A stretch of 32,000 bases of DNA from Candidatus Methylomirabilis oxygeniifera (GTDB taxonomy: Bacteria > Methylomirabilota > Methylomirabilia > Methylomirabilales > Methylomirabilaceae). The stretch is taken from positions 90,001 through 122,000 of the forward strand of contig FP565575.1 in assembly GCA_000091165.1 (NCBI GenBank), written 5' to 3'. Each line of letters starts with the position of its first letter. Within the stretch, counting starts at the first letter, position 1. Positions 1-32,000 of this stretch are shown piece by piece. The notes under the pieces were generated by a model that was not told where the DNA came from, ran no database searches, and saw only the letters and a program-made list of their open reading frames with translations. The translations under genes were made by a program, and so were the position numbers.

Positions 1-372
1 ACCCAGCACGTAAAAGCAGGGGATACCATTCCCTCGACCCCGAACCATCGGGTGAATGCGGGCATTCGTTACCATCTGTATAAGTGGCTGGCGCTTTCCC
101 TCGACTTGCACTATGTCGGTTCGCAGTACCTGCGCGGCGACGAAGCGAATACTCAGTCGAAATTGAACTCGTACGTCGTCATAAACGCTGGAATCGACTT
201 GCACTGGAAGCACCTCAAAGGCTTTGTGAAGATCAACAATTTGGGGAACAACAAGTATGAGACTTTTGGGACCTTTGCGCCTAACGCCAAGGTTGCCGGA
301 GACCCAATCGAACGCTTCCTGAACCCCGCCCAACCGATCAATGTGTTAGTCGGCGCCAGTTACCGATTCTAG
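1..372 (+). CDS. TonB-dependent outer-membrane receptor, C-terminal fragment (5' end lies outside the window)
   Basis: Frame 1 is open from nt 1. Translation ...AGDTIPSTPNHRVNAGIRYH...YLRGDEANTQSKLNSY...NNKYETFGTF...VGASYRF* ends in the terminal aromatic Phe typical of TonB-dependent beta-barrels. It is paralogous to the C-terminus of the full-length receptor at 23329-25674 (shared YLRGD..N.QSK and xxYET motifs). Confidence 0.8.
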   Translation, partial: TQHVKAGDTIPSTPNHRVNAGIRYHLYKWLALSLDLHYVGSQYLRGDEANTQSKLNSYVVINAGIDLHWKHLKGFVKINNLGNNKYETFGTFAPNAKVAGDPIERFLNPAQPINVLVGASYRF

Positions 373-516
373 ACGTGTAGGTATCCTTGATCTGCTCATC
401 ACATTGCGGAAAAAATAGTGTGCAGCAGTTAGGCCTTTCGACTGAAGACTGAAGGAGAACCACCTAACAGCCTTCAGCCTATCGACCTTCTGCCTTCTGT
501 GGGGGCGGCGCACGGT

Positions 517-662
517 ATCGGTGGTGGGGGCTGTTACGTGAGGTGGGTGTAATTTCACACACACCGACGTGCCTCTGATGGTTTCCCGGCATCGAATCGG
601 CCGCAAATGCTTGAATAACCAGACGATTGGCAGATTGGGCAGCGGCTGGAATAGTCCTTGCA
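517..662 (+). promoter_or_regulatory. Sigma-54 regulatory module, copy A: conserved upstream block ending in the -24/-12 element TGGAAT-agtcc-TTGCA (647-662)
   Basis: GG/GC spacing fits the sigma-54 consensus TGGCAC-N5-TTGCW. The element lies ~95 nt upstream of the kinase ATG. The whole 146-bp block is ~77% identical by hand alignment, with one 2-nt indel, to 17329-17476. It contains GGTGT-N10-ACACC (inverted repeat) at ~543-562. Confidence 0.6.
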
Positions 663-687
663 CACCTTACCACCTGTTTCACGCTCA

Positions 688-744
688 TCCCCGCTCCCCC
701 CAGCGGCTTGAGTCCTGGCACTTAGGCGCGAAGGGGAGCGGGGA
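688..744 (+). promoter_or_regulatory. 5' leader stem-loop of the kinase operon (12-bp perfect stem)
   Basis: TCCCCGCTCCCC (688-699) is the exact reverse complement of GGGGAGCGGGGA (733-744), with a ~33-nt loop. It ends 12 nt before ATG 757. The only purine-rich SD-like stretch (AAGGGGAG) sits inside the 3' arm. Confidence 0.4.
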
Positions 745-756
745 CCCTCACCACTC

Positions 757-2226
757 ATGCAGATCAGACGGAAGATCGAACTCGCCTTTGGCGTGATTCT
801 ATGCCTGCTGCTTCTCACCGCAGGGCAAGGATTGTGGATGTTCATCCACACAAAATCCGCGCTTGGCGAATTGCGTCAGGCGTTTTCTGATGTTCTGCTC
901 CTTGATGATCTGAAGGTGTTGATCTACCGACAGGCGAAAGAGATCCCGGACTACCTGACCGGACACGATCCCGATGCCAAAGAGGAATTTCGGAGTTATG
1001 CGGCGCAGATTGCGATGCGATTTCACGAGAGCGACAGGTTAGCCGGTACGCCCGTACAGGCGCGCTACCTTGGGGATCTCCGGCGGGCCTACGCCGCGCA
1101 TGCCCGTTTAGCGGATCGCATCTTCCGAGCCTATGACAGCAAACAGTACCGACGCGCCCTTGGCCTGATGGAGCATGATGTGGAGAACATTGCGCTCCCC
1201 GCGCTCGATCAGGCCGTCGCGTCCCTTCATCGGGCGCTGTATGCCTCGTCCTTCGAGCGTGTTATGGCGCAGGCTCAGTCGTTCGAACGAACGGCCCAGA
1301 TGGTGAGTCTCCTCGCCGTACTGACCACCTTTGGGGCCGGGCTCTTGATCTTCCTATGGCTGTCCCGCGGATTGGTCCGTCCGATCAATGCGCTGGTGGA
1401 GGCGACCCGTGAAGTCGGACAGGGGAATCTCGACATCCAAGGCCTGCCGGTCTCACGTGACGAGATTGGCGAGCTCGCGTCTGCATTCTCAGGTATGGTG
1501 CAGCGGATCAAGCATTTTCAAACCCAAATCGTCGAGACCGAACAGATGGCGTCCATCGGCGCCACGGCGGTCGCGGTGGCCCATGGGCTGCGGAACCCCC
1601 TTGCAAGCGTTCGAGCCTTGGCACAAGTCGCTCTTGTTGAGCATGAATCGTTCCCGGCTGTCAATGAGAGCCTTCACGAGATCATTGCTGAGGTCGATCG
1701 GCTGAATGCGCGCATCAGCCATCTGCTGACCTTTGCGGTCCCTGCCCGGTTGCACCCCGTGTCGGCAGATCTCAATGACGTGATTGAGCGCGTCGTCGCC
1801 GATTTCCAGCAGATCAAGCCGCAGCAGGTCGTCTTCGCCCTCCACCTTGACCCCGGATTGCCTTCCGTGCAACTCGATACGGTGCACATGAAGGAGGTGC
1901 TTCGAGAAATCGTCCTGAACGCCCTTGAGGCGATGCCGGACGGCGGCGACGTCCGCGTGGCAACGAAAAGGGGTGAGGGGCCGGAGGGGCGGCCCATACT
2001 GATACTGGAGGTAGCCGATACGGGTCGCGGCATCGCTGTCGAGGCGTTGCCGCACGTATTCGAACCGTTCTACACCACCCGTGCGGACGGAACGGGGCTC
2101 GGCCTGTCGATTGTCCGACGGCTTGTCGAGCAGCAAGGCGGAACGGTGGCGGTCGAAAGCCATCCTGGTGCGGGAGCTTGCGTGCGCCTGACCTTTCCAC
2201 TCCACGAACCCGGCGAGAGGATGTAG
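757..2226 (+). CDS. Membrane sensor histidine kinase (periplasmic helical sensor - HAMP - HisKA - HATPase)
   Basis: 489 aa. TM1 LAFGVILCLLLLTAG, then a ~150-aa extracytoplasmic region and TM2 LLAVLTTFGAGLLIFLWL. HAMP (RPINALVEATREV...EIGELASAF), H-box AHGLRNPL, N-box LNALEAM, G1 DTGRGI, G2 GTGLGLSI. Confidence 0.9.
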   Translation: MQIRRKIELAFGVILCLLLLTAGQGLWMFIHTKSALGELRQAFSDVLLLDDLKVLIYRQAKEIPDYLTGHDPDAKEEFRSYAAQIAMRFHESDRLAGTPVQARYLGDLRRAYAAHARLADRIFRAYDSKQYRRALGLMEHDVENIALPALDQAVASLHRALYASSFERVMAQAQSFERTAQMVSLLAVLTTFGAGLLIFLWLSRGLVRPINALVEATREVGQGNLDIQGLPVSRDEIGELASAFSGMVQRIKHFQTQIVETEQMASIGATAVAVAHGLRNPLASVRALAQVALVEHESFPAVNESLHEIIAEVDRLNARISHLLTFAVPARLHPVSADLNDVIERVVADFQQIKPQQVVFALHLDPGLPSVQLDTVHMKEVLREIVLNALEAMPDGGDVRVATKRGEGPEGRPILILEVADTGRGIAVEALPHVFEPFYTTRADGTGLGLSIVRRLVEQQGGTVAVESHPGAGACVRLTFPLHEPGERM

Positions 2227-2229
2227 GCC

Positions 2230-3606
2230 ATGGCGTTGAGCGTGCTGATTGTGGAGGATGAACGGAGTCTTGCGAAATCGATCGCGACTTTTTTGACCAG
2301 AAAGGGGCACAGTGTGGCGACGGCCGAGGATGGGGAACAGGGTTGGCAGCAGGCGCAGCAGCTCGACCCGCAGTTTGTCATCCTCGACTCGCGACTGCCA
2401 AGGATGGCCGGTATCGATCTCCTTCGAAAGGTCCGACAGATGAATCCGGCGACCGTGGTGATGATGACCACCGCCTATGGCACCGTCAATGACGCGGTAG
2501 AGGCAATGAAACTCGGCGCCTTCGACTATCTGGAGAAGCCGGTCGATATGGAGCGGCTGCAGATGATCCTGGAGCGAGCCGAAGAGCACTTTCGTCTCCG
2601 GCAAGAAATCGCCTACTACCGGGAGCGAGAGAGGCCGATCCTTGTGGGTCAGTCGCCGACGATCCAGAGGGTGTTCGAGAAATTTGACCAGCTCGCCACC
2701 CTGGGACGAACCGCCTCAATGCCCACCATCCTCCTGTTGGGCGAGACCGGCACGGGGAAGGGCGTAGTCGCTCGCCTGCTCCATGAACGGAGCGACCGTC
2801 GCGACAAGCCCTTTGTTGAGGTCAATTCCCTGGCGCTTCCGCCGACCTTGATCGAGGCGGAACTGTTCGGATACGAGCGCGGAGCCTTTACCGATGCGAA
2901 GACGTCCAGAATCGGTCTGTTTGAAGCGGCCGAGGGAGGGACCCTCTTCCTTGATGAGATCGGCGATCTCCCTTTACCCCTGCAGGGTAAGCTGCTGGCG
3001 GCGATCGAAAAAAAGATCATCCGGCGGATCGGAAGCGTGATCGATCGGAAGGTCGATGTCTGGATCATCACGGCGACCAATCGGGATCTCGACGCGTGCA
3101 TCAAAGACGGCACCTTCCGGGCCGACCTCTTTTACCGAATTTCCGGCATGACGATTCCACTTCCGCCGCTCCGTGACCGCGGGGACGACATCCTGTTGCT
3201 GGCACGGTATTTCGCGCGGACCGCGAGTAAGACCTATGGCAAACCGGAACCCACGATCGGCGAAGAGGCCGCCGAGGCGCTACGCCGCTATCACTGGCCC
3301 GGTAATGTTCGTGAGCTGTCACACGCCGTCGAGCAAGCGGTTCTGTGGGCGGCAGGGGAGACGTTGCACCCGGAGGATTTTCCGTTTGTGCGGACCGGCG
3401 TTGCAGTGCAGGTGGCGGATGCCTCCGGCGAAGAGGACAATGAGCATCATCACTGGAATCTCCATGAGATGGAGAAACGCCTGATCGAGAAGGCCCTGCG
3501 GCACACCGACGGCAACATTTCTCAAGCGGCCAGGCTGCTCGGCATTACGCGGGATATCCTCCGATACCGCATCGAGAAGTACCGCGGCCTCTCGTCTTCC
3601 CACTAA
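2230..3606 (+). CDS. Sigma-54-dependent response regulator (NtrC family enhancer-binding protein)
   Basis: 458 aa, starting 3 nt after the kinase stop. Receiver domain (LIVEDE...ILDSRLP). AAA+ core with Walker A GETGTGKG, sigma-54 contact loop GAFTDA (variant of GAFTGA, nt 2881-2898) and Walker B LFLDEIG. C-terminal Fis-type HTH ISQAARLLGITRDILRYRIEKY. Confidence 0.92.
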   Translation: MALSVLIVEDERSLAKSIATFLTRKGHSVATAEDGEQGWQQAQQLDPQFVILDSRLPRMAGIDLLRKVRQMNPATVVMMTTAYGTVNDAVEAMKLGAFDYLEKPVDMERLQMILERAEEHFRLRQEIAYYRERERPILVGQSPTIQRVFEKFDQLATLGRTASMPTILLLGETGTGKGVVARLLHERSDRRDKPFVEVNSLALPPTLIEAELFGYERGAFTDAKTSRIGLFEAAEGGTLFLDEIGDLPLPLQGKLLAAIEKKIIRRIGSVIDRKVDVWIITATNRDLDACIKDGTFRADLFYRISGMTIPLPPLRDRGDDILLLARYFARTASKTYGKPEPTIGEEAAEALRRYHWPGNVRELSHAVEQAVLWAAGETLHPEDFPFVRTGVAVQVADASGEEDNEHHHWNLHEMEKRLIEKALRHTDGNISQAARLLGITRDILRYRIEKYRGLSSSH

Positions 3607-3699
3607 AAACTCCGACTCGATCAGGGGTCAGGTATGACGTGTTGATGTTGTCAATCGCCATCCCTTTCGCGCGGCCTCACAGAGCTACTGCACCGTCGT

Positions 3700-3954
3700 C
3701 TAAAGATCCGGATCTCGCGTCATCTCCTCAACCAACCGCTGCAGTCCCCGACTCAATCCCCCCGGATCGTGCCCCAACATCCCGGCCATCGCGTGCATCG
3801 TCAGGTCGCCCACTTCTCGCCCGACTCCCGCCTGGAGCAACGGCAGATAGTGTTGACAATCGGCCGCATCGCGAAAGATCGGCCGGCCCTGATTGCCACG
3901 GCTGACCACGTGGGAGCTGGCGCCCGGATCATGGATGCGGGGCTTCCTCGCCAT
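3700..3954 (-). pseudogene. Internally deleted remnant of a Y1 (IS200/RayT-type, REP-associated) transposase
   Basis: MARKPRIHDPGASSHVVSRGNQGRPIFRDAADCQHYLPLLQ matches the conserved N-terminus of this family (MAR.PR..PG..YHV..RGN....F.D..D). Only ~85 codons remain and the catalytic core is absent. The last ~35 aa (AGMLGHDPGGLSRGLQRLVEEMTRDPDL) resemble the DnaA-like HTH tail some members carry. Confidence 0.6.
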
Positions 3955-4012
3955 GTCGATCATGTCCGCCATGCCATGTCACTTGTCAATACGTCACGCC
4001 TGACCCATTTAC

Positions 4013-4104
4013 ACACAATCAACGAATTGGCGGGTGAACCGTGGAGCATCTCAGGGCTGGCGTGGCGATTGCTCATTCCTCAGGTTGACGGATCTGAGGT
4101 GGCA
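4013..4104. repeat. Direct repeat R1 (~92 bp), partner at 5053-5139
   Basis: CACACAATCAACGAATTGGCGGGTGAACCGTGGAGCATCTCAG...GGCGTGGCGATTGCT...GGATCTGAGGTGGCA aligns to 5053-5139. I count ~9 mismatches and one 6-nt indel (~90% identity). The two copies bracket the vapBC module. Confidence 0.75.
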
Positions 4105-4150
4105 TGATCGAGGCTAGCGTCCTGAAAATATTCGCTGTATAGTGACTGAT

Positions 4151-4195
4151 GTCATTTCGGCCAAGCCCGCATAGCGGGCGCGAGCCGGAATCCAG
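4151..4195 (+). repeat. REP-like palindromic element (GTCATT.CGG...CCGGAATCCAG family)
   Basis: GTCATTTCGGCCAAGCCCGCATAGCGGGCGCGAGCCGGAATCCAG contains a CCCGC-ata-GCGGG hairpin. It shares both termini with the element at 5683-5734. It lies just downstream of the vapC stop. Confidence 0.4.
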
Positions 4196-4232
4196 GAAAT
4201 AACAGGAGTTCTGGATCTGGGCGGGCTGTGCG

Positions 4233-4637
4233 CTATACCGTCCAGACAGAGAGCCCGATATGGCGCGTCATGAGGTCAAAGTGCTTATCGCAGTGAAGAA
4301 GGTGGCACCGGTAGCTCAAGGCGACAGCGGCAATAAGATGATCCGTCGATGGGACGGACAAACCCTCTCGTCGAATTGTATGAGCAATCCCGTAGGCTGA
4401 TCTCCAGACTGACTCAGTAATCGGGAATCGTTGTAGTGCTTCCAAGTCCTCGCGCAACTCTCGGTACTCCGCCTCCGTCCGTGTGCCGGCGGCGAGCTCC
4501 AGAATGATCATTTCACACGTGGCTACCCGCCCCTCAGTCAACAAGCGACGGACTTCTTGTCGAACAGCGGGATCTCCAGAGGGCCGCAGGGCATGAATCC
4601 AGGCTGAGGTATCGATCAGAACCCATCCATCAGCCAT
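4233..4637 (-). CDS. vapC: PIN-domain ribonuclease toxin VapC
   Basis: 134 aa. N-terminal LIDTSAWIHAL with the first conserved acidic residue, and C-terminal LLHCDKHFDLM. It overlaps the upstream antitoxin gene by 8 nt, the classic type II TA arrangement. Confidence 0.85.
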   Translation of the reverse strand: MADGWVLIDTSAWIHALRPSGDPAVRQEVRRLLTEGRVATCEMIILELAAGTRTEAEYRELREDLEALQRFPITESVWRSAYGIAHTIRREGLSVPSTDHLIAAVALSYRCHLLHCDKHFDLMTRHIGLSVWTV

Positions 4638-4833
4638 CGGCGCGAAGCTTGGCGAGTTTCCTCGGAGTTAAGTCCAGAGGAAAGTGGCCAAGTTTTCCAA
4701 GGAGACGCTCGATCCGCTGCTGGCGGATAAGGGCCTCCAGAGAGCGGTGGATCACCTCCTTCTTCGTCTTGGCCTTGGTAAGCACCTGCGCCTGCTTGAG
4801 GAGCGTGTTGTCGATCTCTAGCGTTGTTCTCAT
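4630..4833 (-). CDS. vapB: Type II antitoxin VapB
   Basis: MRTTLEIDNTLLKQAQVLTKAKTKKEVIHRSLEALIRQQ is the typical VapB-antitoxin N-terminus. ATG 4833 has AGGAGG 7 nt upstream. The ORF-track start at 4854 lacks an SD. Confidence 0.8.
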   Translation of the reverse strand: MRTTLEIDNTLLKQAQVLTKAKTKKEVIHRSLEALIRQQRIERLLGKLGHFPLDLTPRKLAKLRADG

Positions 4834-4855
4834 TGTGGAACCTCCTGTATGCATA

Positions 4856-4884
4856 AAACTAGACCGATCTTTATGCTATGTCAA
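4856..4884 (-). promoter_or_regulatory. Putative sigma-70 promoter of vapBC
   Basis: On the minus strand: TTGACA (4884-4879), 17 nt, TAGTTT (4861-4856), followed by AGGAGG and the vapB ATG. Confidence 0.5.
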
Positions 4885-5052
4885 GTTTCTTCGGTCTGGT
4901 TTGTCGGGACTTGAGCCTGCCGCCTGGCTGTCGGAGGAAGGGCCCTGAGGCAGTACGCCACGTGGGCTTTCTCCCAATACCAACCGTATAGCGCAAGAGG
5001 GGAGCGGAGATGCGCCCATTGTCCGTCATCTCCCTCGACGGCCCACGTAAGC

Positions 5053-5139
5053 CACACAATCAACGAGTTGGTGGGTGAACCATGGAACATCTCAGATCTG
5101 GCGTGGCGATTGCTCCAGGTAGATGGATCTGAAGTGGCA
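5053..5139. repeat. Direct repeat R2 (~87 bp), partner at 4013-4104
   Basis: See R1. This copy abuts the integrase remnant. Confidence 0.75.
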
Positions 5140-5393
5140 GCCCCCGCGGCAAGCCACGGGGAATGAACCCCAGGTGGATTCAAGAGTTGCTGGGCCATCG
5201 GGATGTGAGCACGACGATGATCTACACGCACGTGTTGAACCGGGGCGGACGGGAGGTCAATAGCCCCGCTGGTCGACTCGGCTGCAAACTGAAGAGACCA
5301 TTGGAGTCTGCCGGAATAGCTGACAATTTCTTGTTAAGTATGGAAAAAGCTTGTAGGATTTGTAGCAATCGCAAAACCAACCAGTGGAAATAA
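5133..5393 (+). pseudogene. C-terminal remnant of a tyrosine recombinase of integron-integrase type
   Basis: ...[40 protein letters not shown] carries the catalytic-Tyr box [14 protein letters not shown] and the downstream LNRGG.xV.SP tail characteristic of IntI-type integrases. An in-frame stop lies at 5130-5132. The upstream ~270 codons of a normal integrase are absent. Confidence 0.7.
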
Positions 5394-5682
5394 GCTGGCC
5401 AATCTACCCAATAGTTCGACCCTGACGTTCGAAGCTCACAACGGGTGACAACCAGCGTCTTGTGAGGTACTCCCAAGCATCAAGACAAGAATCGGGGTTG
5501 GTGAAAGGAGGATTGAGCCGCAAAGCAACCGTCCGAGCATCTCCTCAGCGCACTCTTCTTCCGGGCCAACGACTGCATAGATCGATGAGCCTCTCCTCAG
5601 TGCCGAATCCTCAATATCCGCGCCAATTCTCCCGCCTTTCTCATGACCTGTTCTACATAACGACATTAGTCTCAGGCAATTT

Positions 5683-5768
5683 GTCATTCCGGGCTTGACC
5701 CCGGATCGGGTCCGGGGAAGGTTCCGGAATCCAGTACATTTCTAGATTCCCGCTTTCGCGGGAATGAC
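5683..5768 (+). repeat. Composite REP/MITE-like palindromic element
   Basis: It starts GTCATTCC and ends GGAATGAC (terminal inverted repeat). Internal hairpins are CCCGGATCGGGTCCGGGG and CCCGCTTTCGCGGG. The left half is a second copy of the 4151-4195 family. Confidence 0.45.
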
Positions 5769-5979
5769 GTCCGTTGTTACGACTTACGACGCTATGAATA
5801 ATTCAATGTTCGCTATGACCCGTTATCGACCTATCTACTGGTAAGCAGCTCTGGAACTCTGCGACTCTATCAGCTTTCCCACCTTCCCAGAAACCGTGTA
5901 GGTCGCGGGAATACCGCATGTGCCGTGGGCGCGCCCATGGGCATGAAGGCCAGAGGCCAGACCCCCGCGCGCTGCGGTC

Positions 5980-6069
5980 GTCATTGCGAGCGACCGAAGG
6001 GAGTGCGGCAATCTCATCGTAGTTGCCCCGAACGACTGTGAGATTGCTTCGGCGTCGCCTCGCAATGAC
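5980..6069. repeat. Imperfect inverted repeat / hairpin element (GTCATTGCGAG...GAGATTGC family)
   Basis: GTCATTGCGAGCGACCGAAGGGAGTGCGGCAATCTC (5980-6015) pairs imperfectly with GAGATTGCTTCGGCGTCGCCTCGCAATGAC (6040-6069). The 84-aa minus-strand ORF across it is probably just its translation. Confidence 0.5.
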
Positions 6070-6288
6070 ACGGGGGACTTTCTGAGCAATACCCCATGCG
6101 GCGACGCCGCACCACGGCGGATGAAAATGCTGGCTGAGGGAGAGTGGTGCCCGAGATGTCGGGTTACGCTGCGCTAACCTGACCTACGGCTGCTCCCGCG
6201 AGGGTCCACCTGCCATGCTGTGCCGCCGACAGAGGCGACGGTGTGAGTTCAACTGCAATATTCTGGTTGAAAGTCTGAGAAAGCGCCC

Positions 6289-6480
6289 GTCTGCGTGATA
6301 ATCCACACGACTCTCGTCGTGTATGCGAAAGTTCGCCCATTCACTCCTCGTAAGGTCACACGCACGGTTCCATCAGCATCGTGCCGATCGTTCGTTTTCT
6401 CAGCTGAGACAAGGGTTTACGAGCGCTTCTGCGACTACGACGATAGCCGTCAAAGGCGTGGCATCCCGCTTGCTAATCAT
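6289..6480 (+). promoter_or_regulatory. mxaF control region: conserved block with candidate enhancer site and sigma-54 promoter TGGCAT-cccgc-TTGCT (6459-6474)
   Basis: It aligns colinearly with 17501-17694. The blocks GTCTGCGTGATAATCCACA, CACACGCACGGTT and the -24/-12 element TGGCATCCCGCTTGCT are identical. TGCGAAAGTTCGCCCATTCACTCC (6324-6347, near-palindrome GCGAAAGTTCGC) differs from its partner at one position (G vs T). The promoter is ~170 nt upstream of ATG 6644. Confidence 0.65.
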
Positions 6481-6643
6481 ACCTCGTCGGCGTTGAGTTC
6501 AGCGCTGTTCCACGTGTAGCGGAGGAGGTTTAATGGAACAGTTTGCAGCATCGGCGCTGCGCGATCGGTGCAGGCAGATCGTATTGGGGAGTGTAAGCAG
6601 GGAAGCACGTCAAGGTGACCACAACAGGAAAGGGGGAGGAGTA

Positions 6644-8449
6644 ATGCGATTGCACATGAGGGGCGCGAGAGGCATGCTGCTTGTCGGTGGTATGCTTCTC
6701 CACTTAACTATGACATCGTCCGTGGCCTCTGCCAACGAAGAGCTCATCCGACTTGCCAAGGATGAACGCAACTGGGTGATGCAGACGAAGGACTACACCG
6801 TCCAACGATTCAGTAAGCTGGACCAGATCGATACGAGCAACGTCAAAAACTTGCAGCCGGCCTGGTCTTTCTCCACCGGCGTCCTCCACGGCCACGAGGG
6901 GGGTCCGCTCGTCGTCAACGGGATCATGTATGTCCATAGCGCATACCCTAACAACGTCTACGCGATCGATCTGGAGCATCCGGAAAAGATCATGTGGGAG
7001 TATCGGCCGAAGCAGAACCCGGCGGCTAGGGCGGTCGCGTGCTGCGATCTGGTCAACCGGGGACTGGCGTACGGTGACGGCAAGCTCATCCTGAGCACCC
7101 TGGATGGCCAGCTCATCGCTATGGACGCCAAGACCGGCAAAGTGATCTGGAATGTCGAGACGGCAGATGTCTCCGTCGGCCAGACGCAAACGCAGGCCCC
7201 CTTTGTCGTCAAGGATAAGGTGATTATCGGCTCCGCCGGCGCCGAACTCGGCGTGCGCGGCTACGTTACCGCCTTCAACCTCAAGGACGGCAAGAAGGTA
7301 TGGCGGGCCTTCGCCACCGGTCCGGACAAGGACATCCTCCTCGACAAGGATTTCAACAAGCAGAATCCCCATTACGGCCGATTCGGTCTTGGTCTCAAGA
7401 CCTGGGAGGGAGATGCCTGGAAGATCGGCGGCGGGACTAACTGGGGGTGGTATGCCTATGATCCGAAACTCGATCTGATCTATTACGGCTCCGGCAATCC
7501 GGCCCCGTGGAATGAAACGATGCGCCCTGGCGACAATAAGTGGACGATGACCATGTGGGGTCGCAATCCGGACACCGGCCTGGCCAAGTATGGCTATCAG
7601 AAGACCCCACACGATGAGTGGGACTACGCCGGTATCAACTACATGATGCTGACGGATCAGGTCATTAATGGCAAGATGACCCCCCTTGTCACTCACCCGG
7701 ATCGCAACGGGATCATCTATACCCTAAACCGGGAGACTGGAAGCCTGGTGGCCGCTGACAAGATCGATCCCAGCGTGAACTGGACGAGAAAGGTCGATCT
7801 GAAGACGGGCATAGCGATCCGGGACCCTGAATTCAGCACCCGGATGGATCATAAGGCGCGCGGCATCTGCCCCTCTGCTATGGGATATCACAACCAGGGT
7901 CTCGACTCCTACGATCCGCGCTCAGAGATCTTCTTCATGGGCGTCAATCACATCTGCATGGACTGGGAGCCGTTCATGCTTCCATATCGGGCAGGGCAGT
8001 TCTTCGTCGGCGCGACGCTGAGCATGTACCCCGGGCCTAAGGGGTATCTGGGGGAGGTCAAGGCCTATGATGTCAAGACCAACTCCATGAAGTGGGAGAA
8101 GGCTGAGAAGTTCTCCGTCTGGGGCGGCACCATGGCCACCGCCGGCAATCTCGTCTTCTACGGCACGCTTGACGGGTGGTTTAAGGCGCTCGATTCCGGT
8201 AGCGGTGAGGAGCTGTGGAAATTCAAGTTGCCCTCCGGTGTTATCGGCCATCCGATCACGTATGAGCACAACGGTAAGCAGTATGTCGCCATCTTGTATG
8301 GGGTTGGCGGCTGGCCTGGCGTCGGGCTTGTCTTTGACCTGAATGACCCCACCGCCGGCCTCGGCTCAGTCGGCGCCTTCAAGGAGTTGGCAAAATACAC
8401 CAAGATGGGCGGTGGACTCATGGTCTTTGCGCTTCCAGAGGGTCGTTGA
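6644..8449 (+). CDS. mxaF: PQQ-dependent methanol dehydrogenase large subunit, Ca-type (MxaF)
   Basis: Signal peptide [30 protein letters not shown], and GGGGGAGGAG SD before ATG 6644. Vicinal Cys pair [11 protein letters not shown]. Active-site [10 protein letters not shown] (D-Y-A at 7622-7630), which lacks the extra lanthanide-binding Asp. It is followed by mxaJGI. An in-frame ATG with its own SD exists at 6533. Confidence 0.93.
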
Positions 8450-9342
8450 TGAGGCGAGGATTAGCGCTCCTATTCGCGACCATTACGGTCGGCCCTGCGG
8501 GTTGGCTCGCCTCATCGCCGCCCGCAGGGGCCGATCAAACGACCGCGATCTCGGCGCCGCTCAAGGTCTGCTCCGCGGCTGATGAGCTGCCCTACTCCAA
8601 CGAGAAGCTCGAGGGGTTTGAGAACCGGATCGCAGTCGTCATCGGGGAGGAGTTGCGACGTCCTATCGAGCATGTCTGGTGGAAGGATCCGCGGTTTTAC
8701 ATCCGTGATCTGCTCGAAGCTGGCGCCTGTGACATCACTATAGGGATCGATGCGGGAAATCCACGAGTATTGAGCAGTCAGCCGTACTACCGCTCCGGCT
8801 ATGTTTTCATCTACCGCAAGGACAAAGGGATATCGATCTCCGACTGGAACAGCCCAATCCTGAAGACCGCCACCATTGCGGTTGTTCCCGGAACCCCAGC
8901 AGAAACGATGTTGAAGCAGATCGATCGATATTACGAGCTTTTTAACTACCTGATGTCCCTTGTCGACTACAAATCACGGCGTAACCAGTATGTGAAGTAC
9001 GATCCTGCCCGGCTCGTACAGGAGGTCATCTCGGGACGAGCCGATGTGGCGGTCCTCTGGGGCCCTTCGGCCGCCAGGTATGTCAGGCAGTCCTCTATCC
9101 CGCTCGAGATGGTAATGATTCCTGATCGTGCGACCAGAACCGATGGTGAGCCGGTTCCTCATCATTATGATACATCGCTCGGCGTCAGAAAGGAGGATCA
9201 GGGGTTGCTCAACCAACTGAATGACGCCCTTGTTCGGCGCCGTGGCGAGATTGAGACGATCCTCAAGGCAGAAGGGATTCCGGCGTTGCCGCTGACGTCG
9301 AATCGCCTTACCGCCGCCGAGGGAGGAGTAGCGCAACGATGA
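8449..9342 (+). CDS. mxaJ: MxaJ, periplasmic solute-binding-like MDH accessory protein
   Basis: The ATG overlaps the mxaF TGA (TGATG). Signal peptide, then LKVCSAADELPYSNEKLEGFENRIA...YYRSGYVFIYRK, homologous to the N-terminal domain of the gene at 19814. Position is as in canonical mxaFJGI. Confidence 0.85.
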   Translation: MRRGLALLFATITVGPAGWLASSPPAGADQTTAISAPLKVCSAADELPYSNEKLEGFENRIAVVIGEELRRPIEHVWWKDPRFYIRDLLEAGACDITIGIDAGNPRVLSSQPYYRSGYVFIYRKDKGISISDWNSPILKTATIAVVPGTPAETMLKQIDRYYELFNYLMSLVDYKSRRNQYVKYDPARLVQEVISGRADVAVLWGPSAARYVRQSSIPLEMVMIPDRATRTDGEPVPHHYDTSLGVRKEDQGLLNQLNDALVRRRGEIETILKAEGIPALPLTSNRLTAAEGGVAQR

Positions 9343-9842
9343 GCCGCCTGATTTCGTCAGCTGTCTCGCGCATTCTCGTCGCGCTGATTCTGTTCAGCCT
9401 GACGGGGTGTTCAGGGACGACGGCCGTGGCTGTGGCAGAGCCGCCGATCATGCGAAACAATATTACCGGCGAGCCGCTCGAGTTCTCGGGACTCAATGAG
9501 ACTGAGACACCGGCGGTCAAACAATTCAAAGCCACCGGCAAGAATCCGTATAACACTGATCGTGAGGCCATCGCTAAGGGGGGCGCGGTATACCTGACCG
9601 CCTGCTCGGCCTGCCACGGTCACCATGCGGAGGGCAAAATTGCACCCGCTCTTATTGACGATTATTGGACCTACCCGATGAATACGACCGATATCGGGCT
9701 CTTTTCGAGTACCTACGCCGGGCTTCAAGGAATGATGGGTCCGTCCAAGGGGCGCCTGACACAGGATGAGATCCTTCAACTCATGGCCTGGATCAGGAGT
9801 AACTATAAAGGAGACCCAGCAAAGGCGGAATGGAACCATTGA
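9339..9842 (+). CDS. mxaG: Cytochrome c-L (MxaG), electron acceptor of MDH; predicted lipoprotein
   Basis: ATGA overlap with mxaJ, and GAGGGAGGAG SD. Single heme motif CSACHGHHAEGKIAPALIDDYWTYP, typical of cytochrome cL. N-terminus ILVALILFSLTGC has a lipobox-like L-T-G-C. Confidence 0.85.
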   Translation: MSRLISSAVSRILVALILFSLTGCSGTTAVAVAEPPIMRNNITGEPLEFSGLNETETPAVKQFKATGKNPYNTDREAIAKGGAVYLTACSACHGHHAEGKIAPALIDDYWTYPMNTTDIGLFSSTYAGLQGMMGPSKGRLTQDEILQLMAWIRSNYKGDPAKAEWNH

Positions 9843-9877
9843 GGCCACACAACAACCCTTATCATAGGAGAACTTTC

Positions 9878-10162
9878 ATGGCAGCACAACGAATCGGTTT
9901 GCGTCTTTCGATCGGGCTCAGCCTTTTGGCCGCTGCATCATCGGCTGTTGCCTACGATGGGACAAAATGCAAAGAGCCCGGAGCATGCTGGGAGCCCAAG
10001 CCGGGCTATCCGGCGAGGGTTGCCGGAAGCAAGTATGATCCCAAGCATGATCCCAAGGAGGTGGCGAAACAGGAACTGGCCCACAAGGCGATGGATGAAA
10101 GGAACGAGAAACGCTGGAAGCATTTTCAAGAGACGGGTGTCTGGAAGTACGATGTGAAGTAG
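9878..10162 (+). CDS. mxaI: Methanol dehydrogenase small (beta) subunit MxaI
   Basis: After a signal peptide (…AAASSAVA), YDGTKCKEPGACWEPKPGYPARVAGSKYDPKHDP...MDERNEKRW matches the very conserved MxaI core (YDGT.CK.PG.CWEPKP.YP..V.GSKYDP.HDP). AGGAGA SD lies before ATG 9878. Confidence 0.9.
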   Translation: MAAQRIGLRLSIGLSLLAAASSAVAYDGTKCKEPGACWEPKPGYPARVAGSKYDPKHDPKEVAKQELAHKAMDERNEKRWKHFQETGVWKYDVK

Positions 10163-10185
10163 CTCGACTGCAAAGAGGTTGATTT

Positions 10186-10228
10186 GAGGGATGGGGTACG
10201 GCCGTGTTCCCCATCCCTCTTTCACTTT
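10186..10228 (+). terminator. Intrinsic terminator/attenuator-like hairpin between mxaI and mxaR
   Basis: GAGGGATGGGG (10186-10196) and CCCCATCCCTC (10209-10219) form an 11-bp perfect stem with a 12-nt loop. A T-rich tail TTTCACTTT follows. Confidence 0.55.
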
Positions 10229-10242
10229 GACGTGGATATGCG

Positions 10243-11262
10243 ATGTCAGACGAAACGCTACTGGCTGACTGGGCGGGATATGCCAGGAATCTCGAGGCGG
10301 CACTGCACCGATGCATTCTGGGATTGGATCGTCCGATCAGGCTGATCCTGGCAGCGGTCTTTGCGCGGGGCCATGTTATGCTGGAGGGTGATGTCGGCGT
10401 GGGGAAGACGACGCTGCTCCGCGCCGTGGCGAGGGGTCTTGGCGGTGCCTTCGAGCGGATCGAAGGCACCATCGACCTGATGCCCACCGATCTCATCTAC
10501 TACAGCCATGTCGACTGGGATGGCCGACCCCGCATCGATCCAGGATGTCTCCTGAAGCACGGTGAAGAGCTCTCGATCTTCTTTTTCAACGAGGTCAACC
10601 GAGCGCGACCACAGGTTCACTCTCTGCTGCTTCGGATCATGGCCGAGCGTTCGGTGACCGCTTTCAATCGAGAGTATCGGTTCCCTCACCTGCTGGTCTT
10701 TGCCGACCGGAATCGGCTGGAAAAGGAGGAGACGTTCGAGATCCCTTCGGCCGCGCGGGATCGTTTCTTGATGGAGCTGTCGATCGAGATCCCGGAGGAT
10801 CCATCTATCCTGCGATCACTCATGATCGAGCCGAGATTCCACGATATCGAGACTCTCATTGAAGCAATCCCGCCGGCCATCGTCCCGTTCCGACAGCTTT
10901 ACGAAGTCTCTGCCGTGATCCAGCGGACCATTCATGTCAGTCCCGACCTCGAGCGCTATGCGCTTGAGCTGTGGTGTGCGACACGCGATCCGGGCGCATA
11001 CGGGATCAGGCTTGAGGGGGTCGAGATGGACCGGCTGCTGCTCGCGGGCGCAAGCCCGCGCGGGATGAGCATGATGCTGCGCGCAGCCCGCGTGATGGCC
11101 TGGCTTTTCGACCGTTCGATGGTGGTGCCGGAGGATATACAGGAAGTCTTCATCGAAACCGTGGCCCACCGCCTCTGTTTTCAGCCGATCTATGAGATCC
11201 GGCGATCACAACTTGCACGCGAACTGCTCTCGAAGATCATCCGGACGATTGCAGCTCCATGA
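10243..11262 (+). CDS. mxaR: MoxR-type AAA+ ATPase MxaR
   Basis: 339 aa. Walker A GDVGVGKTT, Walker B-like IFFFNEVNRA, and a MoxR-like C-terminal region. Position is as in mxaRSACKL. Confidence 0.9.
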   Translation: MSDETLLADWAGYARNLEAALHRCILGLDRPIRLILAAVFARGHVMLEGDVGVGKTTLLRAVARGLGGAFERIEGTIDLMPTDLIYYSHVDWDGRPRIDPGCLLKHGEELSIFFFNEVNRARPQVHSLLLRIMAERSVTAFNREYRFPHLLVFADRNRLEKEETFEIPSAARDRFLMELSIEIPEDPSILRSLMIEPRFHDIETLIEAIPPAIVPFRQLYEVSAVIQRTIHVSPDLERYALELWCATRDPGAYGIRLEGVEMDRLLLAGASPRGMSMMLRAARVMAWLFDRSMVVPEDIQEVFIETVAHRLCFQPIYEIRRSQLARELLSKIIRTIAAP

Positions 11263-12146
11263 AACCGATGACGTCCGGCCCAGCCTCGACGCCGCCGATC
11301 GAGATCGGAGAGTTTCACTATCGGCTTCGGTGGCGTACTCGAGGCGCCCGCCCGGGCTGTCATCCAAGCCGGCAACCCGGCGGAGGTGTTGAGTTTCGCG
11401 GCCACGCGTCCATCCTGCACCACCCCGACCCGAGACGTCTCGATGTCCGTGCAACGCTGCGGGACCCTCATCATGAACTGCTGGTTCGGATCTTCCAGCA
11501 AAGGAGCGCCATCCCGGTCTACGTCGTTGCCGATCTCACCACCTCCATGCGGTTTCGCGGCGGTTTAGACAAGTGGCTCAACCTTATCGGTTTCTGCGCC
11601 TCGGTGGCCCATTCCTGCCGTCGAACCGGCGATCTGTTCGGTTTTATCGGATGGGACACGAGGGTCAGACGCGACCTGCTTCTCCCTGCCGGTTATGCGG
11701 GCACGGCGTCGGAGACCCTGATTCGGCGCCTGCTGGAATACCGTGGTGGCGGCGCCGGAATCCAGGGACTGTGCGAGGCGGGAGAGTTTCTCCCTCGCGC
11801 CCGTTCGCTTGTCTTCCTGGTCTCCGATTTCCATGTGTCCCTGCATGAGCTCGACAGGACCCTCTCACCGCTGGCCCGCCACGACATGGTTCCGGTCGTG
11901 CTGTGGGATCGCAGCGAGCTCGAGAACCTGCCACCGCGCGGTCTGGTCAGGGTTCGCGATCTCGAGAACGGGCGCGAGCGTCTGCTCTGGATGCGACCGG
12001 TGTTGCGCGACGCCTGTCGGGAGGCGCTGGAGCACCGGCGGGAGGCCCTGAGGCGCACCTTCCTCCGCTACGGCAGACCTCCGTTCTTTGTGTACGATCG
12101 TTTCGATCCGGATGACCTGACGCGTTATTTTCTCGAAACCTCATAG
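11259..12146 (+). CDS. mxaS: DUF58-family protein MxaS
   Basis: ATGA overlap with mxaR. vWA-like core VYVVADLTTSMRF...LVFLVSDF, typical of DUF58 partners of MoxR ATPases. Call supported by synteny. Confidence 0.8.
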   Translation: MKPMTSGPASTPPIEIGEFHYRLRWRTRGARPGCHPSRQPGGGVEFRGHASILHHPDPRRLDVRATLRDPHHELLVRIFQQRSAIPVYVVADLTTSMRFRGGLDKWLNLIGFCASVAHSCRRTGDLFGFIGWDTRVRRDLLLPAGYAGTASETLIRRLLEYRGGGAGIQGLCEAGEFLPRARSLVFLVSDFHVSLHELDRTLSPLARHDMVPVVLWDRSELENLPPRGLVRVRDLENGRERLLWMRPVLRDACREALEHRREALRRTFLRYGRPPFFVYDRFDPDDLTRYFLETS

Positions 12147-12171
12147 CCGTTCGGATGTATGGATAAGACGC

Positions 12172-13125
12172 ATGATCAAGGTGCCTTTCGTTATCCTCCT
12201 GTTCTCGCCGATGCTCATGCTCGCGCTGCCGTTCACCTCCGTCGCACACTCAGACCCCTCTCCGCAGAACGGTCCGATCGTCCGTTTGGAGTTTGATACC
12301 TTTCACCCTTTCGGAATCATGATCGGCGACATCGTCACCCATACCGCCCGCATCGAGGTAAGGCAACCTTTTCAACTGCAACGGAGTTCGCTCCCGATCA
12401 AAGGGCCCCTGGCCCGTTGGCTCGATCTGAGGGACCTGACCGTTCACGAACAACGAACGGGGGCCGACATCCTCTATTCCCTGTCGGTGTCGTACCAGGT
12501 CTTTCGAGGCGTCATGGAGGTCAGGCCGCTTGCCATACCACCCATCCCGCTCAGGTTTCAGGCCGGCAACGAGACGATCACCTTTTCGATCCCCGAGTGG
12601 CGCTTTACCGCCTCGCCGATTCTTCCGATCCTCCTCGGGAGGACGGATCGAGGGATCCGTCCTCTTCCCGAGCGTAAGCCTGAAGAGCTTGACCTGACCG
12701 CTTACTCGATTCGTCTGAGCGCCCTCGCGGTCGGTTCCGGCCTCTCGCTGCTCACGCTCGCCTACAGTCTTGGGATGGCCTCGTTTCTGCCGCGCGGGCG
12801 GGGTCCTTTTGCCCGCTGTCTCAAACACCTCAAACGGCTGCACCGTACCGACGCCGATCCCGAGCAGTACCGGGAGGCGTTCCGCTGCCTGCATCGCGCC
12901 CTCAACGAGGCGAATGGGCGTGTCCTCTTCATTGAAGGGCTCCGGGAATTCACAGAACGGCATCCTGCCTTCAAGGGTCTGCGCGATGAGATCGAGATCT
13001 TCTTCGCCCACTCCCGCCAACTCTTTTTCGACGTCCACCCGCAGGCCGCGGCGGGCCGCTATCCTCTTTCCCGCCTGATCACGCTGTGCCGTCTGTGCCG
13101 GGACGCCGAACGGGGGATCTGGTGA
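12172..13125 (+). CDS. mxaA: MxaA-like protein (MDH maturation / Ca insertion)
   Basis: 317 aa with a signal peptide and a late TM segment (LSALAVGSGLSLLTLAYSL). The call is based mainly on position between mxaS and mxaC. I recognise no diagnostic motif. Confidence 0.6.
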   Translation: MIKVPFVILLFSPMLMLALPFTSVAHSDPSPQNGPIVRLEFDTFHPFGIMIGDIVTHTARIEVRQPFQLQRSSLPIKGPLARWLDLRDLTVHEQRTGADILYSLSVSYQVFRGVMEVRPLAIPPIPLRFQAGNETITFSIPEWRFTASPILPILLGRTDRGIRPLPERKPEELDLTAYSIRLSALAVGSGLSLLTLAYSLGMASFLPRGRGPFARCLKHLKRLHRTDADPEQYREAFRCLHRALNEANGRVLFIEGLREFTERHPAFKGLRDEIEIFFAHSRQLFFDVHPQAAAGRYPLSRLITLCRLCRDAERGIW

Positions 13126-14108
13126 ACCTCTCGGTCGATTCCCCATACCTGCTCTCTCTGGCCCTGTTGGCCCTCCTGCCGCTCTGGCTCCACGGCCATC
13201 GGCGGCTCTCTTACCCCTGGCTTTCTGTGATCCCACCGGATCCGATCTCCACGGTCATCGGGATCGGGATCCGGATTATGGCGGCGCTCGGTATTCTGGC
13301 CCTGACGCTTGGGATAGCCGGTCTGCATCTCGAAGGAGAAACGATCGAGCGGATCGGACAGGGGACCCAGATCGTACTGGTTCTGGACAAGAGCAGCAGC
13401 ATGGATCAGACCTTTGCAGGACGCTCCGCCACCGGCAGCGGCCAGGAATCGAAGGGGCGGGCCGCGCGACGTCTTCTGGCAGCGTTCGTGTCCCGACGTC
13501 CCACTGACCTCTTTAGTATGGTAGTCTTCAGCACAGCCCCCATCCTGGTCCTGCCGTTTAATCACTCCGCTGAGGCGATCCAGGCCGCGATCCGCGCGGC
13601 AGAGAGCCCCGGACTCGCCTTTACCAACGTGGGCAGGGCACTCGGATTAGCCCTCGACGGTTTCAAGGATCTTCCGCAGACCGGCGGCAGAATCCTGTTG
13701 TTGGTCTCGGACGGAGCCGCCAGGATCGACGACAGGACGCAGCAGCATCTCAGGACGCTATTTCAGCAGCACCGGGTTAACCTCCTCTGGATCTTCCTCC
13801 GGACTGAAGGCGGTCCAGGCATCTTTGATGAGCCGAAGGACCATTTAGAGGTCGATACGGTGCCTGAGTACGCGCTGCACCGCTACTTCCAGACGCTCGG
13901 GGTGCCGTACCATGCCTACCAGGCCGAAAGCGCCGAGGCGCTTGATCGGGCGATCCGCGATGTAGTGCTCCTTGCAAACCAGCCGATCCGCTATCAGGAG
14001 CAGATCCCTGGCGGAGATCTCTCAGGTCTCTGCTATGCCGTTGCTTCAACCCTCATTCTAGGTCTCGTGGCCGTCACCTGTTGTGAGGTGCGACGATGGC
14101 CGGGGTAG
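13122..14108 (+). CDS. mxaC: vWA-domain membrane protein MxaC (BatA-like)
   Basis: GTG 13122 overlaps the mxaA stop (GTGA), with GGGGGA 4 nt upstream. An alternative in-frame GTG lies at 13086. N-terminal TMs, MIDAS motif VLVLDKSSSMD, and C-terminal TM LCYAVASTLILGLVAV. Confidence 0.8.
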   Translation: MNLSVDSPYLLSLALLALLPLWLHGHRRLSYPWLSVIPPDPISTVIGIGIRIMAALGILALTLGIAGLHLEGETIERIGQGTQIVLVLDKSSSMDQTFAGRSATGSGQESKGRAARRLLAAFVSRRPTDLFSMVVFSTAPILVLPFNHSAEAIQAAIRAAESPGLAFTNVGRALGLALDGFKDLPQTGGRILLLVSDGAARIDDRTQQHLRTLFQQHRVNLLWIFLRTEGGPGIFDEPKDHLEVDTVPEYALHRYFQTLGVPYHAYQAESAEALDRAIRDVVLLANQPIRYQEQIPGGDLSGLCYAVASTLILGLVAVTCCEVRRWPG

Positions 14109-14662
14109 GCCGCAAGCGTCTTCCCTGGATCCTGGGAGCGGTCTGCCTCGTCCTGGTGATCTTCACTGTGCGAGAGGCTCAGCATTTGCGGCATTTGCAG
14201 GTGTATCAGCGGGCGATCCGGAACGGGTCCATTCTCACCCTTCCGGCAACTGCGGAGATTCCTGAGGCGACCTTTGCAAGGGCCTGGATGCTCAGTCAGA
14301 GCGGTCGGGAGCAGCAGGCCCTCATGCTGTACGAGGCTCTCGGACAGAGCCGAGATCCGGTCCTCCGGGCGCAAGCGAAGTATCAGATCGGGGCGCTCCT
14401 GCTCCGACAGGCCACCGACCTCCTGGAAGCACAAGGGCAATCGGCCGTCACAAAGGTTGCTCCACTGATTGAGATCGCCAAGGAAGCGCTTCGAGAGGTG
14501 TTGCGCCACGACAGTCGCGATCGGGAGGCCAAATACAATCTGGAACTGGCGCTCCGTTTACTTCCGGAGTTGGAACGGAGCGATCGCGCGCGCGACGAGC
14601 CGGCGAAGGAGGAAAAAGGCGATTGGACCTCTATTCCAGGTCTTCCCGAAGGAATGCCATGA
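14096..14662 (+). CDS. mxaK: MxaK-like TPR-type membrane protein (BatC-like)
   Basis: 188 aa, with GAGG SD. N-terminal TM LPWILGAVCLVLVIF followed by a helical repeat region (ALMLYEALGQSRDPVLRAQAKYQIGALLL). Call mostly by synteny. Confidence 0.6.
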   Translation: MAGVGRKRLPWILGAVCLVLVIFTVREAQHLRHLQVYQRAIRNGSILTLPATAEIPEATFARAWMLSQSGREQQALMLYEALGQSRDPVLRAQAKYQIGALLLRQATDLLEAQGQSAVTKVAPLIEIAKEALREVLRHDSRDREAKYNLELALRLLPELERSDRARDEPAKEEKGDWTSIPGLPEGMP

Positions 14663-14684
14663 TGAACGCGCCCGGAAGGATCGG

Positions 14685-16304
14685 ATGACTCCCGCGCGCG
14701 ACGATCGAAGAGGGCGTGGCGATCTACGTTTGCGGTGTCTTGTTCTGGCGTTTCTCGTGCTGGGCGTCGTGTACATCCATCCCACACGATTTATGCCCCA
14801 ACGCGTCATTCGTGCCGTCTTTGTCATCGATATCACGCAGAGTATGAATACCAGGGATGCGGCTCTTCATGGTAGTCCGGTCGATCGCCTCACTTTTACG
14901 AAGCGTACCGTTCAGGACACCATCCGATGGCTGCCATGCCGATCAGAGGTGGGACTCGCCGTCTTCACGGAGCGGCGGGTCGTCCTTCTGTTTGAGCCGC
15001 TCGAGGTCTGCGAACAGAGGGCTCTCCTGCTCTCCGCCGTGTCCGCGATCGACTGGCGAATGGCCTGGGCGGCCGACAGCCGCATCGCGGCGGGCGTCTA
15101 CGATGCGGTCACGCAGGTGACGCGGCTTGCATCACAGCCGAGGCTCCTGTTTTTCACTGACGGACAGGAGGCGCCCCCGATCATGCCGGGATTTGAGCCC
15201 CGCTTCGAAGGAAAGCCGGGGGAGGTGAATGGATTGATCATCGGGATCGGCGGGCAGACCCCTGCCGAGATTCCGAAATTCGACGAGGAGGGCCGGCTGA
15301 TCGGCCACTGGACCGCCGACGATACCGGCCGTTTCCCCAGTGTCGGGACCCCGACGCTCTCAGTCGCAGAGATGGGCACGGCAGGCGAGACGGGATCGGA
15401 TGGAGCCCTCCTTCGTAATGCGCCGCAACGCCCAAGTGAGGGCTTGCCGACTCACCTCTCCTGGCTCCATGAGACCTACCTGATGGAACTCGCGAGGACA
15501 ACAGGTCTTCAGTATATCAGGCTCAACACGCCGAATGAGCTTCGGTCTCGCCTGCTCGCCCCGCCCCTCGCGCGTACGGAGGCCGTCAGGGTCGATATGC
15601 GCCGGATCTTCGCCTTTGGCGCGCTTGTCCTCATCCTGATCGGCTATACGATCATCCCAACATTCCGATTACTTGCGGCCCCTTCCGCAACAGGTGAAGA
15701 ACGACACCTGTGGCCGCTGCCCCCGGTTCGCCCAAACGCCTTACAACCTCATGAGGAGAAAACAAGAATGAAGACACTGCTGTACTCCATAATCGGCATC
15801 GCGCTCTGCACGACCTCGGTTGCCTATGCGCACGGACCGACGCCGCAGAAGCTCGAGGAGCACATTTCTATCCAGGGACCACCCGAGCAGGTGTGGGCTG
15901 CGGTCAAAGAATTCGGTGCGCCGGCAACCTGGCATCCGATGCTGAAGCAGACCACGGCTCACGGCGGCAATACCGCAGGCCGGGCGGAACGGGTGGTGAC
16001 GTTGCCGAGCGGCGGTACGATCACCGAAGGTCTGGATGAGTACGATGAGGGACGACGCTACATGGCCTGGCGTCTGCTGAAGGAGAACAAGGAAGCGTTC
16101 CCGGTCAGCTTTTATACCGTCTCGATTGAGGTGAGGCGGGCCAATGGGGGCAGTGACGTGGAATGGTTGTCGCGATTTTATCGCGCCGATACCGGCAACT
16201 CTCCTCCCCCCGAATACAGTGATGAGGCGGCGATCAAAGCGATGACGGAGTTTGCTCAGTCGGGTCTCGAGAATCTCAAGAAGCGCATCGAAACAGAGAA
16301 GTGA
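14685..16304 (+). CDS. mxaL: MxaL (vWA-domain membrane protein); the reading frame continues without a stop codon into the mxaD coding region
   Basis: N-terminal TM LRCLVLAFLVLGVVYI, MIDAS motif VFVIDITQSMN, and C-terminal TM FAFGALVLILIGYTIIP. This would normally end MxaL near nt ~15680, but no stop occurs before 16304. Confidence 0.7.
   Translation: MTPARDDRRGRGDLRLRCLVLAFLVLGVVYIHPTRFMPQRVIRAVFVIDITQSMNTRDAALHGSPVDRLTFTKRTVQDTIRWLPCRSEVGLAVFTERRVVLLFEPLEVCEQRALLLSAVSAIDWRMAWAADSRIAAGVYDAVTQVTRLASQPRLLFFTDGQEAPPIMPGFEPRFEGKPGEVNGLIIGIGGQTPAEIPKFDEEGRLIGHWTADDTGRFPSVGTPTLSVAEMGTAGETGSDGALLRNAPQRPSEGLPTHLSWLHETYLMELARTTGLQYIRLNTPNELRSRLLAPPLARTEAVRVDMRRIFAFGALVLILIGYTIIPTFRLLAAPSATGEERHLWPLPPVRPNALQPHEEKTRMKTLLYSIIGIALCTTSVAYAHGPTPQKLEEHISIQGPPEQVWAAVKEFGAPATWHPMLKQTTAHGGNTAGRAERVVTLPSGGTITEGLDEYDEGRRYMAWRLLKENKEAFPVSFYTVSIEVRRANGGSDVEWLSRFYRADTGNSPPPEYSDEAAIKAMTEFAQSGLENLKKRIETEK
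15768..16304 (+). CDS. mxaD: MxaD-like periplasmic SRPBCC-fold protein (in frame with mxaL, with its own SD and signal peptide)
   Basis: GAGGAGAA lies 7 nt before ATG 15768. Signal peptide MKTLLYSIIGIALCTTSVAYA-HG. A ~155-aa mature domain has the SRPBCC-like pattern VWAAVKEFGAPATWHPMLK...ITEGLDEYDE. Location at the end of the mxa operon fits mxaD. Confidence 0.7.
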   Translation: MKTLLYSIIGIALCTTSVAYAHGPTPQKLEEHISIQGPPEQVWAAVKEFGAPATWHPMLKQTTAHGGNTAGRAERVVTLPSGGTITEGLDEYDEGRRYMAWRLLKENKEAFPVSFYTVSIEVRRANGGSDVEWLSRFYRADTGNSPPPEYSDEAAIKAMTEFAQSGLENLKKRIETEK

Positions 16305-16307
16305 CTC

Positions 16308-17309
16308 ATGTGTCGGCGTTCACGTCTGTTCCGTCTTGCATCGGCGGCGCTTCTGTTTGGCGTCGGCACCACGGCATCGGTACGGGCCGAGTATGCCTAC
16401 ATTACCAACCAGGGCGACGACAGCGTCTCAGTCGTGAATATCGAGAAAGGGGAAGTCATCGCGACCATCGCGGTAGCCGATGCGCCTGTGGGTGTGGCGA
16501 CCACACCGGACGGTACGCATCTGTACATCACGCACCCCGAGGCGGGACTCATCTCGGAAATCGATACCGTGACACGAACGGTAGTAAAGACCATCGACAC
16601 CGGGGGGCAGCCATTTGGTATTGCGGTTGACGACACCGCCCCGGTCGCCGGCAACAACGCGCAGACCCGCCGGTTACTCTTTGTCACTGATTGGAGCCGC
16701 AACGCCGTTATGACTGTAGACCCGGTGAGAGGAGTGGTGATCGATCTGATCCATGCTGGAAAGTCGCCCGCCGGGATCGCCCTCGACCGAAGGGCGCGGC
16801 GCGTATTTGTCGCTAACCGCGAGAGCAATACGCTCACGGTGCTGGATGCGGATGTGCCGCGCAGGTATGCGGACATACCGACAGGCCGGGCGCCTTTCGC
16901 TGTGGCGCTGGTGCCCAACGGGGAGCGCGTGTACGTCGGCAATGTGCAGAGCGGGGAACTGACCGTGATTGACGCGAAAGCGCTCGATGTGGTTGCAACG
17001 GTCAAGGTCGGCCGCTTTCCTTACGGCATCGCCGTTACGCCTGACGGCGCGCGCGTCGTCGTTGCCAACCAGCAGGACCACAACATCACGATAGTGGATG
17101 CCTTGTCGCTGCGTACGGTCGGCAACATCCGTGTCGGTCGCCATCCCGACGGGGTGGATATCACCGGTGACGGCAGCCATGCACTGATCGCAAACTGGTT
17201 CGATGACTCGATTTCCATTATCGATCTCAGCACACTGAAGGAGCGAACGCGAGTCAAGGCTGGAAAGGGGTGCCGCGCCTTTGGGTCATTTATCGTGCGT
17301 AATCGATAG
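16308..17309 (+). CDS. Secreted seven-bladed YVTN beta-propeller protein (PQQ-catabolism-associated type), paralogue 1
   Basis: Signal peptide ...TTASVRA-EY. Seven repeats of the pattern YVTN/.....V.VID........I.VG..P.G.A..PDG..(V)YV. It starts 3 nt after the mxaD stop. Paralogue at 22338-23297. Confidence 0.8.
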   Translation: MCRRSRLFRLASAALLFGVGTTASVRAEYAYITNQGDDSVSVVNIEKGEVIATIAVADAPVGVATTPDGTHLYITHPEAGLISEIDTVTRTVVKTIDTGGQPFGIAVDDTAPVAGNNAQTRRLLFVTDWSRNAVMTVDPVRGVVIDLIHAGKSPAGIALDRRARRVFVANRESNTLTVLDADVPRRYADIPTGRAPFAVALVPNGERVYVGNVQSGELTVIDAKALDVVATVKVGRFPYGIAVTPDGARVVVANQQDHNITIVDALSLRTVGNIRVGRHPDGVDITGDGSHALIANWFDDSISIIDLSTLKERTRVKAGKGCRAFGSFIVRNR

Positions 17310-17328
17310 AGTGGACGCGACGCATGGG

Positions 17329-17476
17329 ATCGGTGGTGGGGGCTATTGCATGAGGCAGGTGTAATTCCACACACACCCCGACGTTCCTCAAGCGGTATCC
17401 CGACATCGAATGGGCTGTAAGTGCTTGAATAACCTGATGATCGGAGCCTGCCGCAGCAGTTGGCATAGTCATTGCT
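17329..17476 (+). promoter_or_regulatory. Sigma-54 regulatory module, copy B, ending in TGGCAT-agtca-TTGCT (17461-17476)
   Basis: 148 bp, ~77% identical to 517-662 (the kinase upstream region). It has a near-consensus -24/-12 element and lies ~340 nt upstream of the xoxF ATG, immediately upstream of the second promoter block. Confidence 0.6.
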
Positions 17477-17500
17477 TAATTAGCAAACTTAGGAGAGCCT

Positions 17501-17694
17501 GTCTGCGTGATAATCCACAGGCCTACGGTCGAGGTGTGCGAAATTTCGCCCATTCACTCCATCGCCCAGCCACACGCACGGTTGTGCGCTCAACGTGTCG
17601 ATCGTCAGTTTCCCCAGCCGCGACAAGACTTTGCCTGCGCTCCTGCAACTGCATTGATGGCCATCGAGGGTGTGGCATCCCGCTTGCTGATACC
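17501..17694 (+). promoter_or_regulatory. xoxF proximal control region: palindrome GCGAAATTTCGC (17538-17549) plus sigma-54 promoter TGGCAT-cccgc-TTGCT (17673-17688)
   Basis: It is colinear with the mxaF upstream block 6289-6480 (see that feature). The -24/-12 element is identical to the mxaF one. The palindrome lies ~135 bp upstream of GG(-24). Confidence 0.65.
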
Positions 17695-17813
17695 CAGTCG
17701 CTTGTGACAGTCCGGATACTCGTCTCGCCTACTTTGGGGAAGGGAGTGGAAGGACAGATCGGGGCGATAGTTTTCAGTAAGCGGTTCAACACACAGAGGA
17801 GGGAGTGCAGATC

Positions 17814-19718
17814 ATGGGGAAGCCGTTATCCGGTTCTACGATGGCAGGCATGATCGCCGGCGCGCTCATGCTGGCTATCGCTTCTGGCAGTGCGCTCGCC
17901 AATGAAGAGATCGTTCGGGCGAGCAAAAATCCTGATCTGTGGCCCGCGCCGGGCCGGGATCTGGCCATGACGCGTCATAGCCCGCTCAAAGACATCAATA
18001 CCGCCAACGTCGGGAAGCTGCAGATGATGTGGTCGCAATCCACCGGTGCGTTGCGTGGCCATCAGGGTCAGCCGATCGTGGTCGAGGTGGCTGGAACGCC
18101 GATGATGTTTTTTGTGAGTCCCTGGCCGAATATCGTGCAGGCGTTGGACCTGTCCGATCCTGATCATCCGAAGCAGGTGTGGAACTACAAGAAGAAAACC
18201 GACCGTGATGAGTTGGCGGTGACTCGCGCGTGTTGCGATACGATTAACCGGGGCCTGAACTATGCCGACGGCAAGGTGGTCTTTCATACCCTCGACGGAT
18301 ATGTCATCGCGCTGGACGCCAAGACCGGCAAAGAGATTTGGACGGTCAAGCATGCCTGGTCGGATAAGGGTGAAACGATTACCGGCCCGACGCTGATCGC
18401 CGAGAATAAGGTCATCATCGGGTTCGGCGGCGACGAGTTCGCCGCGCGCGGCCGGGTGACCGCGTATGACCTGAAGACCGGCAAGCAGGTGTGGAACTGC
18501 CACAGCACCGGGTCCGACAAGGATGTGTGCCTGACCCCGGAGACCAACAAGGCCAATCCGCATTACGGGACGTACGGCAAGAACCTCGGCATGATCACCT
18601 ATCCCAATGACGAGTGGAAGATCGGCGGTGGCGCGCCCTGGGAATGGTTTACCTATGACCCGGAGTTGAGGCTCGTGTACGTGCCGACGGGCAACCCCGG
18701 GCACTGGAGTCCATCCTATCGGTGCGGTGAAACCGGCGCAAACCTGACTCACGAAAAGTGTAACCAATACGACCCCGAGTTGCGCAGCGGCAGATGGGAC
18801 AACAAGTGGGCGATGACGATCTTCGCCAGAAAGATCGATACCGGCGAGGCGGTATGGGCGTACCAGATGACCACCTTCGACCAGTGGGACTACGACGGCG
18901 TCAACGAACCCGTCCTGGTGGACATGAAGGTCGACGGCAAAATGCGCAAGACGCTGGTCCACTTCGACCGTAACGGGTTTGCCTATGTGCTTGACCGTGC
19001 CGATGGGACTCTGTTGCGCGCGCATAAGTTTTTCCCCCTCAACTGGGCCGAGAAGGTCGACCTCAAGACCGGCCGTCCGGTGAAGATCAAGGAGCATTCG
19101 CCCTTCGCTCGTCATGTCAGCACGCAGGTCTGCCCGTCTTCGCTTGGCGCCAAGAACCAACAACCGATTGCGATCGATCCCAAAGAACCGCACATCGCCT
19201 ATGTGGCGACCAACTGGTGGTGCATGGAATACGAGCCGCAAGAGCGCACCCACACCCAGCAGGGCATGCTCTATGTCTTTGCGAACGTCTTCACGTATCC
19301 GATCGAGAAGGGTGTCGCGAGCAAGGTGCAGAAGTTCAACGTGCTGACCGGCGAGACCGAGTGGGCTATTCCGGATGCCTATCCGGACTGGGGCGGCATG
19401 CTGACGACCGATGGCGACCTACTGTTCTACGGCAGCCTGAGCGGAGATTTTCGCGCGGTCGATCGGAAGTCCGGCAAGGTCCTGTGGAGCCGTAAACTGG
19501 GCTCCGGCATCATCGGCAACCCGATCACGTACAAGATCAAGGGCAAGCAGTACGTGTCGGTATTGGCCGGTATCGGCGGCTGGATCGGTCTGCCGGTGAC
19601 GGCCGAGCTCGACTTTGACGACAAGTATGGAGCCATCGGCGCCACCGCTATGGCCAAGCTGACCGGGCTCGATAAGATTCCGCAGGGTGGCGTGCTCTAC
19701 ACCTTCCGTATCGATTGA
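17814..19718 (+). CDS. xoxF: PQQ-dependent methanol dehydrogenase, lanthanide-type (XoxF), copy 1
   Basis: GGAGGG SD lies 10 nt before ATG 17814. The GTG at 17805 is too close to the SD. Signal peptide ...ASGSALA-NEE, vicinal Cys TRACCDTINRG. Active-site FDQWDYDGVNE (D-Y-D at 18888-18896) carries the additional Asp diagnostic of Ln-dependent XoxF. No small-subunit gene follows. Confidence 0.93.
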   Translation: MGKPLSGSTMAGMIAGALMLAIASGSALANEEIVRASKNPDLWPAPGRDLAMTRHSPLKDINTANVGKLQMMWSQSTGALRGHQGQPIVVEVAGTPMMFFVSPWPNIVQALDLSDPDHPKQVWNYKKKTDRDELAVTRACCDTINRGLNYADGKVVFHTLDGYVIALDAKTGKEIWTVKHAWSDKGETITGPTLIAENKVIIGFGGDEFAARGRVTAYDLKTGKQVWNCHSTGSDKDVCLTPETNKANPHYGTYGKNLGMITYPNDEWKIGGGAPWEWFTYDPELRLVYVPTGNPGHWSPSYRCGETGANLTHEKCNQYDPELRSGRWDNKWAMTIFARKIDTGEAVWAYQMTTFDQWDYDGVNEPVLVDMKVDGKMRKTLVHFDRNGFAYVLDRADGTLLRAHKFFPLNWAEKVDLKTGRPVKIKEHSPFARHVSTQVCPSSLGAKNQQPIAIDPKEPHIAYVATNWWCMEYEPQERTHTQQGMLYVFANVFTYPIEKGVASKVQKFNVLTGETEWAIPDAYPDWGGMLTTDGDLLFYGSLSGDFRAVDRKSGKVLWSRKLGSGIIGNPITYKIKGKQYVSVLAGIGGWIGLPVTAELDFDDKYGAIGATAMAKLTGLDKIPQGGVLYTFRID

Positions 19719-19813
19719 TCGTGTCACGATCCCGAATGCGCTGTCGATCTGATGGTTGCCGGCGGGTGGCATCAGTCCACCCGCCGGTGCCGTCGTATGT
19801 GAGGTCGATTCGT

Positions 19814-21532
19814 ATGTCGTTGTTGAAGCAGTGCGGAACCGTACTCCTCGCCTGCGCGCTCAGCGTCACGGTCGCGCCTGCGTTTGTAATCGCCGACATC
19901 GGGCATGATGGGGGCGCGCCCAGCGTCAACGTTGCGCCTGCCTCTGCAACCGAGGGCAGCGCGTTGCTGCGGGTGTGCGCCGATCCCGGAAATATGCCGC
20001 TGTCGAATAATAAGGGAGAAGGCTTCCAGAACAAGATCGCAGAGATCCTCGCGCAGGCGATGGGCGCGCAGCTTACGTATTACTACCGACCGTATCTGGA
20101 GCGAGGCCTCACCAGCCAAACCGTGGATGCCGATCGGTGTGACATGCTGATGGATATACCGTCGGGCGAGGAACGTCTGCTGACCACCAAGCCGGTCTAT
20201 CGCAGTACCTTTGTGCTGGTCTACCGCAACGACAAAGGATACGCCTTCAAGGGTCTGGACGACCCCAGATTACTCAACGACCTCAAGGTCGGCGTCTTCC
20301 AGCATTCCGCGGCGCGGCAGGTATTGCAGGAGCGCGGCCTCGCACGCGGCAACACCATTGTGCATGCCGTCAGCTACGATACCGATGTCAACCCCGAACG
20401 GCAGCCGTCACGGCAGATCCGACAGGTGATCGACGGCCGACTGGATGTAGCTGCCATCTGGGGGCCGATGGCCGGCTGGTACAAGGCCGTCGAAGGCGCG
20501 CCGCTGACGATCCTGCCAATGAACCTCATGGATGATGCCACGCCATTGGAGTTTGAGTTGAGCGTGGGCATGCGGAGGGGCGCCGAGGAGTTGAAGACCA
20601 GGATCGAACAGGCACTGGTGCGCGAGCAGGCGCGTATCCGCCGGACATTGGAGGAGTACGGGGTGCCGCTGGTCGAATGCGCGCGGTGTCTGGTGTCGGG
20701 CACGCTGCCTTCGCATGGGCCTTACACGCCGCCCGCGCCCGTTACGGCAACGTCCCCACCGGCGGCGGCGCCCGACATGACGCAGGTGGCCTTGCAGACC
20801 GACGCCGCGCTGGCCGGCGGCGGGACGCTCGATGAGGAGTTGCACTACGCAATCCTGGCCAGTCAGCCCAAGCGGGCCGACTACCTGATCGCGCGTGGTG
20901 CCGATGTTAACGGCCGGGATGCGCAGAACCAGACGCCGCTGATGACGGCGGTCATGCACGGTCACGAACCGGTAGTCGCTCTCTTGCTGAACCGCAAGGC
21001 CGATCCGAACAGGGCGGACAACGACGGCTGGACCGCCCTGATGCGCGCCGTCCAGCGCGACGACCCTACCATGGTGCGCCTGCTGGCCGCACATGGCGCC
21101 GACCCCGAAGCGATCAATCGGAACGGCATGAGCGCGCTCACCATGGCGGCGCTGCACGGCAAGAGCCTAGCGGCAGCCGCCCTGCTGGAAAGCGGGGCAA
21201 AGGTTGACAGTGCGATCGGGACGGCGCGCTACACGCCGCTGATGATTTCGGTGTTCTCCGGCACGCAGCCTGTCGCACAGGCACTGTTGCGATATGGCGC
21301 GCAGGTCAACGCCCGTAACGGCGGCGGTCTGACGGCGTTGATGATCGCCGCGGCCTCTAATCGGCCAGAGATGGTTGCGCTGTTGCTCGGCGCAGGCGCG
21401 GATGCCGCACTCAAGGACGCAGAGGGGAGGACCGCGCTGGCGCTGGCGCGAGAGCGCGATGCCGCCACTGTCGTCAGCCTGCTCACGGGAAGGTCGGCCG
21501 TAGGCAGTGCGGCGAAGCCTGCTGCGCAGTAG
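19814..21532 (+). CDS. xoxJ: XoxJ/MxaJ-like periplasmic binding-fold domain fused to a C-terminal ankyrin-repeat domain
   Basis: ATG 19814 has GAGG 9 nt upstream. Signal peptide MSLLKQCGTVLLACALSVTVAPA. LLRVCADPGNMPLSNNKGEGFQNKIA...VYRSTFVLVYRND aligns with MxaJ (8449-9342). A Pro/Ala linker (~20700-20777) follows. Then come ~6 ankyrin repeats (~20831-21486), e.g. QTPLMTAVMHGHEPVVALLLNRKADPN and GLTALMIAAASNRPEMVALLLGAGADAA. Confidence 0.85.
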   Translation: MSLLKQCGTVLLACALSVTVAPAFVIADIGHDGGAPSVNVAPASATEGSALLRVCADPGNMPLSNNKGEGFQNKIAEILAQAMGAQLTYYYRPYLERGLTSQTVDADRCDMLMDIPSGEERLLTTKPVYRSTFVLVYRNDKGYAFKGLDDPRLLNDLKVGVFQHSAARQVLQERGLARGNTIVHAVSYDTDVNPERQPSRQIRQVIDGRLDVAAIWGPMAGWYKAVEGAPLTILPMNLMDDATPLEFELSVGMRRGAEELKTRIEQALVREQARIRRTLEEYGVPLVECARCLVSGTLPSHGPYTPPAPVTATSPPAAAPDMTQVALQTDAALAGGGTLDEELHYAILASQPKRADYLIARGADVNGRDAQNQTPLMTAVMHGHEPVVALLLNRKADPNRADNDGWTALMRAVQRDDPTMVRLLAAHGADPEAINRNGMSALTMAALHGKSLAAAALLESGAKVDSAIGTARYTPLMISVFSGTQPVAQALLRYGAQVNARNGGGLTALMIAAASNRPEMVALLLGAGADAALKDAEGRTALALARERDAATVVSLLTGRSAVGSAAKPAAQ

Positions 21533-21600
21533 CGAGTCTGGAAACCTGGGACGATTTTCTGAGCATAGCCCATGTGTCACCGGTACACCACGGCGCATGA

Positions 21601-21690
21601 AAACCCCCTTAATCCCCCTTTACGAAAGGGGGAGGCATTGAGGCGTATCAGGAATATCCCCCCCTTTACGAAAGGGGGGTCAGGGGGGTT
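21601..21690. repeat. Two tandem copies of a GC-hairpin unit (CCCCCTTTACGAAAGGGGG)
   Basis: Hairpin 1 is at 21614-21632 and hairpin 2 at 21659-21679 (CCCCCCTTTACGAAAGGGGGG). They lie in the 200-bp gap between xoxJ-ank and xoxG. No clean U-tract follows. Confidence 0.55.
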
Positions 21691-21732
21691 TGTCTGAAGT
21701 TGAACGCTATTTTCTAAGGAAGGAGTCGAACC

Positions 21733-22332
21733 GTGACGTTTCGCAATGTTGGCAGCATCGCCGTAATGAGCATCGCCTTCCTCTCCGCCTGCGGGACCGC
21801 CGGCACAACGGCGCAACCGGTCGCCGCGCCGGATCGGACGCAGCAGCCTGCTCCGCCCACGCCGGCCGAACCTGCGGCGGTCGGATCGACATCGGCGGTA
21901 CAGACGATCACCGCCCCTGCCGTGCCCGCCGGTCTCGACGGTCGGCCCATCGACCGCACCAATGCCAGCACGCCAGGCTCACTCAAGAATCCGTATGCCA
22001 ATGCGACTGAAGAGATCATCGCGCAGGGCCGTGAACGGTACCTGGCCTATGGCTGCAACGGCTGCCACGGCGGCGGAGGCGGGGGCGGTATGGGGCCACC
22101 GTTGTCCAACGAGGTCTGGGTCTACGGCAGCGATGACGACACGCTGTTCCGGTTGACGGCGATCGGGAGCGTCGAGTTGCAAAAGCTTGGGTACGCGCGT
22201 AAGAGCCGCGAGGGAGTCGTCGCTCCGATGTTGCCCTATGGTCAACTGATCAAAACTGAGGATGAACTGTGGAAGATGATCGCCTTTATCCGCACCACCT
22301 ATCGTGGCGATCCGTCGCGCAAGAACTGGTGA
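21733..22332 (+). CDS. xoxG: XoxG-type c-type cytochrome (methanol-metabolism related), predicted lipoprotein with a long Pro/Ala tether
   Basis: GTG start with AGGAAGGAG 7 nt upstream. Lipobox FLSAC. A ~75-aa low-complexity linker (PAPPTPAEPAA...). The heme motif CNGCHGGGGGGGMGPPL, with a glycine run after CxxCH, is what I recall as characteristic of XoxG-family cytochromes. Confidence 0.85.
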   Translation: MTFRNVGSIAVMSIAFLSACGTAGTTAQPVAAPDRTQQPAPPTPAEPAAVGSTSAVQTITAPAVPAGLDGRPIDRTNASTPGSLKNPYANATEEIIAQGRERYLAYGCNGCHGGGGGGGMGPPLSNEVWVYGSDDDTLFRLTAIGSVELQKLGYARKSREGVVAPMLPYGQLIKTEDELWKMIAFIRTTYRGDPSRKNW

Positions 22333-22337
22333 TCCTC

Positions 22338-23297
22338 ATGAAGAAGACGGCGCTGTGTGTTGTCGTGTTCGCTTATCTGGTTACGCGAGGAGCTTCGGCA
22401 TCGGCCGAGTCTCGGGCGTATGTGACCAACGAAGCGTCCAACGATCTGTCCGTCATCGATACTGCCTCCCGACGGGTGGTCGCCACCATCAAGGTTGGGG
22501 ATCGACCTCGAGGCGTAGCCGTGTCCCCGGATGGCAGCCGCGTCTATATCGCGAACGCGAACTCCAACAACCTGACGGTCATCGATACGGCTACCCTCAC
22601 GGTGAAGGCGACGGTTCCGGCTGGGATCGAACCGGAGGGCGATCCGGAAGGGATCGCCGTGACCCCGGATGGAAAGCAACTCTACGTCGTCAACGAAAAT
22701 CCCGGCACCGTCTCCGTGATCGATACGGCCACCCATCAGCTCGTTGCGACAGTAACGGTAGGGGTGGAGCCGGAAACGGTTGCCGTGAGTCCCGATGGGC
22801 GATGGGTCTACGTCACCAATGAAACCTCCCACGATGTCCACGTCATCGACACTTCCGCCGATCGTGTCATCGCCAAGATCAAGGTGGGCGCCAACCCCCG
22901 TGGGGTGAGTTTTACGCCCGATGGGAAGCGGGCCTATGTGGGATGCGAGCGCGACGGGACGGTCTCCGTGATCGACACGGCTGCCCGCCGGGTGATCGCC
23001 ACCATCCCGGTAGGGGAGCGTCCGGTGGGGACGGTCGTGAGCCACGACGGGAAAAAGGTCTATGTGGCCCACGGTCGGTCGTATGAGGTGTGGGTCCTGG
23101 ATACGAGGACCCATCAGGTGCTGACCAAGATCCCGACGCAGGAGCGGTCATGGTGGGTCGCGTTGACCCCGGATGGAAGGGAGCTGTACGTCACGGTCCA
23201 CGGTGGCGGCCGCGTGGCGGTCATCGACACCACTCACGACCGGCTGCTTACAACCATACCGGCAGGGACGAAGCCCTGGGGCGTGGCGGTCAGGTAA
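22338..23297 (+). CDS. Secreted seven-bladed YVTN beta-propeller protein, paralogue 2
   Basis: ATG lies 5 nt after the xoxG stop. Signal peptide MKKTALCVVVFAYLVTRGASASA. Repeats include YVTNEASNDLSVIDTASRRVVATIKVGDRPRGVAVSPDGSRVYIAN and similar. Confidence 0.8.
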   Translation: MKKTALCVVVFAYLVTRGASASAESRAYVTNEASNDLSVIDTASRRVVATIKVGDRPRGVAVSPDGSRVYIANANSNNLTVIDTATLTVKATVPAGIEPEGDPEGIAVTPDGKQLYVVNENPGTVSVIDTATHQLVATVTVGVEPETVAVSPDGRWVYVTNETSHDVHVIDTSADRVIAKIKVGANPRGVSFTPDGKRAYVGCERDGTVSVIDTAARRVIATIPVGERPVGTVVSHDGKKVYVAHGRSYEVWVLDTRTHQVLTKIPTQERSWWVALTPDGRELYVTVHGGGRVAVIDTTHDRLLTTIPAGTKPWGVAVR

Positions 23298-23328
23298 ACC
23301 ACCGGTCCGCATGTATGGAGGGTGCACA

Positions 23329-25674
23329 ATGAGAGTGAGGGTGCTCTGGTACGTGGCGATAGGGTTGATCTGGCTCGTGGCTGGGATGATGCCGCGCGCG
23401 TGGGCGGAAACGGATCAGTCGGAACCGGGGGAAAGTCCCCTCAAGGCCTTTGAGCTCCCGGCGGTGGAGGTGATCGAGCATACCCCTCTGTCGGCTCTCG
23501 GTATTCCCATCGGGAAATACCCGGGGAACGTGCAGGAGATCACGTCTGAGGAGATCGAGAGTCAGAACCCGCTTGATATCTCGGAAATGTTCTACCGGAA
23601 CCTCAGCTCGGTCAATATCAATGCTGCTCAGAACAACCCTTGGCAGAATGATGTGACCTACCGTGGTTTTCTCGCCTCGCCCCTGACCGGCAGCCCCATC
23701 GGGCTGTCCGTGTATCTGGACGGCATGCGCTTCAACGACGGATTCGGGGAAACGATGAACTGGGACCTGACTCCCCAGTCCGCCATCGCGGAAATCGACG
23801 TGATTCCCGGTTCCAACCCTGTCTTCGGTTTGAATACTCTCGGTGGCGCGCTTAACATCCGCACCAAGCGCGGCTTCGATTTGCAGGGTACGGAAGTCGA
23901 AGCGTCTGGAGGATCCTTCGGACGCTGGGCTGTGGAGGCGGAGCACGGCGCTGTGCACGGTCCGTTTGACTTGTATCTGACATTCAACACCCTGGACGAA
24001 AGCGGCTGGCGCGAGCACTCGCCGAGTGAGTTGCGACAATTATTCAGTAGAATCGGGTGGAAAACGGAGCGCACTGACCTCAACCTCAACTACATCTGGG
24101 CCGACAACGATCTCATCGGCAACGGCTTCGTCCCGGAGAGTACACTGGCGAGAGACCGTGATGCCGTCCATACCTTCCCTGATCGGACCGGGAATCGTAT
24201 GCACCTGCTCAACCTGCGCGGGAGTCGTCGGATCACGGATGCCCTGCTGCTCTCTGGGAACGGGTTCTATCGCTACTACAAGCGTAAGACCCTGAATGGG
24301 GATGCCGAGGTCGGCTGTGTGGATGACGCCACCGGGGCGGGGGTCGTCGACGCCGGCGGCCGTCCGCTGCACCTTGGGCTGTGCGAGGGTTCGGCCGTCG
24401 GATTCTTTGATGAGGATGGCAATCCGCTGGCCGGAGCACTGGAGCGCGAAGCCGAGGGTGAGGACCGGACGACGAGAACCCGCACCCATGACTTTGGCGG
24501 AACGTTCCAACTCTCGCATAGCGGCGCCATCATGGGCCGTACCAACCGGCTGACGGTTGGATTTGCCTTCGATCGCCACCAAAGCCATTATAACCAGCGC
24601 GAGGCCGAATCCGAGCTGGTGCCGGACGGCAACAGTGTGGGCACGGAACGCGAGGGACCCTTCGAGACGGAGGTCAACGTCGGCACCCGGCAGGATAATG
24701 CCGGTTTCTATATTACCAACACCTTCGATCTCGCCGAGCGTCTGGCGCTGACGTTGTCCGGGCGGTATCAGCATGTGGACATCAACATACGCGACCGGTC
24801 TGGCGAGAACGACGATCTTAACGGCCACCATACATTCGAGCGCTTCAGTCCTGCCGTAGGATTGACGTTTCAAGCGCTGAAGAACGCCACGCTCTTCTTC
24901 TCCTATAGCGAGGGCTTTCGCGCCCCCACTCCGGCGGAACTGACGTGCGCCGATGAGAACGATCCGTGCAATCTGCCGAATGCGTTTGTCGCCGATCCGC
25001 CGCTCAACAAGGTCGTCGCCCGCACGTACGAGTTCGGCGCGCGCGGCCGTCTGCCGATCGGAAATGGGGTGCGGTGGAACGCCGGCTTCTTCCGCACCGA
25101 CTTAAGCAACGACATCCTGTTTACCGTCGTTGAAACCGGCGGGGCCGGCTTTTTCCAGAATGTTGACGCGACGCGCCGCCAGGGCGTCGAGGTCGGTGTA
25201 CAGGGTCGGTGGAAGCGATTGAAATACTTTGGAAACTACGCGTACGTTGATGCCACCTACCAGTCCGACGTGACGCTTGCGAGCGTGACGGACCCCGGCG
25301 GCGTGCGGGTCAAGGATGGCGATGTGATTCCCGGCATCCCAAAGCACAATGCCAAGGTTGGGGCAGAGTATGCCCTGCTGGACAATCTCTGGATCGGCGG
25401 CAACGTGATCGCCGTGTCCGGCAACTATCTCCGCGGCGACGACGGCAACAACCAAAGCAAGACGGATGCCTACGCGATACTGAATCTTCACGCCCGCTAC
25501 GTGCCGATCAAGAACCTGGAGATCTGGACGCGCATCGACAACGTGACCGATACCGACTACGAGACGGCAGGCACGCTCAATTTTAATGCCTTCGGCAGCC
25601 CCATCGCCGTTGAGCGATTCGTCGCCCCGGGATCGCCCGTTGCCGGCTGGGTCGGTGTCAAGTTACGCTTCTGA
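23329..25674 (+). CDS. TonB-dependent outer-membrane receptor (full length), last gene of the xoxF operon
   Basis: GGAGGG SD, ATG 31 nt after the YVTN stop. Signal peptide ...MMPRAWA-ET, TonB-box-like ELPAVEVIE, plug domain (VQEITSEEIESQNPLDISEMF...TYRGF). A long beta-barrel ends in VGVKLRF*. Confidence 0.9.
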   Translation: MRVRVLWYVAIGLIWLVAGMMPRAWAETDQSEPGESPLKAFELPAVEVIEHTPLSALGIPIGKYPGNVQEITSEEIESQNPLDISEMFYRNLSSVNINAAQNNPWQNDVTYRGFLASPLTGSPIGLSVYLDGMRFNDGFGETMNWDLTPQSAIAEIDVIPGSNPVFGLNTLGGALNIRTKRGFDLQGTEVEASGGSFGRWAVEAEHGAVHGPFDLYLTFNTLDESGWREHSPSELRQLFSRIGWKTERTDLNLNYIWADNDLIGNGFVPESTLARDRDAVHTFPDRTGNRMHLLNLRGSRRITDALLLSGNGFYRYYKRKTLNGDAEVGCVDDATGAGVVDAGGRPLHLGLCEGSAVGFFDEDGNPLAGALEREAEGEDRTTRTRTHDFGGTFQLSHSGAIMGRTNRLTVGFAFDRHQSHYNQREAESELVPDGNSVGTEREGPFETEVNVGTRQDNAGFYITNTFDLAERLALTLSGRYQHVDINIRDRSGENDDLNGHHTFERFSPAVGLTFQALKNATLFFSYSEGFRAPTPAELTCADENDPCNLPNAFVADPPLNKVVARTYEFGARGRLPIGNGVRWNAGFFRTDLSNDILFTVVETGGAGFFQNVDATRRQGVEVGVQGRWKRLKYFGNYAYVDATYQSDVTLASVTDPGGVRVKDGDVIPGIPKHNAKVGAEYALLDNLWIGGNVIAVSGNYLRGDDGNNQSKTDAYAILNLHARYVPIKNLEIWTRIDNVTDTDYETAGTLNFNAFGSPIAVERFVAPGSPVAGWVGVKLRF

Positions 25675-25688
25675 CGCCTGACATTCCA

Positions 25689-25844
25689 TCGATCGCGGAT
25701 GGGGTCCTGCCGCGTGCTGCGGAACTCGTGGATAGTTCGAATCGCCGTTCTCCTCCGGTCCAAGGCTTCCCTGCGTAGAACGGCGATGTTGTATGGTGCG
25801 CTCAGACAGGTCCTCGCACACTCCAGGACCCCATCCGCGATCGA
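25689..25844. repeat. 156-bp element with 21-bp perfect terminal inverted repeats and a nested 11-bp inverted repeat (MITE-like or large RNA hairpin)
   Basis: TCGATCGCGGATGGGGTCCTG (25689-25709) is the exact reverse complement of CAGGACCCCATCCGCGATCGA (25824-25844). The inner pair is ATCGCCGTTCT (25741-25751) and AGAACGGCGAT (25777-25787). It starts 15 nt after the receptor stop. Confidence 0.55.
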
Positions 25845-25871
25845 GCAATGACGATACTTGGGGGCTTATAG

Positions 25872-25931
25872 CAATTCGTCAATCCCACCCAGCCGATCAA
25901 TGTTCCGGTCGGTGCCGGTTACCGATTCTAA
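25872..25931 (+). pseudogene. 20-codon 3' remnant of a TonB-dependent receptor gene
   Basis: QFVNPTQPINVPVGAGYRF* compares with the end of the receptor at 1-372 (RFLNPAQPINVLVGASYRF*). The DNA of 25878-25931 matches 319-372 at roughly 43 of 54 positions by hand count. An in-frame stop lies immediately upstream at 25869-25871. Confidence 0.55.
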
Positions 25932-25998
25932 GATTACTGAGGCATGCTTAAGGAAAAAACTCTTCTCTTGTTTTGGGCGTATCCGTTATAATTAGTGC

Positions 25999-26976
25999 AT
26001 GACTCCAAAGGATGCCTTTACGCTTGGACGTCAAGGAGGCCATGCCGAGGTCGACCGGGTCCACGATGAGGTCCATTCTGTCATGACATTGCGGGTTGGA
26101 TCGCAGGCCGGACCGCGTTCGCTGGGCCGATTTCTTCTAAGCTCTACCGGTTTTCACCTGATCTTCGCTTGGATTATCATCAGCGTTGGACTGCCCAAGG
26201 TCCCATCGGCTCCGAAGCCTCTTGTTGTCACCATTATTGGAAGTGACAGCGCTGAGGCGCCTGCCGCGTCGGGACGACCTGATCGCACCCACACTCGACA
26301 GCCGGCCGCGCCGGGGCCGGCGACGCAAGCCGTCAATTCGAAAGTGACAGCCCAACCTCGCGTCTCACCACCGTCGCCTGATCTCACGGCTCAGGCGACG
26401 GAATCAACGGCGTCGGATGATCGGGTTGCCGAGCCTAAGGCTGTCGGCGTGTCTGCCGGTGGATCACATGCGGCGAGCATGGGCGCAGCAACGGCTTTAG
26501 CGATGGGTGGCGCGTCGAAGGGACCTGTTCTGCTCGGGTCTGACGGAGATGGCGAAGTCGGCTCAGGCCCGGCCGGTCGAGGCGGAGCGGGCCGCCTTGA
26601 TACGGCGTTGATTGCACCGTCGACACCATCGGTCACGGTCGGCTCCGCTCAGGGCGCGGGAGGGGGCGGAACGGGCTGGTCAAGCAATGGAGGCGCCGGA
26701 GGGCGGTCATCTGCGCCGAACTACGGAATCAATCCGCTTCCCAAGTACCCTCTCTTGGCCCGGGAAAAAGGGTACGAAGGAACGGTCTACCTGCGGGTTC
26801 TGGTCCGCGCGGATGGTCGTGTAGAGCGGCTGGCTGTCGATCGATCCTCCGGATATGAGATCCTGGACCGAGCGGCGGTAGACTCGGTCAAAGAGTGGGC
26901 GTTCTTTCCTGCCAAAAAGGGTGGGAAGTCGGTACAAAGCTGGGTGTTGCTACCGGTAAAGTTTGCGCTTAACTGA
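25999..26976 (+). CDS. tonB: TonB-family energy transducer
   Basis: N-terminal TM FHLIFAWIIISVGL, then a long Pro/Ala/Gly-rich spacer. C-terminal TonB_C-like domain: PKYPLLAREKGYEGTVYLRVLVRADGRVERLAVDRSSGYEILDRAAVDSVKEWAFFPAKKGG. Start is uncertain (ATG 25999 or ATG 26083). No exbBD in the window. Confidence 0.8.
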   Translation: MTPKDAFTLGRQGGHAEVDRVHDEVHSVMTLRVGSQAGPRSLGRFLLSSTGFHLIFAWIIISVGLPKVPSAPKPLVVTIIGSDSAEAPAASGRPDRTHTRQPAAPGPATQAVNSKVTAQPRVSPPSPDLTAQATESTASDDRVAEPKAVGVSAGGSHAASMGAATALAMGGASKGPVLLGSDGDGEVGSGPAGRGGAGRLDTALIAPSTPSVTVGSAQGAGGGGTGWSSNGGAGGRSSAPNYGINPLPKYPLLAREKGYEGTVYLRVLVRADGRVERLAVDRSSGYEILDRAAVDSVKEWAFFPAKKGGKSVQSWVLLPVKFALN

Positions 26977-27071
26977 GGCGGGAAGCCATCAGCCTTCAGC
27001 GGTCAGCTCTTTTGATCTGGCCCCTGCTTTGTCTAAGACTGACTGCTGATTACTTTTTTCTGAGGTAGAGT

Positions 27072-28307
27072 GTGACCGCTTTTTCGCAGACCTCGAGATC
27101 GCTCTCCACAATTGTAGTCCTTCTTTTCATCGTCTCTTTGCTCAACCTATTCGTTTCTCCTGCATGGGGGGGTAAGCCGGTCAGTAAGCCGTTCTATGAC
27201 GAAAACGGACAGGTTATCCGGGAAGAGGTCGATAGCACCGGTTCAGGGCGGATCGATACATGGGTCACCTATCAGGATGGCGTCCCGATTCTGCAGGCCC
27301 TGGACACGAATAAGGACAGTAAACCTGATACCTGGCACCACCTGTCTGCAGATCGTCGGGTAGAGAGGACGGAAAAAGACGGCGACGGCGATGGCAAGTC
27401 CGATATCTGGATTAGATACCACCAGGGAAGTCCTATCAAGGCGGAACAGGATCTGAATATTGATGGGCGAGCCGATCGGTTCATCTTCTACGAAAAGGGG
27501 AAGGCGGTCCGGGCTGAGGAATCGCTGAAACGTAATGGAAAGATCACCCTGTGGTCGTTTTATGACGATGCCGGCGTGCTCGTCCGGGATGAGGAGGACG
27601 CAAAAGGAGTCGGTCGGCCGACGCTTTTTTCGTATTATCAGGAGGGGAAGCTCTCGAGGCGCGAAGAGGACACGAAAGGATCAGGACGGATCGACCGCTG
27701 GTCGTATTACGATAAGGATGAGCGTCTGATGAAGCGTGAGGCCGCTCGAAAAGGATCGGGACGGCCGGACACGTGGGCCTACTATGAGAACGGACAGATC
27801 GTCAAGCAAGAGGAAGATACGCTGGGCCAAGGTCGGCCGAACGTCGCCTACTTCTTCCAGGCAGGCGCTCTGTTCCGGCGAGAAGAGGATACGCAGGGGA
27901 CCGGCCGCCCGGACCTGATCGACTGGTACGAGAACGACAAGCCGGTCAAACGGCAGCAGGATACCAGACGGCAGGGGAAGATAGATCTGGTGACCCACCT
28001 TCTGAATGGAGCTATCCAACGACAAGAGGTTGATACCAAATACGAGGGACGGTACGACCTGGTTCGCTTCTTTGAGAATGGGCGCCTTGCCAGAGAAGAG
28101 TACGACACCAACGCAGACGGCCGGTCGGACGTCTGGGTTGCCTACAATGAGGCCGGCGAAAAGGTATTTCAGGAAGAGGATACCGATTACACCGGCCGAG
28201 CTCAAGTGCGGTTTCGTTTTACCGGGGGAAAAGTTGTGAAGAAGGAAGTGGTACGCGAAGAGCGAGCGGACGGCCCACCGCGCCTGCTGATACCCAAGAT
28301 CCCATAA
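27072..28307 (+). CDS. Secreted tandem-repeat protein: ~14 x 24-residue units with acidic D-x-x-G-x-G-R-x-D loops (MORN-variant-like beta-hairpin repeats)
   Basis: GTG start with GAGG 5 nt upstream. Signal peptide ...LNLFVSPAWG-G. Repeat array ~27231-28250 with consensus EEDT.G.GRPD.W.YYENG..... Examples: EEDTKGSGRIDRWSYYDKDERLMKR, EAARKGSGRPDTWAYYENGQIVKQ, EEDTQGTGRPDLIDWYENDKPVKR, EKDGDGDGKSDIWIRYHQGSPIKA. Confidence 0.75.
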   Translation: MTAFSQTSRSLSTIVVLLFIVSLLNLFVSPAWGGKPVSKPFYDENGQVIREEVDSTGSGRIDTWVTYQDGVPILQALDTNKDSKPDTWHHLSADRRVERTEKDGDGDGKSDIWIRYHQGSPIKAEQDLNIDGRADRFIFYEKGKAVRAEESLKRNGKITLWSFYDDAGVLVRDEEDAKGVGRPTLFSYYQEGKLSRREEDTKGSGRIDRWSYYDKDERLMKREAARKGSGRPDTWAYYENGQIVKQEEDTLGQGRPNVAYFFQAGALFRREEDTQGTGRPDLIDWYENDKPVKRQQDTRRQGKIDLVTHLLNGAIQRQEVDTKYEGRYDLVRFFENGRLAREEYDTNADGRSDVWVAYNEAGEKVFQEEDTDYTGRAQVRFRFTGGKVVKKEVVREERADGPPRLLIPKIP

Positions 28308-28350
28308 TGCTCCGCTTCACAAAACAGCGCGCATTCGATGGAAAAATTGC

Positions 28351-28380
28351 TTGACAGGTCGCGAGCGAGTAAGCTATATC
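28351..28380 (+). promoter_or_regulatory. Putative sigma-70 promoter for the FG-GAP protein gene
   Basis: TTGACA (28351-28356), 18 nt, TATATC (28375-28380). This makes the ORF-track TTG start at 28351 implausible. Confidence 0.45.
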
Positions 28381-28488
28381 TCCACCGCATTAAACGGCGT
28401 CTCTACGCGGGTCGACTCACCGGAGCGCGAGAGACGCGCATGGCCTCTCCCAGTTACTCGTGAGTTGGCGCCGATTGCGTTTAAGGGT

Positions 28489-30582
28489 ATGAAGGGTTCC
28501 ACTCATTGTGTCACGAATACAAAAATGGGAAGAGTCGCCCCTTCCTGTGGCTCGCGCGGGTTGGCCGCTTTTTCTCTTGCTGTCGCTCTTTGCATTCCTC
28601 TGATTGCTTCTCAAGCCCGCGCTCTGGAACCGGCCTTTGGCCAAGCCGCTGAGGAGGCCGCCGCTAAGCTGGCCGAAGCCTTCCCGACCGTTCAAGGATC
28701 GGTGACCGGAGTCGAGAGGGATCGGATCCTGATCGACTTGGGCGCCAAACAGGTGTATCAGGGGATGGAATTACAGGTCTACCGAGAAGGAGATGAGGTT
28801 AAACATCCGGTGACCGGCGAAGTTCTTGGAAGGCGAGATAAAAGGCTGGGTCTCCTCAGGGTCGTTGAGGTGAAAGAGAGGTTCTCGGAGGCCGCCATTG
28901 TCTCCAGAGAGGAAGGGGCCACCATGAGGGCCAAGGACCTAGTTCGGGTCAGTTCGGACCGGCTGGTGGTTGGCCTCCCTCTTATCGATGCCGGCGGAGT
29001 GAAGGAAGCGAATGTCCATTCGGTCACGAAAGATCTGGCTATTGCGCTAGCCAAGACGGGCCACTTTATGGTGATTGAGGATCCTCTCCTTAAGGCAGCC
29101 CTGACCGGGGAGCATACGTCGCGCATGGAATCGCTTGGCGATCCTTCAACGCTAAAGCTACTGTCAGAGAAGACGCACGTTCAGTTTCTCATCCTCGGTA
29201 AACTCAGCCCTGGCTCCCAGGGATTGTTTTTAAACATGCAGGTGATATCGGTTTTTACCGGAGCGCCGTTGACTGTTGCAAGCGTCGAGGTGAAGGAGCG
29301 AGGGCCGATGGTCGTGGCCGCCCCATCGCCGTCGTCGAGGCCGGCCCCTCGGTCCGGCTTAGAACCAACCCCCTCCGCCGCGCCGAGACCCTCTTTTATT
29401 CAAACTGAGCGCCAGATCGCAGAGCCTCCAAGGATCGGCGAGCAACCGAAAGGGTCCCGTTCGTTTCCAGGTACGGGTGAGAACGTGACGACGCGTCCTG
29501 CCGAGAAGGCGCAAGAGTCTGTAACATTCGAGTTGTCCGATCCGCTTCTTGCACTGGTAGCGGGAGATCTGGATGGGGATCAGCGGCCTGAGATCGTTGG
29601 GATCACGTCCTCGGAGGTGATCGCCTATCGGTGGCAGAATCAACGATTAGTATCGATTGCCAGAGCCAGCAGCCCTCGGCTTGTTCGTCACCTGCATCTT
29701 GACGTCGGAGACGTGAACGGACGCGGTCACGTCCAGATTGTCGTGACGGCCCTATCCGGTGGGCGAAACGAGCTTCAGTCGTTTATTCTGGAACTTCAAG
29801 GGGGCCGGCTCGTTCGGGTCGCCGAGAAGTTGGGCTATTTTCTTCGTGTAGTGATGGGTCCCGGCATTGAGACGCCAATCCTGGCCGGGCAGCGGATGGG
29901 AGAACTCACTGCATTTGAGAGGCCGATCGTTCGGCTGACGTGGAATGGCGAGCGATACGTCGAAGGGCAGCCGCTTACGCTTCCGGCCCAGGTGAAGAAT
30001 CTCTACGAATTTACGCCGATCAAGGCCGTGGGTGACCAGATATCAGAGGTTGCGGTCATCAGTGAGAAGCGAGTGAAGATCTACGGGAGCGAGAGCAAGC
30101 CGTCATGGGAAGCCAAAGATGATCTGGGCGACGTCGATCACCTCGCCTTTTCTCATATTCCCACGTACCGGGCTCTTCTGGCGAAGGAGGGGCTAAATTC
30201 CGGGACCCCGATTACACCAGAAGAGCATGCAGTTGAGCAGATCCTGCCGCGGCGAGTCCTGGTGGAGGCGTCGCCTCAATGGGGCAATGCCACGACAGAG
30301 CTTCTGACCTTTACGAATCCGAAAAAGATTGGGGCGCTTCGGACTGAGTCATCCTTCCCTCCGAGTCAGGTCGTGGCGTTTGACCGTCAGGAAGGAACCT
30401 TCGCGCGAGGGTGGGAGACGATCCCCCTTGAAGGGAGGGTACGCGACGTAGCGTTGGTCGATCTGAACGGCGCCGGCAGGAAAGATCTCATTGTACTATC
30501 GGCGATTAAAGAAAAGGGTCTGATCGCTTATATGCAGGATGGAACGCGTGGCATTATCAGTGTATTTTCCTTCATCCGCTAG
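28489..30582 (+). CDS. Large secreted protein: N-terminal FlgT/LpoB/CsgG-like domains, Pro/Ser linker, C-terminal FG-GAP (integrin-alpha/VCBS-like) beta-propeller repeats
   Basis: Start is uncertain (ATG 28489 or ATG 28525; neither has a good SD). Signal peptide MGRVAPSCGSRGLAAFSLAVALCIPLIASQARA. FG-GAP/Ca-loop-like motifs: LVAGDLDGDQRPEIVGI, HLDVGDVNGRGHVQIVV, VALVDLNGAGRKDLIVL. Confidence 0.75.
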   Translation: MKGSTHCVTNTKMGRVAPSCGSRGLAAFSLAVALCIPLIASQARALEPAFGQAAEEAAAKLAEAFPTVQGSVTGVERDRILIDLGAKQVYQGMELQVYREGDEVKHPVTGEVLGRRDKRLGLLRVVEVKERFSEAAIVSREEGATMRAKDLVRVSSDRLVVGLPLIDAGGVKEANVHSVTKDLAIALAKTGHFMVIEDPLLKAALTGEHTSRMESLGDPSTLKLLSEKTHVQFLILGKLSPGSQGLFLNMQVISVFTGAPLTVASVEVKERGPMVVAAPSPSSRPAPRSGLEPTPSAAPRPSFIQTERQIAEPPRIGEQPKGSRSFPGTGENVTTRPAEKAQESVTFELSDPLLALVAGDLDGDQRPEIVGITSSEVIAYRWQNQRLVSIARASSPRLVRHLHLDVGDVNGRGHVQIVVTALSGGRNELQSFILELQGGRLVRVAEKLGYFLRVVMGPGIETPILAGQRMGELTAFERPIVRLTWNGERYVEGQPLTLPAQVKNLYEFTPIKAVGDQISEVAVISEKRVKIYGSESKPSWEAKDDLGDVDHLAFSHIPTYRALLAKEGLNSGTPITPEEHAVEQILPRRVLVEASPQWGNATTELLTFTNPKKIGALRTESSFPPSQVVAFDRQEGTFARGWETIPLEGRVRDVALVDLNGAGRKDLIVLSAIKEKGLIAYMQDGTRGIISVFSFIR

Positions 30583-30803
30583 GGTGTTGCATTGCAGGGC
30601 GTTGATCGATCTACCCAGTTGGGGAAGAAACAAGCATAAGAAAGGAGGGGTGAAAGACGGAATTGTGTTATGCTCGAATCAGTGCGTGGATGACAATGCC
30701 TGAGGGCCGGTGTACGTGCAGCAGCGGTAATAGAGTGTGATCGAGAAAAGTGCGAGACGATTTCCTGGGTAGCAACAAGACCGAATAAAGAGGGAGGCAT
30801 TCA

Positions 30804-32000
30804 ATGAGTGTGAAACGTCGTATGTCACTGATCGGAGGTCTGCTGGTTTTGGCCGGCAGCCTTGCGATATCGGCGCCTATCGTCTCAGCTAATGATGATG
30901 TGTTGAAGCTTCAAAAAGATGATGGCCAGTGGGTAGTCCAGAGCAAGAACTATTCAGGGACCCGCTACAGCACCCTGAACCAGATTACGCCCGAAAACGC
31001 AAAAAATCTCAAAGTCGCCTGGTCGTTCTCCTTGGGGACGCTAAACGGCCAGCAGGGCGGCCCGCTGGTTGTCGGCGACACAATGTATGCCCATAGCTCA
31101 TACGCTGGAGGCCCTACAGGTCACTCGCACAACATCTTTGCGCTCGACCTATCCAAGGAAGGAGCGCCGATCAAGTGGCGGTATAATGCGAAGTATGACC
31201 AAAAGGCACCTCCCGTCGCCTGCTGCGACTTAGTTCATAAGGGCCTACAGTATGCGAACGGCAAGATCCTGTACCAGACGCTTGATGGAATGGTGATCGC
31301 TCTTGATGCCAAGACCGGCAAGGAGCTCTGGAAGACTCGGAACGCCGACCCCTCCAAGGGTGAGACGAGCACTGCCGCCGGCCTGGTGATTAAAGATAAG
31401 TATATCGCCGGTGTCGCCGGGGGCGAGTTCGGGGTGCGCGGCTGGGTGGCGGCCTACGACATCAATACCGGCAAGCAGGTCTGGAAGGCCCGCAGCATGG
31501 GGCCCGATGAAGAGATCAAGCTTGCCCCTGATTTCAATGCCGCCAACCCGCATTACGGACGATTCGGCGAGGGGACCAAGAGTTGGCCCGGCGAGATGTG
31601 GAAACAGGGCGGCGGTACGACCTGGGGCTATTATGCGTACGATCCTGAGCTGAACCTGCTTTACTACGGTAGCGGCAACCCAGGGACCTGGAATCCCGCC
31701 CCTCGGAAAGGCGGCGATAACAAGTGGTCGATGACTATCTGGGCTCGCAATCCCGACACTGGGGTGGCCAAGTGGGCCTATCAGATGACCCCGTGGGATA
31801 ACTGGGACTACGATGGGATCGATGAATCCGTTTTGACCGAGCAGACATTCGGTGGCAAGAAGCGGAAGGTGCTCACGCACTTTGACCGCAATGGGTTCGT
31901 CTACACACTGGATCGAGCGGATGGAACCTTGCTGGCCGCTGATGCCTTCGTCTATGTCAACTGGGCGAAGGGGATCGACCTGAAGACGGGGCGGCCGATC
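30804..32000 (+). CDS. xoxF: PQQ-dependent methanol dehydrogenase, lanthanide-type (XoxF), copy 2; 3' end outside the window
   Basis: Not in the ORF track because it is open-ended. AGAGGGAGG SD before ATG 30804, and the frame is open for 399 codons to nt 32000. MSVKRRMSLIGGLLVLAGSLAISAPIVSA-NDD signal peptide, PVACCDLVHKG. Active-site PWDNWDYDGIDE (D-Y-D at 31806-31814). Confidence 0.92.
   Translation, partial: MSVKRRMSLIGGLLVLAGSLAISAPIVSANDDVLKLQKDDGQWVVQSKNYSGTRYSTLNQITPENAKNLKVAWSFSLGTLNGQQGGPLVVGDTMYAHSSYAGGPTGHSHNIFALDLSKEGAPIKWRYNAKYDQKAPPVACCDLVHKGLQYANGKILYQTLDGMVIALDAKTGKELWKTRNADPSKGETSTAAGLVIKDKYIAGVAGGEFGVRGWVAAYDINTGKQVWKARSMGPDEEIKLAPDFNAANPHYGRFGEGTKSWPGEMWKQGGGTTWGYYAYDPELNLLYYGSGNPGTWNPAPRKGGDNKWSMTIWARNPDTGVAKWAYQMTPWDNWDYDGIDESVLTEQTFGGKKRKVLTHFDRNGFVYTLDRADGTLLAADAFVYVNWAKGIDLKTGRPI

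Follow-up and report, generated by a model that had tools for sequence, protein, structure and literature searches.

A duplicated region with a predicted sigma-54 promoter and enhancer upstream of mxaF and xoxF1 points to probable co-induction of two methanol dehydrogenase operons in Methylomirabilis oxyfera

The choice between Ca- and lanthanide-dependent methanol dehydrogenases in methanotrophs is an active question. The Ca/Ln circuits known so far come from a few Proteobacteria and produce reciprocal expression of the two enzymes; the nitrite-dependent M. oxyfera is predicted here to follow a different logic. The window, by which we mean the whole 32,000-nt stretch of DNA analysed, carries genes of both types on the + strand. 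The Ca-type mxaF (DYA motif, 6644-8449) is the first gene of an mxaFJGI-RS... operon that includes mxaI (9878-10162), and the Ln-type xoxF1 (DYD motif, 17814-19718) is followed by a xoxJ-ankyrin fusion, a cytochrome c gene and a gene for a TonB-dependent receptor. The question that the locus raises is why these two genes are preceded by similar upstream DNA, and what that DNA does.

The region in question, which we call block B, occupies 6282-6480 upstream of mxaF and 17494-17694 upstream of xoxF1, on the + strand in both cases, and is predicted to comprise an upstream activating region and a sigma-54 promoter. In a global alignment 149 of 201 columns are identical (74%) with a score of 93, against -39 ± 6 (maximum -17) and 48% identity in shuffled controls, or z > 20. 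The colinear homology first noticed in a sequence-only reading of this DNA is thus well beyond chance, the coordinates and strings which that reading gave for block B are all correct, and a recount of the distance from the first identical stretch to the GG of the promoter returned the same 171 versus 173 nt. The two copies agree in orientation and in their distance to a gene start. Outside the block, identity drops to background, both in the 200 nt upstream (50%) and in the 5'UTRs downstream (46%), and the downstream limit of the homology falls about 6 nt past the -12 element. The genes themselves share 54% of their coding DNA, 43% of third positions and 41% of the protein sequence.

Identity within block B is uneven. 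The copies match without interruption over stretches of 19, 17, 16 and 13 nt, and permutation tests find this patchiness significant, whether it is scored by the sum of squared runs (p = 0.012) or by the top three runs (p = 0.009). The 19-mer GTCTGCGTGATAATCCACA is found only at 6289 and 17501 (6289-6307 and 17501-17519, + strand), the 13-mer CACACGCACGGTT recurs as an exact match at 6357-6369 (+ strand) in the mxaF copy and at 17571, and TTCGCCCATTCACTCC is present at 6332 and 17545. One-nucleotide indels between the copies exclude a common reading frame. Footprinting of the block within the lineage is impossible, as there are only two copies and the eight M. oxyfera assemblies that can be compared do not differ.

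Near its downstream end, each copy carries the same sigma-54 -24/-12 box, TGGCATCCCGCTTGCT, at 6459-6474 for mxaF and 17673-17688 for xoxF1 (both + strand). The box matches TGGCAY-N5-TTGCW exactly, and its GG and GC elements are spaced by exactly 10 bp, as in TGGCAC-N5-TTGCW. Exact matches to the first consensus number three in the window where 0.05 are expected, all on the + strand and intergenic: TGGCATCCCGCTTGCT at 6459 and 17673, and TGGCATAGTCATTGCT at 17461. The claim that identical sigma-54 boxes precede mxaF and xoxF1 therefore holds. Transcription is predicted to start at about 6485 and 17699, which would give 5'UTRs of about 159 and 115 nt. The start codons of mxaF and xoxF1 follow their boxes at 126-170 nt, and the kinase gene described below follows its box at 95 nt. 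Neither a duplicated block nor a sigma-54 box is present upstream of xoxF2 in the window, and none of the gammaproteobacterial mxaF loci used as a negative control (n = 80) has such a box; the control set from the MxaF contig search consisted only of gammaproteobacterial and betaproteobacterial loci at 70-74% identity, with no orthologous promoters. Two further sigma-54-like boxes (TGGCGTGGCGATTGCT, at 4058 and 5099) sit inside a 63-nt repeat in mobile-element debris and were taken as chance matches.

A candidate regulator is encoded at the locus itself. The sensor histidine kinase HK1 (757-2226, + strand) has a periplasmic helical sensor, HAMP, HisKA and HATPase domains, and is followed by EBP1 (2230-3606, + strand), a response regulator with REC, AAA+ and HTH_8 domains and our proposed activator. 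EBP1 has what is expected of an enhancer-binding protein, namely a sigma-54 interaction domain (Sigma54_activat, 2.4e-59) and a loop of the GAFTGA type, here GAFTDA, in agreement with the earlier suggestion of a nearby NtrC-type activator. Its best NCBIfam matches, AtoC, NtrC and ZraR, are all far below their cut-offs, and EBP1 is thus not an orthologue of any named regulator. The two sigma-54 activators at the locus, EBP1 and the EBP2 discussed below, suggest that rpoN is present in the M. oxyfera genome; a literature search on rpoN in Methylomirabilis yielded nothing useful. In M. oxyfera, EBP1 and block B are 2.7 kb apart, with mobile-element debris between them.

The likely enhancer is a dyad. 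In the mxaF copy the candidate activator-binding site GCGAAAGTTCGC (6325-6336, unstranded), of the GYGNAATTNCRC family, lies 135 nt upstream of the GG, and its xoxF1 counterpart TGTGCGAAA/TTTCGCCCA (17535-17552, unstranded) has a perfect 12-bp core, GCGAAATTTCGC, at 17538-17549. A dyad-symmetric site is thus found 80-200 bp upstream of the -24 element, where an upstream activating sequence is expected. The 19-mer may hold a second activator site, GTGATAATCCAC (6295-6306 in the mxaF copy, 17507-17518 in the xoxF1 copy, where it is 31 bp upstream of the core dyad); this candidate stands 30-31 bp from the first dyad and has two mismatches to the pattern. IHF-like sites between dyad and box were rejected, as only two-mismatch matches were found and these are not kept between the copies.

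The same arrangement appears in a second duplicated block, which was absent from the sequence-only reading and which ties the regulator operon to the mxaF/xoxF1 circuit. One copy of this block A (499-665, + strand) precedes the kinase/activator operon, with dyad GTGTAATTTCAC (547-558) and a sigma-54-like box TGGAATAGTCCTTGCA (647-662); the other (17311-17480, + strand) is found at xoxF1 immediately before block B, where its dyad is GTGTAATTCCAC (17359-17370) and its sigma-54 box TGGCATAGTCATTGCT (17461-17476). From these two boxes, transcription might start at about 673 and 17487. The copies are 75-77% identical, and xoxF1 consequently has tandem sigma-54 boxes, one from block A and one from block B. 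At the regulator operon the box is weakened (TGGAAT); in relatives, the corresponding position holds a perfect TGGCAC-N5-TTGCT box. A first attempt to find a motif common to blocks A and B (GTGWTAATYCCACA) found nothing, and a NifA-like TGT-N10-ACA in block A is too short to have meaning. The GYGNAATTNCRC dyad is present in all four blocks, two A and two B, 100-136 nt upstream of the box.

Related lineages, whose loci were found by protein searches and exact-protein look-ups, provide the comparison that the M. oxyfera assemblies cannot. In three related uncultured lineages mxaF, xoxF1 and the regulator operon are likewise preceded by this dyad and a sigma-54 box. At the nucleotide level their mxa and xoxF1 coding cassettes match the window at 85-88% identity, and their promoter regions are at background (47-53%) and otherwise unalignable, so that the dyad is kept at equivalent promoters while the flanking DNA diverges. 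The mxaF promoter at locus L093 has a box of the same type, TGGCATCTCACTTGCT, and two clear dyads 32 bp apart; TCTGCGTGA is also found at the 5' edge of this upstream region. Across the M. oxyfera blocks and the methanol dehydrogenase promoters of L089, L093 and L100, the distance from dyad to box is 101-156 nt, and in the relatives' regulator-operon promoters it is 67-68 nt. Locus L099 differs from L089 at two positions upstream of xoxF1 and hence adds no footprinting information.

We quantified this association over 77 kb, of which the DNA within 200 nt upstream of sigma-54 boxes makes up 2.5%. With at most one mismatch, 11 of the 17 matches to GYGNAATTNCRC fall in that fraction (P = 3e-14), as do five of the nine in loci examined once the pattern was fixed (P = 3e-6), although these P values overstate independence, as the pattern was partly drawn from the sequences tested and several of the relatives' promoters are homologous to each other. 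The proposal that the palindrome is an enhancer site gains from this recurrence of dyad and box in three lineages, and a site of this kind now appears likely.

The neighbourhoods of the activator point the same way. Homologues of EBP1 adjoin xoxF or mxaF in NC10 relatives and in Methylacidimicrobium, and in five of six distinct contexts their neighbour is xoxF, mxaF, a gene for another PQQ dehydrogenase, or pqq genes. A further contig encodes an EBP1 of 89% identity (P0122). The relatives' neighbourhood also encodes a PepSY (lanpepsy-like) protein. In Methylacidiphilum the kinase/activator pair sits apart from xoxF, and the region upstream of Methylacidimicrobium xoxF has no convincing sigma-54 box, only a weak CGGCAC-N5-CCGCA; the verrucomicrobial link is therefore one of synteny only.

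Taken as a whole, the sequence data make it likely, in our judgement, that block B is a sigma-54 promoter with its enhancer, placed on both the mxa and the xoxF1 operon as a copied module and driving their co-induction by EBP1. The two operons would then probably be induced together by the neighbouring two-component activator and not in opposition. In this scheme, sigma-54 RNA polymerase would wait as a closed complex on TGGCAT-N5-TTGCT. Phosphorylated by HK1, EBP1 would bind the dyad GCGAAA(G/T)TTCGC, which precedes the GG by about 135 nt, and perhaps also GTGATAATCCAC, 30-31 bp beyond that dyad, then oligomerise, loop the DNA and open the promoter with ATP. It would probably also autoregulate its own operon through the dyad GTGTAATTTCAC and the sigma-54 box of block A. 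The outcome would be joint induction of the Ca-type operon and xoxF1 with no reciprocal switching, and xoxF2 would be wired separately. As for origin, the module is probably lineage-specific and was probably copied from mxaF to xoxF1: the B-type promoter would be ancestral at mxaF, and the ends of an A...B segment would have been copied before xoxF1 in the M. oxyfera lineage, displacing a different sigma-54 promoter. TonB receptors at the flanks, together with a PepSY protein in relatives, hint that the signal may be lanthanide availability.

The most serious alternative keeps the sigma-54 promoter and enhancer and changes the activator, to EBP2 or to a protein whose gene lies elsewhere. In that case the circuit might have a signal with no link to lanthanides, such as methanol, formaldehyde, oxygen/NO or nitrogen status. 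Just upstream there is indeed a second sigma-54 two-component system, that of EBP2, which adjoins the TonB receptor TonB1; mobile debris separates EBP1 from block B, and EBP1 homologues are not always found beside xoxF, the one at L097 appearing to serve a different downstream operon. EBP2, however, has conserved dyads of its own and of a different sequence: at the EBP2/TonB-receptor promoter, which served as a positive control, tandem GGTTGAAWTCAACC dyads and a sigma-54 box are conserved in two lineages. The GYGNAATTNCRC dyad, on the other hand, precedes the EBP1 operon in every lineage and tracks the recognition-helix region of EBP1, which is nearly identical across these lineages and different in the paralogue EBP2, although the rest of EBP1 is only 62% identical between them. 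We consider another activator improbable, if the least so of the alternatives to control by EBP1.

Block B could also be what a fairly recent segmental duplication or gene conversion left behind, a neutral relic whose sigma-54-like box is not used. There are only two copies, 74% identity is within reach of an old neutral duplicate, and the patchiness of block A is not significant (p = 0.45). A relic would nonetheless have to account for homology that stops right past the -12 element, for patchy conservation of block B (p ~ 0.01) in which box and dyad are fully kept, for the return of this pair where the promoter DNA of the lineages is otherwise unalignable, and for the excess of exact consensus boxes, each correctly placed. 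Such a relic is unlikely.

We give still less weight to block B acting mainly as a platform for other regulators or as a sigma-70 promoter, with for instance the GATAAT of the conserved 19-mer as a -10 element and the rest of the block in a long leader. The mxaF copy, and it only, has a weak sigma-70-like pair (CTGAGA-16-GATAAT, 6275-6302), and the conserved stretches CCCATTCACTCC and CACACGCACGGTT are left unexplained by sigma-54 control; but the xoxF1 copy lacks an acceptable -35 element, a scan of 17250-17850 returned no sigma-70-like site, as was also the case upstream of xoxF2, and a conserved leader finds no help in an Rfam search of the window, which matched no family, or in the indels that exclude a shared reading frame. 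Weakest of all, a dispersed repeat or miniature mobile element standing before both genes by chance is hardly credible: mobile-element remnants and REP-like palindromes crowd the DNA immediately before the mxaF copy, where several short-read assemblies break, but assemblies read through both copies unbroken, no inverted repeats flank the block (searched up to 60 nt apart), and the window holds just two copies, alike in orientation and distance to the gene start, with no B-type copy in the related loci examined.

Under control of both operons by EBP1, the common wiring has a ready rationale, because the methanol dehydrogenase purified from M. oxyfera is, in the summary that PMC6094997 gives of Wu 2015, composed of XoxF1 and MxaI, and MxaI comes from the mxa operon. 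With one module on both operons, XoxF1, MxaI and the Mxa accessory proteins would be expressed together, which would explain the puzzling hybrid enzyme. A wider reading, which we offer tentatively and hold to be doubtful, is that HK1/EBP1 constitutes an unrecognised sigma-54 sensor system for PQQ methanol dehydrogenases in NC10 and some verrucomicrobial methanotrophs, acting as a non-reciprocal switch for the XoxF1-MxaI hybrid. The periplasmic acidic loop of HK1 is conserved (E-x-PDYLTG-x-DPDAKEE), which under that reading suggests possible lanthanide sensing. If it is true, xoxF1 and an mxa operon of the Ca type, gained by horizontal transfer, are co-activated in M. oxyfera through a copied promoter module. 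The locus also lets promoter-module replacement be seen, with promoters and regulator swapped between lineages around cassettes that are 85-88% identical, and it supplies a binding motif that can be tested, together with two predicted transcription starts.

How does this arrangement compare with known systems? In architecture it recalls the glnAp2-type NtrC promoters of enterobacteria, whose -24/-12 box is preceded, at a distance of more than 100 bp, by dyad activator sites, and whose regulator operon is autoregulated. Here too the activator, EBP1, combines REC, AAA+ and a Fis-type HTH and is paired with a histidine kinase, the candidate sites would be about three helical turns apart (30-32 bp), and the regulator operon appears to be autoregulated; the dyad sequence GYGNAATTNCRC and the targets, in methanol oxidation, differ.

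The canonical regulators of the lanthanide switch, MxbDM/MxcQE/MxaB of Methylorubrum extorquens, MxaY of Methylomicrobium and PedS2/PedR2 of Pseudomonas putida, likewise exert two-component control over PQQ alcohol dehydrogenases and take part in the choice between Ca and Ln enzymes. To our knowledge none of their response regulators has a sigma-54 interaction domain. EBP1, in contrast, is a REC-AAA+(sigma-54)-HTH_8 protein, and the canonical regulators give reciprocal expression where we propose co-induction. A relative of PedR2 has been described as LuxR-type (PMC6115532), and in Methylosinus sporium the promoters that were mapped for genes of methane and central carbon metabolism are of the RpoD type (PMC12403871).

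Sigma-54 control is known elsewhere in C1 oxidation. MmoR is not known to be a two-component response regulator. Its system resembles our case in that a C1-oxidation operon has a sigma-54 promoter and a dedicated enhancer-binding protein, mmoX of the soluble methane monooxygenase of methanotrophs being under MmoR/sigma-54 control (Stafford 2003, as listed in PMC10992012); the enzyme is another one and that system has no duplicated promoter module. The PQQ alcohol dehydrogenase gene exaA of Azospirillum brasilense is reported to be sigma-54 dependent, with a regulator that is LuxR-type and not an AAA+ enhancer-binding protein, as far as the citation of Singh 2017 in PMC6115532 conveys.

A further parallel is Methylobacillus flagellatus, which provides the one published prediction of sigma-54 control of xoxF. 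The proposal made there comprises a sigma-54 promoter and neighbouring La-induced regulators of the sigma-54 type, Mfla_0343 beside xoxF and Mfla_1254 beside a TonB receptor (PMC9988556). The first reading of our window had held that sigma-54 control of methanol dehydrogenase genes is not the textbook model; this is right for the Methylobacterium model, but such control is not unprecedented, having been proposed for M. flagellatus xoxF and reported for A. brasilense exaA. Sigma-54 activators beside xoxF and a TonB-dependent receptor are common to both systems: M. oxyfera has EBP2 next to TonB1, HK1-EBP1 ahead of mxaF and blocks A and B ahead of xoxF1, its relatives show the same, and a PepSY protein lies near their loci. 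The likeness is one of gene arrangement. It ends at mxaF, which in M. flagellatus is down-regulated by La, with no sigma-54 promoter reported (PMC9988556), whereas in M. oxyfera the Ca-type operon carries the predicted promoter of xoxF1.

The window comes from Candidatus Methylomirabilis oxyfera (oxygeniifera) and holds its cluster of methanol dehydrogenase (MDH) genes; MxaF and XoxF1 are identical to the proteins of GCA_002634395.1 and GCA_009026205.1, of the 2.75-Mb genome record and of the original enrichment reads. The terminal part of a TonB-dependent receptor (52-372) is followed by the genes of a sensor kinase, HK1 (757-2226), and of EBP1 (2230-3606), a response regulator of the sigma-54 enhancer-binding class. 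Beyond 2.7 kb of mobile-element debris (3607-6280) lie mxaFJGI and accessory genes (mxaF 6644-8449, DYA motif; mxaI 9878-10162), a beta-propeller gene (16308-17309), xoxF1 (17814-19718, DYD motif), a xoxJ-ankyrin fusion, a cytochrome c gene, a second TonB receptor and finally xoxF2 (30804 to the end of the window, DYD motif). The XoxJ-like periplasmic binding protein (19715-21532) bears its ankyrin-repeat domain at the C terminus, and ankyrin-repeat proteins hold the equivalent post-xoxF position in NC10 relatives and Methylacidimicrobium. Past the stop codon of the second receptor, in the window as in the related locus L093, lies a fossil of ~79 nt (25853-25931) that looks like the 3' end of the first receptor's coding sequence (313-371) and hints at past recombination between the two genes.

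The sequence-only reading had described a homologous block upstream of mxaF and xoxF1 ending in identical sigma-54 promoters, and its strings and coordinates all proved exact. This block B aligns at 6282-6480 and 17494-17694 with 74% identity (149/201 columns; score 93, versus -39 +/- 6 for shuffles), and its predicted -24/-12 promoter element, or box, is TGGCATCCCGCTTGCT in both copies. The NtrC-type activator claimed upstream is borne out by the REC-AAA+-HTH_8 architecture and GAFTDA loop of EBP1. Identity is unevenly spread over the block: stretches of 19, 17, 16 and 13 nt match without a difference (permutation p ~ 0.01). Homology stops ~6 nt past the -12 element, and the flanks are at background (50% over 200 nt on the 5' side, 46% in the downstream 5'UTRs). 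Since the block is so sharply bounded and the genes themselves are only 54% identical in nucleotides (43% at third positions, 41% in protein), it is not a relic of the ancient mxaF/xoxF split. Exact matches to TGGCAY-N5-TTGCW number three in the window against 0.05 expected, all intergenic and on the coding strand.

A second duplicate, block A (499-665 and 17311-17480, 75-77% identical), likewise terminates in a sigma-54-type box: TGGAATAGTCCTTGCA at the HK1-EBP1 operon and TGGCATAGTCATTGCT at xoxF1, immediately 5' of block B. The order is thus A-B-gene at xoxF1 and A-HK1-EBP1-debris-B-gene at mxaF. The debris separating EBP1 from block B contains an unannotated 90-aa ORF that by eye resembles an IS200-type transposase fragment (3700-3972, minus strand), a VapBC toxin-antitoxin pair (4233-4854, minus strand), a C-terminal tyrosine-recombinase (integrase) fragment (5163-5393), a 63-nt direct repeat (4012-4074 and 5053-5115, 90% identical) and REP-like palindromes (5690-6060). 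Four independent short-read contigs stop ~296 nt 5' of block B. Both blocks are identical in all eight M. oxyfera assemblies, which represent a single genotype.

Downstream of the block-A promoter, the leader of the regulator operon retains a ~20-bp hairpin (window 688-744; L089 ~7995-8050, L093 ~1375-1430 and L100 ~190-245 in relatives), preceded by a conserved GTTTCACGCTCAT. Three of its pairs show compensatory changes over the four sequences. The hairpin, possibly an attenuator or a stabilising element, is missing from the block A copy at xoxF1.

An EBP1 search followed by contig look-up led to three uncultured lineages whose MxaF and XoxF1 are 88-96% identical to those of the window; a 90%-clustered protein collection contains no further XoxF1 homologue above 76%. 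One locus (L093) reads TonB-PepSY-A-EBP-beta-propeller-HK-mxaFJGIRS. Three others (L089, L090, L099) read HK2-EBP2-TonB-PepSY-A-EBP-beta-propeller-HK-toxin/antitoxin-xoxF1-xoxJ/ankyrin-cytochrome c-TonB, EBP2 being a paralogue of EBP1, and L100 shares their xoxF1 arrangement. The mxa and xoxF1 cassettes match the window at 85-88% nucleotide identity (blastn), beginning 80 nt into mxaF, past the signal peptide (6725, versus L093), and 21 nt 5' of the xoxF1 ATG (17793, versus L089). The DNA 5' of these points is unalignable (47-53%, background), EBP1 and HK1 are 62% and 52% identical, and gene order has changed. These comparisons indicate that the enzyme cassettes were retained while regulatory DNA and regulators were exchanged between lineages.

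Despite background identity, the relatives' promoters share boxes and dyads, the candidate activator sites upstream. M. oxyfera has the dyads GCGAAAGTTCGC (6325) and GCGAAATTTCGC (17538) in block B at mxaF and xoxF1, and GTGTAATTTCAC (547) and GTGTAATTCCAC (17359) in block A at the regulator operon and xoxF1. The L093 mxaF promoter has two, GTGAAATTTCAC and GTGAAGTTCCAC, spaced 32 bp, and a box, TGGCATCTCACTTGCT, of the type seen in both M. oxyfera block B copies. The xoxF1 box conserved in L089 and L100, TGGCCCGATTCCTGCT, is a different one, and GTGAAGTTTC(G/A)C lies 146 nt 5' of it. The relatives' regulator operons carry perfect TGGCAC-N5-TTGCT boxes and GTGAA(A/G)TTCC(C/A)C dyads. When GYGNAATTNCRC was scanned with at most one mismatch over 77 kb (window, L089, L093, L100), 11 of 17 matches fell within 200 nt upstream of boxes, in 2.5% of the DNA (binomial P = 3e-14), as did 5 of 9 in two loci studied once the pattern was fixed (P = 3e-6); the sites are less independent than both P values imply, since some of the regions are mutually homologous and part of the tested data had served to define the pattern. 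EBP1 has a C-terminal HTH region, SQAARLLGITRDILRYRIEKY, that is nearly identical in all these lineages and different in EBP2, which fits a common recognition sequence.

As a positive control, the EBP2/TonB-receptor promoter, kept in M. oxyfera and L089, has tandem GGTTGAAWTCAACC dyads ~100 nt 5' of a CGGCA(C/T)-N5-TTGC box. This promoter, with its own box CGGCACGCCCATTGCT, precedes the gene of the receptor ending at 52-372 (1289-1319 and 1407-1422 of L081, the contig extending upstream, 3.4-2.0 kb before the window start; L089 4884-4914 and 5003-5018), and a second sigma-54 response regulator of 472 aa is encoded directly 5' of the receptor gene. Eighty mxaF loci of Gammaproteobacteria and Betaproteobacteria (70-74% protein identity) served as a negative control: the 600 nt preceding the gene contained a sigma-54 box in none of them. 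No block, box or dyad was found upstream of xoxF2 in the window, and this gene appears to be separately wired; according to comparative genomics (PMC6094997), the other Methylomirabilis species described so far have an MDH of the XoxF2 type only.

Because the L093 mxaF box is B-type, the L089 and L100 xoxF1 box differs, and the A and B pairs have diverged about equally (74-77%), in the simplest history an A-regulator-B-mxaF unit would have had its A...B ends copied once, to a site before xoxF1 in the M. oxyfera lineage. We propose that sigma-54 polymerase sits at the boxes and would start transcription at ~6485 (mxaF) and ~17699 (xoxF1). The dyad ~135 nt 5' of the GG, and perhaps also GTGATAATCCAC, 30-31 bp further upstream, would be the binding site of phosphorylated EBP1, which would then open the promoter. 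The dyad geometry resembles that of the NtrC sites at glnAp2. HK1-EBP1 would be autoregulated through block A, which at xoxF1 could act as a tandem promoter or additional enhancer, and the mxa operon and xoxF1 would be induced jointly. The enzyme purified from M. oxyfera consisted of XoxF1 and MxaI (Wu 2015, as summarised in PMC6094997), the latter encoded within the mxa operon.

Several features point toward lanthanides as a possible signal. TonB receptors flank the cluster on either side, one apparently driven by the second sigma-54 two-component system, and a PepSY protein is present in the relatives. M. flagellatus has a lanthanide-binding PepSY protein, and its La-induced sigma-54 regulators adjoin a TonB receptor and xoxF (PMC9988556). 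EBP1 homologues adjoin xoxF in Methylacidimicrobium, two PQQ dehydrogenase operons in locus L097 and pqq biosynthesis genes in L098; the Methylacidiphilum homologue has no such neighbours. In L098 (8440-8560), the pqq genes follow a kinase/activator pair homologous to HK1 and EBP1, and the intergenic region contains a TGGCAC-N5-TTGTT box as well as a 14-bp inverted repeat without mismatch (GGTGATTTGACCCA / TGGGTCAAATCACC), which suggests that PQQ synthesis is under sigma-54 control in that lineage. HK1 has a periplasmic helical sensor domain (window 757-1400) whose acidic loop, E-x-PDYLTG-x-DPDAKEE (residues ~60-78), is a candidate metal-binding site; E62, D65, D71 and P72 are invariant in NC10 lineages and Methylacidimicrobium.

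Judged from its sequence, the locus appears to be a standard sigma-54/enhancer-binding-protein circuit serving MDH genes, unlike the MxbDM/MxcQE/MxaB, MxaY and PedS2/R2 models. Genes of methane and central carbon metabolism in Methylosinus sporium have promoters that map as RpoD-type (PMC12403871). The departure from the MxbDM/MxcQE/MxaB textbook model noted in the sequence-only reading stands, but sigma-54 control of such genes has precedents in M. flagellatus xoxF, from prediction and a deletion phenotype (PMC9988556), and in Azospirillum brasilense exaA (as cited in PMC6115532). What is new here is a duplicated module that gives MDHs of both the Ca and the Ln type one predicted promoter type, together with evidence for promoter-module replacement between lineages.

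Follow-up and report, generated by a model that had tools for sequence, protein, structure and literature searches.

[quoted passage not shown] A search of the accessible literature returned no account of the control of methanol dehydrogenase genes in NC10 methanotrophs. The gene lies at 17814..19718 on the plus strand of the window, that is, the whole stretch of 32 kb analyzed here. It encodes a PQQ methanol dehydrogenase (Pfam PQQ; Damo_0124 in the published annotation; gene name as in PMC6094997) and starts with ATG at 17814 or alternatively with GTG at 17805. A preliminary description had placed two tandem sigma-54 promoters, each inside a different duplicated module, in front of it. We arrive at the same architecture, and our main reading, to which we assign a probability of about 60%, is that xoxF1 stands behind tandem sigma-54 cassettes and that one regulator would serve this pair as well as the two cassettes they resemble.

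Two cassettes in tandem

xoxF1 is located behind two complete sigma-54 promoter-like cassettes, A2 and B2, each paralogous to another unit of the cluster and each ending in a -24/-12 element. The distal one, A2 (17311..17476, plus strand; repeat analysis and blastn), starts right past the stop codon of a beta-propeller gene (16308-17309) and resembles A1 (499..662, plus strand; repeat families D5 and D9, blastn), the promoter cassette of a kinase/regulator operon, with 78.3% identity over 166 columns (blastn E=1e-31). The copies have diverged by about 22% and differ by two small indels, of 2 nt and of 1 nt, over these 166 nt. The identity of about 77% reported earlier for 17329-17476 versus 517-662 is correct, and homology begins some 18 nt farther upstream. 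The proximal cassette, B2 (17494..17691, plus strand; repeat analysis and blastn), corresponds to the mxaF promoter cassette B1 (6282..6477, plus strand; repeat families D6 and D14, blastn) with 75.3% identity over 198 columns (blastn E=4e-32). Only about 17 nt of intervening DNA separate A2 from B2, and not about 25 bp as originally given. We infer that B2 originated as a copy of the mxaF promoter and A2 as a copy of the promoter that serves the neighboring operon for kinase and NtrC-type regulator, minus the leader hairpin of that operon. Upstream of mxaF itself, blastn finds the type-B module and no type-A module, just as had been proposed. Likewise, neither module is present 5' of the second xoxF copy (xoxF2, ATG 30804), where both the -24/-12 element and the upstream motif are missing too.

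The terminal strings of the A pair had been read correctly: A2 ends in TGGCATagtcaTTGCT (17461-17476, plus strand), an exact consensus match with a predicted start at about 17487, and A1 in TGGAATagtccTTGCA (647-662, plus strand), which deviates at one position and has a predicted start at about 673. The mxaF-type block upstream of xoxF1 carries its own element, again as described, namely TGGCATcccgcTTGCT at 17673-17688 (plus strand, predicted start about 17699). The same string occurs in B1 at 6459-6474 (plus strand, predicted start about 6485, mxaF ATG at 6533), the -24/-12 element GTGGCATCCCGCTTGCT thus being identical in B1 and B2. Exact matches to TGGCAY-N5-TTGCW number three in the 32-kb window versus 0.05 expected; all are intergenic and on the plus strand, and they are those of B1, A2 and B2. 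When up to one mismatch to the sigma-54 consensus is allowed, eight matches are found versus 1.3 expected. In B1, A2 and B2, the coding strand shows the GG and GC of TGGCAC-N5-TTGCW at the required distance of 10 nt. We count it in favor of the main reading that the exact matches are situated upstream of relevant genes on the coding strand and that the cluster itself has genes for a sigma-54 activator and a kinase; rpoN is not among the sequences of the window.

Tandem promoters as such are known from bacteria, for example from a survey in E. coli (PMC8830795). As in that organism, the two predicted promoters, here about 212 nt apart, point in one direction toward a single gene, xoxF1. In contrast to the E. 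coli cases, both are predicted to be of the activator-dependent sigma-54 type, whole units appear to have been copied from elsewhere in the cluster, each from a different operon, and the proximal enhancer would fall at +20 to +62 of the predicted distal transcript.

A shared motif and a candidate regulator

A palindrome-like motif of 12 bp, GYGWARKTYCRC, recurs in all four modules 100-135 nt 5' of the -24 element, the spacing being 100 nt in A1, 102 nt in A2 and 134/135 nt in the B units. The window holds four such sites, one per module and none elsewhere, a count that has to be read with the motif having been derived in part from these same sites; the background is five sites in 1.49 Mb of unrelated loci. 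The sites are GTGTAATTTCAC in A1 (547-558), GTGTAATTCCAC in A2 (17359-17370), GCGAAAGTTCGC as site 2 in B1 (6325-6336) and the perfect palindrome GCGAAATTTCGC in B2 (17538-17549). The B units feature two to three sites about 30 bp apart, with GTGATAATCCAC as a possible site 1 (6295-6306 in B1, 17507-17518 in B2). GYGWARKTYCRC is found in the range typical of upstream activator sites (about 80-200 nt upstream), and we regard the sites as putative. In related loci (L016-L018, L021, L022 and L104-L106), each motif site precedes a -24/-12 element by 66-155 nt; the site at 84-95 of L017 had been left out of the motif derivation. The inverted repeat GGTGT-N10-ACACC, previously ascribed to both modules, is exact in A1 (546-565) and A2 (17358-17377) but absent from module B, which has other palindromes. 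IHF-like sites on the minus strand, each with one mismatch, were noted in A1 (604-616) and A2 (17418-17430) and were set aside as too weak to use; they are absent from the B units and from the orthologs.

The motif bears on the earlier idea that the two modules upstream of xoxF1 convey different regulatory inputs. Since A, B and the orthologous promoters have one 12-bp motif in common, the two cassettes are probably read by one regulator and probably do not represent different inputs. The site types in M. oxyfera differ, with GTG...CAC in A and GCG...CGC in B, and two activators are therefore conceivable; one activator for all four cassettes is the simplest reading of the motif distribution.

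A candidate for this activator is encoded directly behind A1. A sensor histidine kinase with a periplasmic sensor region followed by HAMP, HisKA and HATPase_c domains (757..2226, plus strand; Pfam) immediately precedes an NtrC-family sigma-54 enhancer-binding response regulator (2230..3606, plus strand; Pfam) with REC, AAA+ (Sigma54_activat, Pfam E 2.4e-59) and Fis-type HTH (HTH_8) domains in the order of that family. The regulator matches structure 4l4u, an NtrC-family transcriptional regulator, over its full length (E=8e-93). It thus provides the cluster with an enhancer-binding protein with a GAFTGA-type sigma-54 contact loop, here reading GAFTDA, a variant found in 101 of the 120 closest homologs. 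It scores below all NCBIfam equivalog cut-offs (best scores: AtoC, 382 bits versus 714; NtrC, 380 versus 559) and is a member of an unnamed subfamily and not an NtrC, AtoC or ZraR equivalog. For the sensor region of the kinase (residues 1-200), a PDB sequence search returned no match. The 5' untranslated region of the operon contains a GC-rich leader hairpin (688..744, plus strand; inverted repeat I1), for which RNAalifold, run with loci L016, L017 and L104, predicts 20 pairs, three of them with compensatory changes. This hairpin is part of the ancestral A-type unit and was not copied into A2.

The kind of system is textbook. Autoregulated two-component control of sigma-54 promoters by NtrB and NtrC has its paradigm in glnAp2-glnLG, and the M. 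oxyfera cluster resembles it in pairing a HAMP/HisKA kinase with a REC-AAA+-HTH_8 activator, in its TGGCAC-N5-TTGCW promoters, in palindromic, here putative, activator sites 100-170 nt upstream (two of them, about 30 bp apart, in the B units) and in a regulator operon that itself resides behind such a promoter. It differs from the paradigm in that the predicted targets are methanol dehydrogenase genes, in the loop sequence GAFTDA instead of GAFTGA, and in a candidate binding motif, GYGWARKTYCRC, that is not the NtrC site.

Conservation and the status of A2

The preliminary description had suggested a comparison with orthologous loci, and this gave a divided answer: the -24/-12 element is kept in the regulator-operon (A) and mxaF (B) units of related lineages, but no divergent ortholog of A2 was found. 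In the A-type orthologs, which precede regulator operons in L016, L017 and L104, TGGCAC-N5-TTGCT is exact at the aligned position, and the motif GTGAARTTCCMC and the leader hairpin are also retained. In the B-type ortholog (L021, L022 and L104), an exact TGGCATctcacTTGCT stands where the alignment places the element, and two motif sites lie 32 bp from each other; the MxaF ortholog there is 91% identical, and the module itself can no longer be aligned by BLAST. When both modules were compared by BLAST with 1.59 Mb of related and other loci, no match was obtained at E up to 0.01. The DNA around the -24/-12 elements is scrambled between lineages, with the short motifs alone conserved. Orthologs of xoxF1 that are at least 90% identical (L016-L018) are preceded by a degenerate GG-N10-GC element, TGGCCCgattcCTGCT, with the motif at -145. 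In these related lineages xoxF1 stands behind a single unit, and there is no A-type unit at that place. Other available copies of A2 are confined to the sequence-identical M. oxyfera assemblies L010-L015, six contigs that encode an identical XoxF1, are identical over the 504-nt upstream region and are hence uninformative. Closer relatives do exist: contig L107, from the Logan assembly of SRR22388217, shows 89% DNA identity to 1867-4178 of the window, and an N-terminal fragment of XoxF1 (P0124) is encoded on a Logan contig of 4,373 nt. A rearrangement scenario that ran via the beta-propeller gene 5' of A2 was discarded, this gene not being the ortholog of the beta-propeller gene in the regulator operons of related lineages (29% for the A2-side gene versus 64% for a gene of the mxa cluster).

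Farther afield, a scan of genome contigs for MxaG revealed relatives of at most 48% identity and none from Methylomirabilis. A scan of metagenome contigs for MxaF yielded 80 loci, all at most 75% identical, that we used as a negative control: a -24/-12 element within 450 nt upstream of mxaF was found in 0 of 77 other mxaF loci. The closest XoxF1 relatives outside Methylomirabilis (L019 and L020) have HisKA_3/GerE systems instead. The closest homologs of the regulator outside NC10 adjoin xoxF in Methylacidimicrobium, where regulator-xoxF synteny is conserved; no conserved -24/-12 element was seen at these xoxF loci. The notion of a cross-phylum sigma-54 xoxF promoter was dropped, a candidate GG-N10-GC in one Methylacidimicrobium genome reading AG in the second, and the string that is conserved there, TTGACC-N17-TATCGC, resembles a sigma-70 promoter.

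Within the window, B1 and B2 differ at 1 of 35 predicted-element positions versus 48 of 163 elsewhere (Fisher p=2.4e-4), which supports purifying selection on the predicted elements of both. Promoter activity of B2 is accordingly graded as likely, with a high degree of confidence. For A1 and A2 the corresponding figures are 3/23 versus 34/144 (p=0.20), i.e. there is no significant excess conservation, and neutral evolution could also have left A2 intact at a divergence of about 22%. Three readings of A2 are conceivable, namely a working distal promoter, a surplus enhancer or a leftover of duplication; promoter activity is moderately likely, slightly favored over its absence. We count in favor of such activity that the motif and a perfect -24/-12 element are both retained in A2 at nearly the distance seen in A1 (102 versus 100 nt) and that no terminator intervenes between A2 and xoxF1.

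The most serious competitor, to which we would give perhaps one chance in four, sees A2 as a non-functional relic of the rearrangements that inserted the mxa cluster, with xoxF1 transcribed from P_B2 alone, possibly together with read-through from the mxa operon. Segmental rearrangement is evident from integrase fragments, a VapBC pair and repeats between the regulator gene and mxaF, and from the remnant of a TonB-receptor C-terminus at 25875-25930. In agreement with a relic, A2 lacks the leader hairpin and downstream regulator genes, its elements are not conserved in significant excess and no A-type unit precedes xoxF1 in related lineages. On the other hand, bacterial genomes usually remove dead DNA, yet the -24/-12 element of A2 is perfect after all this divergence and even nearer to the consensus than that of A1, its motif is intact with a spacing only 2 nt off that of A1, and the sequence has suffered nothing beyond the two small indels.

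Alternatively, A2 may act solely as an additional remote enhancer, such that activator molecules at 17359-17370 reach P_B2, some 310 nt farther downstream, by DNA looping and polymerase binds the -24/-12 element of A2 poorly or not at all. Sigma-54 activators do work at a distance, the motif in A2 is the same as in B2, and NtrC-type activators assemble from several sites, as would fit the two to three sites of the B units. We nevertheless consider this explanation improbable, as it leaves the retention of an exact -24/-12 element in A2, hardly expected by chance in the window, without a reason.

A last possibility is that each block belongs to a mobile or dispersed repeat or codes for an RNA or small peptide, its promoter-like strings being incidental. 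This is very improbable: although other short dispersed intergenic repeats exist in the window (D8, D11 and D13), each block has just two copies there, directly 5' of linked operons in the same orientation and devoid of detectable terminal inverted repeats, so that many copies, terminal inverted repeats and independence of genes, the marks of a dispersed repeat or MITE, are all missing within the window, while the folding z-score is -1.0, the 1-2 nt indels between copies break any reading frame and orthologous promoters in other lineages keep the motif in corresponding positions. Nothing in the window reached the gathering score of an Rfam model, and 17200-17900 stayed without a match even with E relaxed to 1; a search of 17300-17830 for small ORFs, Rfam matches, terminators and RNA structure found nothing. 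The proposal that the distal promoter drives a short non-coding transcript is accordingly left unsupported, with no terminator, Rfam match or unusual structure between 17487 and xoxF1.

A proposed circuit and its meaning

Under the main reading, that of tandem cassettes and one regulator, the kinase (757-2226) would phosphorylate the regulator (2230-3606), which most likely binds all four cassettes because these and their orthologs share the motif, and the bound regulator would switch on transcription by sigma-54 RNA polymerase from four promoters. Of these, P_A1 would provide positive autoregulation of the kinase/regulator operon and P_B1 would transcribe mxaFJGI and downstream genes, while P_A2 and P_B2 would both read into xoxF1 from starts near 17487 and 17699, giving this gene an extra drive from the double cassette. 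xoxF2 would remain outside the circuit. The genes mxaF/mxaI and xoxF1 would be co-induced and not inversely switched, and such co-induction fits the finding that the methanol dehydrogenase purified from M. oxyfera consists of XoxF1 and MxaI (PMC6094997).

Sigma-54-dependent regulators, Mfla_0343 and Mfla_1254, take part in the lanthanide response of Methylobacillus flagellatus (Hemmann et al. 2023, PMC9988556). The genes for sigma-54 activators adjoin xoxF and a TonB-dependent receptor gene in that organism, and a sigma-54 promoter has been predicted 5' of xoxF (PMC9988556). M. oxyfera shares with it the presence of sigma-54 activator genes near xoxF and near a TonB-dependent receptor gene. 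In two Methylomirabilis-like loci (L016 and L104) the TonB receptor adjoins a PepSY-domain protein, PepSY being the domain of lanpepsy, and this pairing is a further likeness to M. flagellatus. M. oxyfera differs in belonging to the phylum NC10, in having the same promoter type also before the calcium-type mxaF operon and in its duplicated and stacked promoter cassettes. The classical regulators of the mxa/xox switch are MxcQE, MxbDM and MxaB in Methylorubrum extorquens, MxaY in Methylotuvimicrobium and PedS2/PedR2 in Pseudomonas putida. To our knowledge, none of these is sigma-54-dependent. Similar to them, M. oxyfera has a two-component system near PQQ methanol and alcohol dehydrogenase genes or acting on them; in contrast to them, control is predicted to be of the sigma-54 type.

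A far-reaching version of the model, which we consider tentative and on balance doubtful, holds that the methanol oxidation genes of M. oxyfera were rewired by copying whole cassettes. A single autoregulated two-component system would then jointly induce the mxa operon and xoxF1, replace the inverse "lanthanide switch", explain the XoxF1-MxaI hybrid and form, together with the TonB receptor, an ancient xoxF-linked sensing module common to NC10 and verrucomicrobial methanotrophs.

The analysis yields a concrete circuit model consisting of one kinase/activator pair, a 12-bp motif, four promoters and predicted start sites, and offers a testable basis for co-expression of XoxF1 and MxaI. The locus clearly illustrates how regulation changes when entire enhancer-promoter cassettes are duplicated. 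This duplication would include the capture of a horizontally acquired mxa operon, since the nearest source-named relatives of MxaF outside Methylomirabilis are those of Methylococcaceae, whose mxaF genes are without such promoters. If the model is true, joint regulation of mxaF/mxaI and xoxF1 would help to explain, at the regulatory level, the unusual hybrid enzyme of XoxF1 and MxaI.

Methanol dehydrogenase genes and sigma-54 machinery

The window covers the methanol dehydrogenase cluster of Candidatus Methylomirabilis oxyfera, with genes assigned by Pfam and NCBIfam, and the gene order agrees with published assignments of Damo_0112-122 as mxa genes, Damo_0124 as XoxF1 and Damo_0134 as XoxF2 (PMC6094997). 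First comes the C-terminal part of a TonB-dependent receptor, up to position 372, followed by a histidine kinase with HAMP and HisKA domains (757-2226), an NtrC-family sigma-54 activator (2230-3606), mobile-element debris, mxaFJGIRS with downstream genes (6533 to approximately 16300), a beta-propeller gene (16308-17309) and xoxF1 (17814-19718). Downstream of xoxF1, a gene fusing xoxJ to ankyrin repeats is followed by xoxG, another beta-propeller gene, genes for a TonB receptor and TonB, two more genes and, last, xoxF2 (ATG at 30804). The fusion (19715-21532) joins an XoxJ-like periplasmic binding domain (SBP_bac_3) to a long ankyrin-repeat region and is kept beside xoxF in NC10, more distant XoxF1 relatives and Methylacidimicrobium (L016, L017, L019, L020, L103, L108).

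The activator contains a REC domain, an AAA+ sigma-54 interaction domain and an HTH domain of the Fis type (Pfam) and aligns over its full length with structure 4l4u, an NtrC-family transcriptional regulator. Its sigma-54 contact loop reads GAFTDA, a variant found in 101 of the 120 closest homologs. As it scores below every NCBIfam equivalog cut-off, it is an unnamed member of the NtrC family. By sequence, the periplasmic region of the kinase has no match in the PDB. As machinery, this matches the autoregulated sigma-54 circuit of the NtrC type known from textbooks. A contig from public reads (L107, Logan SRR22388217; 54-2373) is 89% identical on the DNA level to the kinase-end/regulator region (1867-4178), so a closer M. 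oxyfera relative is present in these data.

Duplicated putative promoter cassettes and their upstream motif

Cassette A1 (499-662), preceding the kinase operon, and A2 (17311-17476), distal to xoxF1, are 78.3% identical over 166 columns (blastn E 1e-31), while B1 (6282-6477), preceding mxaF, and B2 (17494-17691), proximal to xoxF1, share 75.3% identity over 198 columns (E 4e-32). Each block closes with a sigma-54-type element, TGGAATagtccTTGCA in A1, TGGCATagtcaTTGCT in A2 and TGGCATcccgcTTGCT in both B1 and B2, bearing out the preliminary description, which had reported duplicated modules before xoxF1. A2 begins one base beyond the stop codon of the beta-propeller gene, and its end is separated from B2 by 17 nt, not the approximately 25 bp first given. 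A search of both strands of the 32 kb gives three exact matches to TGGCAY-N5-TTGCW (B1, A2, B2) against 0.05 expected. The inverted repeat GGTGT-N10-ACACC, formerly ascribed to both modules, is found in A1 and A2 and is missing from the B copies. The region upstream of xoxF2 is, as had been stated, devoid of either module, and also of a -24/-12 element (the sigma-54 promoter consensus with GG and GC) and of the upstream motif. A one-mismatch sigma-54-like string (AGGCATccgtcTTGCT) at 25456-25471 (minus strand) lies antisense in the TonB-receptor coding sequence; it is kept in L016 (16509-16524) and L017 (approximately 11200-11215) and is most likely just conserved coding sequence.

The core of the A inverted repeat (GTGTAATTYCAC) and the B palindrome (GCGAAAKTTCGC) fit a single 12-bp pattern, GYGWARKTYCRC, with the ideal form GTGAAATTTCAC. 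Exactly four sites are present in the window, one per module (547, 6325, 17359 and 17538), against 0.25 expected, and they reside 100-102 nt (A) or 134-135 nt (B) 5' of the -24 element. In the related loci L016-L018, L021, L022 and L104-L106, every occurrence lies 66-155 nt 5' of a -24/-12 element; 1.49 Mb of unrelated loci contain five. Some of the counted sites had served to define the pattern (the L017 site at 84-95 had not), so the evidence lies in specificity and not in mere presence. The B units feature a second, fully conserved GTG-N6-CAC site approximately 30 bp upstream (6295-6306 and 17507-17518). By position it corresponds to the site of the related xoxF1 promoters, and CTGC precedes both. 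A pair of activator sites spaced by about three helical turns is classical for NtrC. In the simplest reading, one activator would serve all four cassettes. The earlier notion that the modules bring different inputs is probably mistaken, because A and B have the motif in common; separate A and B inputs are conceivable as the arms differ in M. oxyfera (GTG/CAC in A, GCG/CGC in B), yet less likely.

Related loci and the strength of each promoter prediction

Few close relatives are available. Six further contigs with identical XoxF1 (L010-L015) are also identical upstream of the gene. Members of the 90% XoxF1 cluster led to L016, L017 and L018 from one other lineage, in which no mxa genes are shown and an operon for regulator, beta-propeller and kinase is located directly 5' of xoxF1, with a toxin-antitoxin pair in between in L016 and L018. 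L021 and L022, reached through a 91% identical MxaF, and L104-L106, found by regulator search, contain the same kind of operon followed directly by mxaF. Compared with the window proteins, identity is 62-64% for the regulators of these lineages and 52-54% for their kinases.

Orthologous loci were compared, a check on module conservation proposed in the preliminary description. Whole-module similarity to A or B was undetectable in any related locus, so the intergenic DNA is saturated between lineages; nevertheless, short elements persist at aligned positions. An exact TGGCAC-N5-TTGCT precedes the related regulator operon, with the motif GTGAARTTCCMC approximately 66 nt before it. Upstream of the related mxaF, an exact TGGCATctcacTTGCT is embedded in the common string GTGTGGCATC.C.CTTGCT and accompanied by two motif sites 32 bp apart. 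The related xoxF1 is preceded by TGGCCCgattcCTGCT, which is the same in three loci and has its GG and GC in register, and by the motif at -145. This is good comparative evidence for regarding A1-type and B1-type units as real sigma-54 promoters.

The related regulator operons also keep a GC-rich leader hairpin (window 688-744; L016 approximately 4745-4800; L017 approximately 190-245; L104 approximately 1375-1430) just 3' of the predicted kinase/regulator operon start; three of its 20 predicted pairs show compensatory changes. An intrinsic terminator is ruled out by the missing U-tail, and the hairpin could act as an mRNA-stabilising or regulatory leader. The related Methylomirabilis-like lineage encodes another pair of kinase and sigma-54 regulator (L016 1-4608; L104 2-1237). 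Behind this pair come a sigma-54-like element (CGGCATagctgTTGCA, L016 1755) and genes for a TonB-dependent receptor and a protein with a PepSY domain, resembling the lanthanide uptake and lanpepsy genes of Methylobacillus flagellatus.

Within the predicted elements, B1 and B2 differ at 1 of 35 positions, and outside them at 48 of 163 (p=2.4e-4, Fisher test); both copies are under constraint. For A1 and A2 the figures are 3/23 and 34/144 (p=0.20), which permits claiming that A2 is intact and nothing beyond. A2 is complete with motif, 102-nt spacing (100 nt in A1) and a perfect -24/-12 element, shares a weak IHF-like site (one mismatch) with A1, and has only two small indels over approximately 22% divergence; it is devoid of the leader hairpin. 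Single-base indels and merely mechanical ORFs oppose a coding role. A transcript from the predicted start at approximately 17487 would run through the B2 enhancer (+20 to +62) and the predicted B2 promoter into xoxF1, as no terminator, Rfam match or unusual RNA structure (z=-1.0) was found in between. Read-through from the mxa operon is likewise possible, because no terminator is predicted 3' of the beta-propeller gene. Overall, the sigma-54 reading finds good support for the whole cluster and the proximal xoxF1 promoter; of the tandem promoters originally claimed for xoxF1, the distal one is an intact copy and a predicted promoter.

Proposed origin of the cassettes and implications

At A1, the TonB-receptor C-terminus, promoter and leader hairpin are syntenic with L017, which places A1 at its ancestral position. 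The mxaF-type -24/-12 string is common to the mxaF promoters of both lineages and the related-lineage xoxF1 element differs. On these grounds, A2 and B2 would most simply be derived copies put before xoxF1 in the M. oxyfera lineage, and we infer that only the final approximately 30 nt of the ancestral xoxF1 leader are left.

Several rearrangement scars are present. Mobile-element debris (3639-5400) includes integrase fragments, i.e. two 63-nt D11 repeats (4012-4074 and 5053-5115, 90% identical) and an ORF (5163-5393) with a tyrosine-recombinase-like C-terminus (ELLGH...TTMIYTHV), and a VapBC pair (4233-4854) with a PIN toxin (4233-4637, minus strand) beside a small ORF (4630-4854, minus strand); L016 and L018 have another toxin-antitoxin pair in the corresponding place 5' of xoxF1. 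An intergenic relic at 25875-25930, 3' of the intact receptor gene ending properly at 25674, is 80% identical to 316-371, comprises the last 19 codons (QFVNPTQPINVPVGAGYRF) and stop of a TonB-dependent receptor and looks like the remnant of a deleted second receptor gene. A dispersed 39-nt repeat (ATACCCCATG...CCACGGCGGATGAAAA, 64-77% identical) occurs twice 5' of B1 (5911-5949 and 6089-6127), and a third copy (21565-21603) lies in the gap separating the xoxJ-ankyrin gene from xoxG. Further palindromic repeat-like strings lie at approximately 5680-5760 and 5980-6070, and contig L107 carries at its end a 28-nt piece that is also present at 6151-6178.

The nearest source-named MxaF relatives outside Methylomirabilis stem from Methylococcaceae (72-74% identity). 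A -24/-12 element is missing from the 450 nt 5' of mxaF in each of 77 other mxaF loci, pointing at local acquisition of sigma-54 control of mxaF. The closest XoxF1 relatives outside the group have LuxR-type systems and lack the element. Outside NC10, the regulator has its closest homologs in Verrucomicrobia (Methylacidimicrobium, 54-55% identical). Two Methylacidimicrobium genomes show the linkage known from M. oxyfera, in the order TonB receptor, kinase, regulator, xoxF, xoxJ-ankyrin and xoxG (L103 3803-13583; L108 58-9383) but no conserved -24/-12 element before xoxF, and in Methylacidiphilum caldifontis (L109) the kinase/regulator pair is not beside xoxF. The only methanol dehydrogenase precedent we found is M. 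flagellatus, in which a sigma-54 promoter was predicted 5' of xoxF, and two lanthanum-induced sigma-54 regulators are encoded beside xoxF and a TonB receptor (PMC9988556). Our literature search found no link of Methylomirabilis to sigma-54/rpoN in this context.

The duplicated cassettes are real as a finding, and the proposed sigma-54 circuit has machinery of a known type. It leads to the prediction that xoxF2 is controlled separately and that one two-component system co-induces mxaF/mxaI and xoxF1, which would explain the XoxF1-MxaI hybrid enzyme (PMC6094997).

Follow-up and report, generated by a model that had tools for sequence, protein, structure and literature searches.

The locus lies in a window of 32,000 nucleotides, the whole stretch of DNA that was analysed, and centres on a single ORF in which a protein of the XoxJ/MxaJ type continues into an ankyrin-repeat domain (Table 1). 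The dehydrogenase encoded upstream has the XoxF1 structure 7o6z as its best PDB match (820 bits) and shares 63-76% identity with the XoxFs encoded ahead of the fusion elsewhere. The downstream cytochrome is not of the MxaG type (45 bits to the TIGR03872 MoxG model, cutoff 148), and the YVTN propeller that follows scores below the TIGR03866 cutoff (268 against 287), its true start likely being the ATG at 22341. A genuine MxaJ is encoded separately at 8446-9342 (TIGR03870, 322 bits) and contains the sequence RRNQY; the MxaJ peptide with which the first-pass annotation compared the fusion is that of this same protein. The 15-mer TGGCATCCCGCTTGC upstream of xoxF recurs identically upstream of mxaF, within a block of ~100 bp conserved between both promoters. 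Judged from its position and from this shared block, it probably drives a xoxF-J-G operon, the number of sigma-54 pattern matches in the window (3, with 2.0 expected) being not above chance; between 17200 and 23400 neither a sigma-70-like promoter nor a terminator on the + strand was found. The stem-loop between xoxF and xoxJ may set the XoxF:XoxJ expression ratio.

Table 1. Features of the xoxF-xoxJ::ank-xoxG locus, in coordinates of the window
Feature	Coordinates	Strand	Basis
Sigma-54 -24/-12-like element TGGCATCCCGCTTGC, upstream of xoxF	17673..17687	+	pattern match
xoxF, lanthanide-type PQQ methanol dehydrogenase, XoxF1/XoxF4-type	17805..19718	+	TIGR03075, 564 bits; WDYDG
GC-rich stem-loop, xoxF-xoxJ intergenic	19750..19794	+	RNA fold -46 kcal/mol, z = -3.07; no T-tract after it
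XoxJ::ankyrin fusion CDS	19814..21532	+	572 aa plus stop; single ORF, collinear full-length homologues
Putative Sec-type signal peptide, residues 1-27	19814..19894	+	by eye: K5, hydrophobic core 8-25, A-x-A-like sites APA/VIA
XoxJ/MxaJ-type periplasmic-binding-protein (type II) domain, residues 50-288	19961..20677	+	TIGR03871, 6onp, Foldseek
Junction motif GVPLVEC-x2-C-[LVI]VSG-x-LPSHG-x-Y, residues 283-306	20660..20731	+	family alignment
Pro/Ala-rich flexible linker, residues 307-321	20732..20776	+	AF2 pLDDT <50 (residues 307-319); conservation 0.26
Ankyrin domain, residues 322-561	20777..21496	+	Pfam Ank families, E 1e-37 to 1e-22; AF2; Foldseek
c-type cytochrome, XoxG-like	21733..22332	+	Pfam Cytochrom_C, CBB3; lipobox LSAC and Pro/Ala tether
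YVTN beta-propeller, PQQ-catabolism-associated type	22269..23297	+	TIGR02276 repeats, 300 bits

The fusion is a real single protein, in which a XoxJ-type helper of the lanthanide methanol dehydrogenase is followed by an ankyrin domain of seven repeats. Its CDS is contained in a frame that is open without interruption from 19715 to 21532 (+); the ATG at 19814 has a GAGG 9 nt upstream and corresponds to the start Met of an 87%-identical homologue. With regard to a fused gene call, a concern raised for the linker by the first-pass annotation, a reading-frame check of the assembled sequence found neither stop nor frameshift in that region. The chance that neighbouring xoxJ and ankyrin genes were joined through a frameshift in sequencing or assembly, or through a miscalled gene, is negligible, since the frame is continuous, the same collinear architecture occurs in far more than 100 independent assemblies from four bacterial classes, complete genomes among them, and conservation in the protein peaks at the junction; cross-genome conservation rules out such an artefact. 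From its N-terminus, the polypeptide reads as a signal peptide, the XoxJ/MxaJ-type domain, a CxxC...H junction, a disordered linker and seven ankyrin repeats. The signal peptide was recognized, and its probable cleavage site placed, by eye; the region has an AF2 pLDDT of ~30, and the N-termini of homologues are all hydrophobic. Homologous XoxJ and MxaJ proteins are periplasmic according to published work. If this N-terminal signal peptide is read correctly, it is the only one, and no hydrophobic segment occurs internally, so that the ankyrin domain would have to be periplasmic as well, in keeping with the earlier picture of one exported polypeptide.

Homology of the N-terminal part to MxaJ/XoxJ, proposed from the sequence at first reading, is borne out. 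Residues 52-287 align with positions 2-232 of the 232 positions of TIGR03871, the NCBIfam model of quinoprotein-dehydrogenase-associated, MoxJ-like binding proteins, with 243.3 bits (cutoff 212.15); the score falls below the cutoffs of TIGR03870, the MoxJ/MxaJ equivalog (126.3 bits against 258.1), and of Pfam SBP_bac_3 (21.4 against 26.4). In the PDB, the closest relative by sequence is 6onp, the XoxJ of Methylorubrum extorquens (E 1e-38, residues 46-287), followed by MxaJ (5sv6, 9ism_B), and Foldseek superimposes the N-terminal half on 6onp with a TMt of 0.86 and an rmsd of 3.3. The MxaJ structures (9ism/9iso, 5sv6) have a homologous fold, with E-values of 1e-23 to 1e-28 and TMt values of 0.73-0.74. 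By fold and by gene position, the protein agrees with the operational definition of a XoxJ: its fold is that of a type II periplasmic-binding protein nearest the solved XoxJ (6onp), and the order in the window is xoxF (WDYDG), fusion, cytochrome c. Two loops of this domain are invariant in the family, residues 91-103, disordered in the AF2 model, and residues 186-198, equivalent to loop L8 of MxaJ; both are compatible with a retained client-binding function. In MxaJ, the L8 residues R161-N162-x-Y164 form hydrogen bonds and a salt bridge with the roof sheet of MxaF (PMC12276312). This R-N-x-Y motif is absent from the fusion, where the aligned segment is SYDTDVNPERQP rather than RNQY and the family consensus is SHDADLxPERQP, i.e. 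[SH]-D-[AT]-D-x-x-P-E-x-Q-P; client binding thus differs in its details from that of MxaJ.

The two halves are joined by a segment of distinctive character. Plain XoxJ and MxaJ end at "VPL", and their alignments with the fusion stop at residues 287-288, whereas the fusion family continues into a junction motif in which C289, C292, H301 and Y304 are invariant. The junction has the highest conservation in the protein (0.77 among 71 non-redundant sequences) and is confidently modelled, with a pLDDT of ~92 over residues 281-300.

The C-terminal half is an ankyrin domain, exceeding the Pfam cutoffs for Ank_2 (126.9 bits, cutoff 27.3; E 4.5e-37), Ank (114.3, cutoff 21.1; E 7.5e-34) and Ank_4 (110.2, cutoff 22.7). 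It is composed of an N-cap helix (residues 322-334) and seven repeats starting near residues 333, 369, 402, 435, 469, 502 and 535, modelled by AF2 as seven helix pairs with a period of 33-34 residues (pLDDT 85-96) and matched in Foldseek by ankyrin proteins of seven repeats, including DARPins and AnkB R8-14 (TMt 0.84-0.88). The repeats had been described as canonical and about six in number, at 20831-21486; they are canonical, and that interval (residues 340-557) agrees with the model, but their number is seven. Conserved finger-tip residues comprise D402, D404, G405, W406, Y473, N502, G504 and G505. Finger tips are kept in repeats 3, 5 and 6 (D404, W406, Y473, G504) while the helix-surface positions 13 and 14 vary, a pattern which suggests a single conserved partner of the ankyrin domain. 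A Foldseek search of the PDB found no solved structure spanning both halves. AF2 of the whole fusion, based on an alignment of 56 sequences, models both domains confidently and leaves the geometry between them undefined (pTM 0.49), an arrangement that counts neither for nor against intramolecular docking.

The architecture, which the first-pass annotation took to be a rarity, is in fact common. With database entries clustered at 90% identity, at least 120 clusters, the best of 2112 matches, are collinear, full-length fusions; these 120 have lengths of 522-579 aa and a query coverage of 88-100%. With clustering at 50% identity, the full-length fusion is found in no fewer than 10 separate clusters, down to 40% identity, these 10 being recognized by coverage in a single stretch in a representative search whose top 150 matches were dominated by giant eukaryote-like ankyrin proteins. 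All of the 80 species genomes with the best matches contain the complete fusion, preceded by a XoxF-like gene in every case where upstream sequence is available; all 72 complete dehydrogenases so placed contain the lanthanide motif WDYDG. In 72 loci all three genes are present and stand in the order xoxF, fusion, cytochrome; of 87 loci, 85 have a cytochrome c gene behind the fusion. In the reverse direction, starting from the enzyme, each of seven sampled XoxF1/XoxF4-type genes is followed by the fusion, including that of the crystallised XoxF1 of Methylacidimicrobium AP8 (PDB 7o6z). Hosts of the fusion are Verrucomicrobia and Alpha-, Beta- and Gammaproteobacteria, with Methylophilaceae, Methylophaga, Nevskiales, Steroidobacteraceae, Xanthomonas, Hyphomicrobium, Bradyrhizobium and Methylacidimicrobium among the users. 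Examples are Mfla_2313 of Methylobacillus flagellatus and the xoxJ in the mmol_2048 cluster of Methylotenera mobilis. The fusion is, then, the default XoxJ of XoxF1/XoxF4-type clusters. All fusion-adjacent XoxFs carry an insertion of 12-23 aa, YRC..THE[EK]CN, that MxaF, XoxF2 and XoxF5 lack, a co-occurrence that amounts effectively to a single phylogenetic event. The tethered, lipoprotein form of XoxG, which the first-pass annotation had named, beside XoxF and the propeller, as a possible docking partner, is a local trait: no more than 13 of 73 have a lipobox-like motif, and tethering was rejected as a general feature on that ground.

The architecture is also already annotated, and this, together with its frequency, largely refutes the rarity implied at first reading. 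The protein is automatically assigned to TIGR03871, with precomputed Pfam ANK matches, and in Methylophilaceae the fusion gene has been termed "xoxJ" since 2013, the cytochrome beside it being described as "not homologous to mxaG" (PMC3728764). Its database name, [quoted passage not shown], takes no account of the ankyrin repeats and is misleading. In the open-access library that was searched, we found no description of a XoxJ-ankyrin architecture or of the ankyrin half of the fusion, and to that extent the earlier impression that none had been described stands. The nearest relative with a solved structure, XoxJ of M. extorquens AM1 (6onp), shares the fold and the position between xoxF and xoxG, and is periplasmic; it is, however, a single domain of ~280 aa that ends in "VPLL", possesses neither the CxxC...H junction nor ankyrin repeats, and serves an enzyme of the XoxF5 type. 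PedG of Pseudomonas putida has been described as a simple periplasmic binding protein, with no transporter identified for it (PMC12997753); the N-terminal domain of the fusion passes the same model, TIGR03871, but the fusion adds the ankyrin half.

MxaJ is the sole member of the family with a demonstrated mechanism. It acts as a chaperone that draws the roof sheet of MxaF aside for the entry of PQQ and is then displaced by MxaI, and the authors of that mechanism expect the same of XoxJ (PMC12276312). A chaperone role for any XoxJ would thus be carried over from MxaJ by analogy, and we have assumed that it extends to the fusion. The correspondence would be incomplete, in that MxaJ has no ankyrin domain, grips MxaF by the R-N-x-Y of L8 and is released by MxaI, a subunit that XoxF enzymes do not have. 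On balance, we favour the view that the fusion is the XoxJ of an operon of the form xoxF-xoxJ::ank-xoxG serving XoxF1/XoxF4-type enzymes, in which an MxaJ-like chaperone would be supplemented by the ankyrin domain as a second protein-binding surface, with XoxF its likeliest partner. Architecture, homology, fold, conservation and synteny are matters of observation; the chaperone activity is argued from homology to MxaJ and XoxJ, and which protein the ankyrin domain binds we infer. According to this proposal, the fusion would be exported to the periplasm, where the J domain would bind newly folded apo-XoxF and hold its active-site lid open, such that PQQ and then the lanthanide could enter before the J domain departs. 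The ankyrin solenoid, carried on a flexible linker of ~15 residues behind the rigid, invariant CxxC...H junction, would offer a second docking surface and could engage XoxF on either protomer of the dimer, the one already bound by the J domain or its neighbour, perhaps through the clade-specific loop insertion. With such docking, the chaperone would gain further affinity, or a holdfast, in enzymes where no MxaI displaces it or stabilises the lid. A precedent of a kind is AnkB of Pseudomonas aeruginosa, reportedly a periplasmic ankyrin-like protein needed for full activity of the catalase KatB. By description, it offers a case of a non-cytoplasmic ankyrin protein that supports a cofactor-containing enzyme; it is, however, small, stand-alone and unrelated to PQQ enzymes, whereas the ankyrin domain of the fusion is joined to XoxJ.

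The choice of partner bears directly on the alternative that ranks next, a rather improbable one, in which the ankyrin domain would bind the downstream, non-MxaG-type XoxG and keep it near XoxF as an electron-transfer scaffold. The near-constant cytochrome gene behind the fusion accords with this, as does the departure of that cytochrome from the MxaG type, by which the fusion co-occurs with an unusual cytochrome. The arrangement would be a non-covalent counterpart of cytochrome cGJ of Methylacidiphilum fumariolicum SolV, reportedly a XoxG-XoxJ fusion with a haem c domain that operates in an XoxF2-type system. The two proteins are alike in that a XoxJ domain is fused to a second module within a XoxF system; in cytochrome cGJ that module is a haem c domain, whereas in the window it is a generic protein-binding solenoid, found in systems of the XoxF1/XoxF4 type. 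The existence of a covalent XoxJ-XoxG fusion is attested by the title of Versantvoort 2019, as cited in PMC8546591, and implies that a permanent tether to a partner is compatible with XoxJ. Enzyme-cytochrome contacts are, however, usually transient and electrostatic, and in a mirror-tree comparison the distances of the ankyrin domain show a partial correlation of about zero with those of XoxG (r = -0.04), as against 0.14 with XoxF. This signal is weak and tips the balance only slightly from the cytochrome towards XoxF as the ankyrin partner.

A stronger form of association with XoxF, which we regard as doubtful, would make the fusion a stable partner in XoxF1/XoxF4-type systems rather than a departing chaperone. 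The ankyrin domain would clamp XoxJ onto a part of the XoxF surface that is peculiar to the clade, such as the YRC..THExCN insertion, and would either take over the lid-stabilising and release-controlling role of MxaI or nucleate a periplasmic XoxF-XoxJ-XoxG supercomplex. Were this so, it would explain how XoxF matures and retains PQQ without a small subunit.

Two further readings seem to us distinctly unlikely. The J domain might carry PQQ or a lanthanide chelate, with the ankyrin domain docking on a TonB-dependent receptor, on TonB or on the YVTN propeller, a role to which the TIGR03871 family name lends itself and which is consistent with the presence of all three genes shortly downstream of the fusion in the window, and of receptor and propeller near the AP8 cluster and several others. 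Across genomes, however, receptor and propeller are not consistently nearby, in contrast to XoxF and the cytochrome, and the propeller, often but not always found near the fusion, is the weakest docking candidate for that reason. No ABC permease or ATPase gene was found among the scanned ORFs of the window, none adjoins the fusion, and the fusion did not classify as an ABC-transporter component; moreover, the characterised MxaJ and XoxJ proteins act on a dehydrogenase and not on a transporter. With equally little weight, the ankyrin domain might fold back on the J domain and mask or gate its client-binding face until a signal is received. The short linker and invariant junction would suit such intramolecular regulation, and the distances of the two domains co-vary strongly (r = 0.92 pairwise, partial r = 0.66), but co-evolving halves are to be expected in any single protein, and the domains are left undocked in the AF2 model.

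The fusion bears on how lanthanide methanol dehydrogenases gain PQQ and metal, and on the part played by XoxJ in this process. The mechanism published in 2025 for MxaJ depends on MxaI, which is absent from XoxF, and a sizeable group of XoxF systems, of importance in the environment, is here seen to use a XoxJ with a dedicated protein-docking domain. Experimental handles are at hand in systems whose client enzyme has already been crystallised (7o6z) or whose host is genetically tractable, and heterologous production of XoxF1/4 enzymes may need the correct, full-length accessory protein.

Two methanol-dehydrogenase gene sets lie on the forward strand of the window (see table). The first, an mxa cluster, is of the classical calcium type; in the second, the XoxJ::ankyrin ORF is followed, in order, by genes for a c-type cytochrome, a YVTN beta-propeller, a TonB-dependent receptor and a TonB protein.

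Features of the window and their coordinates
Feature	Position	Strand	Remarks
Histidine kinase and sigma-54 response regulator	757-3606
PIN-domain toxin	4233-4637	-
Small antitoxin-like ORF	4630-4854	-	overlaps PIN toxin
Tyrosine recombinase, C-terminal fragment	5163-5393		recombinase motif
mxaF upstream region	6380-6480		15-mer at 6459
MxaF	6533-8449	+	motif WDYAG; TIGR03075, 701 bits
MxaJ	8446-9342	+	TIGR03870, 322 bits
MxaG	9339-9842	+
MxaI	9830-10162	+	Pfam MDH beta subunit
MoxR, DUF58 and VWA accessory genes	after MxaI, as far as 16304	+
MxaL-like VWA ORF	14469-16304		611 aa as listed
Second YVTN propeller	16308-17309		separates mxa and xox clusters
xoxF upstream region	17594-17690		15-mer at 17673
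PQQ dehydrogenase, methanol/ethanol family	from 17805	+	opens second set; lanthanide-coordinating WDYDG
XoxF insertion	18720-18800	+	XoxF residues ~307-330
Hairpin	19750-19794		in 95-nt xoxF-fusion gap
XoxJ::ankyrin ORF	19814-21532	+	directly after PQQ dehydrogenase
Junction	20660-20731	+	residues 283-306; GVPLVEC-x2-C-VVSG-x-LPSHG-x-Y; C289, C292, H301, Y304 invariant
XoxG-like cytochrome	21733-22332
YVTN propeller, ORF as listed	22269-23297
TonB-dependent receptor, ORF as listed	23173-25674

The reading frame of the fusion is uninterrupted, with neither stop nor frameshift in the linker, where the first-pass annotation had asked for one to be sought; GAGG lies nine bases 5' of its ATG, which coincides with the start of a homologue 87% identical. 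An artefact is ruled out by collinear full-length homologues across genomes. The proposed homology of the N-terminal half to MxaJ/XoxJ was borne out, residues 52-287 scoring 243 bits on TIGR03871 (NCBIfam; cutoff 212) but only 126 on the MoxJ equivalog TIGR03870 (cutoff 258); by these models its formal family is TIGR03871/XoxJ-like, rather than MoxJ proper. Its best solved relative is M. extorquens XoxJ (6onp, E 1e-38), followed by MxaJ (5sv6, 9ism_B). Residues ~340-561 match all Pfam ankyrin models (best E 4.5e-37); the repeats are indeed canonical, although they number seven rather than about six. This count comes from an AlphaFold2 model (56 homologues in the alignment, mean pLDDT 80) in which the binding-protein domain and a short beta-rich junction are confident, linker residues 307-319 are disordered, and residues 322-561 form an N-cap helix and seven ankyrin helix pairs. 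The pTM is low (0.49), and the model thus gives the two halves no fixed relative placement. In Foldseek the N-terminal half matched 6onp (TMt 0.86) and the C-terminal half matched ankyrin proteins of seven repeats (TMt 0.84-0.88); no solved structure was found to span both.

Searching 5.8 billion proteins by word index gave 2112 matches at E <= 1e-10, the best 120 of which are all 522-579 aa long, with query coverage of 88-100% and identity of 49-87%; those listed carry the source name [quoted passage not shown] and come from Methylotenera and relatives. An exhaustive search of 50%-identity representatives, in which giant ankyrin proteins made up most matches, yielded at least 10 separate full-length fusion clusters, with identity down to 40%. 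In a one-genome-per-species scan, the best 80 of 319 relatives all span residues ~50-557; their hosts include Methylophilaceae (among them Methylotenera mobilis 13 and Methylophilus aquaticus), Methylophaga, Nevskiales (Solimonas aquatica DSM 25927, Hydrocarboniphaga, Nevskia), Steroidobacteraceae, Rhodocyclaceae and Rhodanobacteraceae. XoxJ::ankyrin belongs to a large, auto-annotated family that experimental work has passed over. On one metagenome contig (JGI 3300082588), two fusion-type genes of ~600 aa lie within 6 kb, at 1-467 (extending past the locus edge) and 6050-7852, suggesting tandem xox clusters with one fusion apiece.

Wherever upstream sequence exists, the gene order is XoxF-like dehydrogenase, fusion, cytochrome c. 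These dehydrogenases are 63-76% identical to the window XoxF, and WDYDG is present in all 72 complete ones. The nearest PDB relative of the window enzyme is XoxF1 of Methylacidimicrobium thermophilum AP8 (7o6z, 820 bits), whose gene is followed by those for a 538-aa protein, sharing 44.6% identity with residues 52-572 of the window protein and bearing the same junction motif, and a cytochrome c. Sampling from the enzyme side placed a fusion after seven of seven XoxF1-like genes (AP8, Xanthomonas, Hyphomicrobium, Bradyrhizobium, Coralloluteibacterium and two metagenome contigs). By the conserved order and this sampling, XoxJ::ankyrin is the default XoxJ of the XoxF1/XoxF4 group, XoxF4 being the Methylophilaceae clade (PMC8546591); from identity levels we infer that the window enzyme belongs to this group. 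The rarity implied by the first-pass annotation is contradicted by both this sample and the species scan. Every XoxF adjoining a fusion also carries a 12-23-residue insertion, YRC..THE[EK]CN..DNKW, typically with two Cys, which is not found in MxaF, XoxF2 (4mae) or XoxF5 (6oc5). It is a candidate docking site, on weak evidence, since its co-occurrence with the fusion is in effect one evolutionary event. In the window and Methylophilaceae enzymes the insertion is 9-11 residues longer than in those of Nevskiales, Steroidobacteraceae and AP8.

Across 71 sequences, non-redundant at 80% identity, the fraction agreeing with the majority residue is 0.68 in the binding-protein (J) domain, 0.56 in the ankyrin domain, 0.26 in the linker and 0.77 in the junction, the family's most conserved segment. 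Plain XoxJ and MxaJ stop just short of the junction and are without its motif; C-x2-C...S-H-G-x-Y could form a disulfide knuckle or small metal site. Within the J domain, loop 91-103 (YRPYLERGLTxQT) is invariant, though disordered in the model, and the L8-equivalent loop is a nearly invariant SHDADLxPERQP in place of the R-N-x-Y of MxaJ. The two loops are compatible with a client-binding face that has been conserved and adapted to another client. Within the ankyrin repeats, the finger tips of repeats 3, 5 and 6 (D402, D404, G405, W406, Y473, N502, G504, G505) are conserved while helix-surface positions 13 and 14 vary, a pattern suggestive of one conserved partner that binds along the fingers. 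Mirror-tree partial correlations over 73 triplets (J domain-XoxF, 0.42; ankyrin domain-XoxF, 0.14; ankyrin domain-XoxG, -0.04) lean slightly toward XoxF as that partner.

Within the family a mechanism has been demonstrated only for MxaJ, which binds folded apo-MxaF and draws the roof-sheet loop away from the active site, making PQQ binding possible, before the small subunit MxaI displaces it and also ties the lid down (PMC12276312). XoxF enzymes, unlike MxaFI, are without MxaI. Given this precedent and this difference, the J domain is quite probably a chaperone that would insert PQQ and lanthanide into the neighbouring XoxF; more tentatively, the ankyrin solenoid might make a second contact with that enzyme, which would strengthen binding or govern release and the closing of the lid. 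The repeats could instead be a scaffold holding the unusual, non-MxaG-type cytochrome, whose score on the MxaG model is just 45 bits. In Methylacidiphilum a covalent XoxG-XoxJ fusion offers an analogue. Such a scaffold is rather unlikely; the near-zero ankyrin-XoxG partial correlation speaks against it. Delivery by docking onto the TonB-dependent uptake machinery is improbable, the propeller and receptor being poorer candidates because they are inconsistently linked to the fusion, and an intramolecular gate formed by the ankyrin domain seems equally remote.

In the XoxG-like cytochrome of the window, a lipobox (LSAC) and a Pro/Ala-rich tether of ~60 residues are present, and seven consecutive Gly stand immediately C-terminal to the CNGCH haem motif. 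Lipobox-like motifs occur in only 13 of 73 XoxG orthologues; the lipoprotein tether is a trait of this genome plus a minority of others. The listed starts of the propeller and receptor ORFs run into their neighbours: that of the propeller is most likely ATG 22341, directly past the xoxG stop, and that of the receptor, whose ORF overlaps the propeller's by 125 nt, probably lies further downstream.

The mxaF and xoxF upstream regions share ~100 bp at about 78% identity, and both contain the sigma-54 -24/-12-like 15-mer TGGCATCCCGCTTGC, suggesting that the calcium and lanthanide operons are under one sigma-54 activator system. The same kinase/regulator pair as in the window is found upstream of xoxF1 in AP8. 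The gap between xoxF and the fusion holds a strong GC-rich hairpin (-46 kcal/mol, z = -3.1) with no T-tract after it, which may stabilise the mRNA or act as an attenuator, setting a high XoxF:XoxJ ratio. Three mobile-element remnants lie between the regulator genes and mxaF (4233-5393), where GC falls to 55%. The MxaL-like VWA ORF ends in an SRPBCC/Polyketide_cyc2 domain (residues 460-608, E 7e-26), the fold of MxaD in other methylotrophs; it may thus represent either a fusion of MxaL with MxaD or two genes joined by mechanical ORF listing. Its tblastn matches elsewhere span just the ~280-aa VWA part.

Members of this family have surfaced in the literature under other descriptions. A 2013 transcriptome paper named the genes adjoining a mmol_2048-type xoxF "xoxJ and xoxG" (PMC3728764); Mfla_2313, flanked by the La-induced XoxF Mfla_2314 and XoxG Mfla_2312 (PMC9988556), was entered as an "extracellular solute-binding protein" (PMC3023750). 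None of the three mentions ankyrin repeats, nor did full-text searches of open-access papers and bioRxiv, judged mostly by titles and abstracts, bring up a paper on this protein; within that scope the fusion is provisionally undescribed. It can be classed as a variant of the XoxJ/MxaJ chaperone and is unlikely to astonish the specialist. What it does provide is direct experimental access to XoxF maturation, with a client enzyme that is already crystallised or genetically tractable in some hosts.

Follow-up and report, generated by a model that had tools for sequence, protein, structure and literature searches.

A LutH-family TonB-dependent receptor at the end of the xoxF1 block of Candidatus Methylomirabilis oxyfera as a credible lanthanide-uptake candidate

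Introduction

Most methane oxidisers of the NC10 phylum have only a lanthanide-dependent methanol dehydrogenase, and we know of no route by which these organisms acquire lanthanides. In the genome of Candidatus Methylomirabilis oxyfera, a gene for a TonB-dependent receptor stands at the end of the xoxF1 block, and the question raised by this arrangement is whether the receptor could serve for lanthanide uptake, as does LutH, which is needed for La uptake in M. extorquens (PMC7391723). The NC10 phylum goes unmentioned in a published survey of lanthanide-handling genes (PMC12482762).

The whole stretch of DNA analysed, hereafter the window, is 32,000 nt long (contig FP565575.1, positions 90,001 to 122,000), and its gene order is that of the published Ca. 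M. oxyfera methanol dehydrogenase cluster, with mxaFJGI and accessory genes, xoxF1 and xoxF2 (PMC6094997). M. oxyfera is also among the species whose methanol dehydrogenase clusters are covered by a review figure, the legend of which names a “TonB-like uptake system” (PMC11845868). No mention of the locus tags DAMO_0125 to DAMO_0129, which cover the receptor and its neighbours, was found in the literature searched. The initial annotation of the window described the receptor as the terminal gene of the xoxF operon and as a candidate lanthanide importer, and proposed a phylogeny against LutH and a search for lanmodulin or lutA-like genes as checks.

Results

The receptor gene, designated TBDR3, is a complete open reading frame of 781 aa at window 23329–25674 (forward strand), with an ATG start located 6–7 nt downstream of GGAGGG. 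Its product carries a signal peptide (MRVRV...PRAWA/ETDQ), a Plug domain (E 3.9e-11), a TonB_dep_Rec barrel (E 6.8e-54), and the C-terminus ...LRF with a terminal aromatic Phe, which together are the hallmarks of a TonB-dependent outer-membrane transporter, and the assignment of this gene as a TonB-dependent receptor was correct. Only plug and barrel were returned by the domain search, with no FecA-type signalling (STN) domain at the N-terminus. The protein has an 88% match in Ca. Methylomirabilis lanthanidiphila. In the AlphaFold model, the barrel is visible (pTM 0.68), and the plug is weak (mean pLDDT 62; residues 19–146 below 50), so the model was used only for fold ranking and not for inference about a binding site.

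The family to which TBDR3 belongs was approached through the lut cluster of a Methylobacterium genome, which was reached via the XoxF1 scan. On one contig, this cluster carries lutA (TIGR03863, 484 bits), lutB (TIGR03866, 526 bits), two receptor genes, and a lanmodulin gene encoding four DPDxDGT loops (EF-hands); LutH was therefore identified through gene context rather than with a reference sequence of that name. The two receptors are the top matches to TBDR3 in their genome, with 34–37% identity, and both, in turn, match TBDR3 best in M. oxyfera (457 and 389 bits), with TBDR2, a paralogue described below, at no more than 256 bits. A maximum-likelihood tree of 71 rows joins TBDR3 and its orthologues with the lut-cluster receptors and the homologues from Hyphomicrobium and Methylophilus in a clade of 51 rows (SH-aLRT support 100%), the sister of which is the TBDR2 clade; the LutH-like clade contains none of E. 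coli PqqU, FhuA, FecA, FepA, and BtuB, nor any other M. oxyfera receptor. So, the phylogeny against LutH gave a positive answer, by reciprocal best hits as well as by the clade shared with the lut-cluster receptors. At the same time, no orthology of TBDR3 to a receptor of unrelated substrate, be it B12, heme, copper, a siderophore, or PQQ, came to light, and TBDR3 scores far under the cut-offs of the siderophore, PqqU, heme, and B12 profile models. By sequence, TBDR3 belongs to the LutH receptor family. M. aquaticum TonB_Ln and AM1 LutH, both experimentally verified lanthanide receptors, are 35.7% identical (PMC9260416), and the identity between TBDR3 and the lut receptors is comparable to that of this pair.

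The surroundings of TBDR3 are rich in genes of methanol oxidation. From 5' to 3', the window carries the 3' end of TBDR2, a histidine kinase gene and a sigma-54 response regulator gene, the mxa genes, xoxF1, xoxJ fused to ankyrin repeats, xoxG, a YVTN propeller gene, TBDR3, tonB, the genes of a repeat protein and an FG-GAP protein, and xoxF2; the genes and sites located below lie on the forward strand, except for one inverted repeat, which is given without strand. The xoxF1 gene (17805–19718) encodes a PQQ methanol dehydrogenase (TIGR03075, 564 bits) that is 69–76% identical to the XoxF1 of Methylophilaceae and Hyphomicrobium. A motif check found the lanthanide-type WDYDG, with its characteristic Asp, in both XoxF1 and XoxF2, and WDYAG in MxaF. 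The xoxF1 gene is followed by the xoxJ-ankyrin gene (19715–21532; TIGR03871 and ankyrin domains), by a gene for an xoxG-type cytochrome c (21733–22332; cytochrome c domains, weak MoxG match), and by the gene for a seven-blade YVTN propeller of the LutB/PedA2-like type (22338–23297), which scores 268 bits on TIGR03866 against a cut-off of 287. This propeller is 39% identical to LutB of the Methylobacterium lut cluster and 48–53% identical to the propellers adjoining TBDR3 orthologues. Consequently, as defined by a LutB-like gene adjoining the receptor gene with xoxF1 in the same block, the neighbourhood of TBDR3 is of the LutH type. A second LutB-like YVTN propeller is encoded elsewhere in the genome (150450–151427); it is 50% identical to the window copy and, with 42% identity, slightly closer to Methylobacterium LutB. 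On the other side of TBDR3, the gene at 25999–26976 encodes a TonB_C protein (E 5.7e-23) and is the tonB that had been annotated there, and a long inverted repeat with an outer stem of approximately 20 bp in the fold lies just 3' of the receptor stop (25689–25844).

The sole recognisable promoter for the block is a sigma-54 promoter-like site, TGGCATCCCGCTTGC, located at 17673–17687 ahead of xoxF1, and the identical 15-mer stands before mxaF at 6459; sigma-54 sites were looked for before xoxG, the YVTN gene, the receptor gene, and tonB, and none was found there. The distances between xoxG and the YVTN gene (stop at 22332, start at 22338; 5 nt) and between the YVTN gene and the receptor gene (stop at 23297, start at 23329; 31 nt) agree with the initial annotation, as does the lack of a terminator-like site in either gap. 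The description of TBDR3 as the terminal gene of the xoxF operon is sound as regards its position at the end of the xoxF1 block and these short gaps, but it is weakened by the secondary origin of the junction, considered below, and by a 200-nt gap with a strong REP-like GC-clamp hairpin pair (21601–21690; fold −79 kcal/mol, z = −3.8) that parts xoxF1-xoxJ from xoxG-YVTN-receptor. Given this hairpin gap and the only promoter being located before xoxF1, co-transcription of TBDR3 with the xoxF1 block is plausible and not firmer than that. The palindrome CCCCTTT...AAAGGGG is present in 79 copies genome-wide, often paired approximately 45 bp apart, and so behaves as a REP-type element.

Relatives of TBDR3 in other genomes were examined for similar neighbours, with gene calls on GC-rich loci filtered by codon-position GC. 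In two genomes of the class of Methylomirabilis, G018 and G126, the order is a weakly LutA-like binding protein (TIGR03863, 149–153 bits, under the 413.6-bit cut-off), a LutB-like propeller, and the TBDR3 orthologue; the propeller of G018 reaches 319 bits on TIGR03866, that of G126 is 49% identical to the propeller of the window, and a PQQ dehydrogenase is encoded close to the orthologue in G018. In two further genomes of this class, G067 and G024, the genes around the orthologue are unrelated ones. Among 56 metagenome loci, a YVTN gene was found nearby in 8 and a PQQ dehydrogenase gene in 4, in several subclades, and all five checked PQQ dehydrogenases adjoining family members (L042, L071, L123, L132, and L138) have the lanthanide-type D-Y/F-D motif. 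In a scan of named genomes, proteobacterial XoxF1 clusters kept the YVTN gene and usually had no LutH-like receptor. The XoxF1-XoxJ-XoxG-YVTN block is conserved in Hyphomicrobium and Methylophilaceae (L046–L092); a LutH-like receptor adjoins it at Hyphomicrobium locus L071, and at several loci of Methylophilaceae, xoxF1 is closely preceded by genes for a response regulator and a receptor of the FecA- or FhuA-like kind. Metagenome contig Ga0233425_10024357 (L096), from another Methylomirabilis, carries xoxF1-xoxJ-xoxG-TBDR3, with the propeller missing. This contig is a mosaic, in which the XoxF1 fragment is 99% identical to that of the window and XoxJ, XoxG, and TBDR3 only 81–88%, and this difference suggests recent exchange of xoxF1 among Methylomirabilis strains.

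The present arrangement around TBDR3 has a history that can be followed through its paralogue. The first 372 nt of the window, which code for part of a barrel domain, are the 3' end of TBDR2, a gene of 745 aa (genome 88135–90372) whose product is 36–38% identical to TBDR3; the paralogue reported ahead of the regulator genes is thereby substantiated. Before tonB, at 25875–25930, lies a 56-bp 3'-end stump of a TBDR2-type gene, with 80% DNA identity to window 316–371 and, at the protein level, with 14 of the last 19 residues matching the TBDR2 type, which we read as the scar of an ancestral TBDR2-tonB junction. Two congeners share the gene order ATP-grasp, decarboxylase, TBDR1, kinase, regulator, TBDR3, TBDR2, TonB, repeat protein, FG-GAP, and XoxF2, and the TonB-MORN-FG-GAP-XoxF2 block is conserved among congeners. 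The TBDR3-TBDR2-TonB order of the congeners, together with the stump before tonB, indicates that both the receptor-tonB and the propeller-receptor junctions of M. oxyfera are secondary and arose through recent rearrangement, probably on the arrival of the mxa and xoxF1 blocks. Upstream of mxaF, from L007:10764 to window 3606, lies a duplicated module, TBDR1-HK1-RR1 followed by TBDR2-HK2-RR2, and this one supercluster holds three of the approximately eight receptor genes of the genome.

Of 17 other Methylomirabilis genomes sampled first, 3 yielded an orthologue of TBDR3. A later sample covered 19 other genomes of this genus, 17 of which gave TBDR2 and 16 XoxF2, often on the same contig, with the TBDR2 orthologue usually located 5–7 kb from xoxF2. 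Since TBDR3 is rare among congeners while XoxF2 is common, the genus as a whole cannot depend on TBDR3 as its lanthanide route. The sparse distribution of TBDR3, set against the near-universal presence of TBDR2, makes it probably an accessory receptor and makes TBDR2 the better genus-wide candidate for a lanthanide receptor, a division of labour that we infer. The two receptors are alike in that the TBDR2 clade is sister to the LutH-like family and in that they share a supercluster, but TBDR2, unlike TBDR3 (4 of the 20 genomes sampled), occurs in nearly all Methylomirabilis genomes and adjoins tonB and xoxF2.

Discussion

As a member of the LutH receptor family, TBDR3 is a credible, although unproven, lanthanide-uptake gene. 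The function that we infer for it, with moderate confidence, is that of a LutH-family, TonB-energised outer-membrane transporter, most likely of light lanthanides, which would be carried as ions or chelator-bound into the periplasm. The substrate would be bound by the barrel and plug from the extracellular side, the TonB encoded by the neighbouring gene would pull the TonB box near ELPAVEVIE so that the plug opens, and the metal would enter the periplasm, where the LutB-like propeller, XoxJ, and apo-XoxF would act. The search for lanmodulin and lutA-like genes gave a negative result: no homologue of lutA, lutF, or lanmodulin (the latter sought by motif) was found in the M. oxyfera genome, and Lut-type onward transport of lanthanides to the cytoplasm is thus probably absent. 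With neither an inner-membrane importer of the LutA/LutF type nor lanmodulin, delivery would probably go no further than the periplasm, and the adjoining periplasm-facing histidine kinases and the sigma-54 regulators would be responsible for sensing.

The candidacy of TBDR3 as a lanthanide importer, therefore, was strengthened by the LutH-family phylogeny and restricted by the recent rearrangement, by the lack of the gene in most congeners, and by the missing lutA, lutF, and lanM homologues. The LutH family is, moreover, large, and a single substrate may not be a given for it. The M. oxyfera XoxF1, in a report cited in PMC9291206, was purified apparently with Ca, which counts against the lanthanide reading.

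An alternative is that TBDR3 serves for the uptake of a different scarce solute, for example a ferric siderophore, another metal chelate, or calcium, and that its adjacency to xoxF1 results merely from rearrangement. TBDR3 is labelled an iron or siderophore receptor in databases, and among general models it fits TIGR01783 (siderophore receptors) best, but it reaches 143.4 bits there against a cut-off of 223.5, and a PDB sequence search, which gave one weak match only, returned no close solved relative. The secondary junctions with the xoxF1 block and tonB, the unrelated neighbours in G067 and G024, and the absence of TBDR3 from most congeners would all suit such a solute. However, TBDR3 shares one clade with the lut-cluster receptors, members of the family are recurrently linked to LutB-like genes and lanthanide-type PQQ dehydrogenases in several lineages, with LutA-like genes at three loci, and TBDR3 of the congeners also lies within a supercluster of receptors, regulators, TonB, and xoxF2. 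We consider import of another solute unlikely, though it deserves to be kept in mind.

Import of PQQ, or of a PQQ-metal complex, for a cofactor-auxotrophic host would be another function, and it has some attraction in this genus: a search for pqqC found none in M. oxyfera or six other 99%-complete Methylomirabilis genomes but did give matches in the positive controls, and the absence of PQQ synthesis genes has been published (PMC6094997). PqqU (YncD), the E. coli PQQ importer, is a distant sequence relative of TBDR3, and its structure is the closest solved one to the predicted TBDR3 model (E 3.9e-31, with the next family at approximately 1e-25); it is also the second-best NCBIfam match of TBDR3, with an hhalign probability of 99.6%. 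In E. coli K-12 (L178, 1520963–1524368), pqqU and yncE, the latter encoding a seven-blade YVTN-type propeller, are divergent neighbours, a pairing that mirrors the propeller-receptor pair of the lut clusters and the window. Metal co-transport has been proposed for some PqqU homologues, and the signature residues of PqqU are Y99 (Y, F, or W), R304, and R365 (PMC12124388). The position of the PQQ-stacking Y99, however, is Thr120 in TBDR3 by both MAFFT and hhalign, and this position is non-aromatic in every LutH-clade member that the alignment sampled. Opposite R304 and R365, TBDR3 has Tyr, in a region where the alignment is unreliable; since the barrel positions R304, R365, and K274 of PqqU are aligned differently by MAFFT and hhalign, Y99 alone was taken as firm evidence. 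TBDR3 also stays far under the PqqU family cut-off (NF041535; 127 bits against 1200), and its distribution, unlike that expected for the role of PqqU, does not track PQQ auxotrophy: four PQQ-auxotrophic congeners with XoxF2 are without TBDR3, and a relative bearing pqqC has kept its TBDR3 orthologue along with LutA/LutB-like genes. In E. coli, moreover, YncE is dispensable for PQQ uptake (10.1101/2022.06.07.495086), which also speaks against a PQQ importer here. All this makes PQQ import very improbable for TBDR3.

The reading of TBDR3 as a LutH-family lanthanide transporter agrees in several respects with the characterised setting of LutH in the lut cluster of M. extorquens AM1/PA1 and with the LutH-like receptors of methanotrophs: the clade is shared, reciprocal best hits are formed with lanmodulin-adjacent receptors, the receptor is paired with a LutB-like YVTN propeller and linked to lanthanide-type PQQ dehydrogenases, and there is no N-terminal signalling domain. 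It departs from that setting in the modest identity given above, in the absence of lutA, lutF, and lanM from the genome, and in the location of TBDR3 at the end of the xoxF1 block, within a supercluster of three receptors and two sigma-54 two-component systems. In Methylocella silvestris BL2, homologues of LutB, LutA, and LutH adjoin xoxF1, and La represses these genes 3- to 5-fold (PMC9291206). As far as the published description allows the comparison, this cluster and the window are alike in having a dehydrogenase of the XoxF1 clade, xoxJ, and xoxG, then a YVTN propeller and a TonB-dependent receptor; unlike M. oxyfera, M. silvestris has a LutA-like binding protein.

For NC10 bacteria, TBDR3, as a member of the LutH family, and TBDR2, as the copy conserved in the genus, are two concrete candidate genes for lanthanide uptake. 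The known Lut system would thereby be extended to another phylum, in a form that can exist without LutA, LutF-type ABC importer parts, and lanmodulin, which bears on the general need for cytoplasmic lanthanide import. No new mechanism is revealed, and the gene itself is a fairly ordinary one.

ATP-grasp plus decarboxylase pairs make chelators in some siderophore pathways. Genes for an ATP-grasp protein and a PLP-dependent decarboxylase lie directly 5' of TBDR1 (L007:7964–10422; genome 79964–82422), and, as a lead only and by analogy, this pair could synthesise a small carboxylate or amine chelator. One might even imagine, as a speculation with little to recommend it at present, that the LutH family and PqqU are evolutionary cousins, that TBDR1, TBDR2, and TBDR3 share the import that supplies XoxF, and that TBDR3 takes up a lanthanide chelated by a quinone or carboxylate, possibly PQQ, with the chelator perhaps provided by this pair. 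The decarboxylase resembles LysA and weakly matches FslC, an enzyme of rhizoferrin synthesis, and the pair of genes is kept in three congeners.

Follow-up and report, generated by a model that had tools for sequence, protein, structure and literature searches.

Among the described systems that bear comparison with the locus considered here is the lut/lan cluster of Methylorubrum extorquens, with its LutH receptor, LutAEF ABC importer and lanmodulin. The locus lies in a stretch of 32,000 nucleotides of Candidatus Methylomirabilis oxygeniifera DNA (GCA_000091165.1 FP565575.1:90001-122000; "the window" in what follows), and shares with that cluster a TonB-dependent receptor near XoxF-related genes as well as accessory periplasmic proteins of a role at first not known. 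The run of genes xoxF1-YVTN-TBDR-A in the window also resembles the genes of LutB/LutH type that adjoin xoxF1 in Methylocella (PMC9291206). There the likeness ends: the NC10 block is without ABC importer, substrate-binding LutA or lanmodulin (neither a periplasmic binding protein nor an ABC importer was found anywhere in the window) and has instead a dedicated TonB together with two unrelated proteins, a β-hairpin repeat protein (REP) and a TolB-like FG-GAP propeller protein (FGGAP). We propose, at what we judge to be an even chance, that TonB, REP and FGGAP are accessory components of a TonB-dependent machine for import across the outer membrane, specific to the NC10 lineage and physically coupled to xoxF2.

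Table 1. Features of the window and of the proteins that it encodes
Feature	Residues	Nucleotides	Strand	Basis or remark
Sensor histidine kinase		757-2226	+	NCBIfam
Sigma-54-dependent response regulator		2230-3606	+	NCBIfam
TBDR-A, TonB-dependent receptor		23173-25674	+	Plug + barrel; likely start about 23326
TonB, 325 aa		25999-26976	+	ORF; Pfam TonB_C, TIGR01352
TonB membrane anchor	45-65	26131-26193	+	N-terminal, carries SxxxH motif
TonB_C domain	248-324	26740-26970	+	Contains YP motif
REP, 411 aa		27072-28307	+	ORF; AlphaFold2, repeat register, orthologues
REP putative signal peptide	about 1-33		+	N-terminal
REP canonical DxD/NxDGxxD loop	78-86	27303-27329	+	
REP canonical DxD/NxDGxxD loop	103-111	27378-27404	+	
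REP canonical DxD/NxDGxxD loop	127-135	27450-27476	+	
REP canonical DxD/NxDGxxD loop	345-353	28104-28130	+	
FGGAP, 743 aa from TTG		28351-30582	+	Likely start M47 = 28489 or M59 = 28525
FGGAP putative signal peptide / anchor	67-92		+	Only hydrophobic segment of FGGAP
FGGAP FlgT_C/TsaP-like β-barrel	115-200	28693-28950	+	Pfam, PDB sequence profile
FGGAP LpoB/TolB-N-like α/β domain	205-314	28963-29292	+	Foldseek
FGGAP Pro-rich disordered linker	318-387		+	
FGGAP FG-GAP propeller, roughly 7 blades	390-743	29518-30579	+	Pfam, AlphaFold2
xoxF2 (5' part; leaves window)		30804-32000	+	PQQ methanol/ethanol-family dehydrogenase, lanthanide-type DYD motif

A preliminary description of this DNA had placed three same-strand genes, each encoding a protein with an export signal or a transmembrane anchor, between a TonB receptor and a second xoxF, and that layout is confirmed (Table 1): the three ORFs are all on the + strand; each protein has exactly one hydrophobic segment, at its N-terminus (residues 45-65 in TonB, 6-34 in REP); a receptor with plug and barrel lies upstream, and a DYD-type xoxF2 downstream. 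The first of the three proteins is a bona fide energy transducer. Its TonB_C domain (PF03544) scores 81.6 bits against a Pfam cutoff of 24.6, and TIGR01352 scores 66.7 bits against an NCBIfam cutoff of 27.1; the periplasmic linker is rich in Pro, Ala, Gly and Ser; the SxxxH motif inside the hydrophobic segment (SSTGFH) and the YP motif (KYP, at about residue 250) are conserved in 20 of 20 orthologues. No match to MotA_ExbB or ExbD was found among the ORFs scanned in the 32-kb window (all but three upstream ones). ExbBD partner genes are common beside TonB but not obligatory, and are often encoded elsewhere.

REP consists, after its signal region, of 15 β-hairpin repeats of 24-25 residues each, so that the 24-mer repeat previously noticed is real in the protein; no tandem repeat was found at the level of the DNA of its gene. 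The AlphaFold2 model (pLDDT 89.6) is made up of β-hairpins throughout. Orthologues share 66-91% identity, and conservation of the individual repeats runs from 0.78 to 0.89; the C-terminal tail, PPRLLxPKxP, is conserved as well. To call the protein acidic was, on the other hand, an overstatement: mature REP is only mildly so, with a pI of 5.5, a net charge of -7, and 19% Asp plus Glu against 17.5% Lys plus Arg. To what does such a protein belong? Its β-hairpin repeats, on a scale of 22-25 residues, recall the MORN-variant/YwqK (PF07661), DUF6802 and Lsa25.6-type proteins, and the matches are weak. Membership was rejected both for MORN_2/YwqK (24.5 bits against a gathering threshold of 29.6, with likeness at the level of fold and period only) and for the Lsa25.6 adhesins (NF050087, 65.7 bits against a cutoff of 150, with only residues 311-368 covered). 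What sets REP apart from these families, besides scores below the curated cutoffs, is the 9-residue DxDxDG-derived loop that joins each hairpin. By fold, the top Foldseek matches are to Rhs/teneurin and OspA sheets, at low TM scores (0.14-0.32); PDB sequence searches with REP returned nothing useful. The recurrent partnership with TonB that is taken up below is undescribed for the MORN-variant/YwqK, DUF6802, Lsa25.6 and Rhs/YD families alike. (An aside on nomenclature: JGI labels relatives "antitoxin YwqK".)

Asp/Gly loops of Ca2+-binding type had been seen in both REP and FGGAP, and for REP the claim holds in part: the canonical motif D-x-[DN]-x-[DN]-G-x-x-D is present in four of its 14 loops (repeats 2, 3, 4 and 13). 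FGGAP has just three DxD/NxDGxxD-type loops, one of them near-canonical. Over 21 distinct orthologues, the canonical REP loops of repeats 3 and 13 are conserved in all 21, that of repeat 4 in 19 and that of repeat 2 in 16, and an acidic EE(D) cluster precedes each of the four. The remaining ten loops are never canonical in these orthologues, and Lys, Arg, Gln or Thr occupies their ligand positions; yet they are conserved just as well as the canonical ones, which suggests a structural rather than a metal-storage role. REP may still bind lanthanide directly. Of the functions previously suggested for the three genes, metal capture and hand-off or envelope scaffolding, a scaffolding or import accessory fits better, ten of 14 REP loops being without the pattern of metal ligands.

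Might REP nevertheless be a periplasmic lanthanide chaperone that binds Ln3+ in the manner of lanmodulin and hands it to XoxF2, with FGGAP assisting? Like lanmodulin, REP is secreted, belongs to a lanthanide-related neighbourhood (being encoded between the TonB system and xoxF2) and has about four Asp-rich DxD/NxDG-type loops, whose conservation and EE(D) clusters speak for this reading; a scan of nine proteins from the 17.8-32 kb part of the window found no lanmodulin-type EF-hand, and in a 2026 preprint other small cargo proteins for periplasmic lanthanide are predicted beside lanthanide receptors (10.64898/2026.07.10.737718). We nonetheless think it unlikely. REP is four times larger than lanmodulin and modelled as all-β rather than helix-loop-helix; it has no EF-hand family match in Pfam at E<=0.01; its loops are without Pro at position 2, and position 12 is hydrophobic in place of Glu. 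An assignment as lanmodulin or EF-hand lanthanide binder was rejected on the all-β model, the missing EF-hand and the missing loop-terminal Glu. The equal conservation of the ten loops with unsuitable residues and the lack of strong acidity also count against a chaperone, as does the company of the closest full-length homologues, whose neighbours are ExbBD-TonB without any xoxF. A DxDxDG loop in a repeat protein is, besides, usually a structural Ca2+ site.

FGGAP invites comparison with Tol-Pal: after a TonB/TolA-type protein anchored in the inner membrane comes a periplasmic one that joins an α/β domain of TolB-N/LpoB fold to a β-propeller, a likeness supported by a full-length Foldseek match to TolB (7mx5). 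The AlphaFold2 model has a pLDDT of 75, mostly above 85 in the propeller, and FG-GAP_3 scores 44.8 bits against a Pfam cutoff of 26.9 and is present in all 49 family members. Residues 115-200 match FlgT_C in 42 of these 49 and also TsaP (3jc8, E 1e-5 by PDB sequence profile); residues 205-314 match the C-domain of LpoB in Foldseek (4q6z, TM 0.69, 21% identity). FGGAP shares these kinds of domain with TsaP, FlgT, FlgO, CsgG, LpoB and TolB, proteins that attach to complexes of the outer membrane. By score and predicted fold it belongs to the FG-GAP/VCBS β-propellers; it is neither a TolB nor an LpoB. The full-length match to TolB has a TM of only 0.33, there is no TolB_N or PD40 match in Pfam, the propeller is of FG-GAP type with about 7 blades against TolB's 6, and the FlgT_C/TsaP-like barrel and long Pro-rich linker are extra; the architecture is similar, and that is all. 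As an LpoB it fails at 16.2 bits against 110.55 for TIGR02722, with PF13036 matched weakly in two of the 49 members. From TsaP, FlgT, FlgO and LpoB in general it differs in scoring below the family cutoffs, in having neither a LysM domain nor (by eye) a lipobox, and in the new combinations constituted by its domain order and C-terminal propeller.

How firmly is this block tied to xoxF2? FGGAP orthologues (54-94% identity) were collected from 22 non-redundant NC10 loci. Wherever the flank allowed a decision, REP (20/20), TonB (18/18), a receptor (12/12) and, downstream of FGGAP, xoxF2 (16/16) were present, and the order (receptor)-TonB-REP-FGGAP-(X)-xoxF2-xoxJ was invariant, with no exception in the 22. 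(A technical note: the REP orthologues were recovered from neighbouring DNA and a metagenome scan; a word-index search gave only distant matches.) This synteny survives the insertion of a toxin-antitoxin set at one locus (L001) and of gene X in the clade at 55-59% identity, as well as the roughly 22-kb segment with mxa and xoxF1 that stands before TonB in this window, and holds down to 54% identity in FGGAP and about 40% in TonB; the block proteins are all under purifying selection. The xoxF2-linked examples all come from one phylum, so that some of the synteny could be due to common descent. The expectation that relatives of these genes would co-occur with xoxF or TonB systems elsewhere is thus borne out within NC10, while outside it the xoxF link is absent. 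The literature searched contains no mention of FG-GAP together with xoxF, nor of DAMO_0129-0133.

The relatives beyond the orthologue group are instructive on this point. Paralogues of FGGAP, in NC10 and related genomes, sit at other loci: none of 48 has xoxF, TonB, a receptor or REP nearby, and in 21 of them family Y, a putative outer-membrane barrel, is directly upstream. Family X, directly downstream of FGGAP in the sister clade, is likewise a putative barrel; X, Y and a third family, Z, have signal peptides, a C-terminal aromatic β-signal and weak matches to Alginate_exp, Autotransporter or CopB. Homology between X and Y is unsupported (hhalign probability 6%), and PDB sequence searches with the two yielded nothing useful. 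Relatives of REP, for their part, recur directly after, or fused to, genes of TonB/TolA type in unrelated contexts: 1) L086/L093 has an ExbB-ExbD-TonB_2-REP operon with a 4-bp overlap, whose REP aligns collinearly at 38% identity (E 2e-89), and no xoxF within 10 kb of this full-length homologue; 2) at L090, TonB_2 lies 8 bp upstream of the REP relative P0173; 3) P0172 is a REP-TonB_2 fusion; 4) in the ORF calls P0259 and P0197, the reading frame continues past a TonB-like C-domain into a REP-like protein. Several distant REP-like proteins (P0014, P0011, P0319, P0322) have no TonB neighbour. Since xoxF is near neither the FGGAP paralogues nor the REP of L086/L093, both families belong to the general equipment of the envelope and were recruited to xoxF2 rather than invented for XoxF.

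The window departs from its relatives in what precedes TonB. TBDR-A is of the xoxF1-xoxJ-cytochrome c-YVTN operon type; it shares 93% identity with the first receptor of L001 and only about 31% with TBDR-B, the receptor that adjoins TonB in other genomes; TBDR-B is missing from the window, and TBDR-A stands where relatives carry it. Directly upstream of TBDR-B-TonB-REP-FGGAP-xoxF2 in L004, L014, L015 and L071-L074 is the kinase/regulator pair that in the window lies at 757-3606; by virtue of that adjacency the pair probably represents the ancestral regulators of the block. In 7 of 11 loci there are sigma-54-type sites at a distance of 72-150 bp before TBDR-B. In this window, where a segment of about 22 kb with mxa and xoxF1 parts the pair from TonB, no convincing σ54 or σ70 promoter common to TonB, REP, FGGAP and xoxF2 was found.

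These observations bear on a second alternative, that the block is a general Tol-Pal-like scaffold for envelope integrity (TonB in the role of TolA, FGGAP in that of TolB, and the repeat protein as a strut) with no functional tie to XoxF2, its synteny being linkage inherited in one lineage. The succession of a TonB-type protein and an α/β-plus-propeller protein does resemble the order tolA-tolB, Foldseek does find TolB and LpoB for FGGAP, both REP and FGGAP families are widespread without xoxF, and a shared promoter, σ54 or other, is wanting here. We hold this to be distinctly improbable: the block stays beside xoxF2 at the low identities given above despite several local insertions; the FGGAP paralogues at other loci imply that the xoxF2-linked copy is specialized; the receptor gene and the two-component/σ54 pair travel with the block; and tolQ, tolR and pal are not nearby. 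For NC10, the exceptionless synteny in 22 loci also argues against the unrelated envelope locus that the preliminary description had entertained. A third alternative, equally improbable, is PQQ scavenging: receptor and TonB would bring in PQQ for XoxF2, assisted by REP and FGGAP. In its favour, Ca. M. oxyfera uses PQQ enzymes although it has no pqq genes (PMC6094997), uptake of PQQ by TonB-dependent systems is widespread (PMC12124388), both receptors have PqqU as their second-best NCBIfam match, and the YVTN-receptor pair of the window resembles E. coli yncE-pqqU. Against it stand the PqqU scores, 127-168 bits where the cutoff is 1200, and a comparison made at 21-27% identity, in which none of the seven PQQ-contacting residues of PqqU (Q84, Y99, Q121, K274, R304, R365, R536) is present in TBDR-A or nine TBDR-B sequences; assignment to PqqU was rejected on both counts. 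Validated lanthanide receptors are likewise mis-annotated as PqqU.

Lanthanide is favoured as the cargo because Methylomirabilis species with XoxF2 alone depend on lanthanides (PMC6094997) and because the receptors are without these seven ligands; what is imported is probably a lanthanide, most likely as the ion or a chelate. As parts of the import machine that we prefer, REP would be the periplasmic partner of the dedicated TonB, an elongated β-hairpin repeat protein stabilized by, or binding, metal at three to four conserved DxDxDG loops, while the TsaP/FlgT-like and LpoB/TolB-N-like domains of FGGAP would attach it beneath an outer-membrane barrel, either TBDR-B or, in one clade, protein X, and its propeller would serve as an interaction platform; jointly the three would help what is imported to reach XoxF2 in the periplasm. 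A bolder version, which we rate as improbable, makes REP a widespread and undescribed class of periplasmic TonB/TolA partner and FGGAP a class of barrel partner, and has the NC10 REP loops metallate XoxF2 independently of lanmodulin; the conserved DxDxDG loops would there take lanthanide from the receptor.

The route by which lanthanide (and PQQ) reaches periplasmic XoxF is understood in just a few Proteobacteria. The nitrite-dependent methanotrophs of NC10 are without known carriers, and some of them are wholly dependent on XoxF2; the receptor-TonB-REP-FGGAP-xoxF2 block offers testable candidates for the missing delivery route. The pairings of REP with TonB-type proteins and of FGGAP with barrels recur in several other lineages, and point to unrecognized accessories of outer-membrane transport.

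The window is a methanol dehydrogenase cluster of the NC10/Methylomirabilis type (see the table). Three methanol dehydrogenases lie within it, as has been described for the cluster of Ca. M. oxyfera (PMC6094997), part of which is labelled merely "TonB-like uptake system" in a review figure (PMC11845868); a literature search found no mention of the genes between the receptor (TBDR-A) and xoxF2. The three-gene envelope module that the preliminary description placed there is confirmed, with a genuine TonB, real repeats in the second protein (REP) and an FG-GAP propeller in the third (FGGAP). In the xoxF1 operon the periplasmic binding protein (XoxJ/MoxJ type) has 605 aa, including about 6-7 fused ankyrin repeats; the xoxJ that follows xoxF2 in relatives encodes about 295 aa without ankyrin.

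Features of the window (nucleotide positions), domains of FGGAP (residues) and loci of neighbouring families in other genomes
Feature	Position	Strand	Remarks
Sensor kinase	757-2226	+	
Sigma-54-dependent response regulator	2230-3606	+	
Degraded stretch with VapBC pair	about 3.6-6.5 kb		VapBC on -
63-nt direct repeat	4012-4074, 5053-5115		either side of VapBC-like pair; copies 90% identical, 1041 bp apart
VapBC-like pair	4233-4854	-	
Integrase-like fragment	about 5163-5393		
Sigma-54-type site	6459-6474		74 bp upstream of mxaF
mxaF	6533-8449	+	motif DYA
mxaJ, mxaG	8446-9842	+	
mxa accessory genes	to 17309	+	
Sigma-54-type site	17461-17476		344 bp upstream of xoxF1
Sigma-54-type site	17673-17688		132 bp upstream of xoxF1
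xoxF1	17805-19718	+	
xoxJ fused to ankyrin repeats	19715-21532	+	
Cytochrome c	21733-22332	+	
YVTN propeller	22269-23297	+	
TonB-dependent receptor (TBDR-A)	23173-25674	+	start probably too far upstream (125 bp overlap with YVTN gene); signal peptide starts at M52 (about 23326)
TonB + REP + FGGAP block	25999-30582	+	
TonB ORF	25999-26976	+	
REP ORF	27072-28307	+	
FGGAP ORF	28351-30582	+	start probably too far upstream; signal peptide after M47/M59 (28489/28525)
xoxF2	from 30804	+	motif DYD
FGGAP signal-like segment	residues 67-92		
FGGAP beta-barrel	residues 115-200		FlgT_C match in 42/49 family members
FGGAP alpha/beta domain	residues 205-314		LpoB 4q6z match, TM 0.69, 21% identity
FGGAP Pro-rich disordered linker	residues 318-387		
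FGGAP FG-GAP propeller, about 7 blades	residues 390-743		FG-GAP_3 in 49/49 family members
Family X	L015:12209-13993, L004:12379-14109		
Family Y	L067:8161-9873		and 20 other loci
Family Z	L065:12220-13533		

FGGAP orthologues were recovered at 27 loci (54-94% identity; 22 non-redundant) through a scan of species-representative genomes, a metagenome scan and exact-protein look-ups, and neighbours were counted only at loci with enough flank. At every such locus the orthologue is accompanied by REP (20/20), TonB (18/18) and a TonB-dependent receptor (12/12), with xoxF2 downstream (16/16). The order TonB-REP-FGGAP-xoxF2 is kept in one locus (L001) despite toxin-antitoxin insertions, in a 55-59% identity clade with a gene X (552-594 aa) between FGGAP and xoxF2, and here, where a segment of roughly 22 kb carrying mxa and xoxF1 separates the kinase/regulator pair from TonB. 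In relatives the kinase and sigma-54 regulator stand directly upstream of a second receptor, TBDR-B, which is about 31% identical to TBDR-A and absent from the window. The block also occurs, at 91% identity, on a contig labelled "Patescibacteria group bacterium" (DATMXF010000214.1), probably a mis-binned Methylomirabilis.

Where relatives have TBDR-B, the window has a 325-bp gap upstream of TonB (25675-25998), in which a TATAAT-like box (at about 25985) and a 29-nt inverted repeat (25689-25717/25816-25844; 90% complementary, 98 nt apart) are found; the repeat may be the scar of a deletion, or else a terminator. Genes are few between the sigma-54 regulator and mxaF (3607-6532), a stretch that has the look of a decayed mobile insertion where the mxa/xoxF1 segment joins the ancestral regulator genes. 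In relatives, 7/11 loci have a sigma-54-type site (CGGCAYAYGTGTTGCA) 72-150 bp upstream of TBDR-B. The window has three such -24/-12 sites, each with 1 mismatch, upstream of mxaF and xoxF1, those at 6459 and 17673 being identical 16-mers (TGGCATCCCGCTTGCT); none was found in the window upstream of TonB, REP, FGGAP or xoxF2.

Does the association extend to the wider families? At 48 FGGAP paralogue loci (23-57% identity; Rokubacteria, other NC10, Nitrospirota, Elusimicrobiota and others), none had xoxF, TonB, a receptor or REP nearby; 21 of the paralogues lie directly 3' of a gene of family Y (secreted proteins of 570-630 aa ending in ...RVRFSF). Families X (ending in VEFRAQF) and Z (ending in NYGF) are of a similar kind; homology between X and Y was not demonstrable. 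All three comprise secreted proteins of 435-630 aa with a C-terminal aromatic beta-signal, encoded beside FGGAP-family genes, and have no Pfam, NCBIfam or PDB sequence match beyond weak ones to Alginate_exp, Autotransporter beta-domain and CopB; because these are all outer-membrane barrel families, X, Y and Z are, judged by sequence, probably undescribed outer-membrane barrels. MAGs with the xoxF2-linked block also encode shorter FGGAP paralogues (L017, L018, L024; 47-57% identity) consisting only of the N-terminal barrel and LpoB-like module; that of L018 adjoins two X-like genes.

REP belongs to a large family (2473 cluster representatives at E<=1e-3, 33 at E<=1e-30), and TonB-type genes are found repeatedly beside its members; beside more distant REP-like proteins the TonB neighbour is absent. 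The best collinear full-length homologue outside NC10 (L086/L093; 404 aa, 38% identity, E 2e-89) comes last, with a 4-bp overlap, in an operon ExbB-ExbD-TonB_2-REP, with no xoxF, receptor or FGGAP within 10 kb. The operon in full (L093:6096-12930, the same as L086; GCA_040961615.1, a genome outside the loci recovered as NC10) encodes a Gly-zipper lipoprotein, the REP-like P0002, a VWA protein, ExbB, ExbD, TonB_2 and the REP homologue: two REP-type genes within one TonB operon. Another full-length homologue (P0173, 37% identity) lies 8 bp 3' of a TonB_2 protein gene; P0172, which could be a chimera, joins REP repeats to a TonB_2 C-domain, and the ORF calls P0259 and P0197 span a TonB-like C-domain followed by a signal peptide and REP repeats. 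The preliminary interpretation is thus supported in part: the co-localisation with xoxF and TonB receptors on which it would have been judged holds for the orthologues within NC10, at all loci with enough flank, and for xoxF does not extend beyond this orthologue group.

The TonB of the block is a genuine TonB: it matches the TonB_C domain (81.6 bits) and has one membrane helix bearing SxxxH, plus a YP motif, both motifs being kept in 20/20 orthologues. REP has a signal-like N-terminal segment and then 15 repeats, each 24-25 aa long, predicted by AlphaFold2 (pLDDT 89.6) to form consecutive beta-hairpins with 9-residue connecting loops; no DNA-level tandem repeat was found in the gene. The fold of REP is like that of Rhs/YD and OspA-type hairpin sheets, at low TM-score, and REP scores below both cutoffs for MORN_2 and Lsa25.6. 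The repeats reported earlier stand; the acidity reported with them is only mild (pI 5.5 and a net charge of -7 for the mature protein), and the metal-type Asp/Gly loops are reduced to the four that fit D-x-[DN]-x-[DN]-G-x-x-D (repeats 2, 3, 4 and 13; kept in 16-21/21 distinct orthologues). In the other ten, conserved to the same degree, ligand positions are taken by Lys, Arg, Gln or Thr. Among PDB sequences, residues 115-200 of FGGAP match TsaP best (3jc8, E 1e-5), a protein associated with secretins, and full-length FGGAP weakly matches TolB (7mx5) in Foldseek.

The block is classed as a TonB-dependent import system that includes two accessory families as yet uncharacterised. It is not a lut/lan cluster (no ABC importer, no lanmodulin), nor Tol-Pal (no TolQRB/Pal signatures; the TolB likeness is one of architecture only). 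The YVTN and receptor pair that follows xoxF1 (22269-25674) parallels both E. coli yncE-pqqU (L089, NC_000913.3 1520963-1524368) and, in Methylocella, the LutB/LutH-like pair next to xoxF1 (PMC9291206); despite the yncE-pqqU-like pairing, the PQQ ligands of E. coli PqqU are absent from TBDR-A, and an assignment of the receptors to PqqU was rejected.

What, then, is the cargo? Lanthanide is favoured, because species whose sole methanol dehydrogenase is XoxF2 depend on lanthanides (PMC6094997) and because none of the seven PQQ-contacting residues of PqqU (PMC12124388) is kept in TBDR-A or TBDR-B (0/7). Import of PQQ is possible, these organisms being without PQQ synthesis. Direct lanthanide binding by the four canonical REP loops is likewise possible, and is made less likely by three features: 1) most loops are degenerate yet conserved; 2) REP is without EF-hands; 3) REP elsewhere has TonB-only contexts. 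A role of REP as a TonB-partnered lanthanide carrier of non-EF-hand type seems improbable. Between the metal capture or hand-off and the envelope scaffolding suggested earlier, a scaffolding or accessory role is favoured. REP would work in the periplasm with its dedicated TonB, FGGAP would dock under an outer-membrane barrel, as TsaP, FlgT, LpoB and TolB do on their partners, and the block, with lanthanide as its favoured cargo, would serve the supply of cofactor to XoxF2.
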